DNA of 62,503 bases, counting the filler. It is 6 parts of 6 records of this genome, joined end to end, with 100 filler letters (N's around TTAATTAATTAA, not from the genome) between each part and the next. Parts side by side here need not be neighbours in the genome. Positions count along the whole stretch, not along the records: positions 49,523 to 62,503 come from SRR31156797_9222; 5 more parts are not named here. One strand, written 5' to 3'. Shown here one piece after another: positions 1 through 62,503 of the stretch. Position 1 is the stretch's first letter. Every line of letters begins with the position of its first letter. A program made the position numbers and the translations under genes. The notes beneath the pieces were generated by a model. It had not been told where the DNA came from. It did no database searches and saw nothing but the letters and a program-made list of their open reading frames with translations.

Positions 1-2073
1 TCCGAATTCCTGGCCAATATGTCCCATGAACTGCGAACACCGCTTAATTCAATCCTTATTTTGTCCCAGCTCTTTGGCAACAATAAAGACGGCAACCTTA
101 CTGACAAACAAGTTGAATCGGCTAAAGCGATCCATAAATCGGGTTCAGAACTGCTCACGCTGATCAACGAAATCCTTGACCTGTCCAAGGTTGAAGCGGG
201 TAAAATTGATCTGGTGATCGAGGAAGTCAAAATCAGGGACATGATTACCGACCTGAACCGGTTATTTAAAGAGGTGGCAGCCGACAAGGGGGTGGACTTT
301 GAGGTTGCTATTACCAATGAGGTTCCGAGTATTGTCACAACAGATTCCCAGAGACTGCAGCAAGTCCTGAGGAACCTGCTGTCCAACGCTTTTAAATTTA
401 CCGAACAGGGACGCGTTGACTTGACCATTCATCGACCTGCCCCCGAAACGATCCCAGAGGAGCTTGATCCCTTAACTTCCGTGGCATATGTAGTCAGGGA
501 TCAGGGTATTGGAATTCCCAAGGAGAAACAGGCTGCCATTTTTGAAGCCTTTCAACAGGCCGATGGTTCCACGAGTCGTAATTTTGGGGGCACAGGTCTG
601 GGTCTGTCCATATCCAAAGGGCTTGTAAAACTTCTGGGCGGGGTTCTCCAACTGGCAAGCGAAGAAGGCAAAGGCAGTACATTCACCGTTATACTGCCCC
701 AGGATCACGTCCCTGTCATCCCCGGCACTCCGGGTGATAAAGAGCCCACGAATTTCTGTCCCCCCCCTACCGGAGATGAACCCAGACCGGCCCCATCACC
801 TGTCAGCTCCGTTTCAGACACCCGAATCGAGGACAAAACCAAAACCATGGTCACAACAACACCCCAGCAGGTTCGGGATGACCGGAAAAAACTCTCACAT
901 TCAGACAAGAGCCTGCTGATCATCGAAGATGATTCCAAATTCGCCAGGGTCATGCGGGATTTTGCCCGGGATCGTGGCTTCAAGGTAATCATCGCCGAAG
1001 ATGGTGAAACCGGCCTTCACTTTGCCGATTACTACGATCCCAGTGCCATCATCCTGGACATTGGACTTCCCGGAATAGACGGCTGGACCGTAATGGAGCG
1101 TCTCAAAAATAACCCCAAACTGCGTCATATCCCTGTCCATTTCATGTCGGCTGCAGATTCATCCCAAGACGCCATGCTCATGGGCGCCGTTGGATATCTC
1201 TCTAAACCTGTGTCCGTAGAAAAGGTGGAAGAAGCCTTTTCCCGTATTGAAGAGATAATCTCTAAACCGGTCTCCAGACTGCTGATCGTGGAGGACGACA
1301 AGATTCAACGGGAATCCATTAAACAGCTTATCGGTGATGGAGACGTTAAAATCACGGCTGTCGCCACCGGCGCCGAAGCCATCTCCGAGCTGGGCCGAGG
1401 AGACTACGACTGCATGATTCTTGATCTTGGCCTCGAAGACATGTCCGGGTTTGAACTGATTGACAAGATTTGCATAAACGAAAATACTCCGCGCGTTCCC
1501 ATCATCGTTTACACGGGCCGAGATTTAAACCGGGACGAAGAGACCCAATTGAAGCGTTATGCCGAGTCCATCATCATTAAAGGTGCCAAATCGCCCGAAC
1601 GGCTTCTTGATGAATCCGCTCTTTTCCTACACAGGGTAAAATCCGATCTGCCCGATGATAAACGCCAGATGCTCAAGATGACCCATGACCAGGAAGCGGT
1701 ACTGGCCGGTTCGACCATCCTTCTGGTAGACGATGATATGCGTAATGTATTCGCTCTTTCCAGTGTTCTGGAGGAAAAATCCATCAACGTGATCATAGCC
1801 AAAAATGGACTGGAGGCCCTTGAAAAACTCAAGGAGAATAAAACTGTCAATCTTGTTCTCATGGATATCATGATGCCCATAATGGATGGGTATGAAGCCA
1901 TGCGGGAGATCCGTAAGGACTCAAAATACGCCAAGCTGCCCATCATCGCCCTGACTGCCAAAGCCATGAAAGGTGACCGGAGCAAATGCATTGAGGCCGG
2001 AGCCAACGACTACCTGGCAAAACCGGTCAATACGGACAAACTGATCTCCATGCTGCGGGTGTGGTTATATTAA
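1..2073 (+). CDS. Hybrid sensor histidine kinase, HisKA-HATPase with three receiver domains (5' truncated)
   Basis: Frame is open from base 1 (SEFLANMSHELRTPLN H-box). N box NLLSNAFKFT and G2 box GGTGLGLSI are present, followed by a Pro-rich linker and three REC motifs (LIIEDD, LIVEDD, LLVDDD). Confidence 0.93.
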   Translation, partial: SEFLANMSHELRTPLNSILILSQLFGNNKDGNLTDKQVESAKAIHKSGSELLTLINEILDLSKVEAGKIDLVIEEVKIRDMITDLNRLFKEVAADKGVDFEVAITNEVPSIVTTDSQRLQQVLRNLLSNAFKFTEQGRVDLTIHRPAPETIPEELDPLTSVAYVVRDQGIGIPKEKQAAIFEAFQQADGSTSRNFGGTGLGLSISKGLVKLLGGVLQLASEEGKGSTFTVILPQDHVPVIPGTPGDKEPTNFCPPPTGDEPRPAPSPVSSVSDTRIEDKTKTMVTTTPQQVRDDRKKLSHSDKSLLIIEDDSKFARVMRDFARDRGFKVIIAEDGETGLHFADYYDPSAIILDIGLPGIDGWTVMERLKNNPKLRHIPVHFMSAADSSQDAMLMGAVGYLSKPVSVEKVEEAFSRIEEIISKPVSRLLIVEDDKIQRESIKQLIGDGDVKITAVATGAEAISELGRGDYDCMILDLGLEDMSGFELIDKICINENTPRVPIIVYTGRDLNRDEETQLKRYAESIIIKGAKSPERLLDESALFLHRVKSDLPDDKRQMLKMTHDQEAVLAGSTILLVDDDMRNVFALSSVLEEKSINVIIAKNGLEALEKLKENKTVNLVLMDIMMPIMDGYEAMREIRKDSKYAKLPIIALTAKAMKGDRSKCIEAGANDYLAKPVNTDKLISMLRVWLY

Positions 2074-2907
2074 ATGAACGAAAAAGAACGAATAGAAAAT
2101 GAGCGTATCGAGATCACGCTGTTACTTGAAGCGATCTACCAAAAGTATGGTTACGACTTTCGCAACTATGCCAATGCCCATACCAAGCGGCGTCTCAAAC
2201 ACCGGCTCAATCTCGAAGGTCTGAACTCCTTTTCGCAAATGCTCCATAACCTTCTCTATGATGAGGATTTCTTCAATAAGGTATTGCTCGATCTTTCCAT
2301 CAACGTTACGGAGATGTTCCGCGACCCATGGGTTTACGCAAAAGTTCGCGAATTGGTGGTTCCGCATCTAAAAACCTACCCCTTCATTAAGGTCTGGCAC
2401 GCGGGTTGCTCCGCGGGTCAGGAAGTTTACTCCATGAATATCATCCTCCAGGAAGAAGGGCTTCACGAAAGGGTTCAGATATATGCCACGGACTTTAATA
2501 AACTTATAATCGAGAAGGCCAAAGATGGGATTTATCCAATCGATGTCATTCGCGAGTATACATCCAACTATCAGAAAGCCGGCGGTATAAATTCTTTTTG
2601 CGAATATTATACCGCACAATACGAGAGTGTGATTATTAATCAATCGCTTCGAGATAATATTCTATTTTCCCTGCATAATCTCGTGACGGATAGCGTGTTC
2701 GGCGAGATGAATCTAATCTTCTGTCGTAACGTTATGATCTATTTTGACCGCGAACTACAGAATCGTGTGTTTAACCTGTTTTACGATTCGCTTTGCCCAG
2801 GAGGTTTTCTATGCATCGGCTCAAAGGAGAGTCTTAAATTTTCCTCAGCTGCCGACAAATTCGAGGTCGTTTCCCAACGGGAAAAAATTTACCGGAAGAG
2901 ACGATGA
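2074..2907 (+). CDS. cheR: CheR-type protein-glutamate methyltransferase
   Basis: Motifs INVTEMFRD, KVWHAGCSAGQEVYS, IYATD and IFCRNVMIYF. Confidence 0.93.
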   Translation: MNEKERIENERIEITLLLEAIYQKYGYDFRNYANAHTKRRLKHRLNLEGLNSFSQMLHNLLYDEDFFNKVLLDLSINVTEMFRDPWVYAKVRELVVPHLKTYPFIKVWHAGCSAGQEVYSMNIILQEEGLHERVQIYATDFNKLIIEKAKDGIYPIDVIREYTSNYQKAGGINSFCEYYTAQYESVIINQSLRDNILFSLHNLVTDSVFGEMNLIFCRNVMIYFDRELQNRVFNLFYDSLCPGGFLCIGSKESLKFSSAADKFEVVSQREKIYRKRR

Positions 2908-3497
2908 GCATGTCAGATGACAAACCTTACAATGCAGTTGTCATTGGTGTTTCCGCAGGTGGAATTGCCGCCCTGGATACGGTTCTGCCTCTTTTGGACA
3001 AGCACCTTCCCGCACCGATCTTTATAGTTCAGCACATCAGCCCGGATTCGGACAGCTATATTGCCGAATATTTTGACAAACAATGCAAGGTCTGCGTCAA
3101 GGAAGCTGAAGAAAAAGAGACTCCAGTCTTTGGCACAGTCTATTTTGCACCCCCCAATTATCACTTGCTATTGGAGCTGGAGGGGACCCTCTCCCTGTCT
3201 GCCCAGGATCGGGTGAATTATTCCCGCCCGTCTGTTGATGTTCTGTTTGAAACGGCTGCCGAAGCATACAGAGAGGGACTCATCGGCGTAGTTTTGACAG
3301 GATCCAACCACGACGGTGCCAATGGATTGGCCAGAATCGCCGAGCTAGGTGGACTCACCATTGTTCAATCTCCGGAAACGGCTGAGGCTCAAGCAATGCC
3401 TCTTGCTGCTCTAAAGGCGATAGAACCAGACCATATATTACCGCTGAATGAAATTGGATTTTTCATAAACCGCCTGCTGCTTAATGGAGGAGAATGA
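2904..3497 (+). CDS. cheB: Stand-alone CheB methylesterase without receiver domain
   Basis: Catalytic Ser-His-Asp motifs IGVSAGG, VQHI and LTGSNHDG, plus SRPSVDVLF. Confidence 0.92.
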   Translation: MSMSDDKPYNAVVIGVSAGGIAALDTVLPLLDKHLPAPIFIVQHISPDSDSYIAEYFDKQCKVCVKEAEEKETPVFGTVYFAPPNYHLLLELEGTLSLSAQDRVNYSRPSVDVLFETAAEAYREGLIGVVLTGSNHDGANGLARIAELGGLTIVQSPETAEAQAMPLAALKAIEPDHILPLNEIGFFINRLLLNGGE

Positions 3498-4498
3498 TAC
3501 AAACAAAAATTTTAATCGTTGATGATCGTCCTGAAAACCTGCTCTCTTTGGAAGGGCTTCTGGATGATCCCGGCCTTACACTGATAAAAGCAAACTCCGG
3601 TGATGAGGCATTAGCTCACACCCTTGACCACGACTTTGCCTTAATTCTCATGGATGTGCATATGCCTAGTATGGACGGGTACGAATGTGCCGAACTCATG
3701 CGCGGCAGTAAAAAAACCAGGGATGTCCCCATCATATTTGTCACCGCCGATCTCAGCAATCGGAACACCATGTTCCGGGGTTATGAATCTGGTGCGGTTG
3801 ACTACTTGTTCAAACCGTTGGATACGGTTGTGTTCCGCAGTAAAGTCAGCGTATTCCTGGACCTTTACCGCCAGAAGAAACTTCTTAAAATTAAAAACCA
3901 GGAACTGGATGCAAAACTGGTGGAACTCGAAGAGCTGCAACAGCAGTTGGAGGAAACCAACGAACAACTGCATATGTTATCCTTCAAAGACGACCTTACC
4001 GGCTTGCTCAACCGACGCTGTTTTGATAAATCATTGGAAGAGGATTGGCAGCGCGGACTACGTGATAAGACGCCATTGTCACTAGTGCTGATCGATATCG
4101 ACCATTTCAAGGGATTCAATGACACCTATGGACATGTCGAGGGTGACCAATGCCTCAAACAGGTTGCTCATACACTTGAAGCCGCTATGCAACGCCACGT
4201 TGACCGGGTGGCACGTTATGGTGGCGAGGAGTTTGCCGTCATCCTGCCCGGAACAGATACATCTGGGGCATTGCAGGTGGCTGAACGCATTCGGAAGGCG
4301 GTGGAAGATCTGTGTATAAAGCATGAAGCCTCTCAAACCTGTAGGACTGTAACCATCAGTCTCGGTATTGGTTCCATCATCCCGGCTCGGAATTTAGAAG
4401 CCAATCTTCTGATTGCTGCTGCTGATAATGCTCTATTCCAGGCCAAAGCGTCCGGGCGAAACCAATGTTGCCAGGCTGAAAAGCCCTTTGCAGTATAG
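3494..4498 (+). CDS. Response regulator diguanylate cyclase (REC, coiled coil, GGDEF)
   Basis: N-terminal REC (ILIVDD, LMDVHMP), then DDLTGLLNRR, DIDHFK and RYGGEEF with an RxxD (RHVD) I-site. Confidence 0.92.
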   Translation: MIQTKILIVDDRPENLLSLEGLLDDPGLTLIKANSGDEALAHTLDHDFALILMDVHMPSMDGYECAELMRGSKKTRDVPIIFVTADLSNRNTMFRGYESGAVDYLFKPLDTVVFRSKVSVFLDLYRQKKLLKIKNQELDAKLVELEELQQQLEETNEQLHMLSFKDDLTGLLNRRCFDKSLEEDWQRGLRDKTPLSLVLIDIDHFKGFNDTYGHVEGDQCLKQVAHTLEAAMQRHVDRVARYGGEEFAVILPGTDTSGALQVAERIRKAVEDLCIKHEASQTCRTVTISLGIGSIIPARNLEANLLIAAADNALFQAKASGRNQCCQAEKPFAV

Positions 4499-4608
4499 AT
4501 ATATGTATCATTGGAAAAGAACCAATGTTAAAAGACAACAAAAACCGAATACTGCCTTCTCAAAGTGTTCTCATGGTAATTCGCCAATAGATGTATAAGG
4601 AGTTGCTA

Positions 4609-4662
4609 ATGTACCGATGCGGCTGGTGCGGTAAGGGTGCAATCCCATTTAGTGGCAAATAG
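4609..4662 (+). pseudogene. Possible truncated 5' end of DNA-3-methyladenine glycosylase I (Tag-like)
   Basis: A strong RBS (TAAGGAG) precedes MYRCGWCG, which resembles the Tag N-terminus (RCxW). The frame stops after 17 codons. Confidence 0.3.
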
Positions 4663-4814
4663 TTGGTTTAATAGAGAACAAACACTCATTATGAAGTATT
4701 AACAATTGGTTATGATAGCATACTTTTTTGCACCTATGGGCTAACTATATTGTCATAAAATATAACCGCTTGCCCTCGCAAAACCATGCTGCGGACAAGC
4801 CGCAGACATTTATG

Positions 4815-6168
4815 TTATGTCTTCTGTCGAGGGACGGTGGGGGGAGCCGCCAGATCAGCCACTGTGCGGGTAAAGTCTTTTTCCAGCTCTGCCGTAAACT
4901 TGTCCCATTCCAGGCCGAACCGGTAAAAGGCTGTAGCCGCAAGCTTTTTGGAGATGATGGCGTCCCGGTATTCCTGCATGGAATCGGTATTCAGGATGTC
5001 TGTGATCCGTTTTTTGCCCATTAGCTTAACCAAGGTTTCGGGAATATAGGCCGCCAGGATTTTCCAGACCTGATTTTTTTGTTTTAATATGGTGTTAAGC
5101 CTGGTGCGAAATATTTCCTGAAGGGCCAGGATTTCTTCCCCTGCCTTGTCTGATTGGGCAAAGAGTGGAATGTCCGGATCTGCTTTACAGCGACGGATTA
5201 ATATCTTCGTTTCCGCTGCCGCATGGGTTTCAACAAAACCGAGGATCTCCCGGATCAGGTCGCCGCACACCTTGGTATCCTCAAGTATGGCAGCCTCGTA
5301 TTGATCCCCAAGAAGGAACCCCGGAAGGACTTCGGCCATAACCGAGGAATATACCCCCCCCTTATTGGCACTAGTATCCTTGAGGTGGTGGATGCAGGTG
5401 TTTGTAGCAATGTGCCGACGGGCGTCGTTGTCAAAAAAAAGGCCGGCACCTTCCACGATGAATTCAAGTTCTTTGAAATTTTCCAGAAAGGATCTAACGG
5501 TTCTCCCGGTGACGCCCTCCTTGAATCCGCCACAAGGCAGACAGGCCCGAATCCCGGCCCTGCGGATGTGCGCTCTCATTTCTGGGTTAAAGAGGAAATC
5601 TCTGTGAAAGAGGGTGCTGTCTTCAACCACGGTACCGGTGGGCAGGAAGATGCGCGCGGCCGTGGCCGGTACCTTGAACCCCTCGGGAGACAGCATGTCC
5701 GATGGAAAGGCCAAGGTGCCCGCGGCAATGCCGGTACGGGCGGCGAAGACCAGTTTTTCCAATTCGGCGGGATCCAGACCGGCCGGATCAAAGAGGAGTG
5801 CCTCATTGTCTATGGCCAGGCAGATTCGCCCTTGACAGCAGAGCAGCTCATTGCCTCCCAGCCGGCCGCCGGGTCCGCCGATGACCATAAAATTCAGGTC
5901 TTTTTCCCGGGTGTTATGGTGGTGGATCAGGGTACGGAAGGCCGCCATCATAGCCGTGGTGCTCATGCCCAGAGTTTTAATCTTTCCACTGATTTTTTTC
6001 CTAAGTTTTTCCATATCCTGGGTGATCAGCTGGGACCTTCCGTTTATTTGAAGGTCGATTAGGCCGTTACCGGCCGGCAGCAGCCCGAACAATTTGCCGT
6101 TGTTCAGGAGACCATAATTATCGTGGGGGATGCCGCAGCCTTTTTCCGTGGCAATGGTCCGCCAGTGG
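4815..6168 (-). CDS. NAD-specific glutamate dehydrogenase-like protein, C-terminal part (5' truncated, divergent motifs)
   Basis: Frame is open to the contig edge. Motifs GIPHDNYG, GMSTT, GGPGGRLGGNE, PCGG, IVEGAGLF and KDTSANKGGV match the large NAD-GDH family. Confidence 0.75.
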
Positions 6169-6268
6169 NNNNNNNNNNNNNNNNNNNNNNNNNNNNNNNN
6201 NNNNNNNNNNNNTTAATTAATTAANNNNNNNNNNNNNNNNNNNNNNNNNNNNNNNNNNNNNNNNNNNN
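6169..6268. other. Artificial contig spacer
   Basis: N-run with a central TTAATTAATTAA linker (stops in all frames). Confidence 0.99.
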
Positions 6269-7013
6269 GTTCGGTCACGTTAAAGGCGCCTTTACCGGAG
6301 CGGCTTCTGACCGCCAAGGTGCGGCGGAGTTAGCTGACGGAGGAACACTATTTCTCGATGAATTGTGCGAAATGGATCTAGATTTGCAAACAAAACTGCT
6401 GCGTTTTATTCAAACGGGTACCTTTCAGAAGGTAGGCTCGTCAAAAATGAAGAGCGTTGATGTACGTTTTGTCTGTGCGACAAACCGAGATCCGTGGAAA
6501 GAAGTTCAAGAAGGACGATTTAGAGAAGATTTATATTATCGCTTGTACGTGATCCCTTTGCATTTACCCCCTTTGCGAGAGCGTGGCGATGATGTCATCG
6601 AAATTGCATACTCGCTATTAGGCTATATGTCGAAAGAGGAAGGGAAAAGTTTCGTTCGCTTGTCTCCTGAAGTGGTTGAACGTTTTCAGCGTTACGAATG
6701 GCCGGGTAACGTACGACAATTGCAAAACGTGCTGCGTAACGTTGTCGTTTTAAATGATGGACAAGATATTCATCAAGAAATGTTACCGCCACCATTGAAT
6801 CTGTTGCCTAAGCGGGTAGATGAGGTTCCAACAAGTGAACCGATTTCAGCTCATCAGATTTTCCCATTATGGTTAACGGAAAAACAGGCGATTGAGCAGG
6901 CGATCGATGCCTGTGATGGCAATATTCCTAAAGCGGCAGGTTATTTGGATGTTAGCCCGTCGACGCTATATAGGAAGCTGCAAACTTGGAATGAAAAAGA
7001 GAAGGAACAATAG
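6269..7013 (+). CDS. luxO: Sigma-54 activator LuxO (5' truncated)
   Basis: [27 protein letters not shown] and a Fis-type HTH. Lies directly upstream of a luxU-like HPt gene and a convergent yvcK, the usual Vibrio synteny. Confidence 0.93.
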
Positions 7014-7127
7014 TTTTATCATTAGGGATAGTGGGATCTATTTGTTCTTTGCTTACGCTCAAGCTAAAAGTACTCGTTACTTTTAGCTTGGTTAATGACC
7101 ACTTAATATGATCTACAGACCCTAATT

Positions 7128-7466
7128 ATGGATGTAATGAACCAAACCAAGATTGATAAGTTAGCGAAAGATATCGGTGAAGAAAATGTGCCCTTGCTGG
7201 TGCAAATCTTCTTAGGCGAGCTGAAGACGTATAAACAAAGTTTGGTCAGTGATGAGCTGACGGACAAAGCCCGCTACCTTAGAGATATCAGCCATGCTTT
7301 AAAGAGCAGTGCCGCCAGTTTTGGTGCTGATAAACTGTGTGCTAAAGCACTCGATATTGATTCAAGAGCTAAGCAAGGCATTGAGTTTGACGAAAAAGCG
7401 GAAGCCGCAGATATGGTGAACTTACTCGATCAAACCCACGGCTTCTATCAACAGTTAATTGCTTAG
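7128..7466 (+). CDS. luxU: Phosphorelay HPt protein LuxU
   Basis: HALKSSAASFGA HPt motif in a 112-aa ORF following luxO. Confidence 0.92.
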   Translation: MDVMNQTKIDKLAKDIGEENVPLLVQIFLGELKTYKQSLVSDELTDKARYLRDISHALKSSAASFGADKLCAKALDIDSRAKQGIEFDEKAEAADMVNLLDQTHGFYQQLIA

Positions 7467-8369
7467 TTGCTCTTCGATAGCCAACTGCAGTTTTGAACGG
7501 TCATGACGCCATTCGCGATTTGGTGATGCTAAATCGCGAGTTACGCAATTCCAATGTTGTTTAAGCTCAGAATGTTCCTCTGGACCTATCACCACGTCAA
7601 TTTTACGCATTCGACAAGCGCGTTCGCACCATTCCAGTTTCTGTTTTAAACTCATGCGACCGGCTGGGCCGTACTCAGGAGAGAGGTTTTCTACGAAGAT
7701 TAACTTCGCTTTGGTATTTTGAGCAATGGCTTGCGCTAACTTGGGCAGCAACAGCGGCGGCATGATACTGGTTAAAAAACTTCCCGGGCCCAGAATGATG
7801 GCGTCAGCTTCAGCAATGGCGGCTATCCCTTCTTGAGTTGCAGGAACTTCGGGATCAAGATCAAGCCGAAGCAAATCGTCTTCCATCTCATCCACATCAG
7901 TTTCACCGGTTACCCATTTGCCATTTAAAGCCAGCGCGGCTAAATCAGAAGGGTGCTCTGACATTGGAATGATATTAACGTCAACCTTCAGCATGCTTCG
8001 AATTAGGTTTATCGCATCAAGTGGCCTTACCGACAGGTTATCTAACGCGGTAAGCATTAAGTTCCCTAAGTTATGCCCGTCGAGCTCACCGCTGCCTTTG
8101 AAACGATACTCGAACATCATAGAGCTAATCGAAGGGTCTGTGATGAGCTGATTGATACAGTTACGCGTATCGCCCCACGCGATGCCACCCTGACAGTGAC
8201 GAATTCGTCCGGTTGAACCGCCATTATCAGTCGTGGTGACAATCCCTGTAGCGTTAGAACCAAAATCTTTTAATGCCGCCAACATACGGCCGAGTCCGTG
8301 ACCGCCGCCAATAGCGACCACTTTTTTGTCTTTATGTAAGCCCATTTTTAGTATTCTTTTGTTTGTCAT
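7455..8369 (-). CDS. yvcK: YvcK/YbhK (UPF0052) family protein
   Basis: VVAIGGGHGL, TTDNGGSTG, GHNLGNL and LGPGSFLTS. Divergent from moaA. Confidence 0.9.
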   Translation of the reverse strand: MTNKRILKMGLHKDKKVVAIGGGHGLGRMLAALKDFGSNATGIVTTTDNGGSTGRIRHCQGGIAWGDTRNCINQLITDPSISSMMFEYRFKGSGELDGHNLGNLMLTALDNLSVRPLDAINLIRSMLKVDVNIIPMSEHPSDLAALALNGKWVTGETDVDEMEDDLLRLDLDPEVPATQEGIAAIAEADAIILGPGSFLTSIMPPLLLPKLAQAIAQNTKAKLIFVENLSPEYGPAGRMSLKQKLEWCERACRMRKIDVVIGPEEHSELKQHWNCVTRDLASPNREWRHDRSKLQLAIEEQLSN

Positions 8370-8544
8370 TCTGCAATGAATTTAAAGCAAATGAGTAGCG
8401 ACTTATACTTATTTAGGGGTAAATTAAGAGATAAGTTTTCTTTTGCAACTGATTTACTAGAAACCCGATTCGTTTTTGAGTATTTTACCTTTTAGTATTA
8501 GTAGTCGCTGATCAATGTAAACACGTTTTTATTGACCGGCTGCC

Positions 8545-8660
8545 ATAACTCCGAGCTTATTTTGCTAAGTCTATGATATGCAGCTTAAGCCAGTGACAGG
8601 TCGTCACAAGGGCATAAGTGGAAATGCTTAAGCCTCCCGTGTTTGGAAAGGTGTTCCGTG
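8545..8660 (+). ncRNA. Moco RNA motif (molybdenum cofactor riboswitch)
   Basis: The moaA leader contains AGGGC...GAAATG...GCCTCCCGTGTTTGGAAAGGTGT, matching the conserved 3' part of the Moco motif that overlaps the RBS. Boundaries are approximate. Confidence 0.85.
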
Positions 8661-9647
8661 GCGCAACAATTCGAAGATAAATTTCAACGTAAATTTTATT
8701 ATTTACGTCTTTCTGTTACCGATGTGTGTAACTTTAAATGTACTTATTGCTTGCCTGATGGTTATAAACCTTCGGGGCAAAAAAACTCGTCTTTTTTAAC
8801 CCTACCTGAAATCAATCGGGTGGTGAATGCGTTTGCCGATTGCGGCACTTCTAAGATTCGAATCACAGGTGGTGAGCCGAGTTTACGTAAAGATTTCACC
8901 GACATCATTCGCCTTGTGGCAGACAAACCTAACATTAAAAAGATAGCGACAACGACCAATGGCTACCGAATGGAAAAGAGCGTAGCGGATTGGAAAAGTG
9001 CCGGTTTAACCCACATTAATGTCAGTGTCGACAGCCTTGATCCCCGTATGTTTTATCAAATCACCGGAGAGAACAAATTTCATCAGGTGATGTCCGGTAT
9101 CGATCGCGCTTTTGAAGTGGGCTACGAACAGGTCAAAGTGAATGTGGTGTTGATGAAAGATCGTAACGCTCATGAACTGCCGCTGTTTTTACAATGGATC
9201 AAGCATCGCCCTATTCAATTGCGCTTTATTGAACTGATGCAGACGGGAGATATGGATGAGTTGTTTACCAATCATCATGTTTCGGGAGTTGCGATACGGA
9301 ATCAGTTGATCGCAGATGGTTGGATTTTAAAAACCAGAGAAAATAATGATGGTCCTGCGCAAGTTTTCGTTCATGCCGATTATCAGGGCGAAATCGGATT
9401 GATCATGCCTTATGAAAAAAACTTTTGCGAAAGCTGTAATCGCCTAAGAGTGTCGGCATTAGGAAAATTGCATTTGTGCTTGTTCGGGGAACAGGGAGTA
9501 GAGCTAAGAGACCTGCTTCAAAGGGACACTCAAGAAGCTGAACTTATCGAACGTATTCAGATGCAACTGCAAAATAAATCAGTCAGCCACTTCCTTCATG
9601 ACGGGAATACCGGTATGACACCGCATTTAGCTTCTATTGGTGGTTAG
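8658..9647 (+). CDS. moaA: GTP 3',8-cyclase MoaA
   Basis: [17 protein letters not shown] radical SAM motif, FCESCNRLR, and C-terminal SIGG. GTG start at 8658 follows GGAAAGG. Confidence 0.96.
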
Positions 9648-9702
9648 CATCAATAGTCACAGAACAAAATCAACAAATAATAAATAGAGATAGGGTGAAC
9701 AA

Positions 9703-10209
9703 ATGGGTCACGCAGAAAGCAAATTTCAGCCTGCAAATATCGCGGTACTAACCGTTTCAGATACGAGAACAGAAGAGAATGATACCTCTGGCCGCTACTT
9801 GGCGGAGAATCTCCAGGAAGCAGGTCATAAGTTAGTTGATAAGCAAATCGTTATCGATGATATGTATAAAATCCGCGCGATTGTTTCGCAATGGATTGCT
9901 GATGACAATGTGCAAGCGGTGTTAATTACCGGTGGTACAGGTTTTACTTCTCGTGACAGTACTCCTGAAGCGCTAAAACCACTGTTCGACAAAGAAGTTG
10001 AAGGGTTTGGTGAACTGTTCCGCATGGTTTCTTATGAAGAAATTGGCACATCAACGATTCAATCTCGAGCTGTCGCTGGTTTTGCTAACCATACCGTTAT
10101 CTTTGCTATGCCAGGCTCAACCGGTGCTTGTCGTACGGGTTGGACCAAAATAATTAAACAACAGCTAGATGCTAGCCACCGTCCTTGCAACTTTATGCCG
10201 CATTTATAA
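9703..10209 (+). CDS. moaB: Molybdenum cofactor biosynthesis protein MoaB
   Basis: AVLTVSD, DTSG, TGGTG and QSRA motifs, in the moa operon. Confidence 0.95.
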   Translation: MGHAESKFQPANIAVLTVSDTRTEENDTSGRYLAENLQEAGHKLVDKQIVIDDMYKIRAIVSQWIADDNVQAVLITGGTGFTSRDSTPEALKPLFDKEVEGFGELFRMVSYEEIGTSTIQSRAVAGFANHTVIFAMPGSTGACRTGWTKIIKQQLDASHRPCNFMPHL

Positions 10210-10218
10210 GAAGGCACA

Positions 10219-10701
10219 ATGACTCAATTTACTCATATAAATGCTTCAGGTGAAGCAAACATGGTGGATGTTTCGGCGAAAACTGAAACGGTGAGAGAAG
10301 CAAGAGCGGAAGCGTTTATTCATATGGCGCCGGAAACCTTGCAACTGATTGTATCTGGTCAACATCACAAAGGTGATGTGTTCGCGACAGCGCGCATTGC
10401 TGGTATTCAAGCCGCAAAGAAAACCTGGGACTTGATTCCCCTTTGTCATCCATTGCTGCTTTCTAAAGTTGAAGTGCAATTAGAAGCGATTGAAGCAGAA
10501 AACAAAGTTCGTATTGAATCTGTGTGCAAGCTGGCGGGTAAAACCGGTGTTGAAATGGAAGCACTAACGGCAGCTTCGGTTGCGGCATTAACGATTTACG
10601 ATATGTGCAAAGCGGTTCAAAAAGATATGGTGATTGGACAGGTTCGTCTGTTAGAAAAAACGGGTGGCAAGTCAGGGCACTTTAAGGTTGAAGCACAATG
10701 A
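10219..10701 (+). CDS. moaC: Cyclic pyranopterin monophosphate synthase MoaC
   Basis: [22 protein letters not shown] and YDMCKA. Confidence 0.96.
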
Positions 10702-10943
10702 TTAATGTACTTTTTTTTGCTCAGACCCGAGAGCTAGTAGATTGTGACTCTCTCCAGCTAGAAGCCGAGTTTCATTCGGTAGAGCAATTACGCGCACATT
10801 TGGCCGAGCAGTCGGATAAATGGGCTTTGGCAATGGAGTCTGGAAAATTACTCGCGGCCGTCAATCAGTCGATTGTTGCTATGGATACCGAGTTAAAGGA
10901 TGGTGATGAAATCGCCTTCTTCCCACCCGTGACTGGAGGTTAA
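10698..10943 (+). CDS. moaD: Molybdopterin synthase sulfur carrier MoaD
   Basis: Ubiquitin-like 81-aa ORF ending FFPPVTGG. Confidence 0.96.
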
Positions 10944-10944
10944 T

Positions 10945-11412
10945 GTGCAGGCATATGTGTCAGTGCAAGCGGAAGATTTTTCGGTTGCGGAAGAGTATCA
11001 ATTGTTAGCATCGGGTACAGAAGCCGGAGCGGTCGTTACCTTTATCGGTAAAGTTCGCGATATGAACTTAGGTGATCATGTGACCGGGCTTCATTTGGAA
11101 CATTATCCAGGGATGACGGAAAAATCTCTGAATGAAATTTGTGATGAAGCGAAAGCGCGTTGGCCATTGCAACAACTTCGATTAATTCATCGTATTGGTG
11201 ATTTAGACATCGGCGATCAGGTGGTGTTTGTAGGGGTGAGTAGCGCCCACCGTTCTGCTTCTTTTGAAGCGTGTGAGTTTGTTATGGACTATCTAAAAAC
11301 CAAAGCGCCATTTTGGAAGAAAGAGCGCACGGTTGATGGCCCGCGTTGGATTGATTCGAGAGAATCCGATCAAAAAGCAGCCCTGCGTTGGCAGGACACC
11401 AAGGACAGATAA
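10945..11412 (+). CDS. moaE: Molybdopterin synthase catalytic subunit MoaE
   Basis: GAVVTFIGKVR, EHYPGM, HR and LKTKAPFWKKE. Confidence 0.96.
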   Translation: MQAYVSVQAEDFSVAEEYQLLASGTEAGAVVTFIGKVRDMNLGDHVTGLHLEHYPGMTEKSLNEICDEAKARWPLQQLRLIHRIGDLDIGDQVVFVGVSSAHRSASFEACEFVMDYLKTKAPFWKKERTVDGPRWIDSRESDQKAALRWQDTKDR

Positions 11413-11433
11413 GCGATATTCTCGGCACAGCAA

Positions 11434-12393
11434 TCAGCCGAGCAAATGTACCGTACCCCGTTGATGGAATTTTCCGTACATCAGGGCTTTGTCGGCGATA
11501 TTGACGAACTGATTGATCGTCATCTCTGGCGGAATCACGGGGTAATGTTTAAGCCCGACGGTAATCGTCACGTAATCTGAATTCGACGAGGTTGGGTTAC
11601 GTATCCTAAGCCCAGCGACACTGTCAGCCAGATGCTGAGCTTTAGACATACAGTTTTCGTAGTCGATATCAGTAATAAAGATTAAAAACTCATCCCCTCC
11701 ATAGCGAAAGCAAAGATCGGATTTTCTCTTCCAATCATCCAATGCCTGACTGACTTTGCGTAGTACAATATCACCACTTTGATGGCCAAAATGGTCGTTA
11801 TAACCTTTAAAATGATCGATATCTATCATGAAAATAGCGGCACTGGCCTGATGAAGTTTGGCTTGTTCCAGAGCTCTGGGTAGCAGGGTATCCATGGCAT
11901 ATCGGTTATACATTTGGGTGAGATGATCTAGGTGTGTTAAGTGTTCAAGCTTGTTCTTATGTGAGGCGAGTCTTGCCACTGTTCGCTTATACTCAGTGAT
12001 ATTACGCACTAACCAAAGCACAAGCTCCGCGCCTTTAATCGGTATCACAAGGCCACTAAAATATTGTCTTTCAATTGGCCCTGCGTCAGCATCTTTAAAT
12101 ACTGGCATTTCTTTGGGATCTAAACTGTATTCAACTTCTTTGGGAATCCCACTGTCTAGGACTTCGGCAATAAGCTTTAAGTGTAACCTTGCCCTTTTTT
12201 CGGGTAATACTTGTTCTTGGCTCAATCCAATAATCTGTTTTGGATCATGATGACGCTTAGTATCGGTTCCTCCCCAAGCTTCAACGTAAACACCTTGTCG
12301 ATTAATCAAAAATGTCGGCTCAGGTAGTGCTTCAAAAATAATATCAATAAGTTCAGGATCAGCAGCAATAGCAGACGAGAACACTGATTTCAT
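11434..12393 (-). CDS. PAS-GGDEF diguanylate cyclase
   Basis: PAS-like N-terminus, then DHLTQMYNR, DIDHFK and RYGGDEF. Confidence 0.88.
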   Translation of the reverse strand: MKSVFSSAIAADPELIDIIFEALPEPTFLINRQGVYVEAWGGTDTKRHHDPKQIIGLSQEQVLPEKRARLHLKLIAEVLDSGIPKEVEYSLDPKEMPVFKDADAGPIERQYFSGLVIPIKGAELVLWLVRNITEYKRTVARLASHKNKLEHLTHLDHLTQMYNRYAMDTLLPRALEQAKLHQASAAIFMIDIDHFKGYNDHFGHQSGDIVLRKVSQALDDWKRKSDLCFRYGGDEFLIFITDIDYENCMSKAQHLADSVAGLRIRNPTSSNSDYVTITVGLKHYPVIPPEMTINQFVNIADKALMYGKFHQRGTVHLLG

Positions 12394-12639
12394 ACTGATA
12401 ATTCCTTATTGAATATAATGTTAATAAGTTAATTTATAGGTTATAGACGGAAAAATTGCTTGTTTATTATTTGCTAAAAAATTCATTCAAAAGTTTGCTC
12501 AGAGCTTGTGTTCATAAGCTTCTTTCCTATCAATAGGTTTTAACTATGATAAAAATTGTCATATTCCATTTAGTAAAAACAAGAAATTAGTCGACACTTA
12601 ATGTATTGACCCCTTCGATAGGAATTAAAGGAGATCTCC

Positions 12640-13056
12640 ATGGACTCACTCAAAGTAAAAGATTACATGACCATAAAAGCGGTAACCTTTACTCCGGAGA
12701 TGCCACTGAGTGCCGCACTGAACAAGGTTATTCGCTCTGAACATCTTGGTGGACCCGTTATTGACGACAAAGAACGAGTAATCGGATTTCTTTCTGAGCA
12801 GGATTTACTCGATAAGCTAGTTAAAGCAAGTTACTTCTGTCAGGACACCCATATCGTCAGTGACTGTATGTATAAAGAAGTGCTTTCTGTTTCACCTGAA
12901 ATGTCGATTATAGAGTTAGCAGACATGATGAAAGTGGGTAAACCCAAGGTTTATCCAGTGGTTGATAGTGGAAAGTTGGTGGGCATCATCACTCGAAGAG
13001 ACGTGCTAAGGGCCATTGGTAAAAATTTAGATAATTGCTTTAAGCATCCAGTGTAA
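12640..13056 (+). CDS. CBS domain-pair protein
   Basis: Two CBS repeats (PVID...IGFLSEQD and YPVVD...VGIITRRD), preceded by RBS AAGGAG. Confidence 0.9.
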   Translation: MDSLKVKDYMTIKAVTFTPEMPLSAALNKVIRSEHLGGPVIDDKERVIGFLSEQDLLDKLVKASYFCQDTHIVSDCMYKEVLSVSPEMSIIELADMMKVGKPKVYPVVDSGKLVGIITRRDVLRAIGKNLDNCFKHPV

Positions 13057-13134
13057 ATAGAAGATACGACGTGACAGTAATATTTTCGGCTTTTTTCTTG
13101 ATTCACTGATAAGCCGTCTATACTCATATCGTTT

Positions 13135-13163
13135 AAGGCACAGCAAAGCACTGTGCCTTTTTT
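13135..13163 (+). terminator. Rho-independent terminator after the CBS gene
   Basis: AAGGCACAG-loop-CTGTGCCTT hairpin followed by a T-tract. Confidence 0.7.
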
Positions 13164-13207
13164 CATTAATGGCCAAAAGCACTCTTTTCTAATAAAGCAG
13201 GGTTTTA

Positions 13208-13275
13208 TGTGATTTATGTCACTAATAATTGAAATCTAATGTATTGTTCATTTTCATGTTGTGATTGTAGTCACT
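13208..13275 (+). promoter_or_regulatory. Tandem CRP sites of the udp promoter (CytR-CRP architecture)
   Basis: TGTGA-N6-TCACT at 13208-13223 and 13260-13275, 52 bp apart, the spacing typical of CytR-regulated promoters. Confidence 0.8.
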
Positions 13276-13358
13276 CTATATCTCAATTCTCTGAGCTAAA
13301 GTAGTGCTGTACCCCAAAACTATTTATGAGCTGAATAAGCCGCATGAAGGAGCAATCT

Positions 13359-14117
13359 ATGTCTCAAGCAGTATTCCATCTTGGTGTTACCGAAGCTGAT
13401 CTCAATGGTGCAACATTAGCGATCATTCCAGGTGATCCAGCACGCGTACAAAAAATTGCTGAATTAATGGATAACCCAGTATTTCTAGCAAGCCATCGTG
13501 AATACACGCTTTATCGTGCGGAGCTTGATGGTAAGTCTGTTGTTGTTTGTTCAACGGGTATTGGCGGCCCTTCAACATCTATCGCGGTAGAAGAATTGGC
13601 GCAACTCGGTGTGCGTAGCTTTTTACGTGTAGGCACCACTGGTGCGATTCAGCCACACGTGAATGTTGGTGATATGATCGTTTCAACGGGTTCTGTACGT
13701 TTAGATGGAGCAAGTTTACACTTTGCGCCTATGGAGTTCCCTGCGGTTCCTGATTTTGATGTCGCTATTGCAATGAAACAAGCGGCTGAAGAAAGTGGTG
13801 CTGCTGTACACATGGGTATTACGGCTTCTAGCGATACCTTCTACCCAGGTCAAGAGCGCTACGACACCTTCACCGGCCGCGTTGTTAAGCGTTTCCAAGG
13901 CTCAATGAAAGAGTGGCAAGATATGGGTGTTCTGAACTTTGAGATGGAATCAGCGACATTGCTAACCATGTGTGCAAGCTCAGGTTTAAAAGCAGGTTGT
14001 GTAGCGGGTGTTATTATCAACCGTACTCAAAAAGAAATTCCGGATCACGCGACATTAAAAGAAACAGAAGCTCGTTCTATTAAAGTTGTGGTTGAAGCCG
14101 CTCGTAAGATGCTTTAA
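13359..14117 (+). CDS. udp: Uridine phosphorylase
   Basis: [28 protein letters not shown] and NFEMESA. RBS AAGGAG precedes ATG 13359. Confidence 0.96.
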
Positions 14118-14184
14118 TTCTGTCATTACTTGGTGACGTCGCTTTGATGATAAAGTTCGCTAAGTGAGATCAAAGATGAATTTA

Positions 14185-14215
14185 AAAAATGGCACCGAAT
14201 AAAGGTGCCATTTTT
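14185..14215. terminator. Bidirectional Rho-independent terminator
   Basis: AAAAATGGCACC-loop-GGTGCCATTTTT between convergent genes. Confidence 0.8.
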
Positions 14216-14245
14216 GATTTCTAATCTCTAGCTAGGTATGCGAAC

Positions 14246-14669
14246 CTAAGCCACCACCAGCTTTGGCAGGGGGATGTATAGGCTCTCGCTGACATCCGCC
14301 AACATCTGGTCATAGACATGCGCAATGCTTAAAGATACATCTGAAGTCAGTTGATAAAGCTCTTGCTGAGTGATTTCAAATGAAGGATTGTCATGCAACT
14401 CCGTTAATATATGCATAGCCTTTGAACAGGCTGGAGAAGCGATCGACAGTGGGCTAATGAGGGCCAACTGATTGAGCTTACGACGGGTTAAATCGCAATA
14501 GTGGCGTAAACGTGAAGCACCATCCAGAGTGTGCATGTCCTCAATAGAGATACGCAGTTGTGTCAGTGTATCCATAGAATCTATGACTTGCTGCCAGTTA
14601 ATATGGTACTCATTACTTAAATCTTCTCGGCTTGATTCAACCAGCCAAGCTAACATCACTTCATCCATT
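14246..14669 (-). CDS. Hypothetical helical protein, C-terminal fragment
   Basis: Frame is open to the contig edge and converges on udp. No motif recognised. Confidence 0.6.
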
Positions 14670-14769
14670 NNNNNNNNNNNNNNNNNNNNNNNNNNNNNNN
14701 NNNNNNNNNNNNNTTAATTAATTAANNNNNNNNNNNNNNNNNNNNNNNNNNNNNNNNNNNNNNNNNNNN
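14670..14769. other. Artificial contig spacer
   Basis: N-run with TTAATTAATTAA linker. Confidence 0.99.
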
Positions 14770-15622
14770 GGGCATCATATATCACATCCTTCACAGCTTC
14801 AAGGTTTACTTCCTTGTCAGCCGAGATATATGTTGCATCAGGATATTCTGATTTGCATTTCTCCAGAACGTACTCGTCTGCCATATCTACCTTGTTAACG
14901 ACTATAACTGCAGGAATATATACCCTGTTGCCCATAATGGCATCAATTAGCTGGTCGACGGTGATCTTGTCCCTGATAAGCACATGGGCATTGTGTATCT
15001 TGTAATCATTAAGCACCGCTTTGATAAGGTCCTCTGAAATATCAAGATCCTTAGTGCTGCTAACTGTGACGCCACCACGGTCATTTCTTTTGATAACGAC
15101 ATCAGGTTTCTTTTGGTTAAGGCGTATACCTGCATCATACAGTTCCTGAGTAAGAACATCATGGTGGTAGTTCTGGAACACATCCAGTATAAATACTACA
15201 AGTTCACAGTTCCTTACAACAGCTATTACCTCTCTTCCACGGCCTCTTCCGCTGGCTGCTCCTTTGACAAGTCCCGGAACATCAAGTATCTGGATAGTTG
15301 CATTATTATGTTCGAGAACACCGGGGATAACGTCAAGGGTTGTAAACTCATAGGCGCCAACTTCAGACTCGGCACCTGTGAGCTTATTGAGAAGGGTGGA
15401 TTTACCAACGGAAGGAAAACCTACAAGTGTTACAGTGGCGTCTCCTGACTTTCTCACGGAGTATCCTTCACCACCGCCTTTACTCGCGGCCTTCTTGACT
15501 ACCTCATCACGCAGGCGGGCAAGTTTCGCCTTAAGTTTACCTATGTGATGTGATGTCGCCTTGTTGTAAGGAGTCTTTTTTATCTCCTCTTCAACTTCCT
15601 GTATATCCTCATGTAATCCCAT
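14770..15622 (-). CDS. DRG/OBG family GTPase (3' truncated)
   Basis: NKATSHHIG, GFPSVGKS, YEFTTL, DVPG and NKVD. Confidence 0.93.
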
Positions 15623-15685
15623 TTGTAACCTACCATAGCGTCAAAATAAAAAAGATTTTCCCGAATTTTAAGTGATGTCTTAACG

Positions 15686-17596
15686 TCAGAAGGGGGATAT
15701 TAGACTACCGGTCATTTCATACGTATATATTCCATATGGAAGTCTTTTGGAGAATTCCCCGGATCTTAGTACTTCAAGGAACTTCTTCACTTCGTCAATC
15801 TCCAGAAGACTCTTGCGGATTACAAAATCAAAATCATCTTCTGCAACGGGCATGAATTCAAGCCCTGCTTCCTCTGAAGCAGCACGCAATCCAAATCCGA
15901 CTTCTGCTTTTCCGCTTTTGACAACATCACATACAGAACGATGTGTCTTTGATCCGGAACCGTATCCTTTCAGACTCTTAATGAACTCACTTTTTGTAAC
16001 TCCTTGTGCTTCAGCCTTCAGCCCGATTTCCCTGTCCAGAAGTGCCCTGGTTCCAGATCCCCTATTCCTGTTTATGATTTGCAGAGTGGTTATGTCCTCA
16101 AAACCATATATGTGGGTCTCAGGGGCAAATATCAGTCCCTGCTCGCGTCTGTAACCTTTAACAAGTACTACATCCTCAAGGCCCATTTTCTCCAGTATCG
16201 ATAAATTGTACTCTCCGTTTGAATCTACCATATTCACACAGGCAATATCAGCAGTACCGCCGGATATGGCTGTAAAACCTGCACTTGATCCCATGTTTAG
16301 TGTTCTGAACATAAGTCCTGTCATCTCTTCAAGCAAGTCCACACCCGGACATTGCCCGCCAACAAGCATGATATCAGGACTTTTGACATTGCCAAACATT
16401 GTCACTTCGACCTCCGAGCCGGCTTCTATATATTCTGTGTGTGCTCGGATCTCAATGATTCCGTCTGCATCAGATAATGTGGTTATGGCTCCGGATGTCT
16501 TGTCTGCAGGGTATACTTTTCCCCTTACAACGCCCACCGGAAACAGTTCCTCCCTGCCACCGGAGCGTATTCCTGTTCCCATAACTGCACTGACTTTTGT
16601 TTTAAAGGATGGCTTTAATCCCAATGAGTTATAAATTACAGGTGCCACGAACTCGTTGAATATGCTGAGTGCAGAGGTTGGATTTCCCGGAAGACCGATA
16701 GTCGGTACTTTTCCTATCATCCCTATCACGACAGGTTTTCCGGGTTTTATGGAGATACCATGGGTAAGAGTTTCTCCCTTTTCCTCAATAATCATATACA
16801 TTATATCTCCGGCACCAGCAGATGTGCTTCCCGATGTAAGGACTATATCACATTCCTCTATGGCCCTGTCAAGAGTTTCTTCCATCAATACCTCGTCATC
16901 AGGGACGATGCCATAAATGTGCGGGCTTGCTCCGCATTCTTCAATTGCTGCTGCAATGGCATAGGAATTAGCATCATATATTTTGCTGGCTTCCAGCTGT
17001 TCTCCCGGCCTGATTAGTTCGCTCCCGGTTGAAATAATTCCAACTATCAGGTTTTTGACAGGAACCTTACTTTTCCCCATAGATGCAAGTACACCTATTT
17101 CGCGGGATCCAATACGTATATTTTTTCTCAGTATCCTTTCACCTTTCATGATGTCGGACCCTGCACGCATAATGTTCTCGCCGATATGTATGGGCTGGTA
17201 AATGAGCACAGAATCATCTGTATGCTTTGTACTTTCAACCATTATGACCGCATCAGCACCATCAGGAATAGGTGCACCTGTTGATATCTCTATAGCCTCT
17301 TCTTCGTCAACAAAAAAACTGTCCTTGCATCCTGCAGGTATGGCCCCGATGACCTTGAGTTTCTGTGGCTGTGGTTCACTTGCCTGATACGAATCTTTAG
17401 CCCTGATGGCATATCCGTCTTTAGTAGAGCGGTTAAATGCAGGCACATCGACCCCTGAAAGTATGTTCTCTGCTATAATACAGCCTGCTGCCCGTTCAAT
17501 GGGTATAATAATAGTTTTAGGATCTACTCTGATCTCGTTGACCAGTGTCCTAGCATCCTCTACTGATGTCAGTTCTCTGAATTCTTTTCTTTCCAT
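15686..17596 (-). CDS. moeA: MoeA fused to a PBP (substrate-binding-like) domain
   Basis: DVPAFNRSTKDGYA, STGSEL, IKPGKP and LPGNP, with C-terminal INRNRGSGTR. Likely start is MERKEF. Confidence 0.9.
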   Translation of the reverse strand: MERKEFRELTSVEDARTLVNEIRVDPKTIIIPIERAAGCIIAENILSGVDVPAFNRSTKDGYAIRAKDSYQASEPQPQKLKVIGAIPAGCKDSFFVDEEEAIEISTGAPIPDGADAVIMVESTKHTDDSVLIYQPIHIGENIMRAGSDIMKGERILRKNIRIGSREIGVLASMGKSKVPVKNLIVGIISTGSELIRPGEQLEASKIYDANSYAIAAAIEECGASPHIYGIVPDDEVLMEETLDRAIEECDIVLTSGSTSAGAGDIMYMIIEEKGETLTHGISIKPGKPVVIGMIGKVPTIGLPGNPTSALSIFNEFVAPVIYNSLGLKPSFKTKVSAVMGTGIRSGGREELFPVGVVRGKVYPADKTSGAITTLSDADGIIEIRAHTEYIEAGSEVEVTMFGNVKSPDIMLVGGQCPGVDLLEEMTGLMFRTLNMGSSAGFTAISGGTADIACVNMVDSNGEYNLSILEKMGLEDVVLVKGYRREQGLIFAPETHIYGFEDITTLQIINRNRGSGTRALLDREIGLKAEAQGVTKSEFIKSLKGYGSGSKTHRSVCDVVKSGKAEVGFGLRAASEEAGLEFMPVAEDDFDFVIRKSLLEIDEVKKFLEVLRSGEFSKRLPYGIYTYEMTGSLISPF

Positions 17597-17606
17597 TCCG
17601 TTCGGC

Positions 17607-17855
17607 CTATTCTTTGTCAATATACCCTATAAGCGTTTTGTTAAGTTTAAAAACTCTTGAAGCAACATACCATAATCCCATAAGGTATACAAGCCATGTT
17701 GCAATCGAGATCCACTGGAGACTTCCTGTATCGTCAAGTGCCTCAAAAGTGATGACAAGGGTTACAGGCATGAGAAGTAATATTGCCAGTACTGAGTCGT
17801 TAAGGTACTTAAGGTTCTCAAATATTATTTTGTCTTTTTCTCCTTCAGTTTCCAT
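17607..17855 (-). CDS. Small two-TM membrane protein
   Basis: 82 aa with two hydrophobic segments and an upstream GAGG. Co-oriented with moeA. Confidence 0.65.
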   Translation of the reverse strand: METEGEKDKIIFENLKYLNDSVLAILLLMPVTLVITFEALDDTGSLQWISIATWLVYLMGLWYVASRVFKLNKTLIGYIDKE

Positions 17856-17995
17856 TCTATTTCCTCAATATTTTATTTATCAGGCATCCCTATGTAATAT
17901 TATTTATATGAATATATAAATGGAGTAATCACTAATTAATGTTTTGAGGAAATAAAAAAGGAAAAAAGTATGAAGAGATATCTCTTCACTTTATT

Positions 17996-18874
17996 TCAGG
18001 GATTGATCGGGGTGCCTGTTGTCGTTGTAATCTTTTCAAAAGCAGTAACCATCTTTTTGGTGATAGGACCTGGTTTTCCATCCCCTATCGGACGACCATC
18101 TACTTTAACAAGAGGTGCAGCTTCTGCTGCAGTTCCTGTGACAAATATCTCGTCAGCTGTGTAGAGGTCAAACATTCCAAGGTTCTCTACCTGGGTCTCG
18201 ATTCCCATTTCAGCAAGCAGTTCAATTGCTGTTGCCCTGGTTATTCCCTTCAGGTTATTTATTGTCGGAGGGGTTGAAACCCTGCCGTTCTTGATAATAA
18301 ATATATTGTCTCCTGAACCTTCTGAGAGATATCCATTCTGGTCGAAGAAGATAGCTTCATCTCCACCCTTCTCATTTGCCTCAATTTTTGCGAGGATGTT
18401 GTTCAGGTAGTTTAGGGATTTGATGTTCGGGGAAAGTGCATCGCAGGAGTTTCTCCTTACTGAGACTGTGACACCCGTCAGGCCAACTTCATAGAGGTCA
18501 CCATACATTGCTCCCCATTCCTGTGAGATGATGTAGATATTGGGTTTCGGACACTTCCTGGGATCCAGGCCAAGGTCACCAACGCCTCTTGAGACAATAG
18601 GTCTGATGTAGGCATCTGTAAGTTTGTTCTTCCTGAGTGTTTCCAGAATTGCTTCTTCCATTTCCTCTCTGCTCAGTGGTATCTCAAGAGCGATAGCCTT
18701 TGCAGAGTCATAGAGCCTGTCAACGTGCTCACGTAACTTGAAGACACGTCCGTTGTAAGCCCTTATTCCCTCAAAGACACCATCGCCATACAGGAATCCG
18801 TGGTCATAAACGGATGTTGTGGCCTGTGATTTAGGGACAAAATCACCGTTATAATATATCAGAAGTTCACTCAT
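17996..18874 (-). CDS. ilvE: Branched-chain amino acid aminotransferase
   Basis: [28 protein letters not shown] and GTAAE. Confidence 0.95.
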
Positions 18875-19046
18875 AATAAAGCCTCAGCATTATAGTTATT
18901 CATTGTAATAGATTGTTAGTGTTCATGTCAAACTATTATATATTTGTATTCACAACATCATTTGATGTAAATAGTGGAAGTGACCTCTCCCTTACAAAAG
19001 GCTTTTATGTTAGAAAACCTATTTCCCATCCCAGTCAATGCTTAGC

Positions 19047-19121
19047 GGTCCCGTGGCTTAGCCAGGATATAGCATCGGGCTTCTAACCCGAGGGTCAGGG
19101 GTTCAAATCCCTTCGGGATCG
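19047..19121 (+). tRNA. tRNA-Arg (anticodon TCT)
   Basis: Acceptor stem GGTCCCG/CGGGATC, anticodon arm TCGGG-CTTCTAA-CCCGA and T-loop GTTCAAATC. No encoded CCA. A TATA-like TTTTAT lies upstream. Confidence 0.95.
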
Positions 19122-19580
19122 CTTTACTTCTTTTTAAATATTCTCTTTGATTTTTTTCTGCCGTTTAAACAATTTTCTAGTCTGTTTGCTAGTAGTTAGT
19201 TGAAAATGAGAAATAGAGTTCCTATCCTTCCTGAAAGAAGGCAAGGAGATAAACTCAGGGAGGTTTGATGAATTAAATACTAAGCAATGCTTACAGCGTG
19301 GAACAAAGATGGAGGGGGAGGATGACAGCTTTGGAGGCATGTGTAATACACACAGTATAACCTATTTTCAGATGCTAATCAGATCAATTTTATTTTAGTA
19401 GGTCCTCCTCGCAATATACTTTATCAAAATAGGATACATATTCTATCATTTTAACTCATGTATGCACGTAATGTTGATTTGTTAAAAATATCTACTCTCT
19501 TGTATTAAAACATCTAAATTAAATCATATGTGAATAAAATATATATAGTATGTAGGGTTTATATCCAATTAGTGGTACAT

Positions 19581-19688
19581 ATGAATGAAAACGGTATCTC
19601 GAATACTGTTAAAATAATTCTAATGGTAGGTCTTTATCTGAGCATGCTCCTTTTTTTGGTTGTTGCTGCAGCCATAGTTGGAGTTTAG
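19581..19688 (+). CDS. 35-aa hydrophobic peptide with pilin-like N-terminus
   Basis: Manual translation MNENGISNTVKIILMVGLYLSMLLFLVVAAAIVGV. AT-rich TATA-like sequence upstream. Confidence 0.4.
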   Translation: MNENGISNTVKIILMVGLYLSMLLFLVVAAAIVGV

Positions 19689-19800
19689 TGGCCCAGAAAC
19701 CCCTATAAAGTAGTAAACACTCTTGGCAATTAAGTCATTGTTGCGTAGATCGTACAAGTAAGAATTCCAACTGAGTCGTATCGCTCACTATTTTTTAACT

Positions 19801-19920
19801 TCAGATTTGCTTTTTTGGGCTTGCAGGGATTGTAAATGTAAAAATACTACCTTCGCCTGCCTTGCTTTCAGCCCACATCTGTCCATTTGCAAGAATGTGC
19901 TTTAGCAAAAGATACTTACG
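19801..19920 (-). pseudogene. Remnant of a histidine kinase HATPase C-terminus
   Basis: Minus frame reads LLKHILANGQMWAESKAGEGSIFTFTIP, like the HxGxIWVESxxGxGSTFTFTIP end of HATPase_c. The rest of the gene is absent. Confidence 0.6.
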
Positions 19921-20165
19921 TTTTTCATTGAGTGCTGTGCTCCTCAGTTAATTGAGGCTTCCACTGCTCCACAAAAAAGACTTGCTTATAATAGCCCGGG
20001 CTAGAGAGACTTATTAATCCGTTCATATGGATTTATGGATGTTTTGACAATATCTCTAAGGTGCCCTTAAATGCATGCAGGTATAAGCGTTTTTATTTCG
20101 AATGATTATATAAAAAAGCAATATTTAATTGATGGTTTTTATAGGAGCGGTAACTTACCTAAGGC

Positions 20166-20291
20166 TCAGTCATTAAGGCCCAGGATGTTGCTCTTATCCT
20201 TATTTTTCTCGTCCTTCTTTCGCTTCCTGCTGGTCTTTACAAACTCATCAACTTCCTTGAGTCTGTGGATGCTTGTTTCATCTTGCCTCAT
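20166..20291 (-). CDS. Small basic hypothetical protein (41 aa)
   Basis: MRQDETSIHRLKEVDEFVKTSRKRKKDEKNKDKSNILGLND, with GAGG upstream, just downstream of the 434-aa ORF. Confidence 0.4.
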   Translation of the reverse strand: MRQDETSIHRLKEVDEFVKTSRKRKKDEKNKDKSNILGLND

Positions 20292-20313
20292 TTTTCCTCG
20301 AGAGATATTATCT

Positions 20314-21618
20314 CTAATACTCTATCTTGCTTTCTTCACCAAAAACATGCTTTACATTTGAAAGAAGAGTAGACCTTGCAATTTCCAGTTCATCTTTAAG
20401 ACCGTACAGGAGCTTGCTCTCAGAATCTATATCGCTGTTAACGGAACTCACGGATTTTTGATGCCTCTTAATTTCTGCTTCAAGATCCTCTTTTTCCTTA
20501 TAGATGCTAAGGCCGTTGAGCTCTTCTCTCAGCTCCTCTTTATCAGTAATGTAGTTCATCCTCTGTTCAACAAGGGATGAGATTGTATTTCTGTCACTGA
20601 GTGCTTGTATCTGTCTGAGTGCCTTATCTGACATCTGCTCCTTCAACCCGAGCTCTCCGCTCTCAATCCTGTTTGTAAGTTCCGACAGGAAAGGTCCAAG
20701 ATCCTGCTTGATAGCTGTCGCAGGGTCCTCTTTGATCAATCTGATTATCTCTCTGTTTTCAGGTGAAAGCACACATCTTTTATTCTCATCCTGTTTTTCC
20801 ACTCTGGAAATTGCCTTTGAGAGTGGTGTGAACAACCTTCTTGTCTCAGATACTGTGTCTGCTATCCTTGTATTGAGTGTCTGTATCTCAGTTTCCAGTT
20901 TCTTTGCCTTTTTTAATTCTTCACTGTTTTCAAGTTCTGCAAGTCTGGAATCATTCCTTGAAAGTTTCTCCTTTGCAGACTCATATATGGAGTCCATCTC
21001 CTGTATCTTCTTCGTTCTCTTCTCCATTTCCTCTTCTATCTTTCTGATATTGTCGATATCATCTGATATTTTCTGCAGGTCACTGATCATTTTAGTTCCC
21101 TGCATTATCGAGGAATAGAGTTCGTCAAGAGCATCTTCCAGTTCTGCAAGACCCTGGTTGATCTTCTGATGTTCCTGAGGATAGAGTGCTTTGATATACA
21201 TCAGGCTCCTGTTAGTATTATCAAGCCCGATTTTAAGGATTGATTTTGCTTCACTGTAGAATTCTGAAGCCGTCAAAGGTGATGTATTTCCGGGAACTTT
21301 AAGTTTGCCCTGAATGAGCTTCAGGTTATTTACGACATTGTCCCTGTTGGAGTCCCCAAGTTTCTCTCCTCTCTTGCTAACGTTTTCGATGGGCTGTGCA
21401 GCAAGTAATTCCTTCTTTAAGGTATCAAGTTTTTTCAAGGATTGCCCGATCATCTCATACTCATCTTTTACAACAGGTCTAAGACTATTCTCCTGTTCTT
21501 CTGATTTCTCTTTGACAAGTCTGGCAAGTTCCCTAAACTGAAAAATAGTTGAATGAGGCTCTTGCTTTTCCTGCTTTTTTCCAAAAAGCCTTTCAATGAA
21601 CTTCATCTTTTCAAACAC
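20314..21618 (-). CDS. Coiled-coil hypothetical protein
   Basis: Long E/K/L-rich ORF with no catalytic motif seen. Confidence 0.75.
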   Translation of the reverse strand: MFEKMKFIERLFGKKQEKQEPHSTIFQFRELARLVKEKSEEQENSLRPVVKDEYEMIGQSLKKLDTLKKELLAAQPIENVSKRGEKLGDSNRDNVVNNLKLIQGKLKVPGNTSPLTASEFYSEAKSILKIGLDNTNRSLMYIKALYPQEHQKINQGLAELEDALDELYSSIMQGTKMISDLQKISDDIDNIRKIEEEMEKRTKKIQEMDSIYESAKEKLSRNDSRLAELENSEELKKAKKLETEIQTLNTRIADTVSETRRLFTPLSKAISRVEKQDENKRCVLSPENREIIRLIKEDPATAIKQDLGPFLSELTNRIESGELGLKEQMSDKALRQIQALSDRNTISSLVEQRMNYITDKEELREELNGLSIYKEKEDLEAEIKRHQKSVSSVNSDIDSESKLLYGLKDELEIARSTLLSNVKHVFGEESKIEY

Positions 21619-21684
21619 AGAACGTAATGCATCTTTAAGAGTTTATTGGACAGATGCCTGCCCCTTAAGCAATTGTCATTTCTT

Positions 21685-22803
21685 TTAGAAAAGGACTATC
21701 CTGTCTCTTTCGATACTCAACTGACATTCATCTCCTTCTTTAAGGCTTAGCTCCTCAAAAAACTGATCTGAGACTTCAGCCATCAGGACTTTGCTATGTT
21801 CCTTTAATTCAAGGGCCAATATCTTACTTGACCCTTTATTTTCCATGCTTTTCACAGAAGCATGAAATGAATTCTCCTGCATCTTTGTATCATCCTGGAG
21901 TGCTAAAATTCGCAGTTTTTCAGGGCGAATTCCCCATGAGACCGTTTCTTTAATGTCAGATTCAGGTTTGTTTGCAGTGATTTCCAGGTTTTCACATCTG
22001 ATTGTAATAGTTCCTGCCATTTCATCTTCACTTATTACCGTGGAATCCTCAAAGATATTAGTCAATCCTACAAGCTCTGCCACATGTTTGTTTTTTGGGT
22101 GGTAGAAAACTTCTTCCGGGCTTCCTATCTGCTGAACCCTGCCGTCATGGAATATAACTATCTTGTCGGCTATTGTGAAGGCTTCCACATGGTTGTGGGT
22201 AATGAAAAGCACAGGTATTCCAAGTTCTCTTTGTATCTCCTTTATTTTCTCCCTTAGCTTCATCCGGACAATTCTGTCAAGGGCAGAGAAAGGTTCGTCA
22301 AGCAAAAGTATGTCGGGTTTTGGTGCCAGCGCACGTGCCAATGCAACCCTTTGTTTCTGACCGCCTGATAGTTGTGAAGGGTAATTTTTTTCAAGTCCCT
22401 CTATCTCAAGCATATGGAGCATCTCATTGACCCTGTTCTCTTTTTCCTCCTCGCTCCATCCATTCAGCCCATAGGAGATGTTTCTCTTAACATCCATGTG
22501 GGGGAAAAGGGCATAGCTCTGGAAAACATATCCAAGGCTGCGCTGCTGCACCGGGAGATTTATTCGCTTGTGGCAATCAAAGTAAACATCCTCGTTGACA
22601 ATGATTTTTCCACCATTGGGTTCCATTAATCCTGATATGCACTGAAGGGCAGTGGTTTTCCCGGAACCTGAGCGCCCGAAAAATACAACAAGCTCATCTG
22701 CAGCTTCAAACTTTGCATCCAGTGTGAAAACGGCTTCAATCCCTTTTTTTTTGTCGCTTTTTTCTCTGTAGTAGCGTTTTCTGAAATCTGCTTTAATGCC
22801 CAT
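21685..22803 (-). CDS. modC: Molybdate ABC transporter ATPase with TOBE domain
   Basis: GRSGSGKT, LSGGQKQR and LLDEPF. Downstream of modB. Confidence 0.88.
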   Translation of the reverse strand: MGIKADFRKRYYREKSDKKKGIEAVFTLDAKFEAADELVVFFGRSGSGKTTALQCISGLMEPNGGKIIVNEDVYFDCHKRINLPVQQRSLGYVFQSYALFPHMDVKRNISYGLNGWSEEEKENRVNEMLHMLEIEGLEKNYPSQLSGGQKQRVALARALAPKPDILLLDEPFSALDRIVRMKLREKIKEIQRELGIPVLFITHNHVEAFTIADKIVIFHDGRVQQIGSPEEVFYHPKNKHVAELVGLTNIFEDSTVISEDEMAGTITIRCENLEITANKPESDIKETVSWGIRPEKLRILALQDDTKMQENSFHASVKSMENKGSSKILALELKEHSKVLMAEVSDQFFEELSLKEGDECQLSIERDRIVLF

Positions 22804-22824
22804 AATCACACCTTTGGCCTATTT

Positions 22825-23493
22825 TTATATTTTCCAGTTGTTTATGACCTTTGCAGTAATGGCCATGGAAAGCAGGGACACGCCTATAAGTATTATCACC
22901 AGCAGGTCTGCAAGGTCGTTATTTCCCGCCTGGAATGCGCTGTATATTGAAATTGACATTGTGTTAGTTCTTCCGGGGATATTTCCTGCAAACATCAGTG
23001 TTGCACCAAATTCCCCTACGGCTCTTGCAAAACTGAGTACTATACCTGCAAGTATGCCTTTTTTGGCAAGAGGAAGGGTGATAAAGAGCGCTGTATCAAG
23101 TTCTTTTCTTCCAAGTGTAAAAGCTGCATATTCGTATTCCCTGTCCACTGCTTCTATTGCTGCAGTGGTGGTTTTAACCATAAGTGGCAGGGACACGACA
23201 AAGGCTGCAATGACTGCTGCCTGCCAGGTAAATACTATACTCCATCCTGTAAGGTTGTATAGTATGCTCCCCAGTGCTCCGTTTTTCCCAAGTAACACAA
23301 CCAGAAGGTAGCCTGTAACTGTGGGTGGGAGTACAAGGGGCAATGTCACAAGTATGTCGGCCAGCCATTTCCCACTGAAATCCCGTCTTGCAAGTATGTA
23401 TGCTATAATCATACCTGTAATTGCCACTAATAAAGTTGACAATCCGGCTATTTTCATTGTGATTAGCAGGGGAAATATTATCTGGTCAAACAT
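22825..23493 (-). CDS. modB: Molybdate ABC transporter permease
   Basis: LPLVLPPTVTGY and FARAVGEFGAT. Start MFDQ at 23493. Confidence 0.92.
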   Translation of the reverse strand: MFDQIIFPLLITMKIAGLSTLLVAITGMIIAYILARRDFSGKWLADILVTLPLVLPPTVTGYLLVVLLGKNGALGSILYNLTGWSIVFTWQAAVIAAFVVSLPLMVKTTTAAIEAVDREYEYAAFTLGRKELDTALFITLPLAKKGILAGIVLSFARAVGEFGATLMFAGNIPGRTNTMSISIYSAFQAGNNDLADLLVIILIGVSLLSMAITAKVINNWKI

Positions 23494-23506
23494 TGTTTTT
23501 TTCCGT

Positions 23507-24313
23507 TTAAGCCGTGAATCCGTAAGATTCGAGTATTGCAGTTCCTTCACCGGAAGCAACGAAGTCTGCAAATGTCTGCGCTTCTTTCTGGTGTTCTGAT
23601 GAGGCAACAACTGCAATAGGGTAACTGATTGGTGTAACTGTTGGTATTGTTGCTTTTACCTCGATGGTTCCTTCTTCTGCTGTTGCAGCGTCTGTGCTGT
23701 AAACAAACCCAGCGTCAACCTCTCCTCTTTCAACATATACAAGCACCTGTTTTACATCATCTGCAAGTAATGTCCTGGACTTAAGCCCGTCCCACAGGTC
23801 TGCTTCCTCAAGAGCTTCAACTGTGTATTTTCCTACGGGTGCTGTCTCAGGGTTTCCTATGCTTATTGTTTTCACATCATCTGACAGGAGGTCTTCAGGT
23901 TCTGTTATAGCCGGTTCACCATCAACTGGTGTTATCATAACAACTGTATTTGCTGCAAAGTCCTTTCTTGAGCTTTCTACTATCAAGGACTGGCTGCTTA
24001 ATAAATCCATATGGCTTTGCGATGCAGAAGCAAACACATCAATAGGTGCTCCACCTTCAATCTGCATCCTGAGAGTTCCGGATCCTGCAAAGTTGTATTT
24101 TATGTCGATGTCCGGGTTTTTGTCTTCAAATGCAGTTTCCAGTTCGGTGAAGGCTTCAGTCAGACTTGCTGCTGCAGATACTGTAATTATTGTGGCTTCA
24201 TCAGTATTTGCTTCAACCTCGCCGTTGGTATTAGTATCTGTGCATCCGCTGGCAAACACTAAAAGTGTCAGTATGGCTGCAATAGCCAGAATATGGTTTT
24301 TTTTGGATCTCAT
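23507..24313 (-). CDS. modA: Molybdate-binding lipoprotein
   Basis: Lipobox FASGC, then SAAASL, FAGSGTL, GNPETAPVG and GFVYSTD. Confidence 0.92.
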   Translation of the reverse strand: MRSKKNHILAIAAILTLLVFASGCTDTNTNGEVEANTDEATIITVSAAASLTEAFTELETAFEDKNPDIDIKYNFAGSGTLRMQIEGGAPIDVFASASQSHMDLLSSQSLIVESSRKDFAANTVVMITPVDGEPAITEPEDLLSDDVKTISIGNPETAPVGKYTVEALEEADLWDGLKSRTLLADDVKQVLVYVERGEVDAGFVYSTDAATAEEGTIEVKATIPTVTPISYPIAVVASSEHQKEAQTFADFVASGEGTAILESYGFTA

Positions 24314-24370
24314 AATAGTTACCTTCTGAATGTTTGGGTCGAAATGAACCAGGATGTTCATAATCAACTC

Positions 24371-24394
24371 CGTTATGTTCTTCAAAACATAACG
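24371..24394. promoter_or_regulatory. ModE-type operator palindrome upstream of modA
   Basis: Perfect inverted repeat CGTTATGTT-N6-AACATAACG, resembling the ModE consensus CGnTATATA-N6-TATATAnCG. Confidence 0.7.
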
Positions 24395-24544
24395 CTATTC
24401 CCATTTATTCAGATATAAGTTTTTCCTGGTGACAGCTGATTAAAGCTACCTTCGGTCTATACATCAATTAGAATAGACGATCTGCAGGTTAAATATGTAT
24501 CCAAAAAAAAAGGTAGCAGTAATGAATACTGCAAAAAACAAATT

Positions 24545-24976
24545 TTACTCTTCGACAACGGTGACCTTTTTCATCACATCTTTTGGTTTGATCTTATTGA
24601 CAACATCCATGCCTTCGATGACCTTACCAAAAACAGTGTGCACGCCGTCAAGGTGTGGCTGTGGTGAGTGTGTGATGAAGAACTGGCTTCCACCTGTGTT
24701 CTTTCCGGCATGTGCCATTGAAAGTGAACCAGTACCGTGTTTCTGTGGATTACCCTTTGTCTCGCATTTGATGGAGTATCCGGGACCGCCTGTTCCGTCT
24801 CCCTTTGGACATCCTCCCTGGATCACAAAGTTCGGGATGACCCTGTGGAATGTAATTCCGTCATAGAAGCCTTTATTGATGAGCTTCTCAAAGTTTTCCA
24901 CGGTTTTTGGTGCATCCTTCTCGAACAGTTCCAGAGTGATAGTTCCTTTGTCGGTTTCGATGATTGCTTTCTTCAT
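24545..24976 (-). CDS. Cyclophilin-type peptidyl-prolyl isomerase
   Basis: [25 protein letters not shown] and HTVFG. Start MKKAII. Confidence 0.94.
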
Positions 24977-25050
24977 GAGTTTCACCTTGATTGGATTTCT
25001 TAATGAATGTCGCTGATTTAAGTGTTTCCGTGGAATATATATTTTAAAAT

Positions 25051-26520
25051 TCACTCCAGACTGGCTTCCAGTTCACTGCTGGTTATGTGCAGGTATGTGA
25101 TTAGATTGCCACCGGCATCGTAGATCAATGTGTACGTGGACTGATCCTCAACGATCTTGGCGTTATTTTTCTGGTTCCATGTACATTCAATTTTCCCATT
25201 CTGTGCCATGAGTTTCATGTAATGATTTGTTATATTGTAGAGTGGGTATACATCACCATCCGCAATAGTTACATTTGGTAGCATTGTAGTTGGGCTTGTT
25301 TCGTTCCAGGAGAATTCTTCTCCGGGATTATCATAATATTCAAGCATATATGTCTTGTTAAGAAGATCAAATGTACTGTTTGCTGCTTTAATGTTAAGTG
25401 GGTCTTCATATATTTTGAACTCACTTGCACCATTCGTCTTCCATGTTTCTATGTCAGCACTCACAGATAAGTCTGAATATTCAATAACATCAATCTTATT
25501 TTTCTTTATTTCATAGTAAAGCTTCTTTGTCCCGGAAGTTGCCGTGACCTCTGTTGTCACAGAGTTGAAGTTTGAGGCTTCTCCATCTTCATCCTCATAG
25601 TAAAATGAGAAGTTGTACATAGGGTCTGGATTTGAAGAATTCAATTTTATTATTCTGAATGAACTTGCAAGAGGGAATGTACCCATTGGTGGCAATGAGC
25701 TGAGCTGTATTACTGTAGTCTGGTTACCATGGTCCAGTGCTATGTTTGATGCAGTCAGGGACTCGGCATATTTTGCCCATCCATCGTAGAATTCGCTGTT
25801 GATGTAGATCAGTATCTCATCTGATCCCAGGGGATTTGTGAAATTGCCATCAATTGTAGCATTTGGGAATAGGGTCTCAGGTGAATTGGATGAACGCACC
25901 ACTATGGTTGTCTCCGTTGAACCTGATACTGAGTTATTTCCTGTTATTCTCATAATTGGAAGTGTAAGTGTCTGGTAATTATAGTGGAATTCTGGTGGGG
26001 ATACCATTATTGTGTTTCCATTTTCATATTTGGACCAGACTCCTCCGCCTTCATAAGCAATTATTCGGTCACCGGTTTCATATCTGATTTTTCCCATTGG
26101 TATTGTTGAATTATACCCCGCAAAATCAGGTTCATTCTTGTAGCTCTCCCATGACCTCCATAAATGACTCTTATTATAATACTCGTTGTACCACGCAGAG
26201 TCGGAATTAAGTGCAATAATCATTATCTGGCTTTCATTATATGCATCATTATCACCCATTACTTCTAGGTTGCCTCCCATCATAGAAACACTGGTCGTCT
26301 GGAGGGGAGATTCTCCCAGGGATGCCTTGCTTAATCTTGAATCAAATACCGTAAAAGCCTGTTCTATCTTCTGCGCTTTAGCTATATCCTGCATATCGCT
26401 GATAGCAGGAATCGTATAGAGAATAATTATGGATATGGATAGTAAGGTAATTAGCAGTAGTATAATAACTCCAACAACAGATGAAACAGCTTTCTCATTT
26501 GCAAATTTCTTCCATCTCAT
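25051..26520 (-). CDS. Large archaeal protein with class III (pilin-like) signal peptide
   Basis: EKA/VSSVVG followed by a hydrophobic helix. Shares an IAYExxGV segment with its neighbour. Confidence 0.75.
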
Positions 26521-26537
26521 TTTCTATCACCTATTCT

Positions 26538-27305
26538 CTACCTGATTACGATATCCATTGGAGCTTCAACTATAAAGACATCAATATTCTGTCCATACGC
26601 CTTGCTTGCAATTATAGTACTGTTTGCTTCATCTTCTTTTATTGACATGTTCATTGTTGTGTTCAGGTAATCTCCCCAGGCCTGGTAGTAGTCACTGCTT
26701 ATTGTTATGTTCACCTGTGACACGTTATGGTAGCTTTCAATTGTTCTTCTCCCACCATTTGCAGTAATGCTTACAAGCCCTGAGCCGGAAATGAATGAAT
26801 TACCTGACAGACTTGAGCAGGGTATGAGCAGTACTCCATCTGATAAACTGAAGGACGGTTCCATTTTTGTTATGGCTCTTCCCCAGGTATATCTGGCCAT
26901 TACTCCTGTATTCTCATATGCAATAGAAGTGTCCTGGTATCTGCTTTCTATGGTTCCCATATGTTTTCCAAAGGTCTCAGTTCCATAGGAGCTATTTGAT
27001 GAATTCCATGTCTGCATACTTACATCCATATAACTGGCACTAGTAACTGAAATATAGCCGCCATACATTTTCAGCTCAATTGACTGTGATGGGGATATAC
27101 CCTTAACCACCTTGTTGATATTGGGGGCAAGAACCTGGTAACTCTGTATAATATTCTCTGAATGCTGTTTATCCTGTGTACTTTTTATAAGGGGCACACC
27201 TGCAACTACAATTATGGCAGCTGCGAGAAGCATAATACTTAGTATAATGCTAAAATCGACAAGTTCCGATACAGCATCTTCAGAGTTTAGGTTTCTTACT
27301 GTCAT
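26538..27305 (-). CDS. Archaeal pilin-like protein
   Basis: EDA/VSELVD plus hydrophobic helix, and IAYENTGV. Confidence 0.75.
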   Translation of the reverse strand: MTVRNLNSEDAVSELVDFSIILSIMLLAAAIIVVAGVPLIKSTQDKQHSENIIQSYQVLAPNINKVVKGISPSQSIELKMYGGYISVTSASYMDVSMQTWNSSNSSYGTETFGKHMGTIESRYQDTSIAYENTGVMARYTWGRAITKMEPSFSLSDGVLLIPCSSLSGNSFISGSGLVSITANGGRRTIESYHNVSQVNITISSDYYQAWGDYLNTTMNMSIKEDEANSTIIASKAYGQNIDVFIVEAPMDIVIR

Positions 27306-27318
27306 TATTATCCCTTAA

Positions 27319-27804
27319 TCATTCAGAAGCCTGTATTTTTAGCATGTTTGAGTCCGGGTTATAGGACAATTCAAAATATTCTGCTCCACTATACATTTTC
27401 GTATATGACACATTAACCACAGTTGTTACATAGGACACTCTCACAACGGTATTACGGTCAGTTTCAGATTCAAATATTATCTCGTTTGTAGCATTTACGA
27501 TTTCCACTGAATATTGTTTATTGGCGATTTCAGGAGGTAGTGGGAACCGGTGGCTGATCTCTGCGACATACCCACCATGATTTTTAGCAATCTGTACAGC
27601 AGTGTCGATATTTGATATCTGTAATGCCATATCGTTACCATGTATCTCAAACTGGTTGCGTGCCACAATACTTTCTTGCCTGTCCATCATAGTGTAGAAA
27701 GAATTAACAACGAGAACCAGAGTTATCACAGTTACTGCGAACAATAGCATGGCTCCTACTGAGATCGACACTGCATTTTCGTCATTGATAAGTCTTCCAG
27801 TCAT
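27319..27804 (-). CDS. Archaeal pilin-like protein
   Basis: ENA/VSISVG plus hydrophobic helix. Confidence 0.75.
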   Translation of the reverse strand: MTGRLINDENAVSISVGAMLLFAVTVITLVLVVNSFYTMMDRQESIVARNQFEIHGNDMALQISNIDTAVQIAKNHGGYVAEISHRFPLPPEIANKQYSVEIVNATNEIIFESETDRNTVVRVSYVTTVVNVSYTKMYSGAEYFELSYNPDSNMLKIQASE

Positions 27805-28655
27805 ACTTGTCCCTTTGGTAATACTATCGGTATCACAAAGCTTCCCTTTAGCTTCCCGTCCTTGTTCATTCTAATCTTCACTTCGATAACATCGATGCGT
27901 TCAATTTCAAAGCTATTGTTATTGAGTTTATTACCTGATGTCAGACAGGTACCCGAAGCCTGATCTCCATTAATTATATTGATGCTGTAATTCTGTCCCG
28001 CGGTTCTGCTTGTAAAGTAGTAGTTGAAGCCGGAACTACCATCTATCAGGTTTGCAGTGATGTTGAGTTCTCCGCTTACACTTTCTCCTGAATTTAGGAT
28101 GTTCACTCCGTCGGTAACTGTAACGTTTACTCCACCGGTAGAATTGAAAAAACTTGCAGACCAGATTGTTCCTGATTTGTTAACGGCCTGAACGGTAAAT
28201 CTGTTTGATGAATTGTTTATCGAAGAAGTATTGATAGCCATGAGGAAAAGGTCTGTATTGTTAACCCTCCTTGCCATTGTCCAGTTACTTTCTCCGTCAA
28301 TGAGTCCATTCTCAGTGAAATAGGGTTCCTGGAAATTTCCATTCTCTAAAGTGTAAATAGCTCCTGAAAATGCAGAAGCTTCACTCATTTTGAGAGTATA
28401 TATATCAAGATAATCGTTGAATTTAGTTTCATTCAGGGAGCCATTGAATGCAGATGAATACGCCTTTTCGTATGCATCAATTGTTATCTGGATACTATTT
28501 GAAAGTGGGAATACGTTGGTTTCGACACTTGATTCAGATGCGGTATTACTGGCATAAATGATGTTATTAAGCAGAAGTGTCAGCACTACGATAGCAAGAC
28601 CTATGGCAAAACTGGAGATTAATATCATTTGTGCAGAATTATCTGATTTTTTCAT
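27801..28655 (-). CDS. Archaeal pilin-like protein
   Basis: NSA/QMILI plus hydrophobic helix. Many N-x-S/T sequons. Confidence 0.7.
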   Translation of the reverse strand: MKKSDNSAQMILISSFAIGLAIVVLTLLLNNIIYASNTASESSVETNVFPLSNSIQITIDAYEKAYSSAFNGSLNETKFNDYLDIYTLKMSEASAFSGAIYTLENGNFQEPYFTENGLIDGESNWTMARRVNNTDLFLMAINTSSINNSSNRFTVQAVNKSGTIWSASFFNSTGGVNVTVTDGVNILNSGESVSGELNITANLIDGSSGFNYYFTSRTAGQNYSINIINGDQASGTCLTSGNKLNNNSFEIERIDVIEVKIRMNKDGKLKGSFVIPIVLPKGQV

Positions 28656-28670
28656 GTAAACACCTTTGTC

Positions 28671-29285
28671 TCACATTCTCCATAGGGTAAGCTTCACATT
28701 AACGAGAGTATAGAAATCAGTACCTGGATCTATGTCTCCAATACCTGTATCTGCCACAAATTGTGATTGGTCTGGAATATCAGAGTTTGAGATCAGAACT
28801 ATTTTTGATATTGTAACTGCATTGTTCGAAGGCTGCCCATTATAAATATAAGGCAAAGCAATCGTGTTCCCATTGTTATCTATCCATGTGAATTCGACAT
28901 TGTGGGCTATTCCTTTGGGAACAACTGTTGTTCTGAGTACGTCAGCTATTGAGCTGTTGGTAAGGATTTTATTATTATTATTTGCATACGTCACACTGTT
29001 CCAGGTATATCCGTCTCCATCCCAGCTGAGTATATCATTTTTCAGTTCAGATGTGTCTCCATCCTGGGAATAATCGATTATATTCAATATATCCTGCCCA
29101 AGGGTGTAAAGCTGCGTTTCTACGTGTGCGTTGGCAGTTGAAGAAGTAAGTGGTGTCAGGGAGGTTGCCTGTACCGAGAAAATAATAACTCCAATTATTA
29201 TTGTGACCGAAATGATAGCCTCTAGCGTATATATCTGTGCCAGGTTCTTAGTGCTATTATCGAGTGTCTTCACTTCTTTATCCAT
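28671..29285 (-). CDS. Archaeal pilin-like protein
   Basis: NLA/QIYTLE plus hydrophobic helix. C-terminus VKLTLWRM. Confidence 0.72.
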   Translation of the reverse strand: MDKEVKTLDNSTKNLAQIYTLEAIISVTIIIGVIIFSVQATSLTPLTSSTANAHVETQLYTLGQDILNIIDYSQDGDTSELKNDILSWDGDGYTWNSVTYANNNNKILTNSSIADVLRTTVVPKGIAHNVEFTWIDNNGNTIALPYIYNGQPSNNAVTISKIVLISNSDIPDQSQFVADTGIGDIDPGTDFYTLVNVKLTLWRM

Positions 29286-29286
29286 G

Positions 29287-29754
29287 TTACCACACTCTCA
29301 CGGACAGAGTTGCCATTGACACATTCCCAGTGTTCTCATCCCTTACAAGTACTATTCTTTTAGTCTGTCCTATGTTCAGGTTACCTGATAATGCATCGCC
29401 TTCCTGATACATGATGCCTGTTTCATTCTCGATACTAACGTTAAGGTCATAACGCAGATAGGTTCCATTCAGTCCATAGTAGTCAATTGTTCCTGGATAA
29501 TTGGCATTGAATTGAAGGAAGAATGTCCTGGTTTTTGTGTCGCTAAGAAGATTTGTGGTGCCAGGATCACCTGCAGTTAGCGTTTGTTCCACTATGTTTG
29601 TAGCAACTCGGTCGGCTATAAGTGTAATCTCATCTGAGTTCGACTGGAAAGGAGTAAACAGTCCTGTAGTATAAGTGAATACAAAGATTATGCCCATCAG
29701 AAATATTGATATTCCGATGATATAATCAATATCCATCTGTCCCTGGTCATTCAC
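29287..29754 (-). CDS. Archaeal pilin-like protein
   Basis: DQG/QMDID plus hydrophobic helix. C-terminus LSVRVW. Confidence 0.72.
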   Translation of the reverse strand: MNDQGQMDIDYIIGISIFLMGIIFVFTYTTGLFTPFQSNSDEITLIADRVATNIVEQTLTAGDPGTTNLLSDTKTRTFFLQFNANYPGTIDYYGLNGTYLRYDLNVSIENETGIMYQEGDALSGNLNIGQTKRIVLVRDENTGNVSMATLSVRVW

Positions 29755-30076
29755 ACTATTCCCCTTCTTTATATATTATGTTCAATTATATATAATTATC
29801 ATCGAGGAAATGGTTTTAAATGTTGCATGATTTCAGCTATGTGACACTATACAGTTAGCATGCTTGTCTACTGCATACCATCAGTTACATGTTATTATCT
29901 CTATTTTTCTGAAAACGTCATGTACTAATTTTAGCAAGTTCCATTTAGAAAGTTGTACTTGCAAGATAGTATACTAACTATTTTATATTAGAATCTACAT
30001 ATATTCACTACTTTATTATTATAATTATCTCTATTTATACTGGGTTGGTAGATTAAAGGGAAATTTGAGGTATTTT

Positions 30077-33000
30077 ATGGCTCACTTAAAAATGATATTA
30101 TACATGTTCGCAGTCTTTTGTTTACTTTCAATATCCGCTTTTGCGCTGGATGTGGAATTTCTAACGGCCGATGTTCAAAGCAATGCAGGTGAATCTGTCA
30201 ATCTCAGTGTGTTAGCCACATACGGTGGCAATGCAACACCTGTCAACAATTCACTGGTGAATTTGTCTACTGATCTGGGGATTCTGAGTTCTCCTTCGGT
30301 ATATACTAATTCTTCAGGTATTGCAGAGTTCATACTAAACTCCACAGTTACAGGATTTGCTCATGTGAATGCAAGTGTAGGAAGTGATTACGGTCTTGCA
30401 AATGTTACATTTGTGTCAGGGAATGTTAACTCTCTTCTGGTTGAAGCCAATCAATCTGTCAACGCTGCAGGAAATATAACCAACATCACAATATATCCGG
30501 TTGACATTTTTGGAAATACAAATTCAAGCGAGCTAATTTCTTTAAATATAATAGTAAATGACAGGTTTGGATCCGAGCTTCACAATATTGATATACCTGT
30601 AACAGTAGGAAACGTAAAACTCTTTGAAGTCAGTAAAACAAATTCAAGTTCAGCATACGTCAATGGTTCATCTGATGCTGCTGTTTTACAACTCAATTCT
30701 ACAATTACCGGAGATATATATATCACATCCACGGCAGGCTCAGCTTCAAACAATACGCACATTCAGATAGTTCCCGCTTCTCCCAAATTGATGAGGATTT
30801 CATATGATTCTGATCATACCGTTGATACAAGTTCAAACCTGAATGTTATAGTCTATGACATATATTCAAATCCAATAGAAAATGCCATTGTACTGTTCAA
30901 TGTAAGTTCACCTGAAAATACAGTTTATAATAGTCCGCAAACATACAATTCTGCCAGCATCAGTTCCGGTATAGGATTAACAGATATCTATGGCCAGTAT
31001 AACAATGTCTTTACCACGGACAGGAGAGCAGGTAGTAATATTGTGAATATCAGTGTTGTAAACAGTTCACTCCAGCACAATGTTACAATAAGGGGTCTTG
31101 CAGATAACATTGACAGACTTGACCTGATAACATCTCCTGCTTCCGCAATAGCCAACAATATTGATTATTATACATTGTCAGCAAGACCAGTAGATCAGTT
31201 CCTCAATCCTATTATTCCTCTTACAAGTTCAATTAGTGAACAGGTAAGATTTACTACTTCCAGTCGCTCTGTACTAATACCTTTAAACTCAATGGGCCGT
31301 GCAAATATTCAACTTGGTCCAACTCCTTATGTAGAGTCTGTTTCGGTTACGGCCACTTACAGGAATGCATCAGGATATACTGGTTTTACCAATTCCACTC
31401 ATGCGACATTTACGGTTGATGAACTGGATTCAATTGGTGTTTATGCTGTTCCTAATGCAGTACTTGACCAGACACAAAATGGTAACCACAACTCTACAAT
31501 TACTGTAGTTGCCCTGGATCAGTGGGGTCACACATTACCTGATATTCCTGTACTTCTTAACAACACTAACACAAGTGCAGGTACATTGAGAGCAGATGGT
31601 TTTGCAGGTACTAATTATATAAACACCTCTACAAATACGGAGGGACGTTTGTATGCCACTTTTACAGGCAATATTTCAGGAAACACCACTATTATCGCCA
31701 CAGCTGATGGCCTGATCCAGCAGACAAATATTACGGTCAAGGATGAACCTTTCCTGAGTATTAATATTACCACCAGTCCAACAAATATCACTACCGGGTC
31801 TATTGTAAATGTTACTACTATTATCTCGGTGGAAGGTGAACTCCCAATAACAAGGCCAACTGCAAGTGCCATGCTTGTTCTTGACCGCTCCGGTAGTATG
31901 GATCCTGATTACTATGCAGGAGAACCTCTTGATGTTGTCCTTGTAATGGACCGTTCCGGAAGTATGTCGGGAACCCCTATTGCCGACGCAAAGACTGCAG
32001 CCAAAAGTTTTGTAGATCACCTTGCTTCAAATGCACAGATTGGACTTGTTTCGTTTGCAGGTTCCAGTTCCACGGACCTTGGTCTGATCCATCTTAATTC
32101 ATATTCAAATAATACTCTTGCACACTCTTCCATTGATTCTATAGTAGATGGCGGTTCAACCGCAATGGGTGAAGGTATGGGTGATGCAAATGATATTTTG
32201 ATCAACAACGGTCGTCTAAGCTCCAAAAAGGCCATGGTTGTCCTTACTGATGGTAATACCAATGCAGGTGAGGATCAACGCGGTGATAATGCAATTAACG
32301 ATGCTCTTGCAAATGGAATTACAATTTATACAATAGGTCTTGGAAACAACCTTGACGAATCTCTTTTGCAGCACATTGCAGATGAAACCGGTGGTAAATA
32401 CTACAATGCACCGACAAGTTCTGAACTAAAGGCAATCTATGCGAGCATTGCCCAGGAATTGAGTGATTATGACGCTGCAGATGTTGAGTTTGGATCAGAT
32501 GGTTTCACTCCTTATGATCATACTTTCCATGGTACGCTAGAAATGAATACTTCTCTAAGCGAGGAGAACATATCTCTTCAGTTTGAAGGACAGGATTTTG
32601 ATTATGTTTTTGATGCAGGCTCCAATTATGGTGGAGCAAGTGCCGGAGAGGCTCTTGTACAGCTCAACGGAGAAAACTTCACACTGATCCCGTCTTCAAA
32701 TACGGGAATAGATGGACAATGGGAAGATTTCCAGTATAATCTTAGTGGCCTTTTGAATCCCGTTTCAAACAACCTGTCATTTTATGATTATCATCATCTT
32801 ATCATGGGTTCAGGCTATGACGGTTCCCTAAGGAATATAGAGATAGTCTGGGAAGGTCATGTACTGGCACAGGACAGTAACTCAGTTCAGCTAAGCAATA
32901 TACCGTATGATTTTTCATGGGATATGCCTTACTTTGATAATTCCTACAATGAGACTTTCCTTATCAATGAAACCATCAATGATCTTAAGGTGCAGCTTGA

Positions 33001-33281
33001 TTGGGTAAATAGTTCTAATGATCTTAGTCTCAGACTTACAAGCCCATCAGGACATGTCTATAGTATAACTAACGATAGTCGCGGATACTATGTAGAAGAC
33101 AACAACACAGAATACATCTGGGTCAGGCCTGTATTCACCACATATCCCGAAGATGACGTTGATACCGTTGAAATTGGTAACTGGACTGTCAGGGTCATAG
33201 GCCTTGGTGAAGGTACAGAGGACTTTACAATTACAACTTATGTCGATAAGAAGAGTGCAACCCAGCTTTCATCTCATGCCT
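30077..33281 (+). CDS. Secreted Ig-like/vWA surface protein (3' truncated)
   Basis: Sec signal peptide, invasin-type Ig-like beta repeats, two DRSGSM MIDAS motifs, and LTDG, IYTIGLG and IADETGG vWA motifs. Confidence 0.85.
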
Positions 33282-33381
33282 NNNNNNNNNNNNNNNNNNN
33301 NNNNNNNNNNNNNNNNNNNNNNNNNTTAATTAATTAANNNNNNNNNNNNNNNNNNNNNNNNNNNNNNNNNNNNNNNNNNNN
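33282..33381. other. Artificial contig spacer
   Basis: N-run with TTAATTAATTAA linker. Confidence 0.99.
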
Positions 33382-33661
33382 ATATTCACTTTCAAAAAAA
33401 GGATTGTGGGATATTACAAAAATGGCAGCGATTGAATTCGCACCTCGAATAAGGGTAAATGCAATTGCCCCCGGAGTTACTTTGGCGCCCGAAGAAAAAG
33501 ATGAAAGTTACCTGAAAAACCTGGCGAAAAATATTCCGATGAAAAAACCGGGAGGGCTCGATCCAATTTTAAACAGTGTGGAATTTATTTTGAAAAATGA
33601 ACATTTAACCGGACAATTACTTTTTGCCGATGGCGGTGAGAACCTTGGACAAAACATGTAA
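33382..33661 (+). CDS. SDR oxidoreductase, pteridine reductase/FolM-like (5' truncated)
   Basis: YSLSK (YxxxK), RVNAIAPG and TGQLLFADGG. Adjacent to pterin genes. Confidence 0.8.
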
Positions 33662-33664
33662 ATT

Positions 33665-34021
33665 ATGGCGAAAATAAGAGTAAAAAATTTGCTAATCAGA
33701 ACTTATATTGGTTTTAATCCTGATGAACTGGTGAATAAGCAAGATGTTGTGATTAATATGGAAATTGAGGCAGATATTCCCAAAAATGCATTGGAAGCCG
33801 ATGAGCCGGTCGGAATTTTCGATTATAAAACCATAACAAAAAAGGTAATTGCACATGTTCAGGAAGGACGGTTTAAATTACTTGAGGTACTTACCCAAAG
33901 TATACTTGAATTAATAATGGAAGATAAAAAGGTAAAATGGGCAAGGGTGGAAGTCGACAAACCACATGCTTTGCGTTTTGCCGAATCGGTTTCGTTAGAA
34001 ATGGAATGCAAAAATGAATAG
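33665..34021 (+). CDS. folX: Dihydroneopterin triphosphate epimerase FolX / FolB family protein
   Basis: IRVKNLLIRTYIG, QDVVIN, DYKTITK, RFKLLE and VDKPHALRFAESVS resemble E. coli FolX more than FolB (from recall, not alignment). Confidence 0.7.
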   Translation: MAKIRVKNLLIRTYIGFNPDELVNKQDVVINMEIEADIPKNALEADEPVGIFDYKTITKKVIAHVQEGRFKLLEVLTQSILELIMEDKKVKWARVEVDKPHALRFAESVSLEMECKNE

Positions 34022-34385
34022 TTGTATAATTGGTGTTGGTTCGAATATTGAAGCCGAAAAAAACATTGCAGAGATGTTATTCCGGCTAAAAGAAATAGTG
34101 CATATTATTCGTGTTTCGAGTTGGAAACAAACCAAACCAATTGGTATAAAAAACCAGCCCGATTTTACCAACGGTGCTGTAAAAATAGAAACCAGCCTGA
34201 GCAGGAGTGATCTAAACCACCAGTTAAAAGAAATTGAGGATAAAATGGGCCGCGATCGGTCGCTTCCAAAATTCGGACCTCGTAGTATCGATTTAGATAT
34301 TGCAGTTTGGAATGGAAAAATTGTTGACGAAGATTATTTCTCCCGCGATTTTTTACGAACCTCTGTTGATGAATTAATGTACTGA
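34014..34385 (+). CDS. folK: 6-hydroxymethyl-dihydropterin pyrophosphokinase (short form)
   Basis: IGVGSNI, QPDFTNGA, IEDKMGR and GPRSIDLDI. Confidence 0.88.
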   Translation: MNSCIIGVGSNIEAEKNIAEMLFRLKEIVHIIRVSSWKQTKPIGIKNQPDFTNGAVKIETSLSRSDLNHQLKEIEDKMGRDRSLPKFGPRSIDLDIAVWNGKIVDEDYFSRDFLRTSVDELMY

Positions 34386-34395
34386 AAGAAACAAA

Positions 34396-36915
34396 TTATT
34401 TAAATTGCAGCGAATAGTGCTTTATAAATTTGTCGAAACTCATTGAAAATGGTTCGCCCATATTTTCATTGTATTTCTGACAAAAATTTTCAAAATTGAA
34501 TTTTGCTAATCGAACATTATTTGCATTTTGAAGCACCAGAATTTGTAAATAAACCGCTTCTTCACTTAAATCATCATATTCAAGAATTCTTTTTGAAATG
34601 GATTCAATATTATCCAGCTTATTCTCGTTAATATAATACGATGCCAGTTTTATTAGGTTGTCAATCACCTGGTTTCCGGTAAGTCCGCGAATTTCGTCGA
34701 GCCACTCCCAATTCATTTCTTTTAAAAACCGGCCTTTTTTTACCAGTTCAAAAAACGCTTCCAGTTGTGGCTTTGTCATATCTCCCGAAATTTGGCAAAG
34801 TTGGCTGGCTTCAATAAAGTCGCAAAAGAAAGGAACACTTGTTTTTGCCTGTAAATATCCATTCCCTGCATGAATTTCTATGCCTTCTATACGATTTAAA
34901 ATTCTTCTGAGTTTATTTAAAGTTACTGCCCTGTTATTGGCTACTTTTTTCGATGGAATCCCCGGCCAGAGCTGTTCATTTATCTCTTGTACCAATGCAC
35001 CATTCTCGTTTTTTATTGTATGGATAAGAACAAACAACAACAGTTCCCTTACCTTGGGAGTGAATAGTTCAGAGATGTCATTTTTATCTTTATCGATGGC
35101 AATAAACTTCCCAAATAATCTTATCTGATTTGAAGTATCTGAGTTCGGAAGAAGAATGGTTTTTGCGCTTTTTTTTGTGCGTTTCTTTTTTAACCGAATC
35201 AATATGGCAAAAACAGTTATACCAAATAGCACAAAAGCAAAAAATACGGGAACAGAGAACTGATTAAAAAATCCGCTACTGTTATCTTCATTTTCCAGAA
35301 TAATATTTTCATTTAAGGCCAGCCTGTTAATCTCTTCAATTCCTAATGGCCTGTTCCAAAAATAAAGATCGTCGATATAACCACGTAAACTGGCACTACT
35401 CGAAAGAGCACTTCCGATAAGAATCTCACCCGAGCCAGAAAATGGGGGATGGCCATTGGAACTTCCTACGTTTTTACCATTGAGGAATATAGTTTGTTCG
35501 CCCGTTTCAATAATGTATCTCCAGGCTAAATGATACCAGATATCAGGTTTTAAAATTTCTTCAGAAACGTAATCATTTGCCCAAAGTCCAAAATAAGGAT
35601 GCCCCGATCGTAAAATCAGGTGAAACCCTCTTCTGTATCCACTTTCAGAGTTCCCGATAATAGCATTATCGCCAAATTCCAGGATGTCGGTGAATTTCAC
35701 AAAACAGCTCACGGTAAAACTACTGTTCCTGAATTCATATTCATCAGAGTTACCTATATTAATAATTGAATTTTCGGGCAATTTTAAAACATTTCCACGT
35801 TCAATATCCTGGGTAAACGAAAAATTTTCTCCCTTAAAAATTTTTGATGGTGCTAAATGGTTTATTACCACATTTTCAAAACTAAAACTACCGGTAAGTC
35901 CATCTGATAAATTTACAGGAGAAACCATAATGGAATAACTCTCGGGGATTTCCATTTCGCCAGTTACAACTATTTGTTCTGGAGTAGTAATATAACCAGG
36001 CACAAAAGGCGAAAGTGTAATTTCCTCTCCGCCCCGAATTGGGAAACAGAATTTCCCATATGTTGTGGTTACTTCCGGATTTTTCCAAAAAACACGTTCA
36101 ATTATTTTATTTGAATATTTTACAGTTCCCTTTATATAAGCAAACGAACTCAGTTGTGAAGATGTAAAATTATAATCAAGGAATGTCTCCCCAATAAAAA
36201 CAAGATTCGGACGTTTTCCAAACCTTGTCCAATTTTCAAGTAGATAATTTATATAGTCTGGAATAACATTGTTGGTTAATGTATTTGGAGCCGAACGAAC
36301 AGGTAGCTTATCGAGTTCATCAATCACAAAAAGTTCGGGGCTTAGCGCAGCTGTTGTTGCCGATAAATTTGTATTTCCGGGCAAATTACTGGTCGAAATG
36401 CGTAAAACATAATTGTCTAAATTATGCAGAATTTTACTTTCATTTTTATAGTCGCCATCAACAAAAAAAATTAACCGACGGTTGGCCTGAATTAAATATT
36501 CGATCGACGGCCAGGTCTCTCCGCGAGGTAAATAAAAAATTTTACTCGATACATTGGAATTTTCTATAATTGAATCTAAAACAGCAATATCTCCATTGAA
36601 ATGAAGGCAAACAGGAATAACTTTTGATTCTTCATTTTCTAAGATTTCGTCTAATTGCTGAATTATCGAGTTAAAATAATTTTTGTTTTTATGAATATAA
36701 ATTTCACCCTCCTTTTCGGTAACATTTAATTCAATTCCCGAATAACTATCCTGCTGAAAATATCTCCAAAAAATAGTATTATTTAAATTTGCTTCACTGC
36801 CTTCAATAATTATAAAACTATAATCAGAAAAATTATTGGCATTCGTCTTTCCCGAATACAAAATAAAAAATAGATAAACGAGATAAAAGAAATATTTAGA
36901 CAGTAGTTTTGGCAT
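34396..36915 (-). CDS. Membrane-spanning one-component regulator with LamG-like periplasmic domain and SARP/wHTH-like cytoplasmic domain
   Basis: Signal peptide, LamG motifs (WYHLAW, IFLNG, GYIDDLYFWNRPL), a TM helix, then IRLFG...FTPKVRELL...LWP...LNKLR and DDLSEEA. Confidence 0.7.
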   Translation of the reverse strand: MPKLLSKYFFYLVYLFFILYSGKTNANNFSDYSFIIIEGSEANLNNTIFWRYFQQDSYSGIELNVTEKEGEIYIHKNKNYFNSIIQQLDEILENEESKVIPVCLHFNGDIAVLDSIIENSNVSSKIFYLPRGETWPSIEYLIQANRRLIFFVDGDYKNESKILHNLDNYVLRISTSNLPGNTNLSATTAALSPELFVIDELDKLPVRSAPNTLTNNVIPDYINYLLENWTRFGKRPNLVFIGETFLDYNFTSSQLSSFAYIKGTVKYSNKIIERVFWKNPEVTTTYGKFCFPIRGGEEITLSPFVPGYITTPEQIVVTGEMEIPESYSIMVSPVNLSDGLTGSFSFENVVINHLAPSKIFKGENFSFTQDIERGNVLKLPENSIINIGNSDEYEFRNSSFTVSCFVKFTDILEFGDNAIIGNSESGYRRGFHLILRSGHPYFGLWANDYVSEEILKPDIWYHLAWRYIIETGEQTIFLNGKNVGSSNGHPPFSGSGEILIGSALSSSASLRGYIDDLYFWNRPLGIEEINRLALNENIILENEDNSSGFFNQFSVPVFFAFVLFGITVFAILIRLKKKRTKKSAKTILLPNSDTSNQIRLFGKFIAIDKDKNDISELFTPKVRELLLFVLIHTIKNENGALVQEINEQLWPGIPSKKVANNRAVTLNKLRRILNRIEGIEIHAGNGYLQAKTSVPFFCDFIEASQLCQISGDMTKPQLEAFFELVKKGRFLKEMNWEWLDEIRGLTGNQVIDNLIKLASYYINENKLDNIESISKRILEYDDLSEEAVYLQILVLQNANNVRLAKFNFENFCQKYNENMGEPFSMSFDKFIKHYSLQFK

Positions 36916-37152
36916 ACTTCGTTTGTGTTTTCTGAATGCTTAATTTTTAATTATTTCCAATTCAAATATATAATTTTTTTATTGAAGAGTGAATTTATTT
37001 ATCTTTTTTGTTGAAATTATAAAATTCAATAAATGAGGAATTTAGGTGTAAAATTAATAAGAAATTAATATTTTATTAACTGGAAGGTATGCTTTGAGTT
37101 AAGTTGGCGGTAATGTACAAGTCTTATTATTGCATTTAATACGTGATGAAAT

Positions 37153-38667
37153 ATGACCAGTAAGACAATTAAACGTAAACATTATTTGATTTTTATTGCC
37201 GGAGGCTTCCTGGCAATATTACTATTGGTATCATTTAATAAGGTGGTTGATTATACATCATCAAATGAGTCGTGTGCATCTTGTCATGTGCATCCTCATG
37301 CCGAGTCAACCTGGAGACTTTCTGCACATCATAATACGCCAAGTGGGGTATCAATAAAATGTGTCGACTGTCATTTGCCACCGGAAGATCAAACAGTACG
37401 TTTTTTAACGCGAAAAGCATATCATGGATTTCATGATTTATATGTTTATGCGACAAAAGATATTGATGAAATAAACTGGGAGGATAAAAGAACACTGGAA
37501 GTATCGCAAAAGTTTGTATATGAAGATGGATGCAAAAAATGCCATACCAACATGTTTCCTTCAACATTAAACGAGTTGGGAGCAGAATCGCATCTAAAAT
37601 ATATGCGCGATCCCGAATCGACTTCCTGTTTAAAATGTCATCCAGGAATTGGGCATTATCGAGGAGAAACAGGATTAGCCGTTGTGGAAGAAAACCTGCA
37701 GGAATCAAAAGAAATTTATAAACTACCAGCTAAAATAAATGAGTTTTCAGATTTCGTGGAAACAATACCTGAAACTTCAGTTTCATTTAAAATGATCGCA
37801 GTCTCCGGAGGAACCTTTAATATGGGTAGTCCGGGGGATGAAGCTTATCGTCGTTCTGACGAAGGGCCGGTCAGAGAGGTTGAAGTGAATGGTTTTTGGA
37901 TGGGCGAATTGGAAGTAACTTGGGATGAATATCTGGCATTCTTTTATGCAACAAGTTCGCAGGGGAGAAAAGAAGCGGAACTGGAAACCGATAACGAAGT
38001 TGATGGAATTACCGGAGCGACACCTCCTTGGGGCGCACCCGATCAAGGGTGGGGAAAAGGAAGTCGCCCGGCGATTACCATGAGTTATCATGCTGCAGAA
38101 ACATATTGCAGGTGGATTAGTAGTGTTACCGGGAAAAAATACCGATTGCCAACCGAAGCTGAATGGGAATATGCTGCAAGGGGAGGAACTTCGGGAGCAT
38201 ATTTCTTTGATGGTTCGCCTAAAGATTATGAATCGGATGGATTTATGAAAAAAATATTTGGGGTTGATACAACAACTATTAATTCATATGTAGTTTACCA
38301 GGAAAACAGTCCGTTTAAAACTCAAACGCCCGCTGTGGTTAAATCAAATCCTCTTGGTTTAAAAAATATGTTGGGAAATGTGGCTGAATTTTGTCTCGAT
38401 TATTACGATCCTCAGGTTTATGCCAAATATCCGAAAGGAGTTGTGAAAAATCCCCGAGGTCCAAGAGATGGTGAAGAACATGTGGTTAGGGGAGGTTCAT
38501 TTAAAAATTCGGCAAAAGATGTAAGGGTTGCCCGCCGCGACTATACAAGAACAACAGATTGGTTGGTAACCGATCCTCAAATACCAAAAAGTATCTGGTG
38601 GTATTCCGATTGCAAGAATGTTGGGTTCAGAGTAATATGTGAATACGATCCGGAAGATTTTCATTAG
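37153..38667 (+). CDS. NapC/NirT-type tetraheme cytochrome c fused to an FGE-sulfatase (SUMF1/PvdO-like) domain
   Basis: N-terminal TM and four CxxCH (CASCH, CVDCH, CKKCH, CLKCH), then FNMGS, RLPTEAEWEYAAR, MLGNVAE, RGGS and GFR. Confidence 0.88.
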   Translation: MTSKTIKRKHYLIFIAGGFLAILLLVSFNKVVDYTSSNESCASCHVHPHAESTWRLSAHHNTPSGVSIKCVDCHLPPEDQTVRFLTRKAYHGFHDLYVYATKDIDEINWEDKRTLEVSQKFVYEDGCKKCHTNMFPSTLNELGAESHLKYMRDPESTSCLKCHPGIGHYRGETGLAVVEENLQESKEIYKLPAKINEFSDFVETIPETSVSFKMIAVSGGTFNMGSPGDEAYRRSDEGPVREVEVNGFWMGELEVTWDEYLAFFYATSSQGRKEAELETDNEVDGITGATPPWGAPDQGWGKGSRPAITMSYHAAETYCRWISSVTGKKYRLPTEAEWEYAARGGTSGAYFFDGSPKDYESDGFMKKIFGVDTTTINSYVVYQENSPFKTQTPAVVKSNPLGLKNMLGNVAEFCLDYYDPQVYAKYPKGVVKNPRGPRDGEEHVVRGGSFKNSAKDVRVARRDYTRTTDWLVTDPQIPKSIWWYSDCKNVGFRVICEYDPEDFH

Positions 38668-38689
38668 ATAAAAAAACAACAAATATACC

Positions 38690-38758
38690 ATGGATAAGAA
38701 TCAACTTTCACGCAGAAATTTTCTTGAGAAATCGGCACTAATTGGTGCAGCCGGTTTA
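38690..38758 (+). CDS. Tat-exported protein, N-terminus only
   Basis: MDKNQLSRRNFLEKSALIGAAGL contains a twin-arginine motif and runs into the spacer. Confidence 0.7.
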
Positions 38759-38858
38759 NNNNNNNNNNNNNNNNNNNNNNNNNNNNNNNNNNNNNNNNNN
38801 NNTTAATTAATTAANNNNNNNNNNNNNNNNNNNNNNNNNNNNNNNNNNNNNNNNNNNN
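38759..38858. other. Artificial contig spacer
   Basis: N-run with TTAATTAATTAA linker. Confidence 0.99.
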
Positions 38859-38859
38859 T

Positions 38860-39357
38860 ACCATTGGAACTGAGGAGGATAGTAAAGCCTTGAACCTTGA
38901 AAAGCTACGTTACCACAAGGTGATCATCATGACGGATGCTGATGTGGATGGAAGCCATATCGCCACACTTATCCTTACCTTCTTCTTCAGGTATATGAAA
39001 GAACTTATTGAGAAGGGATATGTTTATATTGCCACACCACCACTTTATCTCATCCGTAAAGGGAAAGATGAGAAGTATTGCTGGTCAGAAGATGAAAGAC
39101 AGGCGTTGGTTAAAGAATGGTCGGCAGATGGTGAGGGTAAAGGGGTTCACATTCAGCGATATAAAGGTTTGGGTGAGATGAATTCAGAACAGCTTTGGAC
39201 AACCACCATGGACCCTTCCACCAGAATTCTTCGCCAGGTCACCATTGATAATGGTACGGAAGCCGACAGGATTTTTTCCATGCTGATGGGCGATGAAGTT
39301 GCCCCGCGCAGGGAGTTCATCGAAAAGAATGCAAAATATGCCAACATTGATGCATAG
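38860..39357 (+). CDS. gyrB: DNA gyrase subunit B, C-terminal fragment
   Basis: IIMTDADVDGSHI, QRYKGLGEM and LMGDEVAPRREFI. Confidence 0.95.
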   Translation, partial: TIGTEEDSKALNLEKLRYHKVIIMTDADVDGSHIATLILTFFFRYMKELIEKGYVYIATPPLYLIRKGKDEKYCWSEDERQALVKEWSADGEGKGVHIQRYKGLGEMNSEQLWTTTMDPSTRILRQVTIDNGTEADRIFSMLMGDEVAPRREFIEKNAKYANIDA

Positions 39358-39384
39358 ATAAATTTATTGCTTTTTTATTGTTAC

Positions 39385-39418
39385 AGGCCTTCCTGATTTA
39401 ATTGGGGAGGCTTTTTTT
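39385..39418 (+). terminator. Rho-independent terminator after gyrB
   Basis: GCCTTCC-loop-GGGAGGC hairpin followed by a T-tract. Confidence 0.65.
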
Positions 39419-39746
39419 ATCCCTCAAGTTTTTTCAACAATAAAAAAATCGAAACAATCACCAGCATGGCCACACCCATGCCGGTGAGCCTCAAAATTTG
39501 TTTGTGAGATTCTTTTTCTGCTTTGGTTTGATGATGCCTTAGATGTTGCTTTCGGTTTTCAATAATCATTCCTGCAATTGCACCTGTGGCAAGCCCACCC
39601 GTTGCCCCCGCACCAAACCAGATAAGTTCGGACCGGACAAATAACCACAACAAAAAATCGGCAATCAGACCAACAGCAATACCTACAGCCAGTGCAATGC
39701 CCAACCAGTAGCCGGCAGGATATTTCTTATTTTCTGAATTTCTCAT
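39417..39746 (-). CDS. Small Gly-rich membrane protein
   Basis: Three hydrophobic segments with GxxxG motifs. Confidence 0.7.
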   Translation of the reverse strand: MRNSENKKYPAGYWLGIALAVGIAVGLIADFLLWLFVRSELIWFGAGATGGLATGAIAGMIIENRKQHLRHHQTKAEKESHKQILRLTGMGVAMLVIVSIFLLLKKLEG

Positions 39747-39844
39747 AACAGTATTTTCGTGCTAACAACATGCAAATAAAGGTGCAAAGATTGTGATAAA
39801 AACAAATTATTCTATTTTTAGCTTTAATATAAAAATCTACGGAC

Positions 39845-40585
39845 ATGTTTGCCCAATACGATCTCGATAATTTGCCTGTAAAAAATCACTTCAGACTCAG
39901 GGGGTTACCAACAACACGGCTGGATACTTTTATAGATGCGGTTTTTGCTTTTGCCACCACAATGTTGGTGATTTCTGTTGGATCCATCCCGCAAACCTAC
40001 GAAGAGTTGGTCATTGCCATTAAAGGCATTCCTGCATTTATCGCCAGTTTTGCCCAGGTCTTGTTTTTTTGGTTGGGGCACCGCAGATGGAGCAGGTATT
40101 ATGGTGTGGAAAACGGCGGAACGATTTTCCTGAGTTTATCGCTGATTTTTGTGGTGCTGGTTTATATATATCCCCTTAAACTGATTTTCTCGGCCATGTT
40201 TTCCTGGTTCAGCAGGGGCTGGTTCCCGTCCGAATTTTTGGTTACAAAATCCAATGAACTGATTGGGCTGTTTGTGATCTATGGCCTGGGTACATTTATA
40301 TTGTCGGGGATTTTAGCACTGTTGTTCAGTAGGGCGATGCAAATGAAGGATGACCTAATGCTCAATAAAGCGGAGCAATTGTCCACCCGTTACGAGATGG
40401 TTTCATTTATAAATATTGCGGTAACGGGCCTTATTTCTGCTATGTTTGCTTTATTCGCACCTCCGGGATTAGCTGTGTTTGCTGGCTTTGTGTATGTATC
40501 TCTTGCGGTTTCGAGTCCGGTAATTTCTGTTTTTTACCACAATAAAATTGAGAAGGCTGCCCAGGGAAACAGCCCGGAAAATTAA
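39845..40585 (+). CDS. TMEM175/DUF1211 family channel protein
   Basis: RLDTFIDAVFAFATTML (variant of RxxxFSDxVFA), FWLGHRR and six TM segments. Confidence 0.8.
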   Translation: MFAQYDLDNLPVKNHFRLRGLPTTRLDTFIDAVFAFATTMLVISVGSIPQTYEELVIAIKGIPAFIASFAQVLFFWLGHRRWSRYYGVENGGTIFLSLSLIFVVLVYIYPLKLIFSAMFSWFSRGWFPSEFLVTKSNELIGLFVIYGLGTFILSGILALLFSRAMQMKDDLMLNKAEQLSTRYEMVSFINIAVTGLISAMFALFAPPGLAVFAGFVYVSLAVSSPVISVFYHNKIEKAAQGNSPEN

Positions 40586-40606
40586 CAAATTACGGGTGAT
40601 CAGACA

Positions 40607-41833
40607 CTACTTTTTCATGGGTTGATATTTCATATAAGTAAGCACTCGCCACAACCATTCCAGTGGTCCAAATTTGAATTTTTTGAGCCATAATGGTGAT
40701 ACGAACAACAGAATAATCCAGATGCCTGCAACAAAAAGTAACTGTTGCGACCTTTCTACCTGGCTGAAGAGCGCAAGGCCATTTCCATAAAAAATAAACA
40801 TACCCAGGATCGACATCAGGATGTAGTTTGTAAAAGCCATTTTCCCCACCGCCGACAACACTTTTTTAAAGCCGGAGAGCATACTCGATTTGGAAATCAA
40901 CATTACAATACCAATATACCCGAGTGCTGTAAAAACACTTCCGAAATAATTAAACTGACTTCCCGCAAATTGCGAATATCTCATTTCCCAGCCCGCTTCA
41001 AAGTTTTGATGGACACCAAAACCAGATAGGGTAAATCCGGCTAACAGTCCCACAATTACCATGCGTGTATAAAATGCGTTGGTTTTTTTTGCCAATAAAA
41101 CCCCTGATTTAAAAAGTGCCATACCCAGCAACATCATCGAAAATACCCGCCAGAATACAAACCAGAAAAATACAAAAGTTTCCATGAATATTGACTGCTT
41201 TACCCTGAAGTCCATTTGCTCCAACCAGCTACCACGCCGTATTTCAATTTCTTTGCTGATATCAGCAATGGCCGGCTGCCAGCTTTTCATGTTTTCATCA
41301 ATGGATTCCTGTGGCCAAAAATCCATGGTGGCATAACCAAATAGGCTTAAAAGCACCGGAACCACAAAAAAAGCAGCACCAACAATGAGCAATGTTTTAA
41401 TTTTGGTTTTGCGGAATACAAATGCCAGCATGCCACATAATGCATAAGCTACAAGAATATCACCGTACCAGACCAGGTAGGCATGCATGAGCCCGAAAAT
41501 AAGCAACCAGAACATGCGCCGGTAGTGCGGTGGGCCCGGGCGGTTGCCTTTTTCAATGGCTTTTGAAGTAAACAGCACAACGCCTGCACCAAAAAGCATC
41601 GAAAAGATGGCCATAAATTTATCGCTGGCCACAATATGCGATGCAATCCAAACCCATTTGTTGAATCCGGTAAGGTCGCCCCAGGCTGCCGGATTCATAT
41701 ATGCTGCAGAGATCATCGAAAAGCTCTGGATATTCATGATGAGAATGCCGAGTACTGCAATTCCCCGCAACAGGTCCAGAGAAACTATTCTTTCGGAAGG
41801 AACTGCAGGCGCAACTTGTGGGTTAAAATTCAT
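40607..41833 (-). CDS. DUF418 (YeiB-like) membrane protein
   Basis: RIVSLDLLRG, FSMLFG, WYGDIL, GKMAFTNY and GPLEWLWR. Confidence 0.9.
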   Translation of the reverse strand: MNFNPQVAPAVPSERIVSLDLLRGIAVLGILIMNIQSFSMISAAYMNPAAWGDLTGFNKWVWIASHIVASDKFMAIFSMLFGAGVVLFTSKAIEKGNRPGPPHYRRMFWLLIFGLMHAYLVWYGDILVAYALCGMLAFVFRKTKIKTLLIVGAAFFVVPVLLSLFGYATMDFWPQESIDENMKSWQPAIADISKEIEIRRGSWLEQMDFRVKQSIFMETFVFFWFVFWRVFSMMLLGMALFKSGVLLAKKTNAFYTRMVIVGLLAGFTLSGFGVHQNFEAGWEMRYSQFAGSQFNYFGSVFTALGYIGIVMLISKSSMLSGFKKVLSAVGKMAFTNYILMSILGMFIFYGNGLALFSQVERSQQLLFVAGIWIILLFVSPLWLKKFKFGPLEWLWRVLTYMKYQPMKK

Positions 41834-41956
41834 GGCTTATAATGTTTTCGTTAATGAATACATATAATTTTTAATTAAAAACTAATGTATCAATATATGC
41901 CAGCAAAAGTAACTGAATTTATATTTTTTTGGACATTGAACTTGAGGGCTGATGGA

Positions 41957-44737
41957 TTAACCAAGGAATTTTTTCATCAGTTTGTACAGTTCATTAGCCT
42001 TGATTGGTTTCGATAGATATTCATCGCACCCTGCTTCAAAACTGCTTTCCCTGTCGCCAGAAAGTGCAAATGCCGTTTGCACAATTACCGGCAAATTGGG
42101 TTCAAATTTTTTGATATGTTCTGTAGCTTCATAGCCGTTGATTACCGGCATCCGCACGTCCATCAACACCAAATCCACATCATTTCCGCCAAGCACATAA
42201 TCTATGGCTTGTTTGCCATTATAGGCCCGGACTAATCTAACCTTTGTTTTACGCAGCATAACCTCCAGTAATTTGTAGTTGGAGTCTTCATCTTCGGCTA
42301 TCAATATGGTTTTATTGGGGTATTCTAATTCTTTACGCTCTTTTCGTTGATCTGCTTCGGAATAAGGTGTTTCAGTTTTTGATGGAATATATGGAATCAC
42401 AAACCGAAACTCCGATCCCTGGCCAACGGTAGATTCCAGGCGGATATCACCATTCATGAGTCTTGCTATATTTCGTGAAATGGCAAGTCCCAGTCCGGTA
42501 CCTCCGGAGGTGCTCATATAGTTATCGCTGGCCTGGGTAAACCGGTTAAAAATAGTTTCCAATTTGTTCTTTGAAACGCCCTGGCCACTGTCTTTTACAT
42601 AATATACCAGGTGGTTCGTATCTTCTTCTGTCGCCAGGGTATATCCCAGTTCAATTTCTCCTTCAAATGTATATTTAAATGCATTTTCGAGTAAGTTCGA
42701 CAATACCTGGTTTATACGAATCGGATCCGACATAAAAATCAAATTATCATCTTCTTTATACTGCCTGGCCGTAAATTTTATTTGCGACTTATCGAGTTTG
42801 GATTTTTTCTTTTCGAATGCATAGTAATTATCGTACAGAATTTTATTGGCTGAGCATCGGGTGTGTGAAATGGTGAGCTGGCCGGCTTCAATTTTGGCAA
42901 TATCAATGATATTGTCGATGGTATTGAGTAATTTTTTACTGTTTTCGGCAATCAGTGTGAGAAATTCCCCATGTTCTTCCCTGGAGTATTCTTCGTTTCT
43001 AAGCATATCTGTAAATCCGATGATGGCATTCATGGGTGTGCGGATTTCATGCGACATGTTTGCAAGGAAGGCCGTTTTCAGTTTGTCTGATTCCTCAGCA
43101 AGGGTTTTGGCTTTTTTCAGCTCATTCTCGATTTTTTTTCGTTGAGAAATTTCTTCAGAAACATATAAATAATGTGTGGTGTTATTTCGTGCATTTCTTA
43201 TTGATGACACCATGGCTGATTCCCAGTATTTTTTTCCTGACTTGTTTTCATTCAGGTATTCGCCTTCCCAGGAACCACGGGAATTGAGGTTGTCCCAAAT
43301 ATTTTGATGATGGTCAGGCTCGTTTCTGTATGGGTCCATAATTGCTGGTGTATTGCCGGTTAACTCATCATCGGTATAGCCGCTTACAAGGGTGGCCTTT
43401 TTGTTGGCGTAAACAACCCTTCCATCCAGGTTGGTAATCATCACCGAAAGCGGGCTTTGATCCATCGCCTGTACCATTTTCCGGGTTTCATCTTCTGCTC
43501 GCTTTTTTAATATCGACACCACTACCTGAACCGACACGAATTCAAGCAAATCGATATCGGTTTCATGGAGTGAAAAGGCGTTTTTGGTGTCCTGCAACGC
43601 GATAATGCCGGCAGGTTTGCCACCAATCAGCAAGGGCACTCCCAACCATACTTCAGGCGGTTCTTCATCAAGGACTATCCTGCCTTGCCGCACCAACTTC
43701 AATATTTCCGGTTTCCTGATCAACAACGATCGGTTTCGCTTGATAACCATTGCGTCAAGCGTTTTTGTCATGGGAATTCTTTTGTAAAATTCACGCTCCT
43801 GCTCTACAACAGGTTGTAAAAATTCACGTTTTTCCCAGTCGAAAAGTTGCAGATATAAGTCGAAATTTTCCAAAACACTCGCTAGTTTATGTTTGGTAAT
43901 TTCAACCATGTGATTCAGATCAGTTGTTGCACCCAGGTCAAGCACGAGGTCTCGCATCAACTCCAGGCGACTTTCGAGGTTTTTTTGAGAATCGATATCC
44001 AGAATTACCCCCTCAAGTATGGCCCCCTGGTCATTTGTTTCGGTTGCCCGGCCTTGTTCCCACACCCATTTTATGCGTCCTGAAGCGGTTCTGATACGAT
44101 ACTCGAGTTGGAATGACTGGTGATTTTTTAATGCTTTTTGTATGGTAAGCCAAACCTTTTCCCTGTCCTGTGGAATAATGATGTCAGAATAGGTGATCTC
44201 TTTGTTTTTTATAAATGCCCTGGCCGAATATCCGGTAATCTTTTCTGTTTTTCGGCTCATGTATAACATGGTCCAGTCCGAATCATTTTTACACTGGTAA
44301 GTTATGCCCGGCAAGTTGTTTACAAGGGTTTTGTATTTTTTTTCGGTGTAGCTGAGTTCCTGCTCAAGGGTGATGTTGAGGGTTAATTCATCAACAATTT
44401 TTGAGGCCATATGAAAACCATCTCTTGCATAAAGTACCATATCAAATAATGAATACCATTTATTTGCTTCGCCAACAGAATCACCTTGATCGACCAGTAA
44501 AACCGGAAGCATATCTGCGGGCTTTTCGCCTAAAATTTTAAGCAAATTGTTTTCCGGAACCTGCGGGTTTGCGATCAGGGGAAACAGGATGAATCTATCC
44601 TCGTTGTTAAAGATAAATCCGGGATTTATTTTTTTTTCGGGTTTAATAACCTTGAATTCATGAAAGAATTTTGAAGATAGTTTTTTGATTTCTTCAAAAT
44701 TTTTATCGGTTAAAAAACAAATGAATATGCCCTTCAT
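41957..44737 (-). CDS. PAS-GAF-PAS hybrid histidine kinase with receiver domain
   Basis: FLANMSHEIRTPMN, NLLENAFK, GGTGLGL and a C-terminal REC. PAS motifs EYRIRT...WVWE. Confidence 0.92.
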   Translation of the reverse strand: MKGIFICFLTDKNFEEIKKLSSKFFHEFKVIKPEKKINPGFIFNNEDRFILFPLIANPQVPENNLLKILGEKPADMLPVLLVDQGDSVGEANKWYSLFDMVLYARDGFHMASKIVDELTLNITLEQELSYTEKKYKTLVNNLPGITYQCKNDSDWTMLYMSRKTEKITGYSARAFIKNKEITYSDIIIPQDREKVWLTIQKALKNHQSFQLEYRIRTASGRIKWVWEQGRATETNDQGAILEGVILDIDSQKNLESRLELMRDLVLDLGATTDLNHMVEITKHKLASVLENFDLYLQLFDWEKREFLQPVVEQEREFYKRIPMTKTLDAMVIKRNRSLLIRKPEILKLVRQGRIVLDEEPPEVWLGVPLLIGGKPAGIIALQDTKNAFSLHETDIDLLEFVSVQVVVSILKKRAEDETRKMVQAMDQSPLSVMITNLDGRVVYANKKATLVSGYTDDELTGNTPAIMDPYRNEPDHHQNIWDNLNSRGSWEGEYLNENKSGKKYWESAMVSSIRNARNNTTHYLYVSEEISQRKKIENELKKAKTLAEESDKLKTAFLANMSHEIRTPMNAIIGFTDMLRNEEYSREEHGEFLTLIAENSKKLLNTIDNIIDIAKIEAGQLTISHTRCSANKILYDNYYAFEKKKSKLDKSQIKFTARQYKEDDNLIFMSDPIRINQVLSNLLENAFKYTFEGEIELGYTLATEEDTNHLVYYVKDSGQGVSKNKLETIFNRFTQASDNYMSTSGGTGLGLAISRNIARLMNGDIRLESTVGQGSEFRFVIPYIPSKTETPYSEADQRKERKELEYPNKTILIAEDEDSNYKLLEVMLRKTKVRLVRAYNGKQAIDYVLGGNDVDLVLMDVRMPVINGYEATEHIKKFEPNLPVIVQTAFALSGDRESSFEAGCDEYLSKPIKANELYKLMKKFLG

Positions 44738-44907
44738 GTTTTGATATTAAACCGCCTGTAAACAAGTTGATTCCTCTTCTTTTAACAAACTCAGCGTTTG
44801 ATAATGGTACTTTGGATGATGGATTGAGCCTGAAAAAAATCTTGACACCCAACACAAAACCTTCATCAAAAATAAGGAAAAAAAATTCAATTTCATATTT
44901 TTGGGGG

Positions 44908-45405
44908 ATGAAACGACAAATTCAACAGGTACTTGATGTACTCACCAATCTTGGAATTGCATACGAAATGCACGAACACCCTCCGCTTCCTACTATCGAA
45001 AAAGCCATGGAATACTGGGGTGATATTGAAGCAGTTCATTGTAAAAACATATTCTTTAGAAATCATAAGGGAAACAAGCATTACCTTGTTATTTTGAAGC
45101 ATACGGCCATACTCGATATCCATGATTTGGAACAGCGGCTGAAACAAGGCAAGCTTACCTTTGCCTCAATCAAAAGATTGCAGCGTTATTTGTGTATCGA
45201 GCCGGGCTCTGTATCACCGTTTGGGTTGATCAACGATACCGAAAATCATGTACATGTTTTTTTTGATAAAAACCTGCTCACGGCAAAAAAAATCAGTTTT
45301 CATCCCAACCTGAATACGGCTTCGGTGGTAGTAGATTTTGATGATTTCATCAAATACATGGACTGGACGGGAAATGCATATGAATTCCTAAAACTTTACG
45401 ATTAA
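44908..45405 (+). CDS. ProX/PrdX (YbaK family) aminoacyl-tRNA deacylase
   Basis: HEHPP, HCKNIF, PGSVSPFGLIND and FHPN. Confidence 0.88.
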   Translation: MKRQIQQVLDVLTNLGIAYEMHEHPPLPTIEKAMEYWGDIEAVHCKNIFFRNHKGNKHYLVILKHTAILDIHDLEQRLKQGKLTFASIKRLQRYLCIEPGSVSPFGLINDTENHVHVFFDKNLLTAKKISFHPNLNTASVVVDFDDFIKYMDWTGNAYEFLKLYD

Positions 45406-45575
45406 TACAGCAGACTGTATTTTGTTTTTGATGTCCAGTTTTTTTGCGTTTTAAATGTAGATTGGGGAATCAACGCTTTACTCCCGGTAATATAAACTTA
45501 ACATAAAATTAATGTTTTGGAAATATGATCGGAAGGTCCCGGTCGTAACTTTACCGTTTTAAATAAATTTTTGAA

Positions 45576-45797
45576 ATGGAAACTCAAACCCGTGAAATTA
45601 CTCGTATCCAGCTCAATACACGATATTTAAAAATCATCACGGCATATCTCGAAAAAAACCGGTACTCCTTTACGGTAAGTGATTCCGGGATTAGCGATAA
45701 GCACTTGATACAGATAGACAACCTGAGCCCTGAGGATGCATTTTATCTTGGGGTGAATACCCAGGTTCAGCTTGTGGATGGCGAAATTTTAATCTGA
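45576..45797 (+). CDS. Hypothetical protein
   Basis: 73-aa ATG-started ORF filling an intergenic gap. Confidence 0.55.
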   Translation: METQTREITRIQLNTRYLKIITAYLEKNRYSFTVSDSGISDKHLIQIDNLSPEDAFYLGVNTQVQLVDGEILI

Positions 45798-45888
45798 CCG
45801 GTCAAGTTGTTTTTTCAATCGCTGATTATAAGTATGTGCCATCATATCATTTTGAATTATATTTATTGCCTGAAGGATTTAAAATGCG

Positions 45889-46947
45889 ATGACCAACACA
45901 TACAAAAAACTGATCATTTATTATTTTTCGGGCACGGGTAATGCCAGGCACACTGCCCGCTGGATAGCTGATGAAGCTTCAAAAAGTGAAATTGAGGCAC
46001 ATATTGAAAACATCGAAGAGCTACAGCAAATCGAAACGCCGGATCCAAACAGTGACTTTTTGATCGGGTTTTGTGGACCGACCCATGGTTTCAATTTCCC
46101 TCCTGTACTGCTCAATTTTCTTTGGAAATTTCCGAAAGGTGATGGTACTGATGTTTTTATCGTCAATACCCGTGCAGGTATGAAATTGGGGAAGCTTTTT
46201 CTTCCAGGGCTGGGAGGAATGGCACAGTATTTTGCCGCAATTACCCTTTGGTTGAAAGGCTATCGCATTGTTGGTATGCAGCCTATGGATTTACCTTCCA
46301 ACTGGATATCAATTCATCCGGGGCTTCGTGAAAAGGTTGTTCGATCAATCTTTGAAAGATGTGAAAAAATAGCAAGAAATTTTGCGTGTAACATCATCTC
46401 TGGCAGGAAGGTTTACAAAGCACTGCTGTCGTTGCCATTCGATGCGATATTATTTCCAATAGCCGTACTTTATTATATCATTGGAAGATTCGCCATAGCC
46501 AAAACATTTATCGCAACTTCTGATTGCACCAGGTGTGGCTTATGTAAAAAGCAATGTCCGGTGAAAGCCATAAAAATGATCAGGAACCGGCCATACTGGA
46601 CGTTTCGTTGCGAAAGCTGTATGCGTTGCATCAATTCCTGTCCCGAAAGGGCCATTCAAACTACACATACTTTTACGATTATCATTTGGTGGCTCATCAT
46701 GTCTTTTGCCCTGCCATGGGTAGTTTCAAAATTCTACGGTTTTGAATATTTTGGTAAAAATGCTCTTCAGGCCCTCCCGGGATTCATCACTGATTTGTTA
46801 TCGTGGTTCGTTGGCCTGATGCTGATATTCATTGCCTATAAAGCCACCCATTATCTGTTAAAGTTTCGATTATTTGATAACCTGATTGCTTATACGTCGT
46901 TTACAAAATATTTATTCTGGAGGCGGTATAAACCCAACACGAAATAA
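45889..46947 (+). CDS. Flavodoxin-like plus 4Fe-4S ferredoxin protein (EFR1 family) with C-terminal TM helices
   Basis: YFSGTGN, CTRCGLCKKQCP and CESCMRCINSCP. Confidence 0.88.
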   Translation: MTNTYKKLIIYYFSGTGNARHTARWIADEASKSEIEAHIENIEELQQIETPDPNSDFLIGFCGPTHGFNFPPVLLNFLWKFPKGDGTDVFIVNTRAGMKLGKLFLPGLGGMAQYFAAITLWLKGYRIVGMQPMDLPSNWISIHPGLREKVVRSIFERCEKIARNFACNIISGRKVYKALLSLPFDAILFPIAVLYYIIGRFAIAKTFIATSDCTRCGLCKKQCPVKAIKMIRNRPYWTFRCESCMRCINSCPERAIQTTHTFTIIIWWLIMSFALPWVVSKFYGFEYFGKNALQALPGFITDLLSWFVGLMLIFIAYKATHYLLKFRLFDNLIAYTSFTKYLFWRRYKPNTK

Positions 46948-46977
46948 TTTTAAAAATGATTTAGAGTGTACCTGCCC

Positions 46978-48312
46978 CTAATTTACCACTTTTGCGATTT
47001 TTGATTTCACAGGAATATTAACCGATTCCAGTCCCGGAGTTTGTCCGCGCATATCAAATTCGAGTTTTACCTCCGGCCTGAAAAACAGGCAGTGTGTTGA
47101 TCCGCCAAAATGAAACATACCCAGCTCATCACCTTTGTCAACATGTTGACCTTCATAAACCGTAAATTCACATGTTGAAACTTCGGCCATGCCAACAAAC
47201 ATCACAGCCATCAACCCGATGTCGGGATTATCGGCTTCAATAAATACGAGTCCGCGTGCAGCAACTTCGGTGATGTAAGCCTGGGATTCGTTGGGCCCTG
47301 AGGGGTCATAGCCTTCTGAATACGCTTCAGCATAGTATGAGCCGTCCATCAATTTTGTTTTGACAATTTTGCCGCTTACCGGGCTGTGCCAGCGGTGGTA
47401 GCTGAGGGCGCTCAAAAACGCCTGGTATATCGTTCCACCTTCAAACTGATGCACCAGCGGATCGCCGTCCATCATGTGGTAGAGTGAATATGGCTGGGCC
47501 TTGATCCAGAATTCGTTAAAAAGTTCAACATCCCTGGCTATGCGATAAGGCGCAGATTCGCAGGCATTCGCGATTACCGAATTGTCGAGGGGTGATACAA
47601 CCGGCCTTTTGCCCTCACGAAATTGACGGGTAAAAAAGTTATCCCACGAGGTAAATCCATGATATGGTTTTGAGGGATCACAGATAAAATCATCAACAAA
47701 AGTAGGCATGGCTGCCTGGGCATTTTCACCAAACCAGCCACTGTGTGGATCATCGTTGAGTACATATCTCGAATCACTGGATCCCAGAAATACTGCCCAT
47801 TTGTTCAGGATTTTTTTCAACTGGGCATTCACTTTGTTGTTGAGAAAAGCGGATGTTCCGGCCCGGGTACCCATGGGCCAGTCGAGGATGGCGTTTATGG
47901 GAAACCCTACCAGGCCCGTTTTATTAAACTCTGGGGCTTTGGTCATCACATGATTGATCAGTTGTAGCATATGGTTAAAATCTCTAACCTGTAGTTTGCC
48001 TGCCGGCGTATTTTTGAACTTCGCAGATTCCGGGACCTGCTCAAACATTTGGTTAAAATACATATAGAGTTCAGGATCCCGCTCAATCATTTCTTTGAGT
48101 TCCGCAACTTCGGGTAATAATTCAGCATCACTTTGATCGACCTGTGTAATGAGTTCCTGCATCCATGCATCCAATACGGCCTGATCGCTTGGCAACCATT
48201 CACCAACCCTGTATGGTACGGGACCTTCGGTAGTTTGTGCAACGGTAGGATTGCATAAAAATGATAATGGAAGAATTGCTGCAATTGCAAAAATCAGTTT
48301 TACATTTTTCAT
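46978..48312 (-). CDS. Phosphatidylserine decarboxylase-like pyruvoyl enzyme with signal peptide
   Basis: FTSWDNFFTR, YHRWHSP and GMFHFGGSTH (self-cleavage motif), with an N-terminal helical extension containing GFPINAILDWPM. Confidence 0.85.
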   Translation of the reverse strand: MKNVKLIFAIAAILPLSFLCNPTVAQTTEGPVPYRVGEWLPSDQAVLDAWMQELITQVDQSDAELLPEVAELKEMIERDPELYMYFNQMFEQVPESAKFKNTPAGKLQVRDFNHMLQLINHVMTKAPEFNKTGLVGFPINAILDWPMGTRAGTSAFLNNKVNAQLKKILNKWAVFLGSSDSRYVLNDDPHSGWFGENAQAAMPTFVDDFICDPSKPYHGFTSWDNFFTRQFREGKRPVVSPLDNSVIANACESAPYRIARDVELFNEFWIKAQPYSLYHMMDGDPLVHQFEGGTIYQAFLSALSYHRWHSPVSGKIVKTKLMDGSYYAEAYSEGYDPSGPNESQAYITEVAARGLVFIEADNPDIGLMAVMFVGMAEVSTCEFTVYEGQHVDKGDELGMFHFGGSTHCLFFRPEVKLEFDMRGQTPGLESVNIPVKSKIAKVVN

Positions 48313-48627
48313 AGCATAACTTTTTTTGGTTGCCGTAAAGGTAAATCCATTTGCTCTGAAATCCTAAAATTTGATGGAATCAACAAAGGCAAAATGTGCA
48401 TTCAGGTGATGTGTCTGCTTGTTTTAAATACCAAAAACATTGAAGCTATTCCAACTGATTTTCTTAAATCTGATCAAAATTGCTGGAGGACTGAAACATT
48501 TTTTAACCTTTTGTAATCCCGCTGTTGCTGTGGCTTTCGTAGTTTTGTGAAATGCTGAAAATAAACAAAATTAATTTCTAGCATAATAGTTGGACTTATC
48601 CATCTGAAAACTAAAAATTAGAGACAT

Positions 48628-49422
48628 ATGAGACTGATCAAATGGATTTTGGGGGTTTTTCTGCTCATCGGTTTAACCTGGACATCAACAGCAAAGAAAC
48701 CAGTTATGGAAAATGATTATGACAAATTATGGGAAAAAGCCGATTCGTTGAAAGATATTCGCCAACCGGCCGCTGCAATCGAAATTGTGGATGAAATATA
48801 CAGCCTGGCGAAAAAGGATAATAACGTTCCGGTCATTATCCGTGCACAGCTTTACCGTTTGAAGCTTTCGTCAGAATTTGAGCAGGACTATTTGCTAAAG
48901 GCGGTTACCAAAATACGGGATGACATTAAAAAATCAGCAACCCCCGAACGGCAATTGCTGCATTCGGTTTTGGGTGAGCTGTATGTTAAATATTACCAGT
49001 TTAACCGGTATAAGATCTTAAACCGGACTGCTACAGTCGGGTTGGAAACTGAAGACATTGAGGTGTGGGACGTGAACAGGATTATGCAGGAAGCCGCAAA
49101 GCATTTTCAGCTTTCGCTGGAGGAGCCCGGTGATTTGAAAAAATTGAACATCGAAACCTTCAGGACGATCCTGGAAAACACGGAAGGGGAAGGAGCATTG
49201 CGGCCCACACTGTTCGATTTCCTGGCATGGAGAGCAGTTGATTTTTACCTGAATGAGGAGACTAACCATAGTGTTCGTGCCACCAGTTTTATCCCGGCGG
49301 ATGGCAAATATTTCGAGCCTGCCGATAAGTTCATCAAAATTGATCTGGCGGCAGACTTCCAAAATTCTCATCCGCGCAGCGCAATGGAAATCCTGCAGTC
49401 ATTGCTTCAATTTCATTTGAAT
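48628..49422 (+). CDS. Alpha-2-macroglobulin-like secreted protein, N-terminus (3' truncated)
   Basis: Signal peptide, YDKLWEKADSL and RPTLFDFLAWRA resemble Bacteroidota A2M N-termini. No thioester region is visible. Confidence 0.6.
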
Positions 49423-49522
49423 NNNNNNNNNNNNNNNNNNNNNNNNNNNNNNNNNNNNNNNNNNNNTTAATTAATTAANNNNNNNNNNNNNNNNNNNNNN
49501 NNNNNNNNNNNNNNNNNNNNNN
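49423..49522. other. Artificial contig spacer
   Basis: N-run with TTAATTAATTAA linker. Confidence 0.99.
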
Positions 49523-49564
49523 TTGACCCTGCGGCTCAAATATTTCTCAACTCAAACGTTGTAC
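49523..49564 (+). repeat. 3' half of an attC-like integron recombination site
   Basis: ...TATTTCTCAACTCAAAC-GTTGTAC parallels ...GTATCTCACTTCAACC-GTTATAT at 60493-60515. The GTT core at 49558 is followed by an RBS and an ORF. Confidence 0.65.
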
Positions 49565-49578
49565 CCTAAAGGAAAAAA

Positions 49579-50395
49579 TTGCAAAAATGTAATGTAGAAT
49601 GTTATGATAAATGTCAAAAAAATGTTTATACTGATGACCAATGTATTTTACACTGCAAAAAAAATAATTATCAAAAAGATAGACATTCTGGTTTGCTATC
49701 TAGTTTTTATGATGAATTTTTAAATTATACAATAGAACAAATATTTGAACATACGGAGTTATTAAATAATGAATTAAGTAAAGAAGATCTCAGAACTTAT
49801 TTTATAAGTAATCAATTTAATAATGTAGAATATAATAAAGTTTTAAATAAAACAATTTTTATACCTAGTTGTATCCATTTTCCCACAAGAGATAGTCGAG
49901 ATTATTTTGATTATTTAAAAATACTAAATTTATTTGGACAAATCCACTTTAACTATTGTGAATTTTATCTTTCAAGTTTAAATCTAGATAATGTAGAATG
50001 TTTTTTTCAAGATTGTAAATTTCATGATAGGTGGACACTCTATAATTATGGAGTATTAGAAAATCAAGATGATGTAATATATCAAATGTGTGAGTTTAAC
50101 GGTACAGTATCAAACTATACACCTGAAAAATCAACTGAACTAGCTATTTATAATTTTTCACAGTTTGATTACACTTGTAAGTTTAAAGATTCAATAGAAC
50201 TTGAAAGAGTAAAGTTTTCAAATATGATGTTTAATACCAATCAACATAATTATTTTGACAACAACTTTATTAAACTATTAAAATTTGAACATTGCACCTT
50301 TGAAAAAAAGTTCAAATTAAATAACTATACTATTGATGAATTTATTTGTGAAGATAGCATATTTAGAAATAAATTTGAGTTTAAAGAAAATCAGA
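49579..50395 (+). pseudogene. 5' part of an interrupted pentapeptide-repeat-like membrane protein gene
   Basis: Cys-rich N-terminus (CILHC) and FxxCxF repeats. Joins in frame with 58790-59646 once the insertion and one TCAGA copy are removed. Confidence 0.88.
50391..50395 (+). repeat. Left 5-bp target site duplication (TCAGA)
   Basis: TCAGA lies immediately before TGTGAGG and is repeated at 58785-58789. Confidence 0.92.
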
Positions 50396-50750
50396 TGTGA
50401 GGGGTTGTAAAGAAAGTTACTAGTGGATAATTTGTGCTTTTTTTGTTTGAAAGGCTTTATTTATGGGGTTGGTGCTTTGTTGGTTTTTAAAAGTTGGTGA
50501 TTTTAAAAGAGTGTTACTTTTACAAATTCCCTTTATTATGCAGTATTTGTATCTTTTTAGAAAAAAGCTTTAAAATTTTATGATTTAAAATAGCTTTAAA
50601 GCCCATTATAAAGGCATTTAAAGAAAGAAAAAAGATTAGAAAAAAAGTGAAAAAATACTTGAAATAAATTAGTTATATGTTTTAAGGTTTCGTTCTTTAA
50701 AACTTAAAAACCAATTAAATTACATACACTATTACATAGTAAAACATATA

Positions 50751-51512
50751 TTAATTCTTTAAAAAATCATCTTGTTCTTTTTTTATTTTCCTTAAAGTAA
50801 TTAGGAGATCATCAATAAATTTACTTGGTACATAATCTAACAAATACAAAATTTCTTTATATTCTTCTTTTATTTCATTGTTTATATTTTTTTCATCAGG
50901 AATATAAATTTCTTGTGGAGTATTTCTTTTTTTTAAAACGTCAAGGTATTTTTCTTCACTGATATCATTATATACCTGTATATTTTCACATTCTCTTAGC
51001 TCATCAGTAAAAAAAACGATTATGTGTTGTGAACTCTCATAATTATTGAAAATTACTTTGCGGTGAGTAAAAATAAATCCTAATTGAGAAGGTTTAATTT
51101 TAAATTCATGACATAAAGAAATATAGAATTTTACATCATCTTCTAATAATCCTCTTTTCTCCAATAAAGCTTCTAAATCTTCGTCATACCCGTCTAATTC
51201 AATCATTGTACCATCAACTGTTGCTTTTTGCATAATATCTTTGCTTGTTAAATTATATATGTATTTACATCTTTCTATTGCAACTTGAGCAACTGTCATG
51301 TGTTTAAAATAATTATCATTACAATTTATATTTTCTATATTAAAATATATACTTAAAAATTTAATATACTCTTCAGATGGTGCACGTTCACCTCTTTCAT
51401 AGCTTGCAATTGTCCTTTCTTTAAAACCTGATATAGACTCTAACCCTTTTCTTGAAATTTTATGTTTTTTTCTTATTTCCATTAAAGTTTCATTTATTTT
51501 TTTCATTTTCAT
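50751..51512 (-). CDS. XRE-family HTH repressor (c-position) with long C-terminal region
   Basis: LMEIRKKHKISRKGLESISGFKERTIASYERGERAPS. Divergent from the transposase operon. Confidence 0.8.
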   Translation of the reverse strand: MKMKKINETLMEIRKKHKISRKGLESISGFKERTIASYERGERAPSEEYIKFLSIYFNIENINCNDNYFKHMTVAQVAIERCKYIYNLTSKDIMQKATVDGTMIELDGYDEDLEALLEKRGLLEDDVKFYISLCHEFKIKPSQLGFIFTHRKVIFNNYESSQHIIVFFTDELRECENIQVYNDISEEKYLDVLKKRNTPQEIYIPDEKNINNEIKEEYKEILYLLDYVPSKFIDDLLITLRKIKKEQDDFLKN

Positions 51513-51522
51513 TCCTAAACAC

Positions 51523-51579
51523 TTGACAAACAGACACAGTGTATGATATTATTGCACACAGTGAACATACACAGTGTAT
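51523..51579 (+). promoter_or_regulatory. Early promoter with three operator repeats
   Basis: TTGACA (51523) and TG-n-TATTAT (51544-51552), with ACACAGTG at 51534, 51556 and 51569. Confidence 0.75.
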
Positions 51580-51624
51580 ATTTTTTATGAAATATACAAT
51601 AAGTAAACAAAAAAAAGGATTAAA

Positions 51625-51963
51625 ATGATAGTCGTTAATAATAGTTCTATCGGTACAAGATTAGAAACAATTCGAAAGTTGAGAAACATATCTCAATTAA
51701 AAATGGCGGAAATAGCAGGTGTATCAAGAACAACATATATAAAAATTGAAAAAGATGAAGCTTCTTTATCCATTGAGGGTGTATTAAATATATCTAATGA
51801 ACTTAATATTTCTTTAGAATATTTATTAACTGGTATTGATTTAATTGATAAGAGAAATGACAAACTTACTAAAATTAAACATGATACACAAATTGATAGT
51901 AAAATTGATAATGGCTGTTTAATAACCACAATTTCAGTTCCACTTTTTAAATACTTAGGTTAA
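51625..51963 (+). CDS. XRE-family HTH protein (Cro/Ner position)
   Basis: IGTRLETIRKLRNISQLKMAEIAGVSRTTYIKIEK...ISLEYLLTG. RBS AAGGA. Confidence 0.85.
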   Translation: MIVVNNSSIGTRLETIRKLRNISQLKMAEIAGVSRTTYIKIEKDEASLSIEGVLNISNELNISLEYLLTGIDLIDKRNDKLTKIKHDTQIDSKIDNGCLITTISVPLFKYLG

Positions 51964-51989
51964 AAAGTGGATTTTATTAGGGTATTGTA

Positions 51990-54056
51990 ATGAAAATATT
52001 TGATACCAAAAACTTAGTTGATTTGATAAAAACAAATCAACAATACATTAGTTTAAAAATAAAACACGCAAAAGACAATAACCTAGATCACATCCAAATA
52101 AAAGGATACAAATTCTACTTTAGAAATAAAAAAGTAGGAAAAGGTTATGAGTTTTGTGAAGTGCCATTTGATGAGCTGTTAGAGTTCTCCTTATCTGACA
52201 GCTTATCAAATGATACTTTTGTGTCTCAAATAAGAGTGGAGCACGTTAAAAAAGATATTGATACTGCAAGTGAAGTGAAGATCAGTAGATTAAGTGTGCA
52301 AAAAAGAAGAGAATTAGATCTTAAAGAGAAGTGTGTAAAAGCTTATCTTGAAAATAAATCGGATATCACCCAAAGGCTGGAAATGCCAATATTTATTGAT
52401 AGATTTTGTTTTGAAAATAAAGAGCTTATCGATGCAGTTGGGTTACAGATCAATAAAACTAGCATTGGAAGATGGACCAAAAAATATCTAAAGAGTGGAA
52501 AAGATGGGCTTATTACTGCAAGGGGATCTAAAAAAGGGAAAAATAGAACCGTTCCAACCTGGGCCATGGAGTTCGTGGAAGAGATGTTCTTTTATAAAAG
52601 GGGAAATATCACCGCTAAGAACCTTTTTAGTCTTGTAAATGCAGAGGCTTATACAAAAGGTGAGATCTCTAAAGAGGATTTTAAAAAGACTGATAGAGAG
52701 CTTGGTGGTATCATTAGTTATAACAGGGTAAAAGTGATCCTAAGAGAGCTTAAAGATACGAAAAAATACAGATATCTTATTAACCCAGATGCTTTTAAAA
52801 ATAGTTACTTACCTGCTTTTGGAGATATGAGAGAAAAAGCACAGCGTGCCAACCAATATTGGGAGATAGATAGTACCAAACTTGATGCTTTTGGAAAAGA
52901 CGGTAGTGGGGAGAGTACTTGGAATCTTATCTCAATTAGTGATATAGCTACAGGTATGAAAGTATTAACTATTGCTAAGACTTCAAACTCTAACGCAGTG
53001 GCTGAACTGATCTATAAAGCTATCAATAAACTTGGACTTCCTGAGAATATCGTAACAGATAACGGAAAAGACTATTTATCAAATCATATAGTAACCTTAC
53101 TTGAAAAGTTAGGAATCCATCAAATAAGAACCGCACCGTTTGCAGGGGAGCAAAAACCATTTGTAGAGCGACACTTTGGAACGCTTCAAAATAGCTTTAC
53201 AGAGCTTTTAAATGGGTATAAAGGTCATAATGTAGCACAATTTAAGGCGATACAGTCTCAGACTTCAACTGCTGATCGAATAAGCGGTAATAAACCTGAA
53301 AAAAATACAGAATTTATCTATGAGATATCAACTATGATTGATGAGTGGATAGATAACGTATATTCTAAACAATACAATAAAGGGCTACAAGCAACACCTT
53401 ATGAAGCATATCTAAGAGATGAAGAGTTTATCTCACGAATAGATATCCAAAAACTTGCTTTTATATTCGGTAAACAAAAAGAGGTAACTATCGGTAAAAA
53501 AGGTATTAGACTCAATAATAAAGTATATAACTTTAGTGATGGATCACTTGCTAAATATATCGGTGATAAATGTATCTTAGCACTTGATTTTATAGATATC
53601 TCTAAAGGATACCTATTTGATATCAACGGTGACTTTATCTCAATGGTAACAGATGAGAAGATCTCAAAAGAAGCAGCACTTGAAGCTAAAGCAATCTATA
53701 AACATGAAGTAAAAGCCTTAGAAAAAGAGCATAAGAAACTGGCTAAAAAATATAAAGATACTAACCTTGTCAATTCTATTATAGAGGTGCATAAAGAAGT
53801 ATATAAAGATAGTAGACCTATTGAGTCAATCGGTGGAGCTGCTATCACTCAAAATAGTGGAAATATCAAACACTTAAATAATATATCACAGAAAATAGAA
53901 GAGCAGCTTGATAGACACCAAACAATAAATTCTAAACCTGATCTTGAGATCCGTGAAAGATCATTGGATCTTATCATCAAAGAGAAAGAGGAACAAAAAG
54001 CTAAAAAGCCAGTGATAAGTTATGAAGAGCTTTTTGAACGTGAAGCGATGGCATAA
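51990..54056 (+). CDS. MuA-like DDE transposase
   Basis: DDE triad in WEIDST, IVTDNGKDY and QKPFVERHF, plus a Mu-type C-terminal barrel (VTIGKKGIRLNNKVY). 688 aa. Confidence 0.92.
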   Translation: MKIFDTKNLVDLIKTNQQYISLKIKHAKDNNLDHIQIKGYKFYFRNKKVGKGYEFCEVPFDELLEFSLSDSLSNDTFVSQIRVEHVKKDIDTASEVKISRLSVQKRRELDLKEKCVKAYLENKSDITQRLEMPIFIDRFCFENKELIDAVGLQINKTSIGRWTKKYLKSGKDGLITARGSKKGKNRTVPTWAMEFVEEMFFYKRGNITAKNLFSLVNAEAYTKGEISKEDFKKTDRELGGIISYNRVKVILRELKDTKKYRYLINPDAFKNSYLPAFGDMREKAQRANQYWEIDSTKLDAFGKDGSGESTWNLISISDIATGMKVLTIAKTSNSNAVAELIYKAINKLGLPENIVTDNGKDYLSNHIVTLLEKLGIHQIRTAPFAGEQKPFVERHFGTLQNSFTELLNGYKGHNVAQFKAIQSQTSTADRISGNKPEKNTEFIYEISTMIDEWIDNVYSKQYNKGLQATPYEAYLRDEEFISRIDIQKLAFIFGKQKEVTIGKKGIRLNNKVYNFSDGSLAKYIGDKCILALDFIDISKGYLFDINGDFISMVTDEKISKEAALEAKAIYKHEVKALEKEHKKLAKKYKDTNLVNSIIEVHKEVYKDSRPIESIGGAAITQNSGNIKHLNNISQKIEEQLDRHQTINSKPDLEIRERSLDLIIKEKEEQKAKKPVISYEELFEREAMA

Positions 54057-54214
54057 ATTTAAAAAAGTGAATAATGTTCACCTTTTTAAGTTTATGATTG
54101 ACAACTGTTTTACAACCGTTAAAACACTTATAGAGCCTTTAAATAAAGGAAATATAAAAAACGGTTGTGTCGATTGTGTTGGTTGTAGACTGAAATAAAA
54201 TGAAAGGATAAACG

Positions 54215-55093
54215 GTGATTGGAACTACTAGAGAGTTTTTGAAAAAACATAATCAAACTCAAAAATGGTTAGCAATGAATATAGATGTAAGTGATGCACA
54301 AATTTCTACTTTCTTGGCAGGAACGTATAAAGGCAATGTGCAAAACTTAGAATCAAAGCTTAAAAACTTTATTGAGAATTTTATCCCAAACGTTGTTAAA
54401 AGTCAAGATATGGAGTTTTTTATCAATAACGGTAATACAAAAGCTATCCACTATATTATGAAAAAAGCAGTGGAGCAGGTAAGATTATCGGCAATAACTG
54501 GCAATGCTGGGTATGGTAAAACAACTGCTGCTAAAAGGTTTATAAAAAATAGACCTGAAGCTATCTATATAAAGGCTAATAACCTTGATACCACAAAAGA
54601 CTTTTTAGAGATGATCTGTAAAGAGCTTAATATCAAAATAGAGAAACGTGGTAAAGAGATGTATAACAGCGTAGTGGTAACACTGGGGAAAATCAATAAG
54701 TTTATCGTGATCGATGAAGCGGAGTGGTTAAAAGATAAAACCCTTGATGTGGTTCGTAACATTTGGGAAGAGTCAAAGACTCCAATAATATTGATCGGTA
54801 CATTAAACCTTAAGCAAAATCTTAAAGGTACACGTGGAGAGCTTGATTATGTGGATAATAGGATAAGGGGAAGATATACATTAGAGAGTTTGAGTGATGA
54901 GGATCTATTAAACGTATGTACCCATTATGGTGTTTCAAAAGATGGAATGGAGAGGGTTAAAACTTTAGCATGTGGAAACTTTAGAGAGACAATCTTTTTA
55001 CTTGAAGAGGCAAAAGAGCTTGCACAAAGTTTTAATATAGATCTCATAGATAGTGAAGTGATTAATGAAGCTTCAAAAATGGCTTTTGGGTGA
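54215..55093 (+). CDS. MuB-like AAA+ transposition ATPase
   Basis: N-terminal HTH, Walker A GNAGYGKT, Walker B IVIDEAE, IILIG and GNFR. Directly after the transposase. Confidence 0.9.
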   Translation: MIGTTREFLKKHNQTQKWLAMNIDVSDAQISTFLAGTYKGNVQNLESKLKNFIENFIPNVVKSQDMEFFINNGNTKAIHYIMKKAVEQVRLSAITGNAGYGKTTAAKRFIKNRPEAIYIKANNLDTTKDFLEMICKELNIKIEKRGKEMYNSVVVTLGKINKFIVIDEAEWLKDKTLDVVRNIWEESKTPIILIGTLNLKQNLKGTRGELDYVDNRIRGRYTLESLSDEDLLNVCTHYGVSKDGMERVKTLACGNFRETIFLLEEAKELAQSFNIDLIDSEVINEASKMAFG

Positions 55094-55227
55094 GATGGTG
55101 AATAGTTTAAAAATACGGGCTTTTTTTACTGTATGTAACTTATGGTATGGAAAAAAAGAGTTTTTAAGTTCTCGTAGATTTTAAACATATTTTAAACGGT
55201 ATTACAGATTATGAAGGAGTTAATAAA

Positions 55228-55485
55228 ATGGAAGAGTTAAAAACTGCTGGAGCAATTTTTGATCAATTGGAAAATATAAGAAGAAAACAAATGTATCTTA
55301 ATGTTGTATCAATGACACATATGGAAATGGTATTAGATGGTAAATTATGTTTAGATAGAGATGAGATGACAGGAAGACACTCTTTATTATTAGAGATGGA
55401 AAAAGAGTTTGATGATGTGATGAAATCATTTGATCATATCCTATTAGGAGGGAAAGTAAAATGCAAGAATATAGAGAACAATTAA
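55228..55485 (+). CDS. Hypothetical protein (85 aa)
   Basis: RBS AAGGAG. Co-oriented in the early operon. Confidence 0.7.
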   Translation: MEELKTAGAIFDQLENIRRKQMYLNVVSMTHMEMVLDGKLCLDRDEMTGRHSLLLEMEKEFDDVMKSFDHILLGGKVKCKNIENN

Positions 55486-55706
55486 CTAGCCTAGTTGATG
55501 ATGCAAGTGATGCTATATCAATGAGTATTGCAACTATAGAGATGTATAACCTTATGCTTAAAAATAAAGATGAGATCTTTGGGTTAAGTCCAGAGGGTGC
55601 GGAACTTATTGCAATAGAGACAAATGAAAAGTTGGAGTTCTTAAGAGCTGCACTTATAAGGTTTGCTAGAGGTGATCAAGATGACACAGATAAAATATCC
55701 AACTAA
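55461..55706 (+). CDS. Hypothetical protein (81 aa)
   Basis: RBS GGAGG. Overlaps both neighbours. Confidence 0.7.
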   Translation: MQEYREQLTSLVDDASDAISMSIATIEMYNLMLKNKDEIFGLSPEGAELIAIETNEKLEFLRAALIRFARGDQDDTDKISN

Positions 55707-56160
55707 AGAGATCACAAAACCACAGATCAGGAAGATCCATACTTTAGTAAGTAGTATTGGATTGAATGATGATTACTACAGAGCTTTATTATCAAGATTT
55801 GGGGTTGAATCATCAAAAGAGCTTAATAGAGAAAAAGCAGCACGTCTTATTGATATATTGGTTGATATTGAAATGGAGCAATTATCAAGAAGTCAAACTC
55901 AAAAGCCTACAGGGGTACAACTCCAAGGTAGGCTTGTATATTTCAATAGAGCAGGAAAAGCAACAGATAGTCAAATAGATTATATGACAGGGCTTTGGGT
56001 AAAACTATCTAAGGTTAAAACCTATGAAAGCTTTATGTGGTTTGCTAGAAAAATAACAGGTGTACTTTATCTCCATATTGAGAGTTTAAAAGTTCAAGAG
56101 GCAAGTAAGGTGATATCCGTATTAGAGAAGTGGAATAAGCAAAAAGAGATCAAAAAATAA
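55681..56160 (+). CDS. gemA: GemA/Gp16-like (DUF1018) Mu-phage protein
   Basis: QIRKIHTLVSSIGLNDDYYRALL...G..SSKEL and C-terminal ASKVISVLEKW. Position before mor matches transposable phages. Confidence 0.8.
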   Translation: MTQIKYPTKEITKPQIRKIHTLVSSIGLNDDYYRALLSRFGVESSKELNREKAARLIDILVDIEMEQLSRSQTQKPTGVQLQGRLVYFNRAGKATDSQIDYMTGLWVKLSKVKTYESFMWFARKITGVLYLHIESLKVQEASKVISVLEKWNKQKEIKK

Positions 56161-56187
56161 GTTTGGCGACTTGCTGATCTCTTTTTG
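56140..56187 (+). terminator. 13-bp inverted repeat between gemA and mor
   Basis: CAAAAAGAGATCA-N22-TGATCTCTTTTTG perfect stem spanning the gemA stop codon. Confidence 0.55.
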
Positions 56188-56251
56188 TAAAGCATTATAA
56201 TTGAAAACTCAACTTTGTGAAAATATATCAAAATACAAAGGGTTTGTCAAT

Positions 56252-56539
56252 ATGCTGGTTGTTACTAATTATGAATTGTTTGAAGAGCTTTATAAGTTTA
56301 TCCAAGAGGGGAACACTTTAGAAGAGACCATTAAAGAGTACGGCGGAGGTACTTATTATATCCCATCTTATAAAACAGTATGTCGAAATGATGAGATCAT
56401 ACAAGACTATCTTACAATGCTCCAAAACGGTGATAAACAAATCACTAGAAAGCTCTCAAAAAAATATGAACTTGGTACACGGCAAATACAAAATATTATC
56501 AAAGAATACAAAGAGGAGGTAAGCGAAAAAAACACCTAA
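56252..56539 (+). CDS. mor: Mor/C family transcription activator
   Basis: YGGGTYYIP, RNDEIIQDY and HTH RKLSKKYELGTRQIQNII. Start could alternatively be 56201. Confidence 0.85.
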   Translation: MLVVTNYELFEELYKFIQEGNTLEETIKEYGGGTYYIPSYKTVCRNDEIIQDYLTMLQNGDKQITRKLSKKYELGTRQIQNIIKEYKEEVSEKNT

Positions 56540-56602
56540 CACCTAATCACATTTTAAAACCAAAAAACGAATAAAACAATAAAAAAAGAGAGGAAATAAA
56601 AA

Positions 56603-57616
56603 ATGACAACATTAGAGTTGATTGAACTATGGACAGCAAAAGACACGACAAAAAGTCTTAATCAAATTAAAGATACGGATACCTTTATATATTCGTTATT
56701 CTTTAAAAGTAATATGGAGGGTAAAAAATCCAATAAAGTGGAGATACCTATTAAAAGAGGTAGTGGTATTATTCTCACATCTGTTAGCCCTACGGATGAG
56801 CATTTAGTAAAAGATAGAGCAGATGAATATTTACTTGATCTTACATTACCTAGATTCCCTTTGATGGATACAATTACAGCAGCTGCACTTAATGATCTTA
56901 AATCGTTTGATACTCCAGATCAAAAAGCGGAACTAGCAACAATGATTGGAAATATCCAAAAAGATCATTTGAGTAGCTTTTTAACTACTTTAGAATATAT
57001 GGCAGCAGGTTCACTGTTTGGTAAGATCATGGACGGTGAGGGTAAGATCTTATTTGAATTTAAAGGGGAAAATGACACTATAGAGGTAAAGTCAAATGAA
57101 GATCCTATTAACTTCTTAAGAACCATAGATAAAAAACTGGTTGCAGAGCTTGGAAAGAACTCAACTTATACAGGGCTTGCAAGTGATGAGTTTATGGATA
57201 ACCTTTGGGGATTGTGTAAGACTTTAAGTCTTGATGAAAAAGAGCAGGCAAGATGGGTTGAGAAAGATGATAGAAGATGCTTAGAGGTATATAGTACAAT
57301 TATCTATCCATATTCAGCTACATATAAAAACTTAGAGGGTGAAGAGAAAAGGTTTATTCCTGAAAATGAAGCGGTATTTGTACCAAAAGTAAAAGATGCT
57401 TTTACTACATACTACGGTAGAGCTGATCACGTTGAAGCAGTTTCAAAAGCACCTATTCAATTCTTTGGAGCACTTGATCCATTGCCAAAAGGTGTTGGGT
57501 ATTCTGTATTAAGTGAGATGAAATCTATCCCAGTATGTCACAGACCATCAGCTGTTATTAAAACTAAATGGATTGAAGTTATAGAAGAGCCAGTGGAAGA
57601 GGAACCTGTAGAATGA
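56603..57616 (+). CDS. Major capsid protein (lambda gpE-like family)
   Basis: 337 aa next to a prohead protease, with RBS GAGG. LTSVSP, TLPRF, TLEYMAAGSLFGKI, FIPENEAVF and ESKSIP-like EMKSIPVCHRPSAV fit gpE-type capsids (recognition, not a search). Confidence 0.75.
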   Translation: MTTLELIELWTAKDTTKSLNQIKDTDTFIYSLFFKSNMEGKKSNKVEIPIKRGSGIILTSVSPTDEHLVKDRADEYLLDLTLPRFPLMDTITAAALNDLKSFDTPDQKAELATMIGNIQKDHLSSFLTTLEYMAAGSLFGKIMDGEGKILFEFKGENDTIEVKSNEDPINFLRTIDKKLVAELGKNSTYTGLASDEFMDNLWGLCKTLSLDEKEQARWVEKDDRRCLEVYSTIIYPYSATYKNLEGEEKRFIPENEAVFVPKVKDAFTTYYGRADHVEAVSKAPIQFFGALDPLPKGVGYSVLSEMKSIPVCHRPSAVIKTKWIEVIEEPVEEEPVE

Positions 57617-58434
57617 GTAGATTATTAGAATTACATAAACTAAGCTATAGCGGTGATTTATCGCTATATGCTTTATCTACTGAACAAAATAACCTATCTA
57701 AGGTTTTAATAGCAGTTCAAGGAGTTTGGCACGGTCATATCAATGGTTCTTTTGAAGTTACCAAAGAGATCATGCAGCAGATGGTAACAAACTTTGATAA
57801 GCAAGGGATAGATACAGTTTGTGATTATGAACATCAAACACTTACAAAAGAAAAAGCTCCAGCAAGTGGTTGGATCAAATCTTTAGTGATTGAAGATGAT
57901 AAACTCTATGCGAATGTAGAGTGGACAGATCAAGCAAAAGAAGAGATCAAGACAAAACAATATAAGTATGTATCACCTGTTTATGATCCTAAAACTATTG
58001 ATCCTAAAAGCGGTGAAGATCTTGGCTGGTCGGTTCATTCTTTATCTTTAACCAATAGACCGTTTTTAGAAGAGCTAGGGGAAGTAATAGCTAATAACAA
58101 TAAAAGCTATATATCTTTGAAAGCTGAGAATGATAAGCTATCTAAGCAGCTTAAAGAAGCTAATGAAACCATTGAATCTTATAAAGAAGATCATGCAGAG
58201 CTAATCGTTAATAATGCTATTAAAGATGGAAAGCTTCATTCAAATCAAAAAGAGTATGCACTCAAACAGGCTAAAGAAGATTTAGAGGGATTTAAAAGCT
58301 TTATATCTAACAATCCAGTGAACCCTTTTGCATTTGATAGAGAAATGTTTGGAGAGTATAACAAAGGCTTTAAACGTCATAGTGGCAGTGATATTGATGA
58401 TATGGTTGCAATCGCTTCTAAGGTGAATGGATGA
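57613..58434 (+). CDS. Mu-like prohead protease/scaffold (gpI)
   Basis: DYEHQT, APASGWI, LYANVEWT, YKYVSP and LSLTNRPFL, then a coiled coil and VNNAIKDGKL. Confidence 0.9.
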   Translation: MSRLLELHKLSYSGDLSLYALSTEQNNLSKVLIAVQGVWHGHINGSFEVTKEIMQQMVTNFDKQGIDTVCDYEHQTLTKEKAPASGWIKSLVIEDDKLYANVEWTDQAKEEIKTKQYKYVSPVYDPKTIDPKSGEDLGWSVHSLSLTNRPFLEELGEVIANNNKSYISLKAENDKLSKQLKEANETIESYKEDHAELIVNNAIKDGKLHSNQKEYALKQAKEDLEGFKSFISNNPVNPFAFDREMFGEYNKGFKRHSGSDIDDMVAIASKVNG

Positions 58435-58694
58435 ATATAATAAGAGAGTACTCAGATGAGCAAGGGGATTTCGTTTCAATGCCTAACTTAATAGGTAAAG
58501 TGCAAGGACTCAGGACGTTGCCCCTCTCGTCTAACCGTTACACTTCTCTCTTATCTTTGTATCAAAAGATCAAAGTAAGGTTAGAATGGTGTTTTCGAAG
58601 GGAAGAGCTTACATTTCCTTATTATCACCATTCATCTTTTGAGTTATTAAATCATACATTAACTACTCTTAAAACTCATTTTAAAATCCAATAA
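58431..58694 (+). CDS. Hypothetical ORF near the right end
   Basis: ATGA overlap with the protease stop codon. No recognisable motif. Confidence 0.35.
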   Translation: MNIIREYSDEQGDFVSMPNLIGKVQGLRTLPLSSNRYTSLLSLYQKIKVRLEWCFRREELTFPYYHHSSFELLNHTLTTLKTHFKIQ

Positions 58695-58784
58695 ACTTAT
58701 ATTAAAATAAAGTGTTAATACTAATCTAAAGTTTAAGAAACTTTTTGTAAAACCGTTAAGTTACACTTTTTGCGGTCGGGTACA

Positions 58785-58789
58785 TCAGA
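58785..58789 (+). repeat. Right 5-bp target site duplication (TCAGA)
   Basis: Follows ...GGGTACA and is identical to 50391-50395. Confidence 0.92.
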
Positions 58790-59646
58790 TTATTAATTTT
58801 AAAATTTATAATTCAAACTTTGACAATATTTCAGATTTATATGGTTGTCAATTTACAAAGTTTAAAATAGAAAAAAGTATTTTCAATGATTTTGCAGGTT
58901 TTGAAAACTGTATATTTGGTACAAAAGATAAACTTAAAGAAGAAATAGCGACTTTTAAACATGCCACTTTTAAAGACTCCTTAAACATTAGAGATACAAA
59001 ATTTTTGAGTGGTTTAGATATCAAAAATATAAATTTACAGGGTGAATCAAATTTTTTAAATGCCGATATTGAAACAACTAATACTAATAGAGAAACATTT
59101 AGATCTTTAAAACACTCATTTGATAGTATAAGTAATATTATAGAAGCGAATAAATACTATCAAAAAGAGATGCAAAAAAGGGAAGAAGAATTAAAAGAAA
59201 ATGAATACATTGAATGGATTGTATTTAAACTTCATGGAATTGCATCAAATCATTCTCAAGATTGGCTATTATCTTTATTTTGGATAATTGTAATCGGCTT
59301 TTTATCTGCAACTTATGATTGTTGTATTATTGAACAAAAGTGTACTTACTCTATGTTTTCAGAACCTATATTATACATTTCAAGTTGTTTAGTAATTACA
59401 ATTTTAATCATGAAGTATTGTTTCAATGAAATTTCAAAAATTGTTATTTTAGTTTTTACTTTCTCTTTGTATTTATTTTTGACACTAGACTTAAAGTTTG
59501 AATATCTTGCTAAGACAATTAATCCTTTTTCTGTAATGCTAAGTGGAGATAATTTAGATATAATACAATTTATATTTAAAGTTATAATAGCATATTTAAT
59601 TTATCAATTCATTATATCTATTAGACAAAATACAAGAAGAAAATAA
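58790..59646 (+). pseudogene. 3' part of the interrupted gene (repeats plus C-terminal TM helices)
   Basis: Open frame IINFKIYNSNF...FENCIFG...TFKHATF runs into the 59005-59646 ORF. Confidence 0.88.
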
Positions 59647-59656
59647 GGCAAGAGAG

Positions 59657-60343
59657 ATGCAAAAATTAAATGAACTAACACTAAAACAAAGAGAAGAACT
59701 CTTTAGACAATTAAGAATCTCAATCACTCATCATTCAAATGCAATGGAAGGGACTACATTATCATTTGGAGAAACAAAAGAATTATTAGAACTAGGACAT
59801 ACAGCAGGACATAAACCACTTGGTGAACAACTTGTAATATTAGGTTTTGCAAAAGCTTACGATGTAATCATTCGTGAAGCTACAAACCCACATAATATTA
59901 TAGATAGTAGTTTTATAAAAGATATTCATGCAATCATGTTTGAAGATGCTTTAAAGGTAGCACCTGAGTTTGTATCTAAACCAGTTGGAGCATATAGATT
60001 AGATGAAAGATATATCAAAGGTGTAGATATAAAACTATCTTTACCACATATGATTTCAAACGATATTGAAAATTTACTATACAGAATAAAAAGTAACGAT
60101 ATGAGTTTATTAGATATATCTGATTTTCATATTCAGTTTGAAAGAATACATCCCTTTGCAGATGGCAATGGAAGAGTAGGAAGATTGATAATGGCATATC
60201 AAGCTATACAAAACAATATAGTGCCACCACTTATTGAAAATGAACATAGAGATGACTACTTAAAAGCTATAAATGATAAAGATGATTTATGTGTGTTTCT
60301 TGATGAAAGTATTAAAAAAAGTTTAGAGTTGATAGAGTTATAA
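59657..60343 (+). CDS. Fic-domain AMP transferase with N-terminal inhibitory motif
   Basis: Active motif HPFADGNGRVGR, with SNAMEG matching (S/T)xxxE(G/N). Confidence 0.92.
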   Translation: MQKLNELTLKQREELFRQLRISITHHSNAMEGTTLSFGETKELLELGHTAGHKPLGEQLVILGFAKAYDVIIREATNPHNIIDSSFIKDIHAIMFEDALKVAPEFVSKPVGAYRLDERYIKGVDIKLSLPHMISNDIENLLYRIKSNDMSLLDISDFHIQFERIHPFADGNGRVGRLIMAYQAIQNNIVPPLIENEHRDDYLKAINDKDDLCVFLDESIKKSLELIEL

Positions 60344-60383
60344 ACAAGTAAAAATAAACTTTAATGGTAATTTGAGCATTAAG

Positions 60384-60515
60384 GTACAACAAATCAAAGG
60401 AGATAACAAGATTACACCGCCTAAATATCGAGCTTTTAGTATATAAAATTAGATATATTAAAGATTAAACATCTCTGTAATTATACCACCTTGTATCTCA
60501 CTTCAACCGTTATAT
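60384..60515 (+). repeat. attC-like integron recombination site (132 bp)
   Basis: GTACAAC-N5-AAAGGAGATAACAAG ... CTTGTATCTCACTT-N5-GTTATAT: AAC/GTT cores with an imperfect stem carrying unpaired bases. Confidence 0.72.
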
Positions 60516-60536
60516 GACAAAAGGAACCAATACAAA

Positions 60537-61325
60537 ATGCTAGACTTCTCAGCCCTTTTTACTTCTGTACTAGCCAACCTAGTTCAAGTATGGTATTTGG
60601 TTCCACTCTTATTAATTATATTATTTTTCAAATTACCATTTGGGAAAGGCTTACTTGGTGAAATGCTTGTTAATTTTATCATAACTATACGACTAGACAG
60701 GCAAAAATACCATTTAATAAAAAATGTCACACTTCCAACAGAAGATGGTACTACTCAAATTGATCATATCATCGTATCTGAATTTGGTATCTTTATTATT
60801 GAAACAAAAAATATGCAAGGGTCTATATATGGTAGAGATAAACAAAAAGATTGGATTCAAAAGATCTACAATACCACTAATAAATTTCAAAACCCATTAC
60901 ATCAAAACTACAAACATATTAAAACAATAGAATCCCTTGGAATAGATCAAAATATAATCTTTTCACTTGTTGTATTTGTGGGAGATAGTAGATTTAAAAC
61001 AACTATGCCTGAAAATGTAACCCTTGCAGGTGACTTTATAAAATATATCAAATCAAAAAAAGAAAAAACAATATCCTCACATGAAATGAAAAAAATAACC
61101 TCTTTGATAGAGTCAAAAAGTGTATCACCAACTTTAAAAACGCACCATCAGCATATAAAACATGTTCAAGAAATTGTACAAGAAAAAAAGAATAAAAATC
61201 TATGCCCAAAATGTGGTAATAATTTAGTTATCCGTATTGTAAAACAAGGAGTAAATAAAGGCAATAAATTTTATGGTTGCACTAATTATCCTAAATGTAG
61301 ATACACAAAATCTATCCTCTCATAA
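60537..61325 (+). CDS. NERD nuclease-domain protein with C-terminal topoisomerase-type zinc ribbon
   Basis: N-terminal TM, GLLGE, TTQIDHI, IETKN, QNPLHQN and CPKCG...FYGCTNYPKC. Confidence 0.9.
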   Translation: MLDFSALFTSVLANLVQVWYLVPLLLIILFFKLPFGKGLLGEMLVNFIITIRLDRQKYHLIKNVTLPTEDGTTQIDHIIVSEFGIFIIETKNMQGSIYGRDKQKDWIQKIYNTTNKFQNPLHQNYKHIKTIESLGIDQNIIFSLVVFVGDSRFKTTMPENVTLAGDFIKYIKSKKEKTISSHEMKKITSLIESKSVSPTLKTHHQHIKHVQEIVQEKKNKNLCPKCGNNLVIRIVKQGVNKGNKFYGCTNYPKCRYTKSILS

Positions 61326-61332
61326 AATAACA

Positions 61333-62503
61333 TCACAACTCCCCAGTAATCCCACTCACATCAAAAAGTGTAGGCTGTTTTACTTTTGGAGGAGCTAAAT
61401 AAGCACTCTTAATAGTATCTTTATACATAGGGATCATCCTTTGATACTTCCCTTTGCAGGTGATAAAATACTGCGCTTTTTTAATAGATATCTTTAACTG
61501 TTTAAGATCACTAAAATCAAGCTTTTTATATCTTCTAGCTTTTAGGATCTTTATCACACTTCTCATACCAATCCCTGGGATTCGAAGAAGTTCCTCTTTT
61601 GAAGCTTTGTTTATCTCCATAGGAAAATATTGTAGATTATTTAAAGCCCAAAACATCTTTGGATCAAGTTCTTCATCTAGATTTGGATTTTCTTCATCAA
61701 CTATCTCATCATAGGTAAAATCATAAAACCGTAAAAGCCAATCCGCTTGATAGAGTCTATGTTCTCTTAAAAGAGGTGGTTTATTTGCTATCATTGGAAG
61801 ATTTTTATCATCATTGACTGGGATATACGCACTATAGTAGACTCTTTTTAAAAGTGCTTTATCGTACATGACTGAACTTAGTTTTAAGATATCTTTATCA
61901 CTCTCAGGAGTTGCTCCAACGATAAGCTGAGTTGACATCCCTATGGGTTTTGATGAGCGCTCCAATGAGATATCTCTTGCTAATCGTAAAGGTTGTAATA
62001 CTTTTTCTTTTGTTTTATTGGGTGCTAGAAGTTTTAGGCTAGTATCACTTGGAAGCTCTATATTTGAGCTTACCCTACTGGCTAAGTTTACTACTTGTTC
62101 TATCAGTTTTTCATCTGATCCTGGGATAAGTTTTACATGGATATATCCATTAAATTTATATTCATGACGTAGGATTTTAAGAGTTCTTAAAATTAAGTGC
62201 ATCGTATGATCTTCACTATCTATAATGCCACTACTTAGAAAAAGTCCTTCGATGTAATTTCTTTTATAAAAATTTATTGTGATATCAGCAAGTTCTCTTG
62301 GGGCAAACGCTGCTCTTTTTATATCATTTGAAGAGCGATTTATACAATAAGCACAATCGTAGATACAATAATTGGTAAGTAATACTTTAAGTAATGAAAC
62401 ACATCTTCCATCTGCTGTAAAGGTATGACAGATCCCACTATTATGAGTCGCTCCTAGTTCTCCTGTTTTATAGTTATTATCACTTCCACTAGAACTACAG
62501 CTT
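61333..62503 (-). CDS. Putative DNA modification/repair radical SAM protein with HhH motif (5' truncated)
   Basis: Frame extends to the window end: SCSSSG...GICHTFTADGRCVSLLK..TNYCIYDCAYC, REHRLYQADWLLRFY and LLRIPGIG. Confidence 0.9.
   Translation of the reverse strand, partial: SCSSSGSDNNYKTGELGATHNSGICHTFTADGRCVSLLKVLLTNYCIYDCAYCINRSSNDIKRAAFAPRELADITINFYKRNYIEGLFLSSGIIDSEDHTMHLILRTLKILRHEYKFNGYIHVKLIPGSDEKLIEQVVNLASRVSSNIELPSDTSLKLLAPNKTKEKVLQPLRLARDISLERSSKPIGMSTQLIVGATPESDKDILKLSSVMYDKALLKRVYYSAYIPVNDDKNLPMIANKPPLLREHRLYQADWLLRFYDFTYDEIVDEENPNLDEELDPKMFWALNNLQYFPMEINKASKEELLRIPGIGMRSVIKILKARRYKKLDFSDLKQLKISIKKAQYFITCKGKYQRMIPMYKDTIKSAYLAPPKVKQPTLFDVSGITGEL

Follow-up and report, generated by a model that had tools for sequence, protein, structure and literature searches.

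An 8.4-kb Mu-type transposon with its own capsid gene is probably a phage parasite dependent on a full-size relative

The window analyzed here, a stretch of 62,503 nucleotides (filler included) joined from six parts, contains a Mu-type transposable element that encodes a phage capsid without the rest of a virion. It probably represents a phage parasite of a new kind, whose spread depends on a full-size relative. With confidence somewhat above even, we favor the explanation that it is a member of an old lineage of transposable elements, 7.6-8.4 kb long and derived from Mu, that act as helper-dependent phage satellites. The criterion for a satellite was met, with essential virion genes absent and capsid-assembly/packaging-type genes kept under purifying selection. 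The supply of portal, terminase, tail, lysis and particle formation by a helper is inferred, and no helper or packaging evidence was obtained.

The 8.4-kb element is a discrete, recently inserted Mu-type transposon, based on the TCAGA duplication and the restored host frame. A first-pass annotation of this DNA had described TGT...ACA ends and a 5-bp target duplication, and both were confirmed at the coordinates it gave. When the element and one TCAGA were removed in silico, a single open frame of 557 codons was restored, which runs from 49579 and reads in frame with ORF 59005..59646 to its stop at 59644-59646. The boundaries were as follows.

49579..50395, plus strand: 5' part of the host gene, without a Pfam family; ends in the left TCAGA
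50391-50395: left copy of the TCAGA target duplication
50396-58784: whole element, 8,389 bp, Mu-type, with TGT...ACA ends and TCAGA duplication
50396-50398 and 58782-58784: terminal triplets TGT and ACA
50396..50750, plus strand: left end, 355 bp, non-coding; begins TGTGAGGGG
58435..58784, plus strand: right end, 350 bp, non-coding, with two ACTTTTTG direct repeats; ends GCGGTCGGGTACA
58785-58789: right copy of the TCAGA duplication
58785..59646, plus strand: 3' part of the host gene, including the right TCAGA

A 5-bp match by itself is weak evidence, as a brute-force scan of the related locus L113 returned 11 other TGT..ACA pairs with matching 5-mers. The element ends are more convincing than that, since homology to independent copies breaks off exactly there. 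At the left end, the subterminal block AAAGAAAGTTAC (positions 14-25) is mirrored by AAAAAGTGTAAC equally far from the right end, and the left end could be aligned with the left ends of a sister subtype (70% mean column identity). MuA-binding sites are presumed to lie here, and possibly also pac, by inference. The right-end stretch 58562-58784 was 81% identical to locus L001, and tandem subterminal repeats were present at the right ends of the small elements. An 87-codon ORF in the right end (58431-58694) is not kept open in L001 and is unlikely to be a gene. The element is located in a low-GC accessory island beside Fic/DOC and NERD genes.

The genes were identified with Pfam and PHROGs, which bore out the gene list proposed earlier (two HTH regulators, MuA, MuB, two small proteins, GemA, Mor, capsid and protease).

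50751-51512, minus strand: repressor candidate, 253 aa; N-terminal HTH_3, C-terminal domain of no known family
51523..51552, plus strand: early promoter-like site, TTGACA-18-TATTAT, 11/12, with TG; consensus match only
51625-51963, plus strand: Ner/Cro-like HTH regulator, 112 aa; HTH_19
51990-54056, plus strand: MuA-type DDE transposase, 688 aa; rve and Mu-transpos_C; phrog_310, E 7e-59
54215-55093, plus strand: MuB-type AAA+ transposition ATPase, 292 aa; AAA_22; phrog_296, E 2e-56
55228-55485 and 55461-55706, plus strand: two small overlapping ORFs, 85 and 81 aa; no family
55663-56160, plus strand: GemA homologue, 165 aa; E 4e-14
56201-56539, plus strand: Mor/C-family late transcription activator, 112 aa; phrog_6119, E 1.5e-13
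56603-57616, plus strand: major capsid protein; Phage_cap_E, E 1e-41, profile positions 1-328 of 329
57613-58434, plus strand: Mu gpI-type prohead protease with a C-terminal scaffold-like part, 273 aa; Mu-like_Pro, E 1e-40

The switch region is of Mu style, with the repressor divergent from the Ner-like gene and the A and B genes, and the early promoter-like site sits within this divergent region. In the MuA-type protein, D294, D357 and E393 were invariant in 11 sequences from small elements and full phages. Its MuB-type partner is encoded directly downstream and carries Walker A GNAGYGKT at 96 and Walker B FIVIDE at 163. Judged by these motifs, the element is a Mu-type transposable element with intact MuA (DDE) and MuB (Walker A/B); replicative transposition itself is inferred. 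No integrase family, neither tyrosine nor serine recombinase, was found by Pfam and PHROGs among its 10 ORFs. The second small ORF had a 35% match in locus L003, and the Pfam match of Mor (23.9 bits) was slightly below the cut-off of 24.9.

The late module consists of the capsid and protease genes only. The true capsid start may be about 10 codons downstream, because relatives are about 325 aa long. The protease residues H42, D71, H74, S121 and S143 were invariant in 18 sequences from small elements and full phages. The coding fraction of the element was 0.85, and no ORF was left that could hold the missing virion genes. Pfam, PHROGs and the proteins of L058, a full-size relative, revealed no portal, MuF, head-tail connector, terminase, neck, tail or lysis gene in the element. 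When the 28 L058 proteins were compared with the window DNA (E<=1e-3), four matched (protease, capsid, Mor and GemA), all within genes already named, and no further Mu-like phage gene was detected. The earlier statement that no other virion genes are present was thus upheld, and a complete Mu-like virus was ruled out by the absence of the full virion module.

Three more complete small elements of 7.6-8.0 kb were found, each with its own 5-bp duplication.

L005, 3873-11437: 7,565 bp, TCTCA duplication
L004, 142-7749: 7,608 bp, CCATA duplication
L113 (= G544:C84), 3790-11750: 7,961 bp, TTTGA duplication

L004 and L005 were 95.5% identical with unlike flanks and a swapped repressor. Four further right-end junctions with unrelated flanks (L001, L002, L003 and L019) all terminate in CGGTCGGGTACA. 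The independent copies that the first-pass annotation proposed to look for therefore exist, as three complete elements and four right-end junctions at differing sites. Two subtypes were distinguished by the late module. The element in the window encodes capsid and protease, and the sister subtype (L004, L005 and L113) encodes small-terminase-like, decoration-like and capsid proteins without a protease, so that the capsid is the sole late gene common to both. The small-terminase-like gene of the sister subtype (DUF1804/Terminase_5, Pfam E 7e-13) adjoins the capsid gene and is homologous to the gene immediately upstream of the large terminase in full phages. Among Campylobacterota, small elements were present in 1/401 genomes of a phylum sample and 2/401 of an order sample. 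Near-identical element fragments (0-2 differences in 194-370 bp) also occurred in the metagenome of a second study, where flank pieces were 6-15% different, which hints, weakly, at transfer between hosts.

Phylogenies of capsid and MuA, which had been proposed as a check, separated the small elements from full-size phages in both cases. In the capsid tree, all seven small-element rows and 18 proteins of unknown context formed one clade (SH-aLRT 99), with none of the 51 full-phage rows inside it. The MuA tree split six small-element rows from five full-phage rows (support 100/99), and its inner topology was that of the capsid tree. All small-element genes are under purifying selection. For pairs with unsaturated dS, capsid dN/dS was 0.007 (L004-L005, dS 0.18) and 0.014-0.016 (against L006, dS 0.46-0.48); the value between the window and L001 was 0.10. 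The protease gave 0.17, the TerS-like gene 0.014-0.13, and MuA and MuB of the L004-L005 pair 0.049 and 0.014. As far as these comparisons reach, the small elements are an old, conserved, monophyletic lineage at differing sites in different genomes.

These data bear on the reading that the element is a Mu-like prophage in decay after internal deletion, or that several such prophages arose separately, to which we give very little credence. Every element gene has homologues in full-size Mu-like phages, and L001, in which the first ~18 capsid codons are missing at the contig start and no MuA match exists in the assembly, indicates that single copies can decay or be misassembled. Against this, the compact layout recurs in elements with MuA identity of only 43-46% and saturated synonymous sites, all element genes are open with dN/dS of 0.007-0.37, and no full-size phage falls within the small-element clades of capsid or MuA. 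Relaxed selection on the head genes, which was said beforehand to refute a satellite, was not observed (capsid 0.007-0.10, protease 0.17).

The comparison with full-size Mu-like myophages of Campylobacterota (about 30-40 kb) bears on the same question. Their nearest named records are Helicobacter pullorum prophage BK070139/BK070135/BK070133 and Campylobacter phage CAM-P21, and L058, G404 and G405 also belong here. They share with the element MuA/MuB, GemA, Mor, the Phage_cap_E capsid, the Mu-I protease, TGT..ACA ends and the 5-bp duplication. Their right ends are related as well, those of G404 and G405 (...TATCATTTTAAA...GCGCGGTTGTACA) resembling those of small elements (...ATCATTTTAAACGGTCGGGTACA). 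However, they carry portal, MuF, both terminase subunits, tail, baseplate and lysis genes, whereas the 8.4-kb element has none; L058, for example, encodes Portal_Mu, Mu_F, large terminase, DUF1804, baseplate, tail, amidase and holin, and apart from DUF1804 none of these was found in the small elements. Identity to the element was only 29-47% for the capsid and about 30% for MuA.

The layout also differs, both small-element arrangements being rearranged relative to the Campylobacterota myophages, here of roughly 31-35 kb. The small-type layout, with Mor and capsid adjacent on the same strand or the capsid followed directly by the protease, was found in 7/68 loci. The full-phage order protease-X-capsid was found in 53/68, and the remaining 8/68 were fragments. 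In all 34 non-small loci with a Mor match, Mor was on the opposite strand, 6-9 kb away. A single deletion cannot yield the small layout, because both gene order and strand differ, as the first-pass annotation had argued from the rearranged head genes. A near-identical full-length parent would also have counted against a satellite. Neither such a parent nor any with capsid identity above 47% turned up in 802 sampled genomes, 53 metagenome loci, 14 viral loci and 50,697 phage records. The deleted prophage was tested and disfavored, with no broken genes, no relaxed selection and no close full-length parent among these.

A helper was searched for in G544 and G001, which both carry a small element. 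No Mu-type portal was matched in either genome, although the positive controls G589 and G541 were matched, and each contained one Phage_cap_E gene and no further one. The co-resident helper that the first-pass annotation proposed to look for was thus not identified in these two assemblies, both of which may be incomplete. Pattern scans of a viral contig collection with the capsid and small-element MuA returned full-size phages only, or nothing. In the probable source run, a single contig spans the element with flat depth and one copy. Further points count against the satellite explanation. A capsid protein that shares no more than 47% identity with those of the sampled full-size phages would have to work with a portal not its own. 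The window subtype lacks a packaging-specificity gene and any terminase subunit, and small elements are rare among the sampled Campylobacterota genomes.

The lack of both a helper and a packaged form is compatible with a Mu-derived transposon that does not transfer between cells as a particle, which spreads only by transposition and ordinary horizontal transfer and keeps the capsid module for an intracellular role. Such a role could be element-borne defence, by poisoning or diverting the head assembly of invading Mu-like phages. Purifying selection on the capsid fits any function, and the accessory island position agrees with this explanation. We consider it unlikely, though not negligible, since the small-terminase-like gene of the sister subtype points to DNA packaging and not to interference alone, element proteins matched no known defence family beyond HTH domains, and the near-identical fragments with divergent flanks weakly suggest transfer. 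A capsid-forming transposon independent of any helper, whose DNA or transposition intermediates would be enclosed in tailless particles much as Gag does for Ty-type elements, was judged highly improbable. The capsid as the only late gene in both subtypes and the missing helper would suit it, but the element has no portal, packaging ATPase, lysis or exit function, and no HK97-type capsid is known to be loaded with DNA without portal and terminase.

Under the favored explanation of a helper-dependent satellite, the repressor would hold the element silent, and derepression, perhaps triggered by the helper, would allow MuA and MuB to amplify it through replicative transposition. Mor would switch on the capsid and protease/scaffold genes. 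Satellite-sized procapsids would be built on the portal of a full-size Mu-like myophage, either co-infecting or co-resident, which would also provide large terminase, MuF, neck, tail and lysis. By our own arithmetic from the head sizes of P2 and P4, a length of 7.6-8.4 kb would presumably suit a shell as small as T=3 or T=4. Packaging would be headful from the left end with some flanking host DNA included, as in Mu. In the sister subtype, where the DUF1804 small-terminase-like and decoration-like proteins replace the protease, the helper terminase may be redirected to the satellite.

Known satellites were compared with the element. PICI, P4-like, PLE and PICMI elements use a tyrosine or serine recombinase for site-specific integration; these were ruled out by the absence of an integrase in the 10 ORFs and by 5-bp-duplication insertion at unrelated sites. 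SaPIs carry terS, and SaPI-type PICIs and PICMIs redirect packaging by a satellite small terminase or pac mimicry. The sister subtype is similar in its small-terminase-like gene beside the capsid; however, the small elements have no tyrosine integrase or primase-replicase and encode their own capsid, and the window subtype lacks terS. In P4, late genes of the helper are transactivated by the delta protein, a part that Mor might, by analogy, play here. Laboratory mini-Mu consists of Mu ends with the A and B genes and is packaged by helper Mu. These are man-made deletion derivatives without head genes, whereas the element belongs to a lineage that is natural, has diversified and keeps its capsid gene under selection. 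cf-PICIs have an integrase and their own replication module. They resemble the element as small chromosomal elements with their own major capsid and protease that take missing virion parts from a helper. Unlike them, the element moves and replicates with MuA/MuB and has no integrase or terminase. A cf-PICI was ruled out, as its own portal, head-tail adaptor/connector and small terminase are all absent. cf-PICIs are reported to encode all small-capsid and packaging proteins and to steal tails only (bioRxiv 10.1101/2022.09.08.507074). P4 is likewise small and temperate and obtains virion parts from a helper; it is described, in part in PMC4936722, as using the helper capsid protein with its own external scaffold Sid, integrase and primase. 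In contrast, the element supplies its own capsid protein and transposes.

No description of such an element was found in the literature. To our knowledge, the listed satellite families (P4, PICI, cf-PICI, PLE and PICMI) all integrate by recombinases. In passages of a 2024 review on helper-dependent elements, transposases come up solely in connection with IS elements and MITEs. We put it at an even chance that the lineage is a new satellite family, the first that uses DDE (MuA/MuB) replicative transposition rather than an integrase and replicon, and a parasite of Mu-like myophages through a minimal head-hijack module whose own capsid is the sole constant part.

The case also matters for annotation, because prophage finders miss elements of this small size and transposon finders those that look so much like phages. 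The two natural subtypes, with differing head/packaging genes, offer a ready comparison for the minimal redirection of a Mu-type head. If the satellite explanation is true, a transposing satellite adds a new mobility mode to phage parasitism, and one capsid gene can form the core of a hijack module. Satellite spread would be tied to random insertion, as in the disrupted host gene, and to the carriage of host DNA. Since headful packaging of the Mu type begins in adjacent host DNA, each satellite particle would also take along some host chromosome from a new site, which would make the small-element lineage a built-in transduction vehicle.

The element runs from TGT (50396-50398) to ACA (58782-58784), a length of 8,389 bp in the window sequence, and TCAGA abuts both of its ends (50391-50395 and 58785-58789). 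When the element and one TCAGA were removed in silico, the ORF 49579..50400 was joined in frame with 59005..59646 into a 557-codon frame. This restored open frame indicates a precise insertion, recent enough that the target gene has no other damage. Ten ORFs give the element a coding share of 85%, and the only sizeable non-coding stretches are the left end (355 bp) and the right end (350 bp). Eight of the ORFs were named by Pfam and PHROGs, and two small ones had no family.

Named genes of the element
HTH_3 protein, 253 aa, minus strand
HTH_19 protein, 112 aa
MuA, with rve and Mu-transpos_C; phrog_310, E 7e-59
MuB, with AAA_22; phrog_296, E 2e-56
GemA, E 4e-14
Mor-family protein, Pfam 23.9 bits, below the cut-off of 24.9; phrog_6119, E 1.5e-13
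Major capsid protein, Phage_cap_E, E 1e-41, profile covered end to end
Protease with a scaffold-like tail, Mu-like_Pro, E 1e-40

The 28 proteins of L058, a full-size Mu-like phage on a viral contig, were compared with the whole 62.5-kb window. Only the protease, capsid, Mor and GemA were matched, and therefore no portal, terminase, tail or lysis fragments are present in the window. The first-pass annotation had described the ends, the duplication, the ORFs and the absence of other virion genes, and the sequence, Pfam, PHROGs and the L058 comparison agreed with it in every item. With this gene content, we gave very little credence to a transposon that forms capsids independently of any helper.

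No Rfam match was found inside the element; in the whole window, Rfam detected only a molybdenum-cofactor riboswitch (95 bits) and one tRNA, at 8537-8670 and 19047-19121. A right-end non-coding block (58562-58700) was 81% conserved in the compact locus L001 (1873-1990), and an 87-codon ORF overlapping it was not kept there; the block may serve as a cis-acting site or specify a small RNA. The GC content was 22-34% over 49500-62503, around the element, compared with 35-49% over 44000-49500. Fic/DOC (59657-60343) is also encoded in the low-GC stretch, as is, at 60537-61325, a NERD nuclease that has a topoisomerase-type zinc ribbon; the stretch resembles an accessory or defence island. Masked sequence, in the form of five pairs of 44-base N runs with 12 letters between the members, was located at 6169-6268, 14670-14769, 33282-33381, 38759-38858 and 49423-49522.

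The functional state of the genes and ends was then considered. MuA residues D294, D357 and E393 were invariant in 11 sequences from small elements and full phages, and MuB contained the Walker A motif GNAGYGKT and the Walker B motif FIVIDE. The protease had 33 invariant positions in common with 17 relatives, including H42, D71, H74, S121 and S143, and its length was the same as that of full-size phage proteases (267-299 aa). A strong promoter-like site, identified by consensus match only, was located at 51523-51552, where the repressor and the Ner-like gene diverge; the early promoter of Mu has an equivalent place. Counted from its own terminus, each end had a related block at positions 14-25, namely AAAGAAAGTTAC at the left end and AAAAAGTGTAAC, read inward, at the right end. 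In the sister subtype of compact elements, the 11-base block TGAAATGTCAA was identical at positions 15-25 of both ends. Such mirrored subterminal blocks would be expected of MuA-binding end sites.

The AlphaFold2 model of the capsid (22-row alignment; mean pLDDT 57.7) was too poor for a fold search. A PDB sequence search with the capsid profile matched two capsid proteins, 9zbi_A (E 3e-7) and 9cul_G (E 1.2e-5), and the same search with the protease gave just one weak, unrelated match. PADLOC returned only HTH-level matches, and a cluster look-up gave no informative names.

A capsid search of the protein collection yielded 24 relatives with 43-88% identity. Loci were fetched from species genomes (1), metagenomes (53) and viral contigs (0 with the single protein, 14 with the alignment), and 68 loci, some of them the same record in two collections, were mapped with the element's proteins. 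Seven (L001-L006 and L019) displayed the compact layout, defined as Mor and capsid adjacent on one strand or protease directly after capsid, with MuA-MuB-GemA-Mor upstream wherever the contig extends that far. Eight were capsid-only fragments, among them L021, which was 98.9% identical to the compact locus L003. The order protease, small gene, capsid was observed in 53 of the 68 loci, and Mor was on the other strand and 6-9 kb away in every non-compact locus with a Mor match (34/34). L058, one of these 53, is a 33.9-kb contig encoding Portal_Mu, Mu_F, large terminase, DUF1804, baseplate and tail genes, amidase and holin. The layout and the gene content of L058 together identify the 53 loci as ordinary full-size Mu-like myophages. 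L058 additionally encodes a diversity-generating retroelement, with RVT_1 and bAvd, as well as a protein with a PAAR motif.

The boundaries of the compact elements were defined by comparison. L004 and L005 were 95.5% identical between two sharp boundaries and unrelated outside them; these boundaries read TGT...ACA and were flanked by the duplications CCATA in L004 and TCTCA in L005. L113, in the genome assembly G544, had the same terminal sequences around a 7,961-bp element with TTTGA on both sides. By our own arithmetic from base composition, a 5-bp match would arise by chance about once in 360, and a brute-force scan turned up many TGT/ACA pairs whose 5-mers matched by chance. The duplications carry weight because the match falls exactly at the homology boundaries in four of four cases. 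At the right-end junctions of L001, L002, L003 and L019, the element terminates in CGGTCGGGTACA after ATCATTTTAAAC(C/G)GTCGG in one or two copies, and unrelated DNA follows. Altogether there were at least eight separate insertion events of at least six sequence-distinct elements.

The right-end 25-mer of the window element was found only in the window and in L001, and the left-end 25-mer only in the window; a left-end match in L025 with 6 mismatches was judged to be chance. Bases 1-122 of L001 bore no relation to the element, and the capsid gene after them lacked about its first 18 codons; the assembly of L001, G001, had no MuA match. L001 may be a truncated copy or an assembly break.

The compact elements, of 7.6-8.4 kb, fell into two subtypes with different late modules.

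Late genes of the two subtypes
Window subtype (window, L001, L002, L003, L019): after Mor, capsid and then protease/scaffold
Sister subtype (L004, L005, L006, L113): after Mor, 135-aa protein, 104-aa protein and then capsid; no protease

The 135-aa protein matched DUF1804 (E 7e-13) and Terminase_5, belonged to the same PHROG as the L058 gene directly upstream of the large terminase, and shared 28-42% identity with the counterparts of that gene in many full-size phages. The 104-aa protein was a 22-45% homologue of the small gene between protease and capsid in full-size phages and weakly matched head decoration proteins (phrog_49, E 5e-4). The capsid was the sole late gene common to both subtypes. 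In full phages the order is protease-X-capsid...TerS-TerL-portal-MuF, convergent with Mor. The first-pass annotation had argued that rearranged head genes speak against a simple deletion, and this held, as neither subtype layout can be obtained from the full-phage order by one deletion. We regarded decaying deletion derivatives of full-size phages as a very improbable origin for the compact elements.

The repressors of L004 (469-1216) and L005 (4200-4904) were 45% identical, and the other proteins were 97-100% identical. By analogy, this difference would be the kind of immunity or (helper-)sensor swap known from temperate elements. A 73-aa hydrophobic protein without a family was encoded on the opposite strand between capsid and right end (L005 10977-11198, minus; L004 7289-7510, minus). 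It could be a membrane moron, for example an exclusion or holin-like protein.

The capsid tree contained 83 distinct rows, with identical sequences entered once. Fifteen loci with a stop in the extracted segment were left out (L034, L035, L037, L038, L040-L044, L055, L077, L082, L083, L086 and L092), all with the full-phage layout and the protease upstream. All seven compact rows and 18 proteins of unknown context formed one 25-row clade (SH-aLRT 99), which included none of the 51 full-phage rows. In the MuA tree, 6 compact and 5 full-phage rows were split by a long branch with support of 100/99. The order within the compact group agreed between the two trees, which indicates that MuA and capsid travelled together.

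Selection was estimated as pairwise dN/dS (Nei-Gojobori), and more distant pairs were saturated at synonymous sites. The capsid dN/dS was 0.007 between L004 and L005 (dS 0.18), 0.014-0.016 versus L006 (dS 0.46-0.48), and 0.10 between the window and L001 (dS 1.06, near saturation); the protease of the last pair gave 0.17. For L004 and L005, the values were 0.049 for MuA, 0.014 for MuB and 0.034 for GemA. The TerS-like gene gave 0.014-0.13 and the 104-aa gene 0.10-0.17. At unsaturated dS, the capsid had the lowest dN/dS in the element. That the capsid is kept for interference or another intracellular role, in an element that is not transferred, is conceivable and in our view unlikely.

Among 401 sampled Campylobacterota genomes, 26 had a capsid of the family: G001 was compact, 24 showed the full-phage layout, and in one the locus was interrupted by the end of a contig. 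Of 401 genomes from the same order, 7 matched at E<=1e-100, comprising two compact elements (G001, G544), four full phages and one other phage type. The last of these, L117 (G415:C46, 8033-12251), has a 38% identical capsid that belongs to this Pfam family and lies in a head module of another kind; the module had no MuA, Mor or Mu-I protease match and was read as another phage type.

A portal protein query found no match in G544 or G001, and the full-phage carriers G589 and G541, used as positive controls, were matched. A PF06074 family search carries no information on this point, as it matched neither G544 and G001 nor the 14 control genomes. G544 and G001 each had a single Phage_cap_E gene. 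No compact element was found in viral contigs by capsid and small-element MuA searches. Of 50,697 phage genomes, those closest to the element were Helicobacter pullorum prophages (capsid 38%, MuA about 31%) and Campylobacter phage CAM-P21 (capsid 35%, MuA 29%).

Full-size phages in G404 and G405, of the capsid clade nearest the compact clade, had right ends reading ...TATCATTTTAAATTCAAATTACTAACATTT(C/T)AAGCGCGGTTGTACA, which are visibly related to those of the compact elements. Only right ends of full-size phages were compared; G404 is cut inside the phage, and left-end motif searches in G405 were negative. Between the two compact subtypes, left ends aligned with 70% column identity, although the MuA proteins were only about 45% identical.

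Public sequencing runs were compared as contigs only, so that read starts, ends and rare junctions were not visible. The probable source run, X1, contained the whole stretch in one contig at flat depth. In a second run, X2, a joint from 50025 to 59086 (side 29) was rejected as an empty site, since it differed from the 8,394-bp excision that would be expected and lay in a repetitive gene. A microbial-mat metagenome from another study held low-depth element fragments with 0-15 differences in 194-482 bp and flank pieces differing by 6-15%. This weakly suggests that diverged hosts share the element.

By its features, the element qualifies as a Mu-type transposon and not as a complete Mu-like phage. 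We infer that it works like a satellite, yet it fits none of the satellite families considered. P4, PICI, PLE and PICMI carry an integrase, whereas the element has none. The cf-PICIs have portal, connectors and terminase, all three of which the element lacks. No account of a transposing satellite, or of a small element of Mu type that encodes a capsid itself, was found in the literature, with subscription journals mostly uncovered. Gut Mu-like phages are the subject of a 2026 preprint (10.64898/2026.05.11.724261), the satellite of the Pseudomonas AH14a/AH14b helper-satellite pair has an integrase (PMC4936722), and a 2024 review of helper-dependent elements (PMC11389934) names transposases solely in connection with IS elements and MITEs.

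The first-pass annotation had proposed a satellite that replicates by transposition and borrows packaging and tail functions from a Mu-like helper. This proposal was supported as far as sequence analysis reaches; helper dependence and particle formation were not shown and remain inferred. We lean, with some reserve, towards the compact elements being satellites of Mu-like myophages, and a small part of our confidence is given to no particular reading. As satellites, they would be kept silent by the repressor; derepression would turn on the Ner-like/A/B operon, the element would be multiplied by replicative transposition, and Mor would turn on the capsid module. The helper would supply portal, large terminase, MuF, neck, tail and lysis, and the satellite capsid protein would form heads sized for 8 kb. 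To build these heads, the window subtype would use a protease/scaffold of its own, and the sister subtype a decoration-like protein of its own together with a TerS-like factor that confers specificity. Packaging would be headful, starting from the left end, and some host DNA would be carried along.

These results demonstrate a natural, diversified and selected lineage of mini-Mu-like transposons, whose sole constant virion gene is that of the major capsid protein. On the inferred satellite reading, the lineage combines two known kinds, transposable phages and capsid-encoding satellites.
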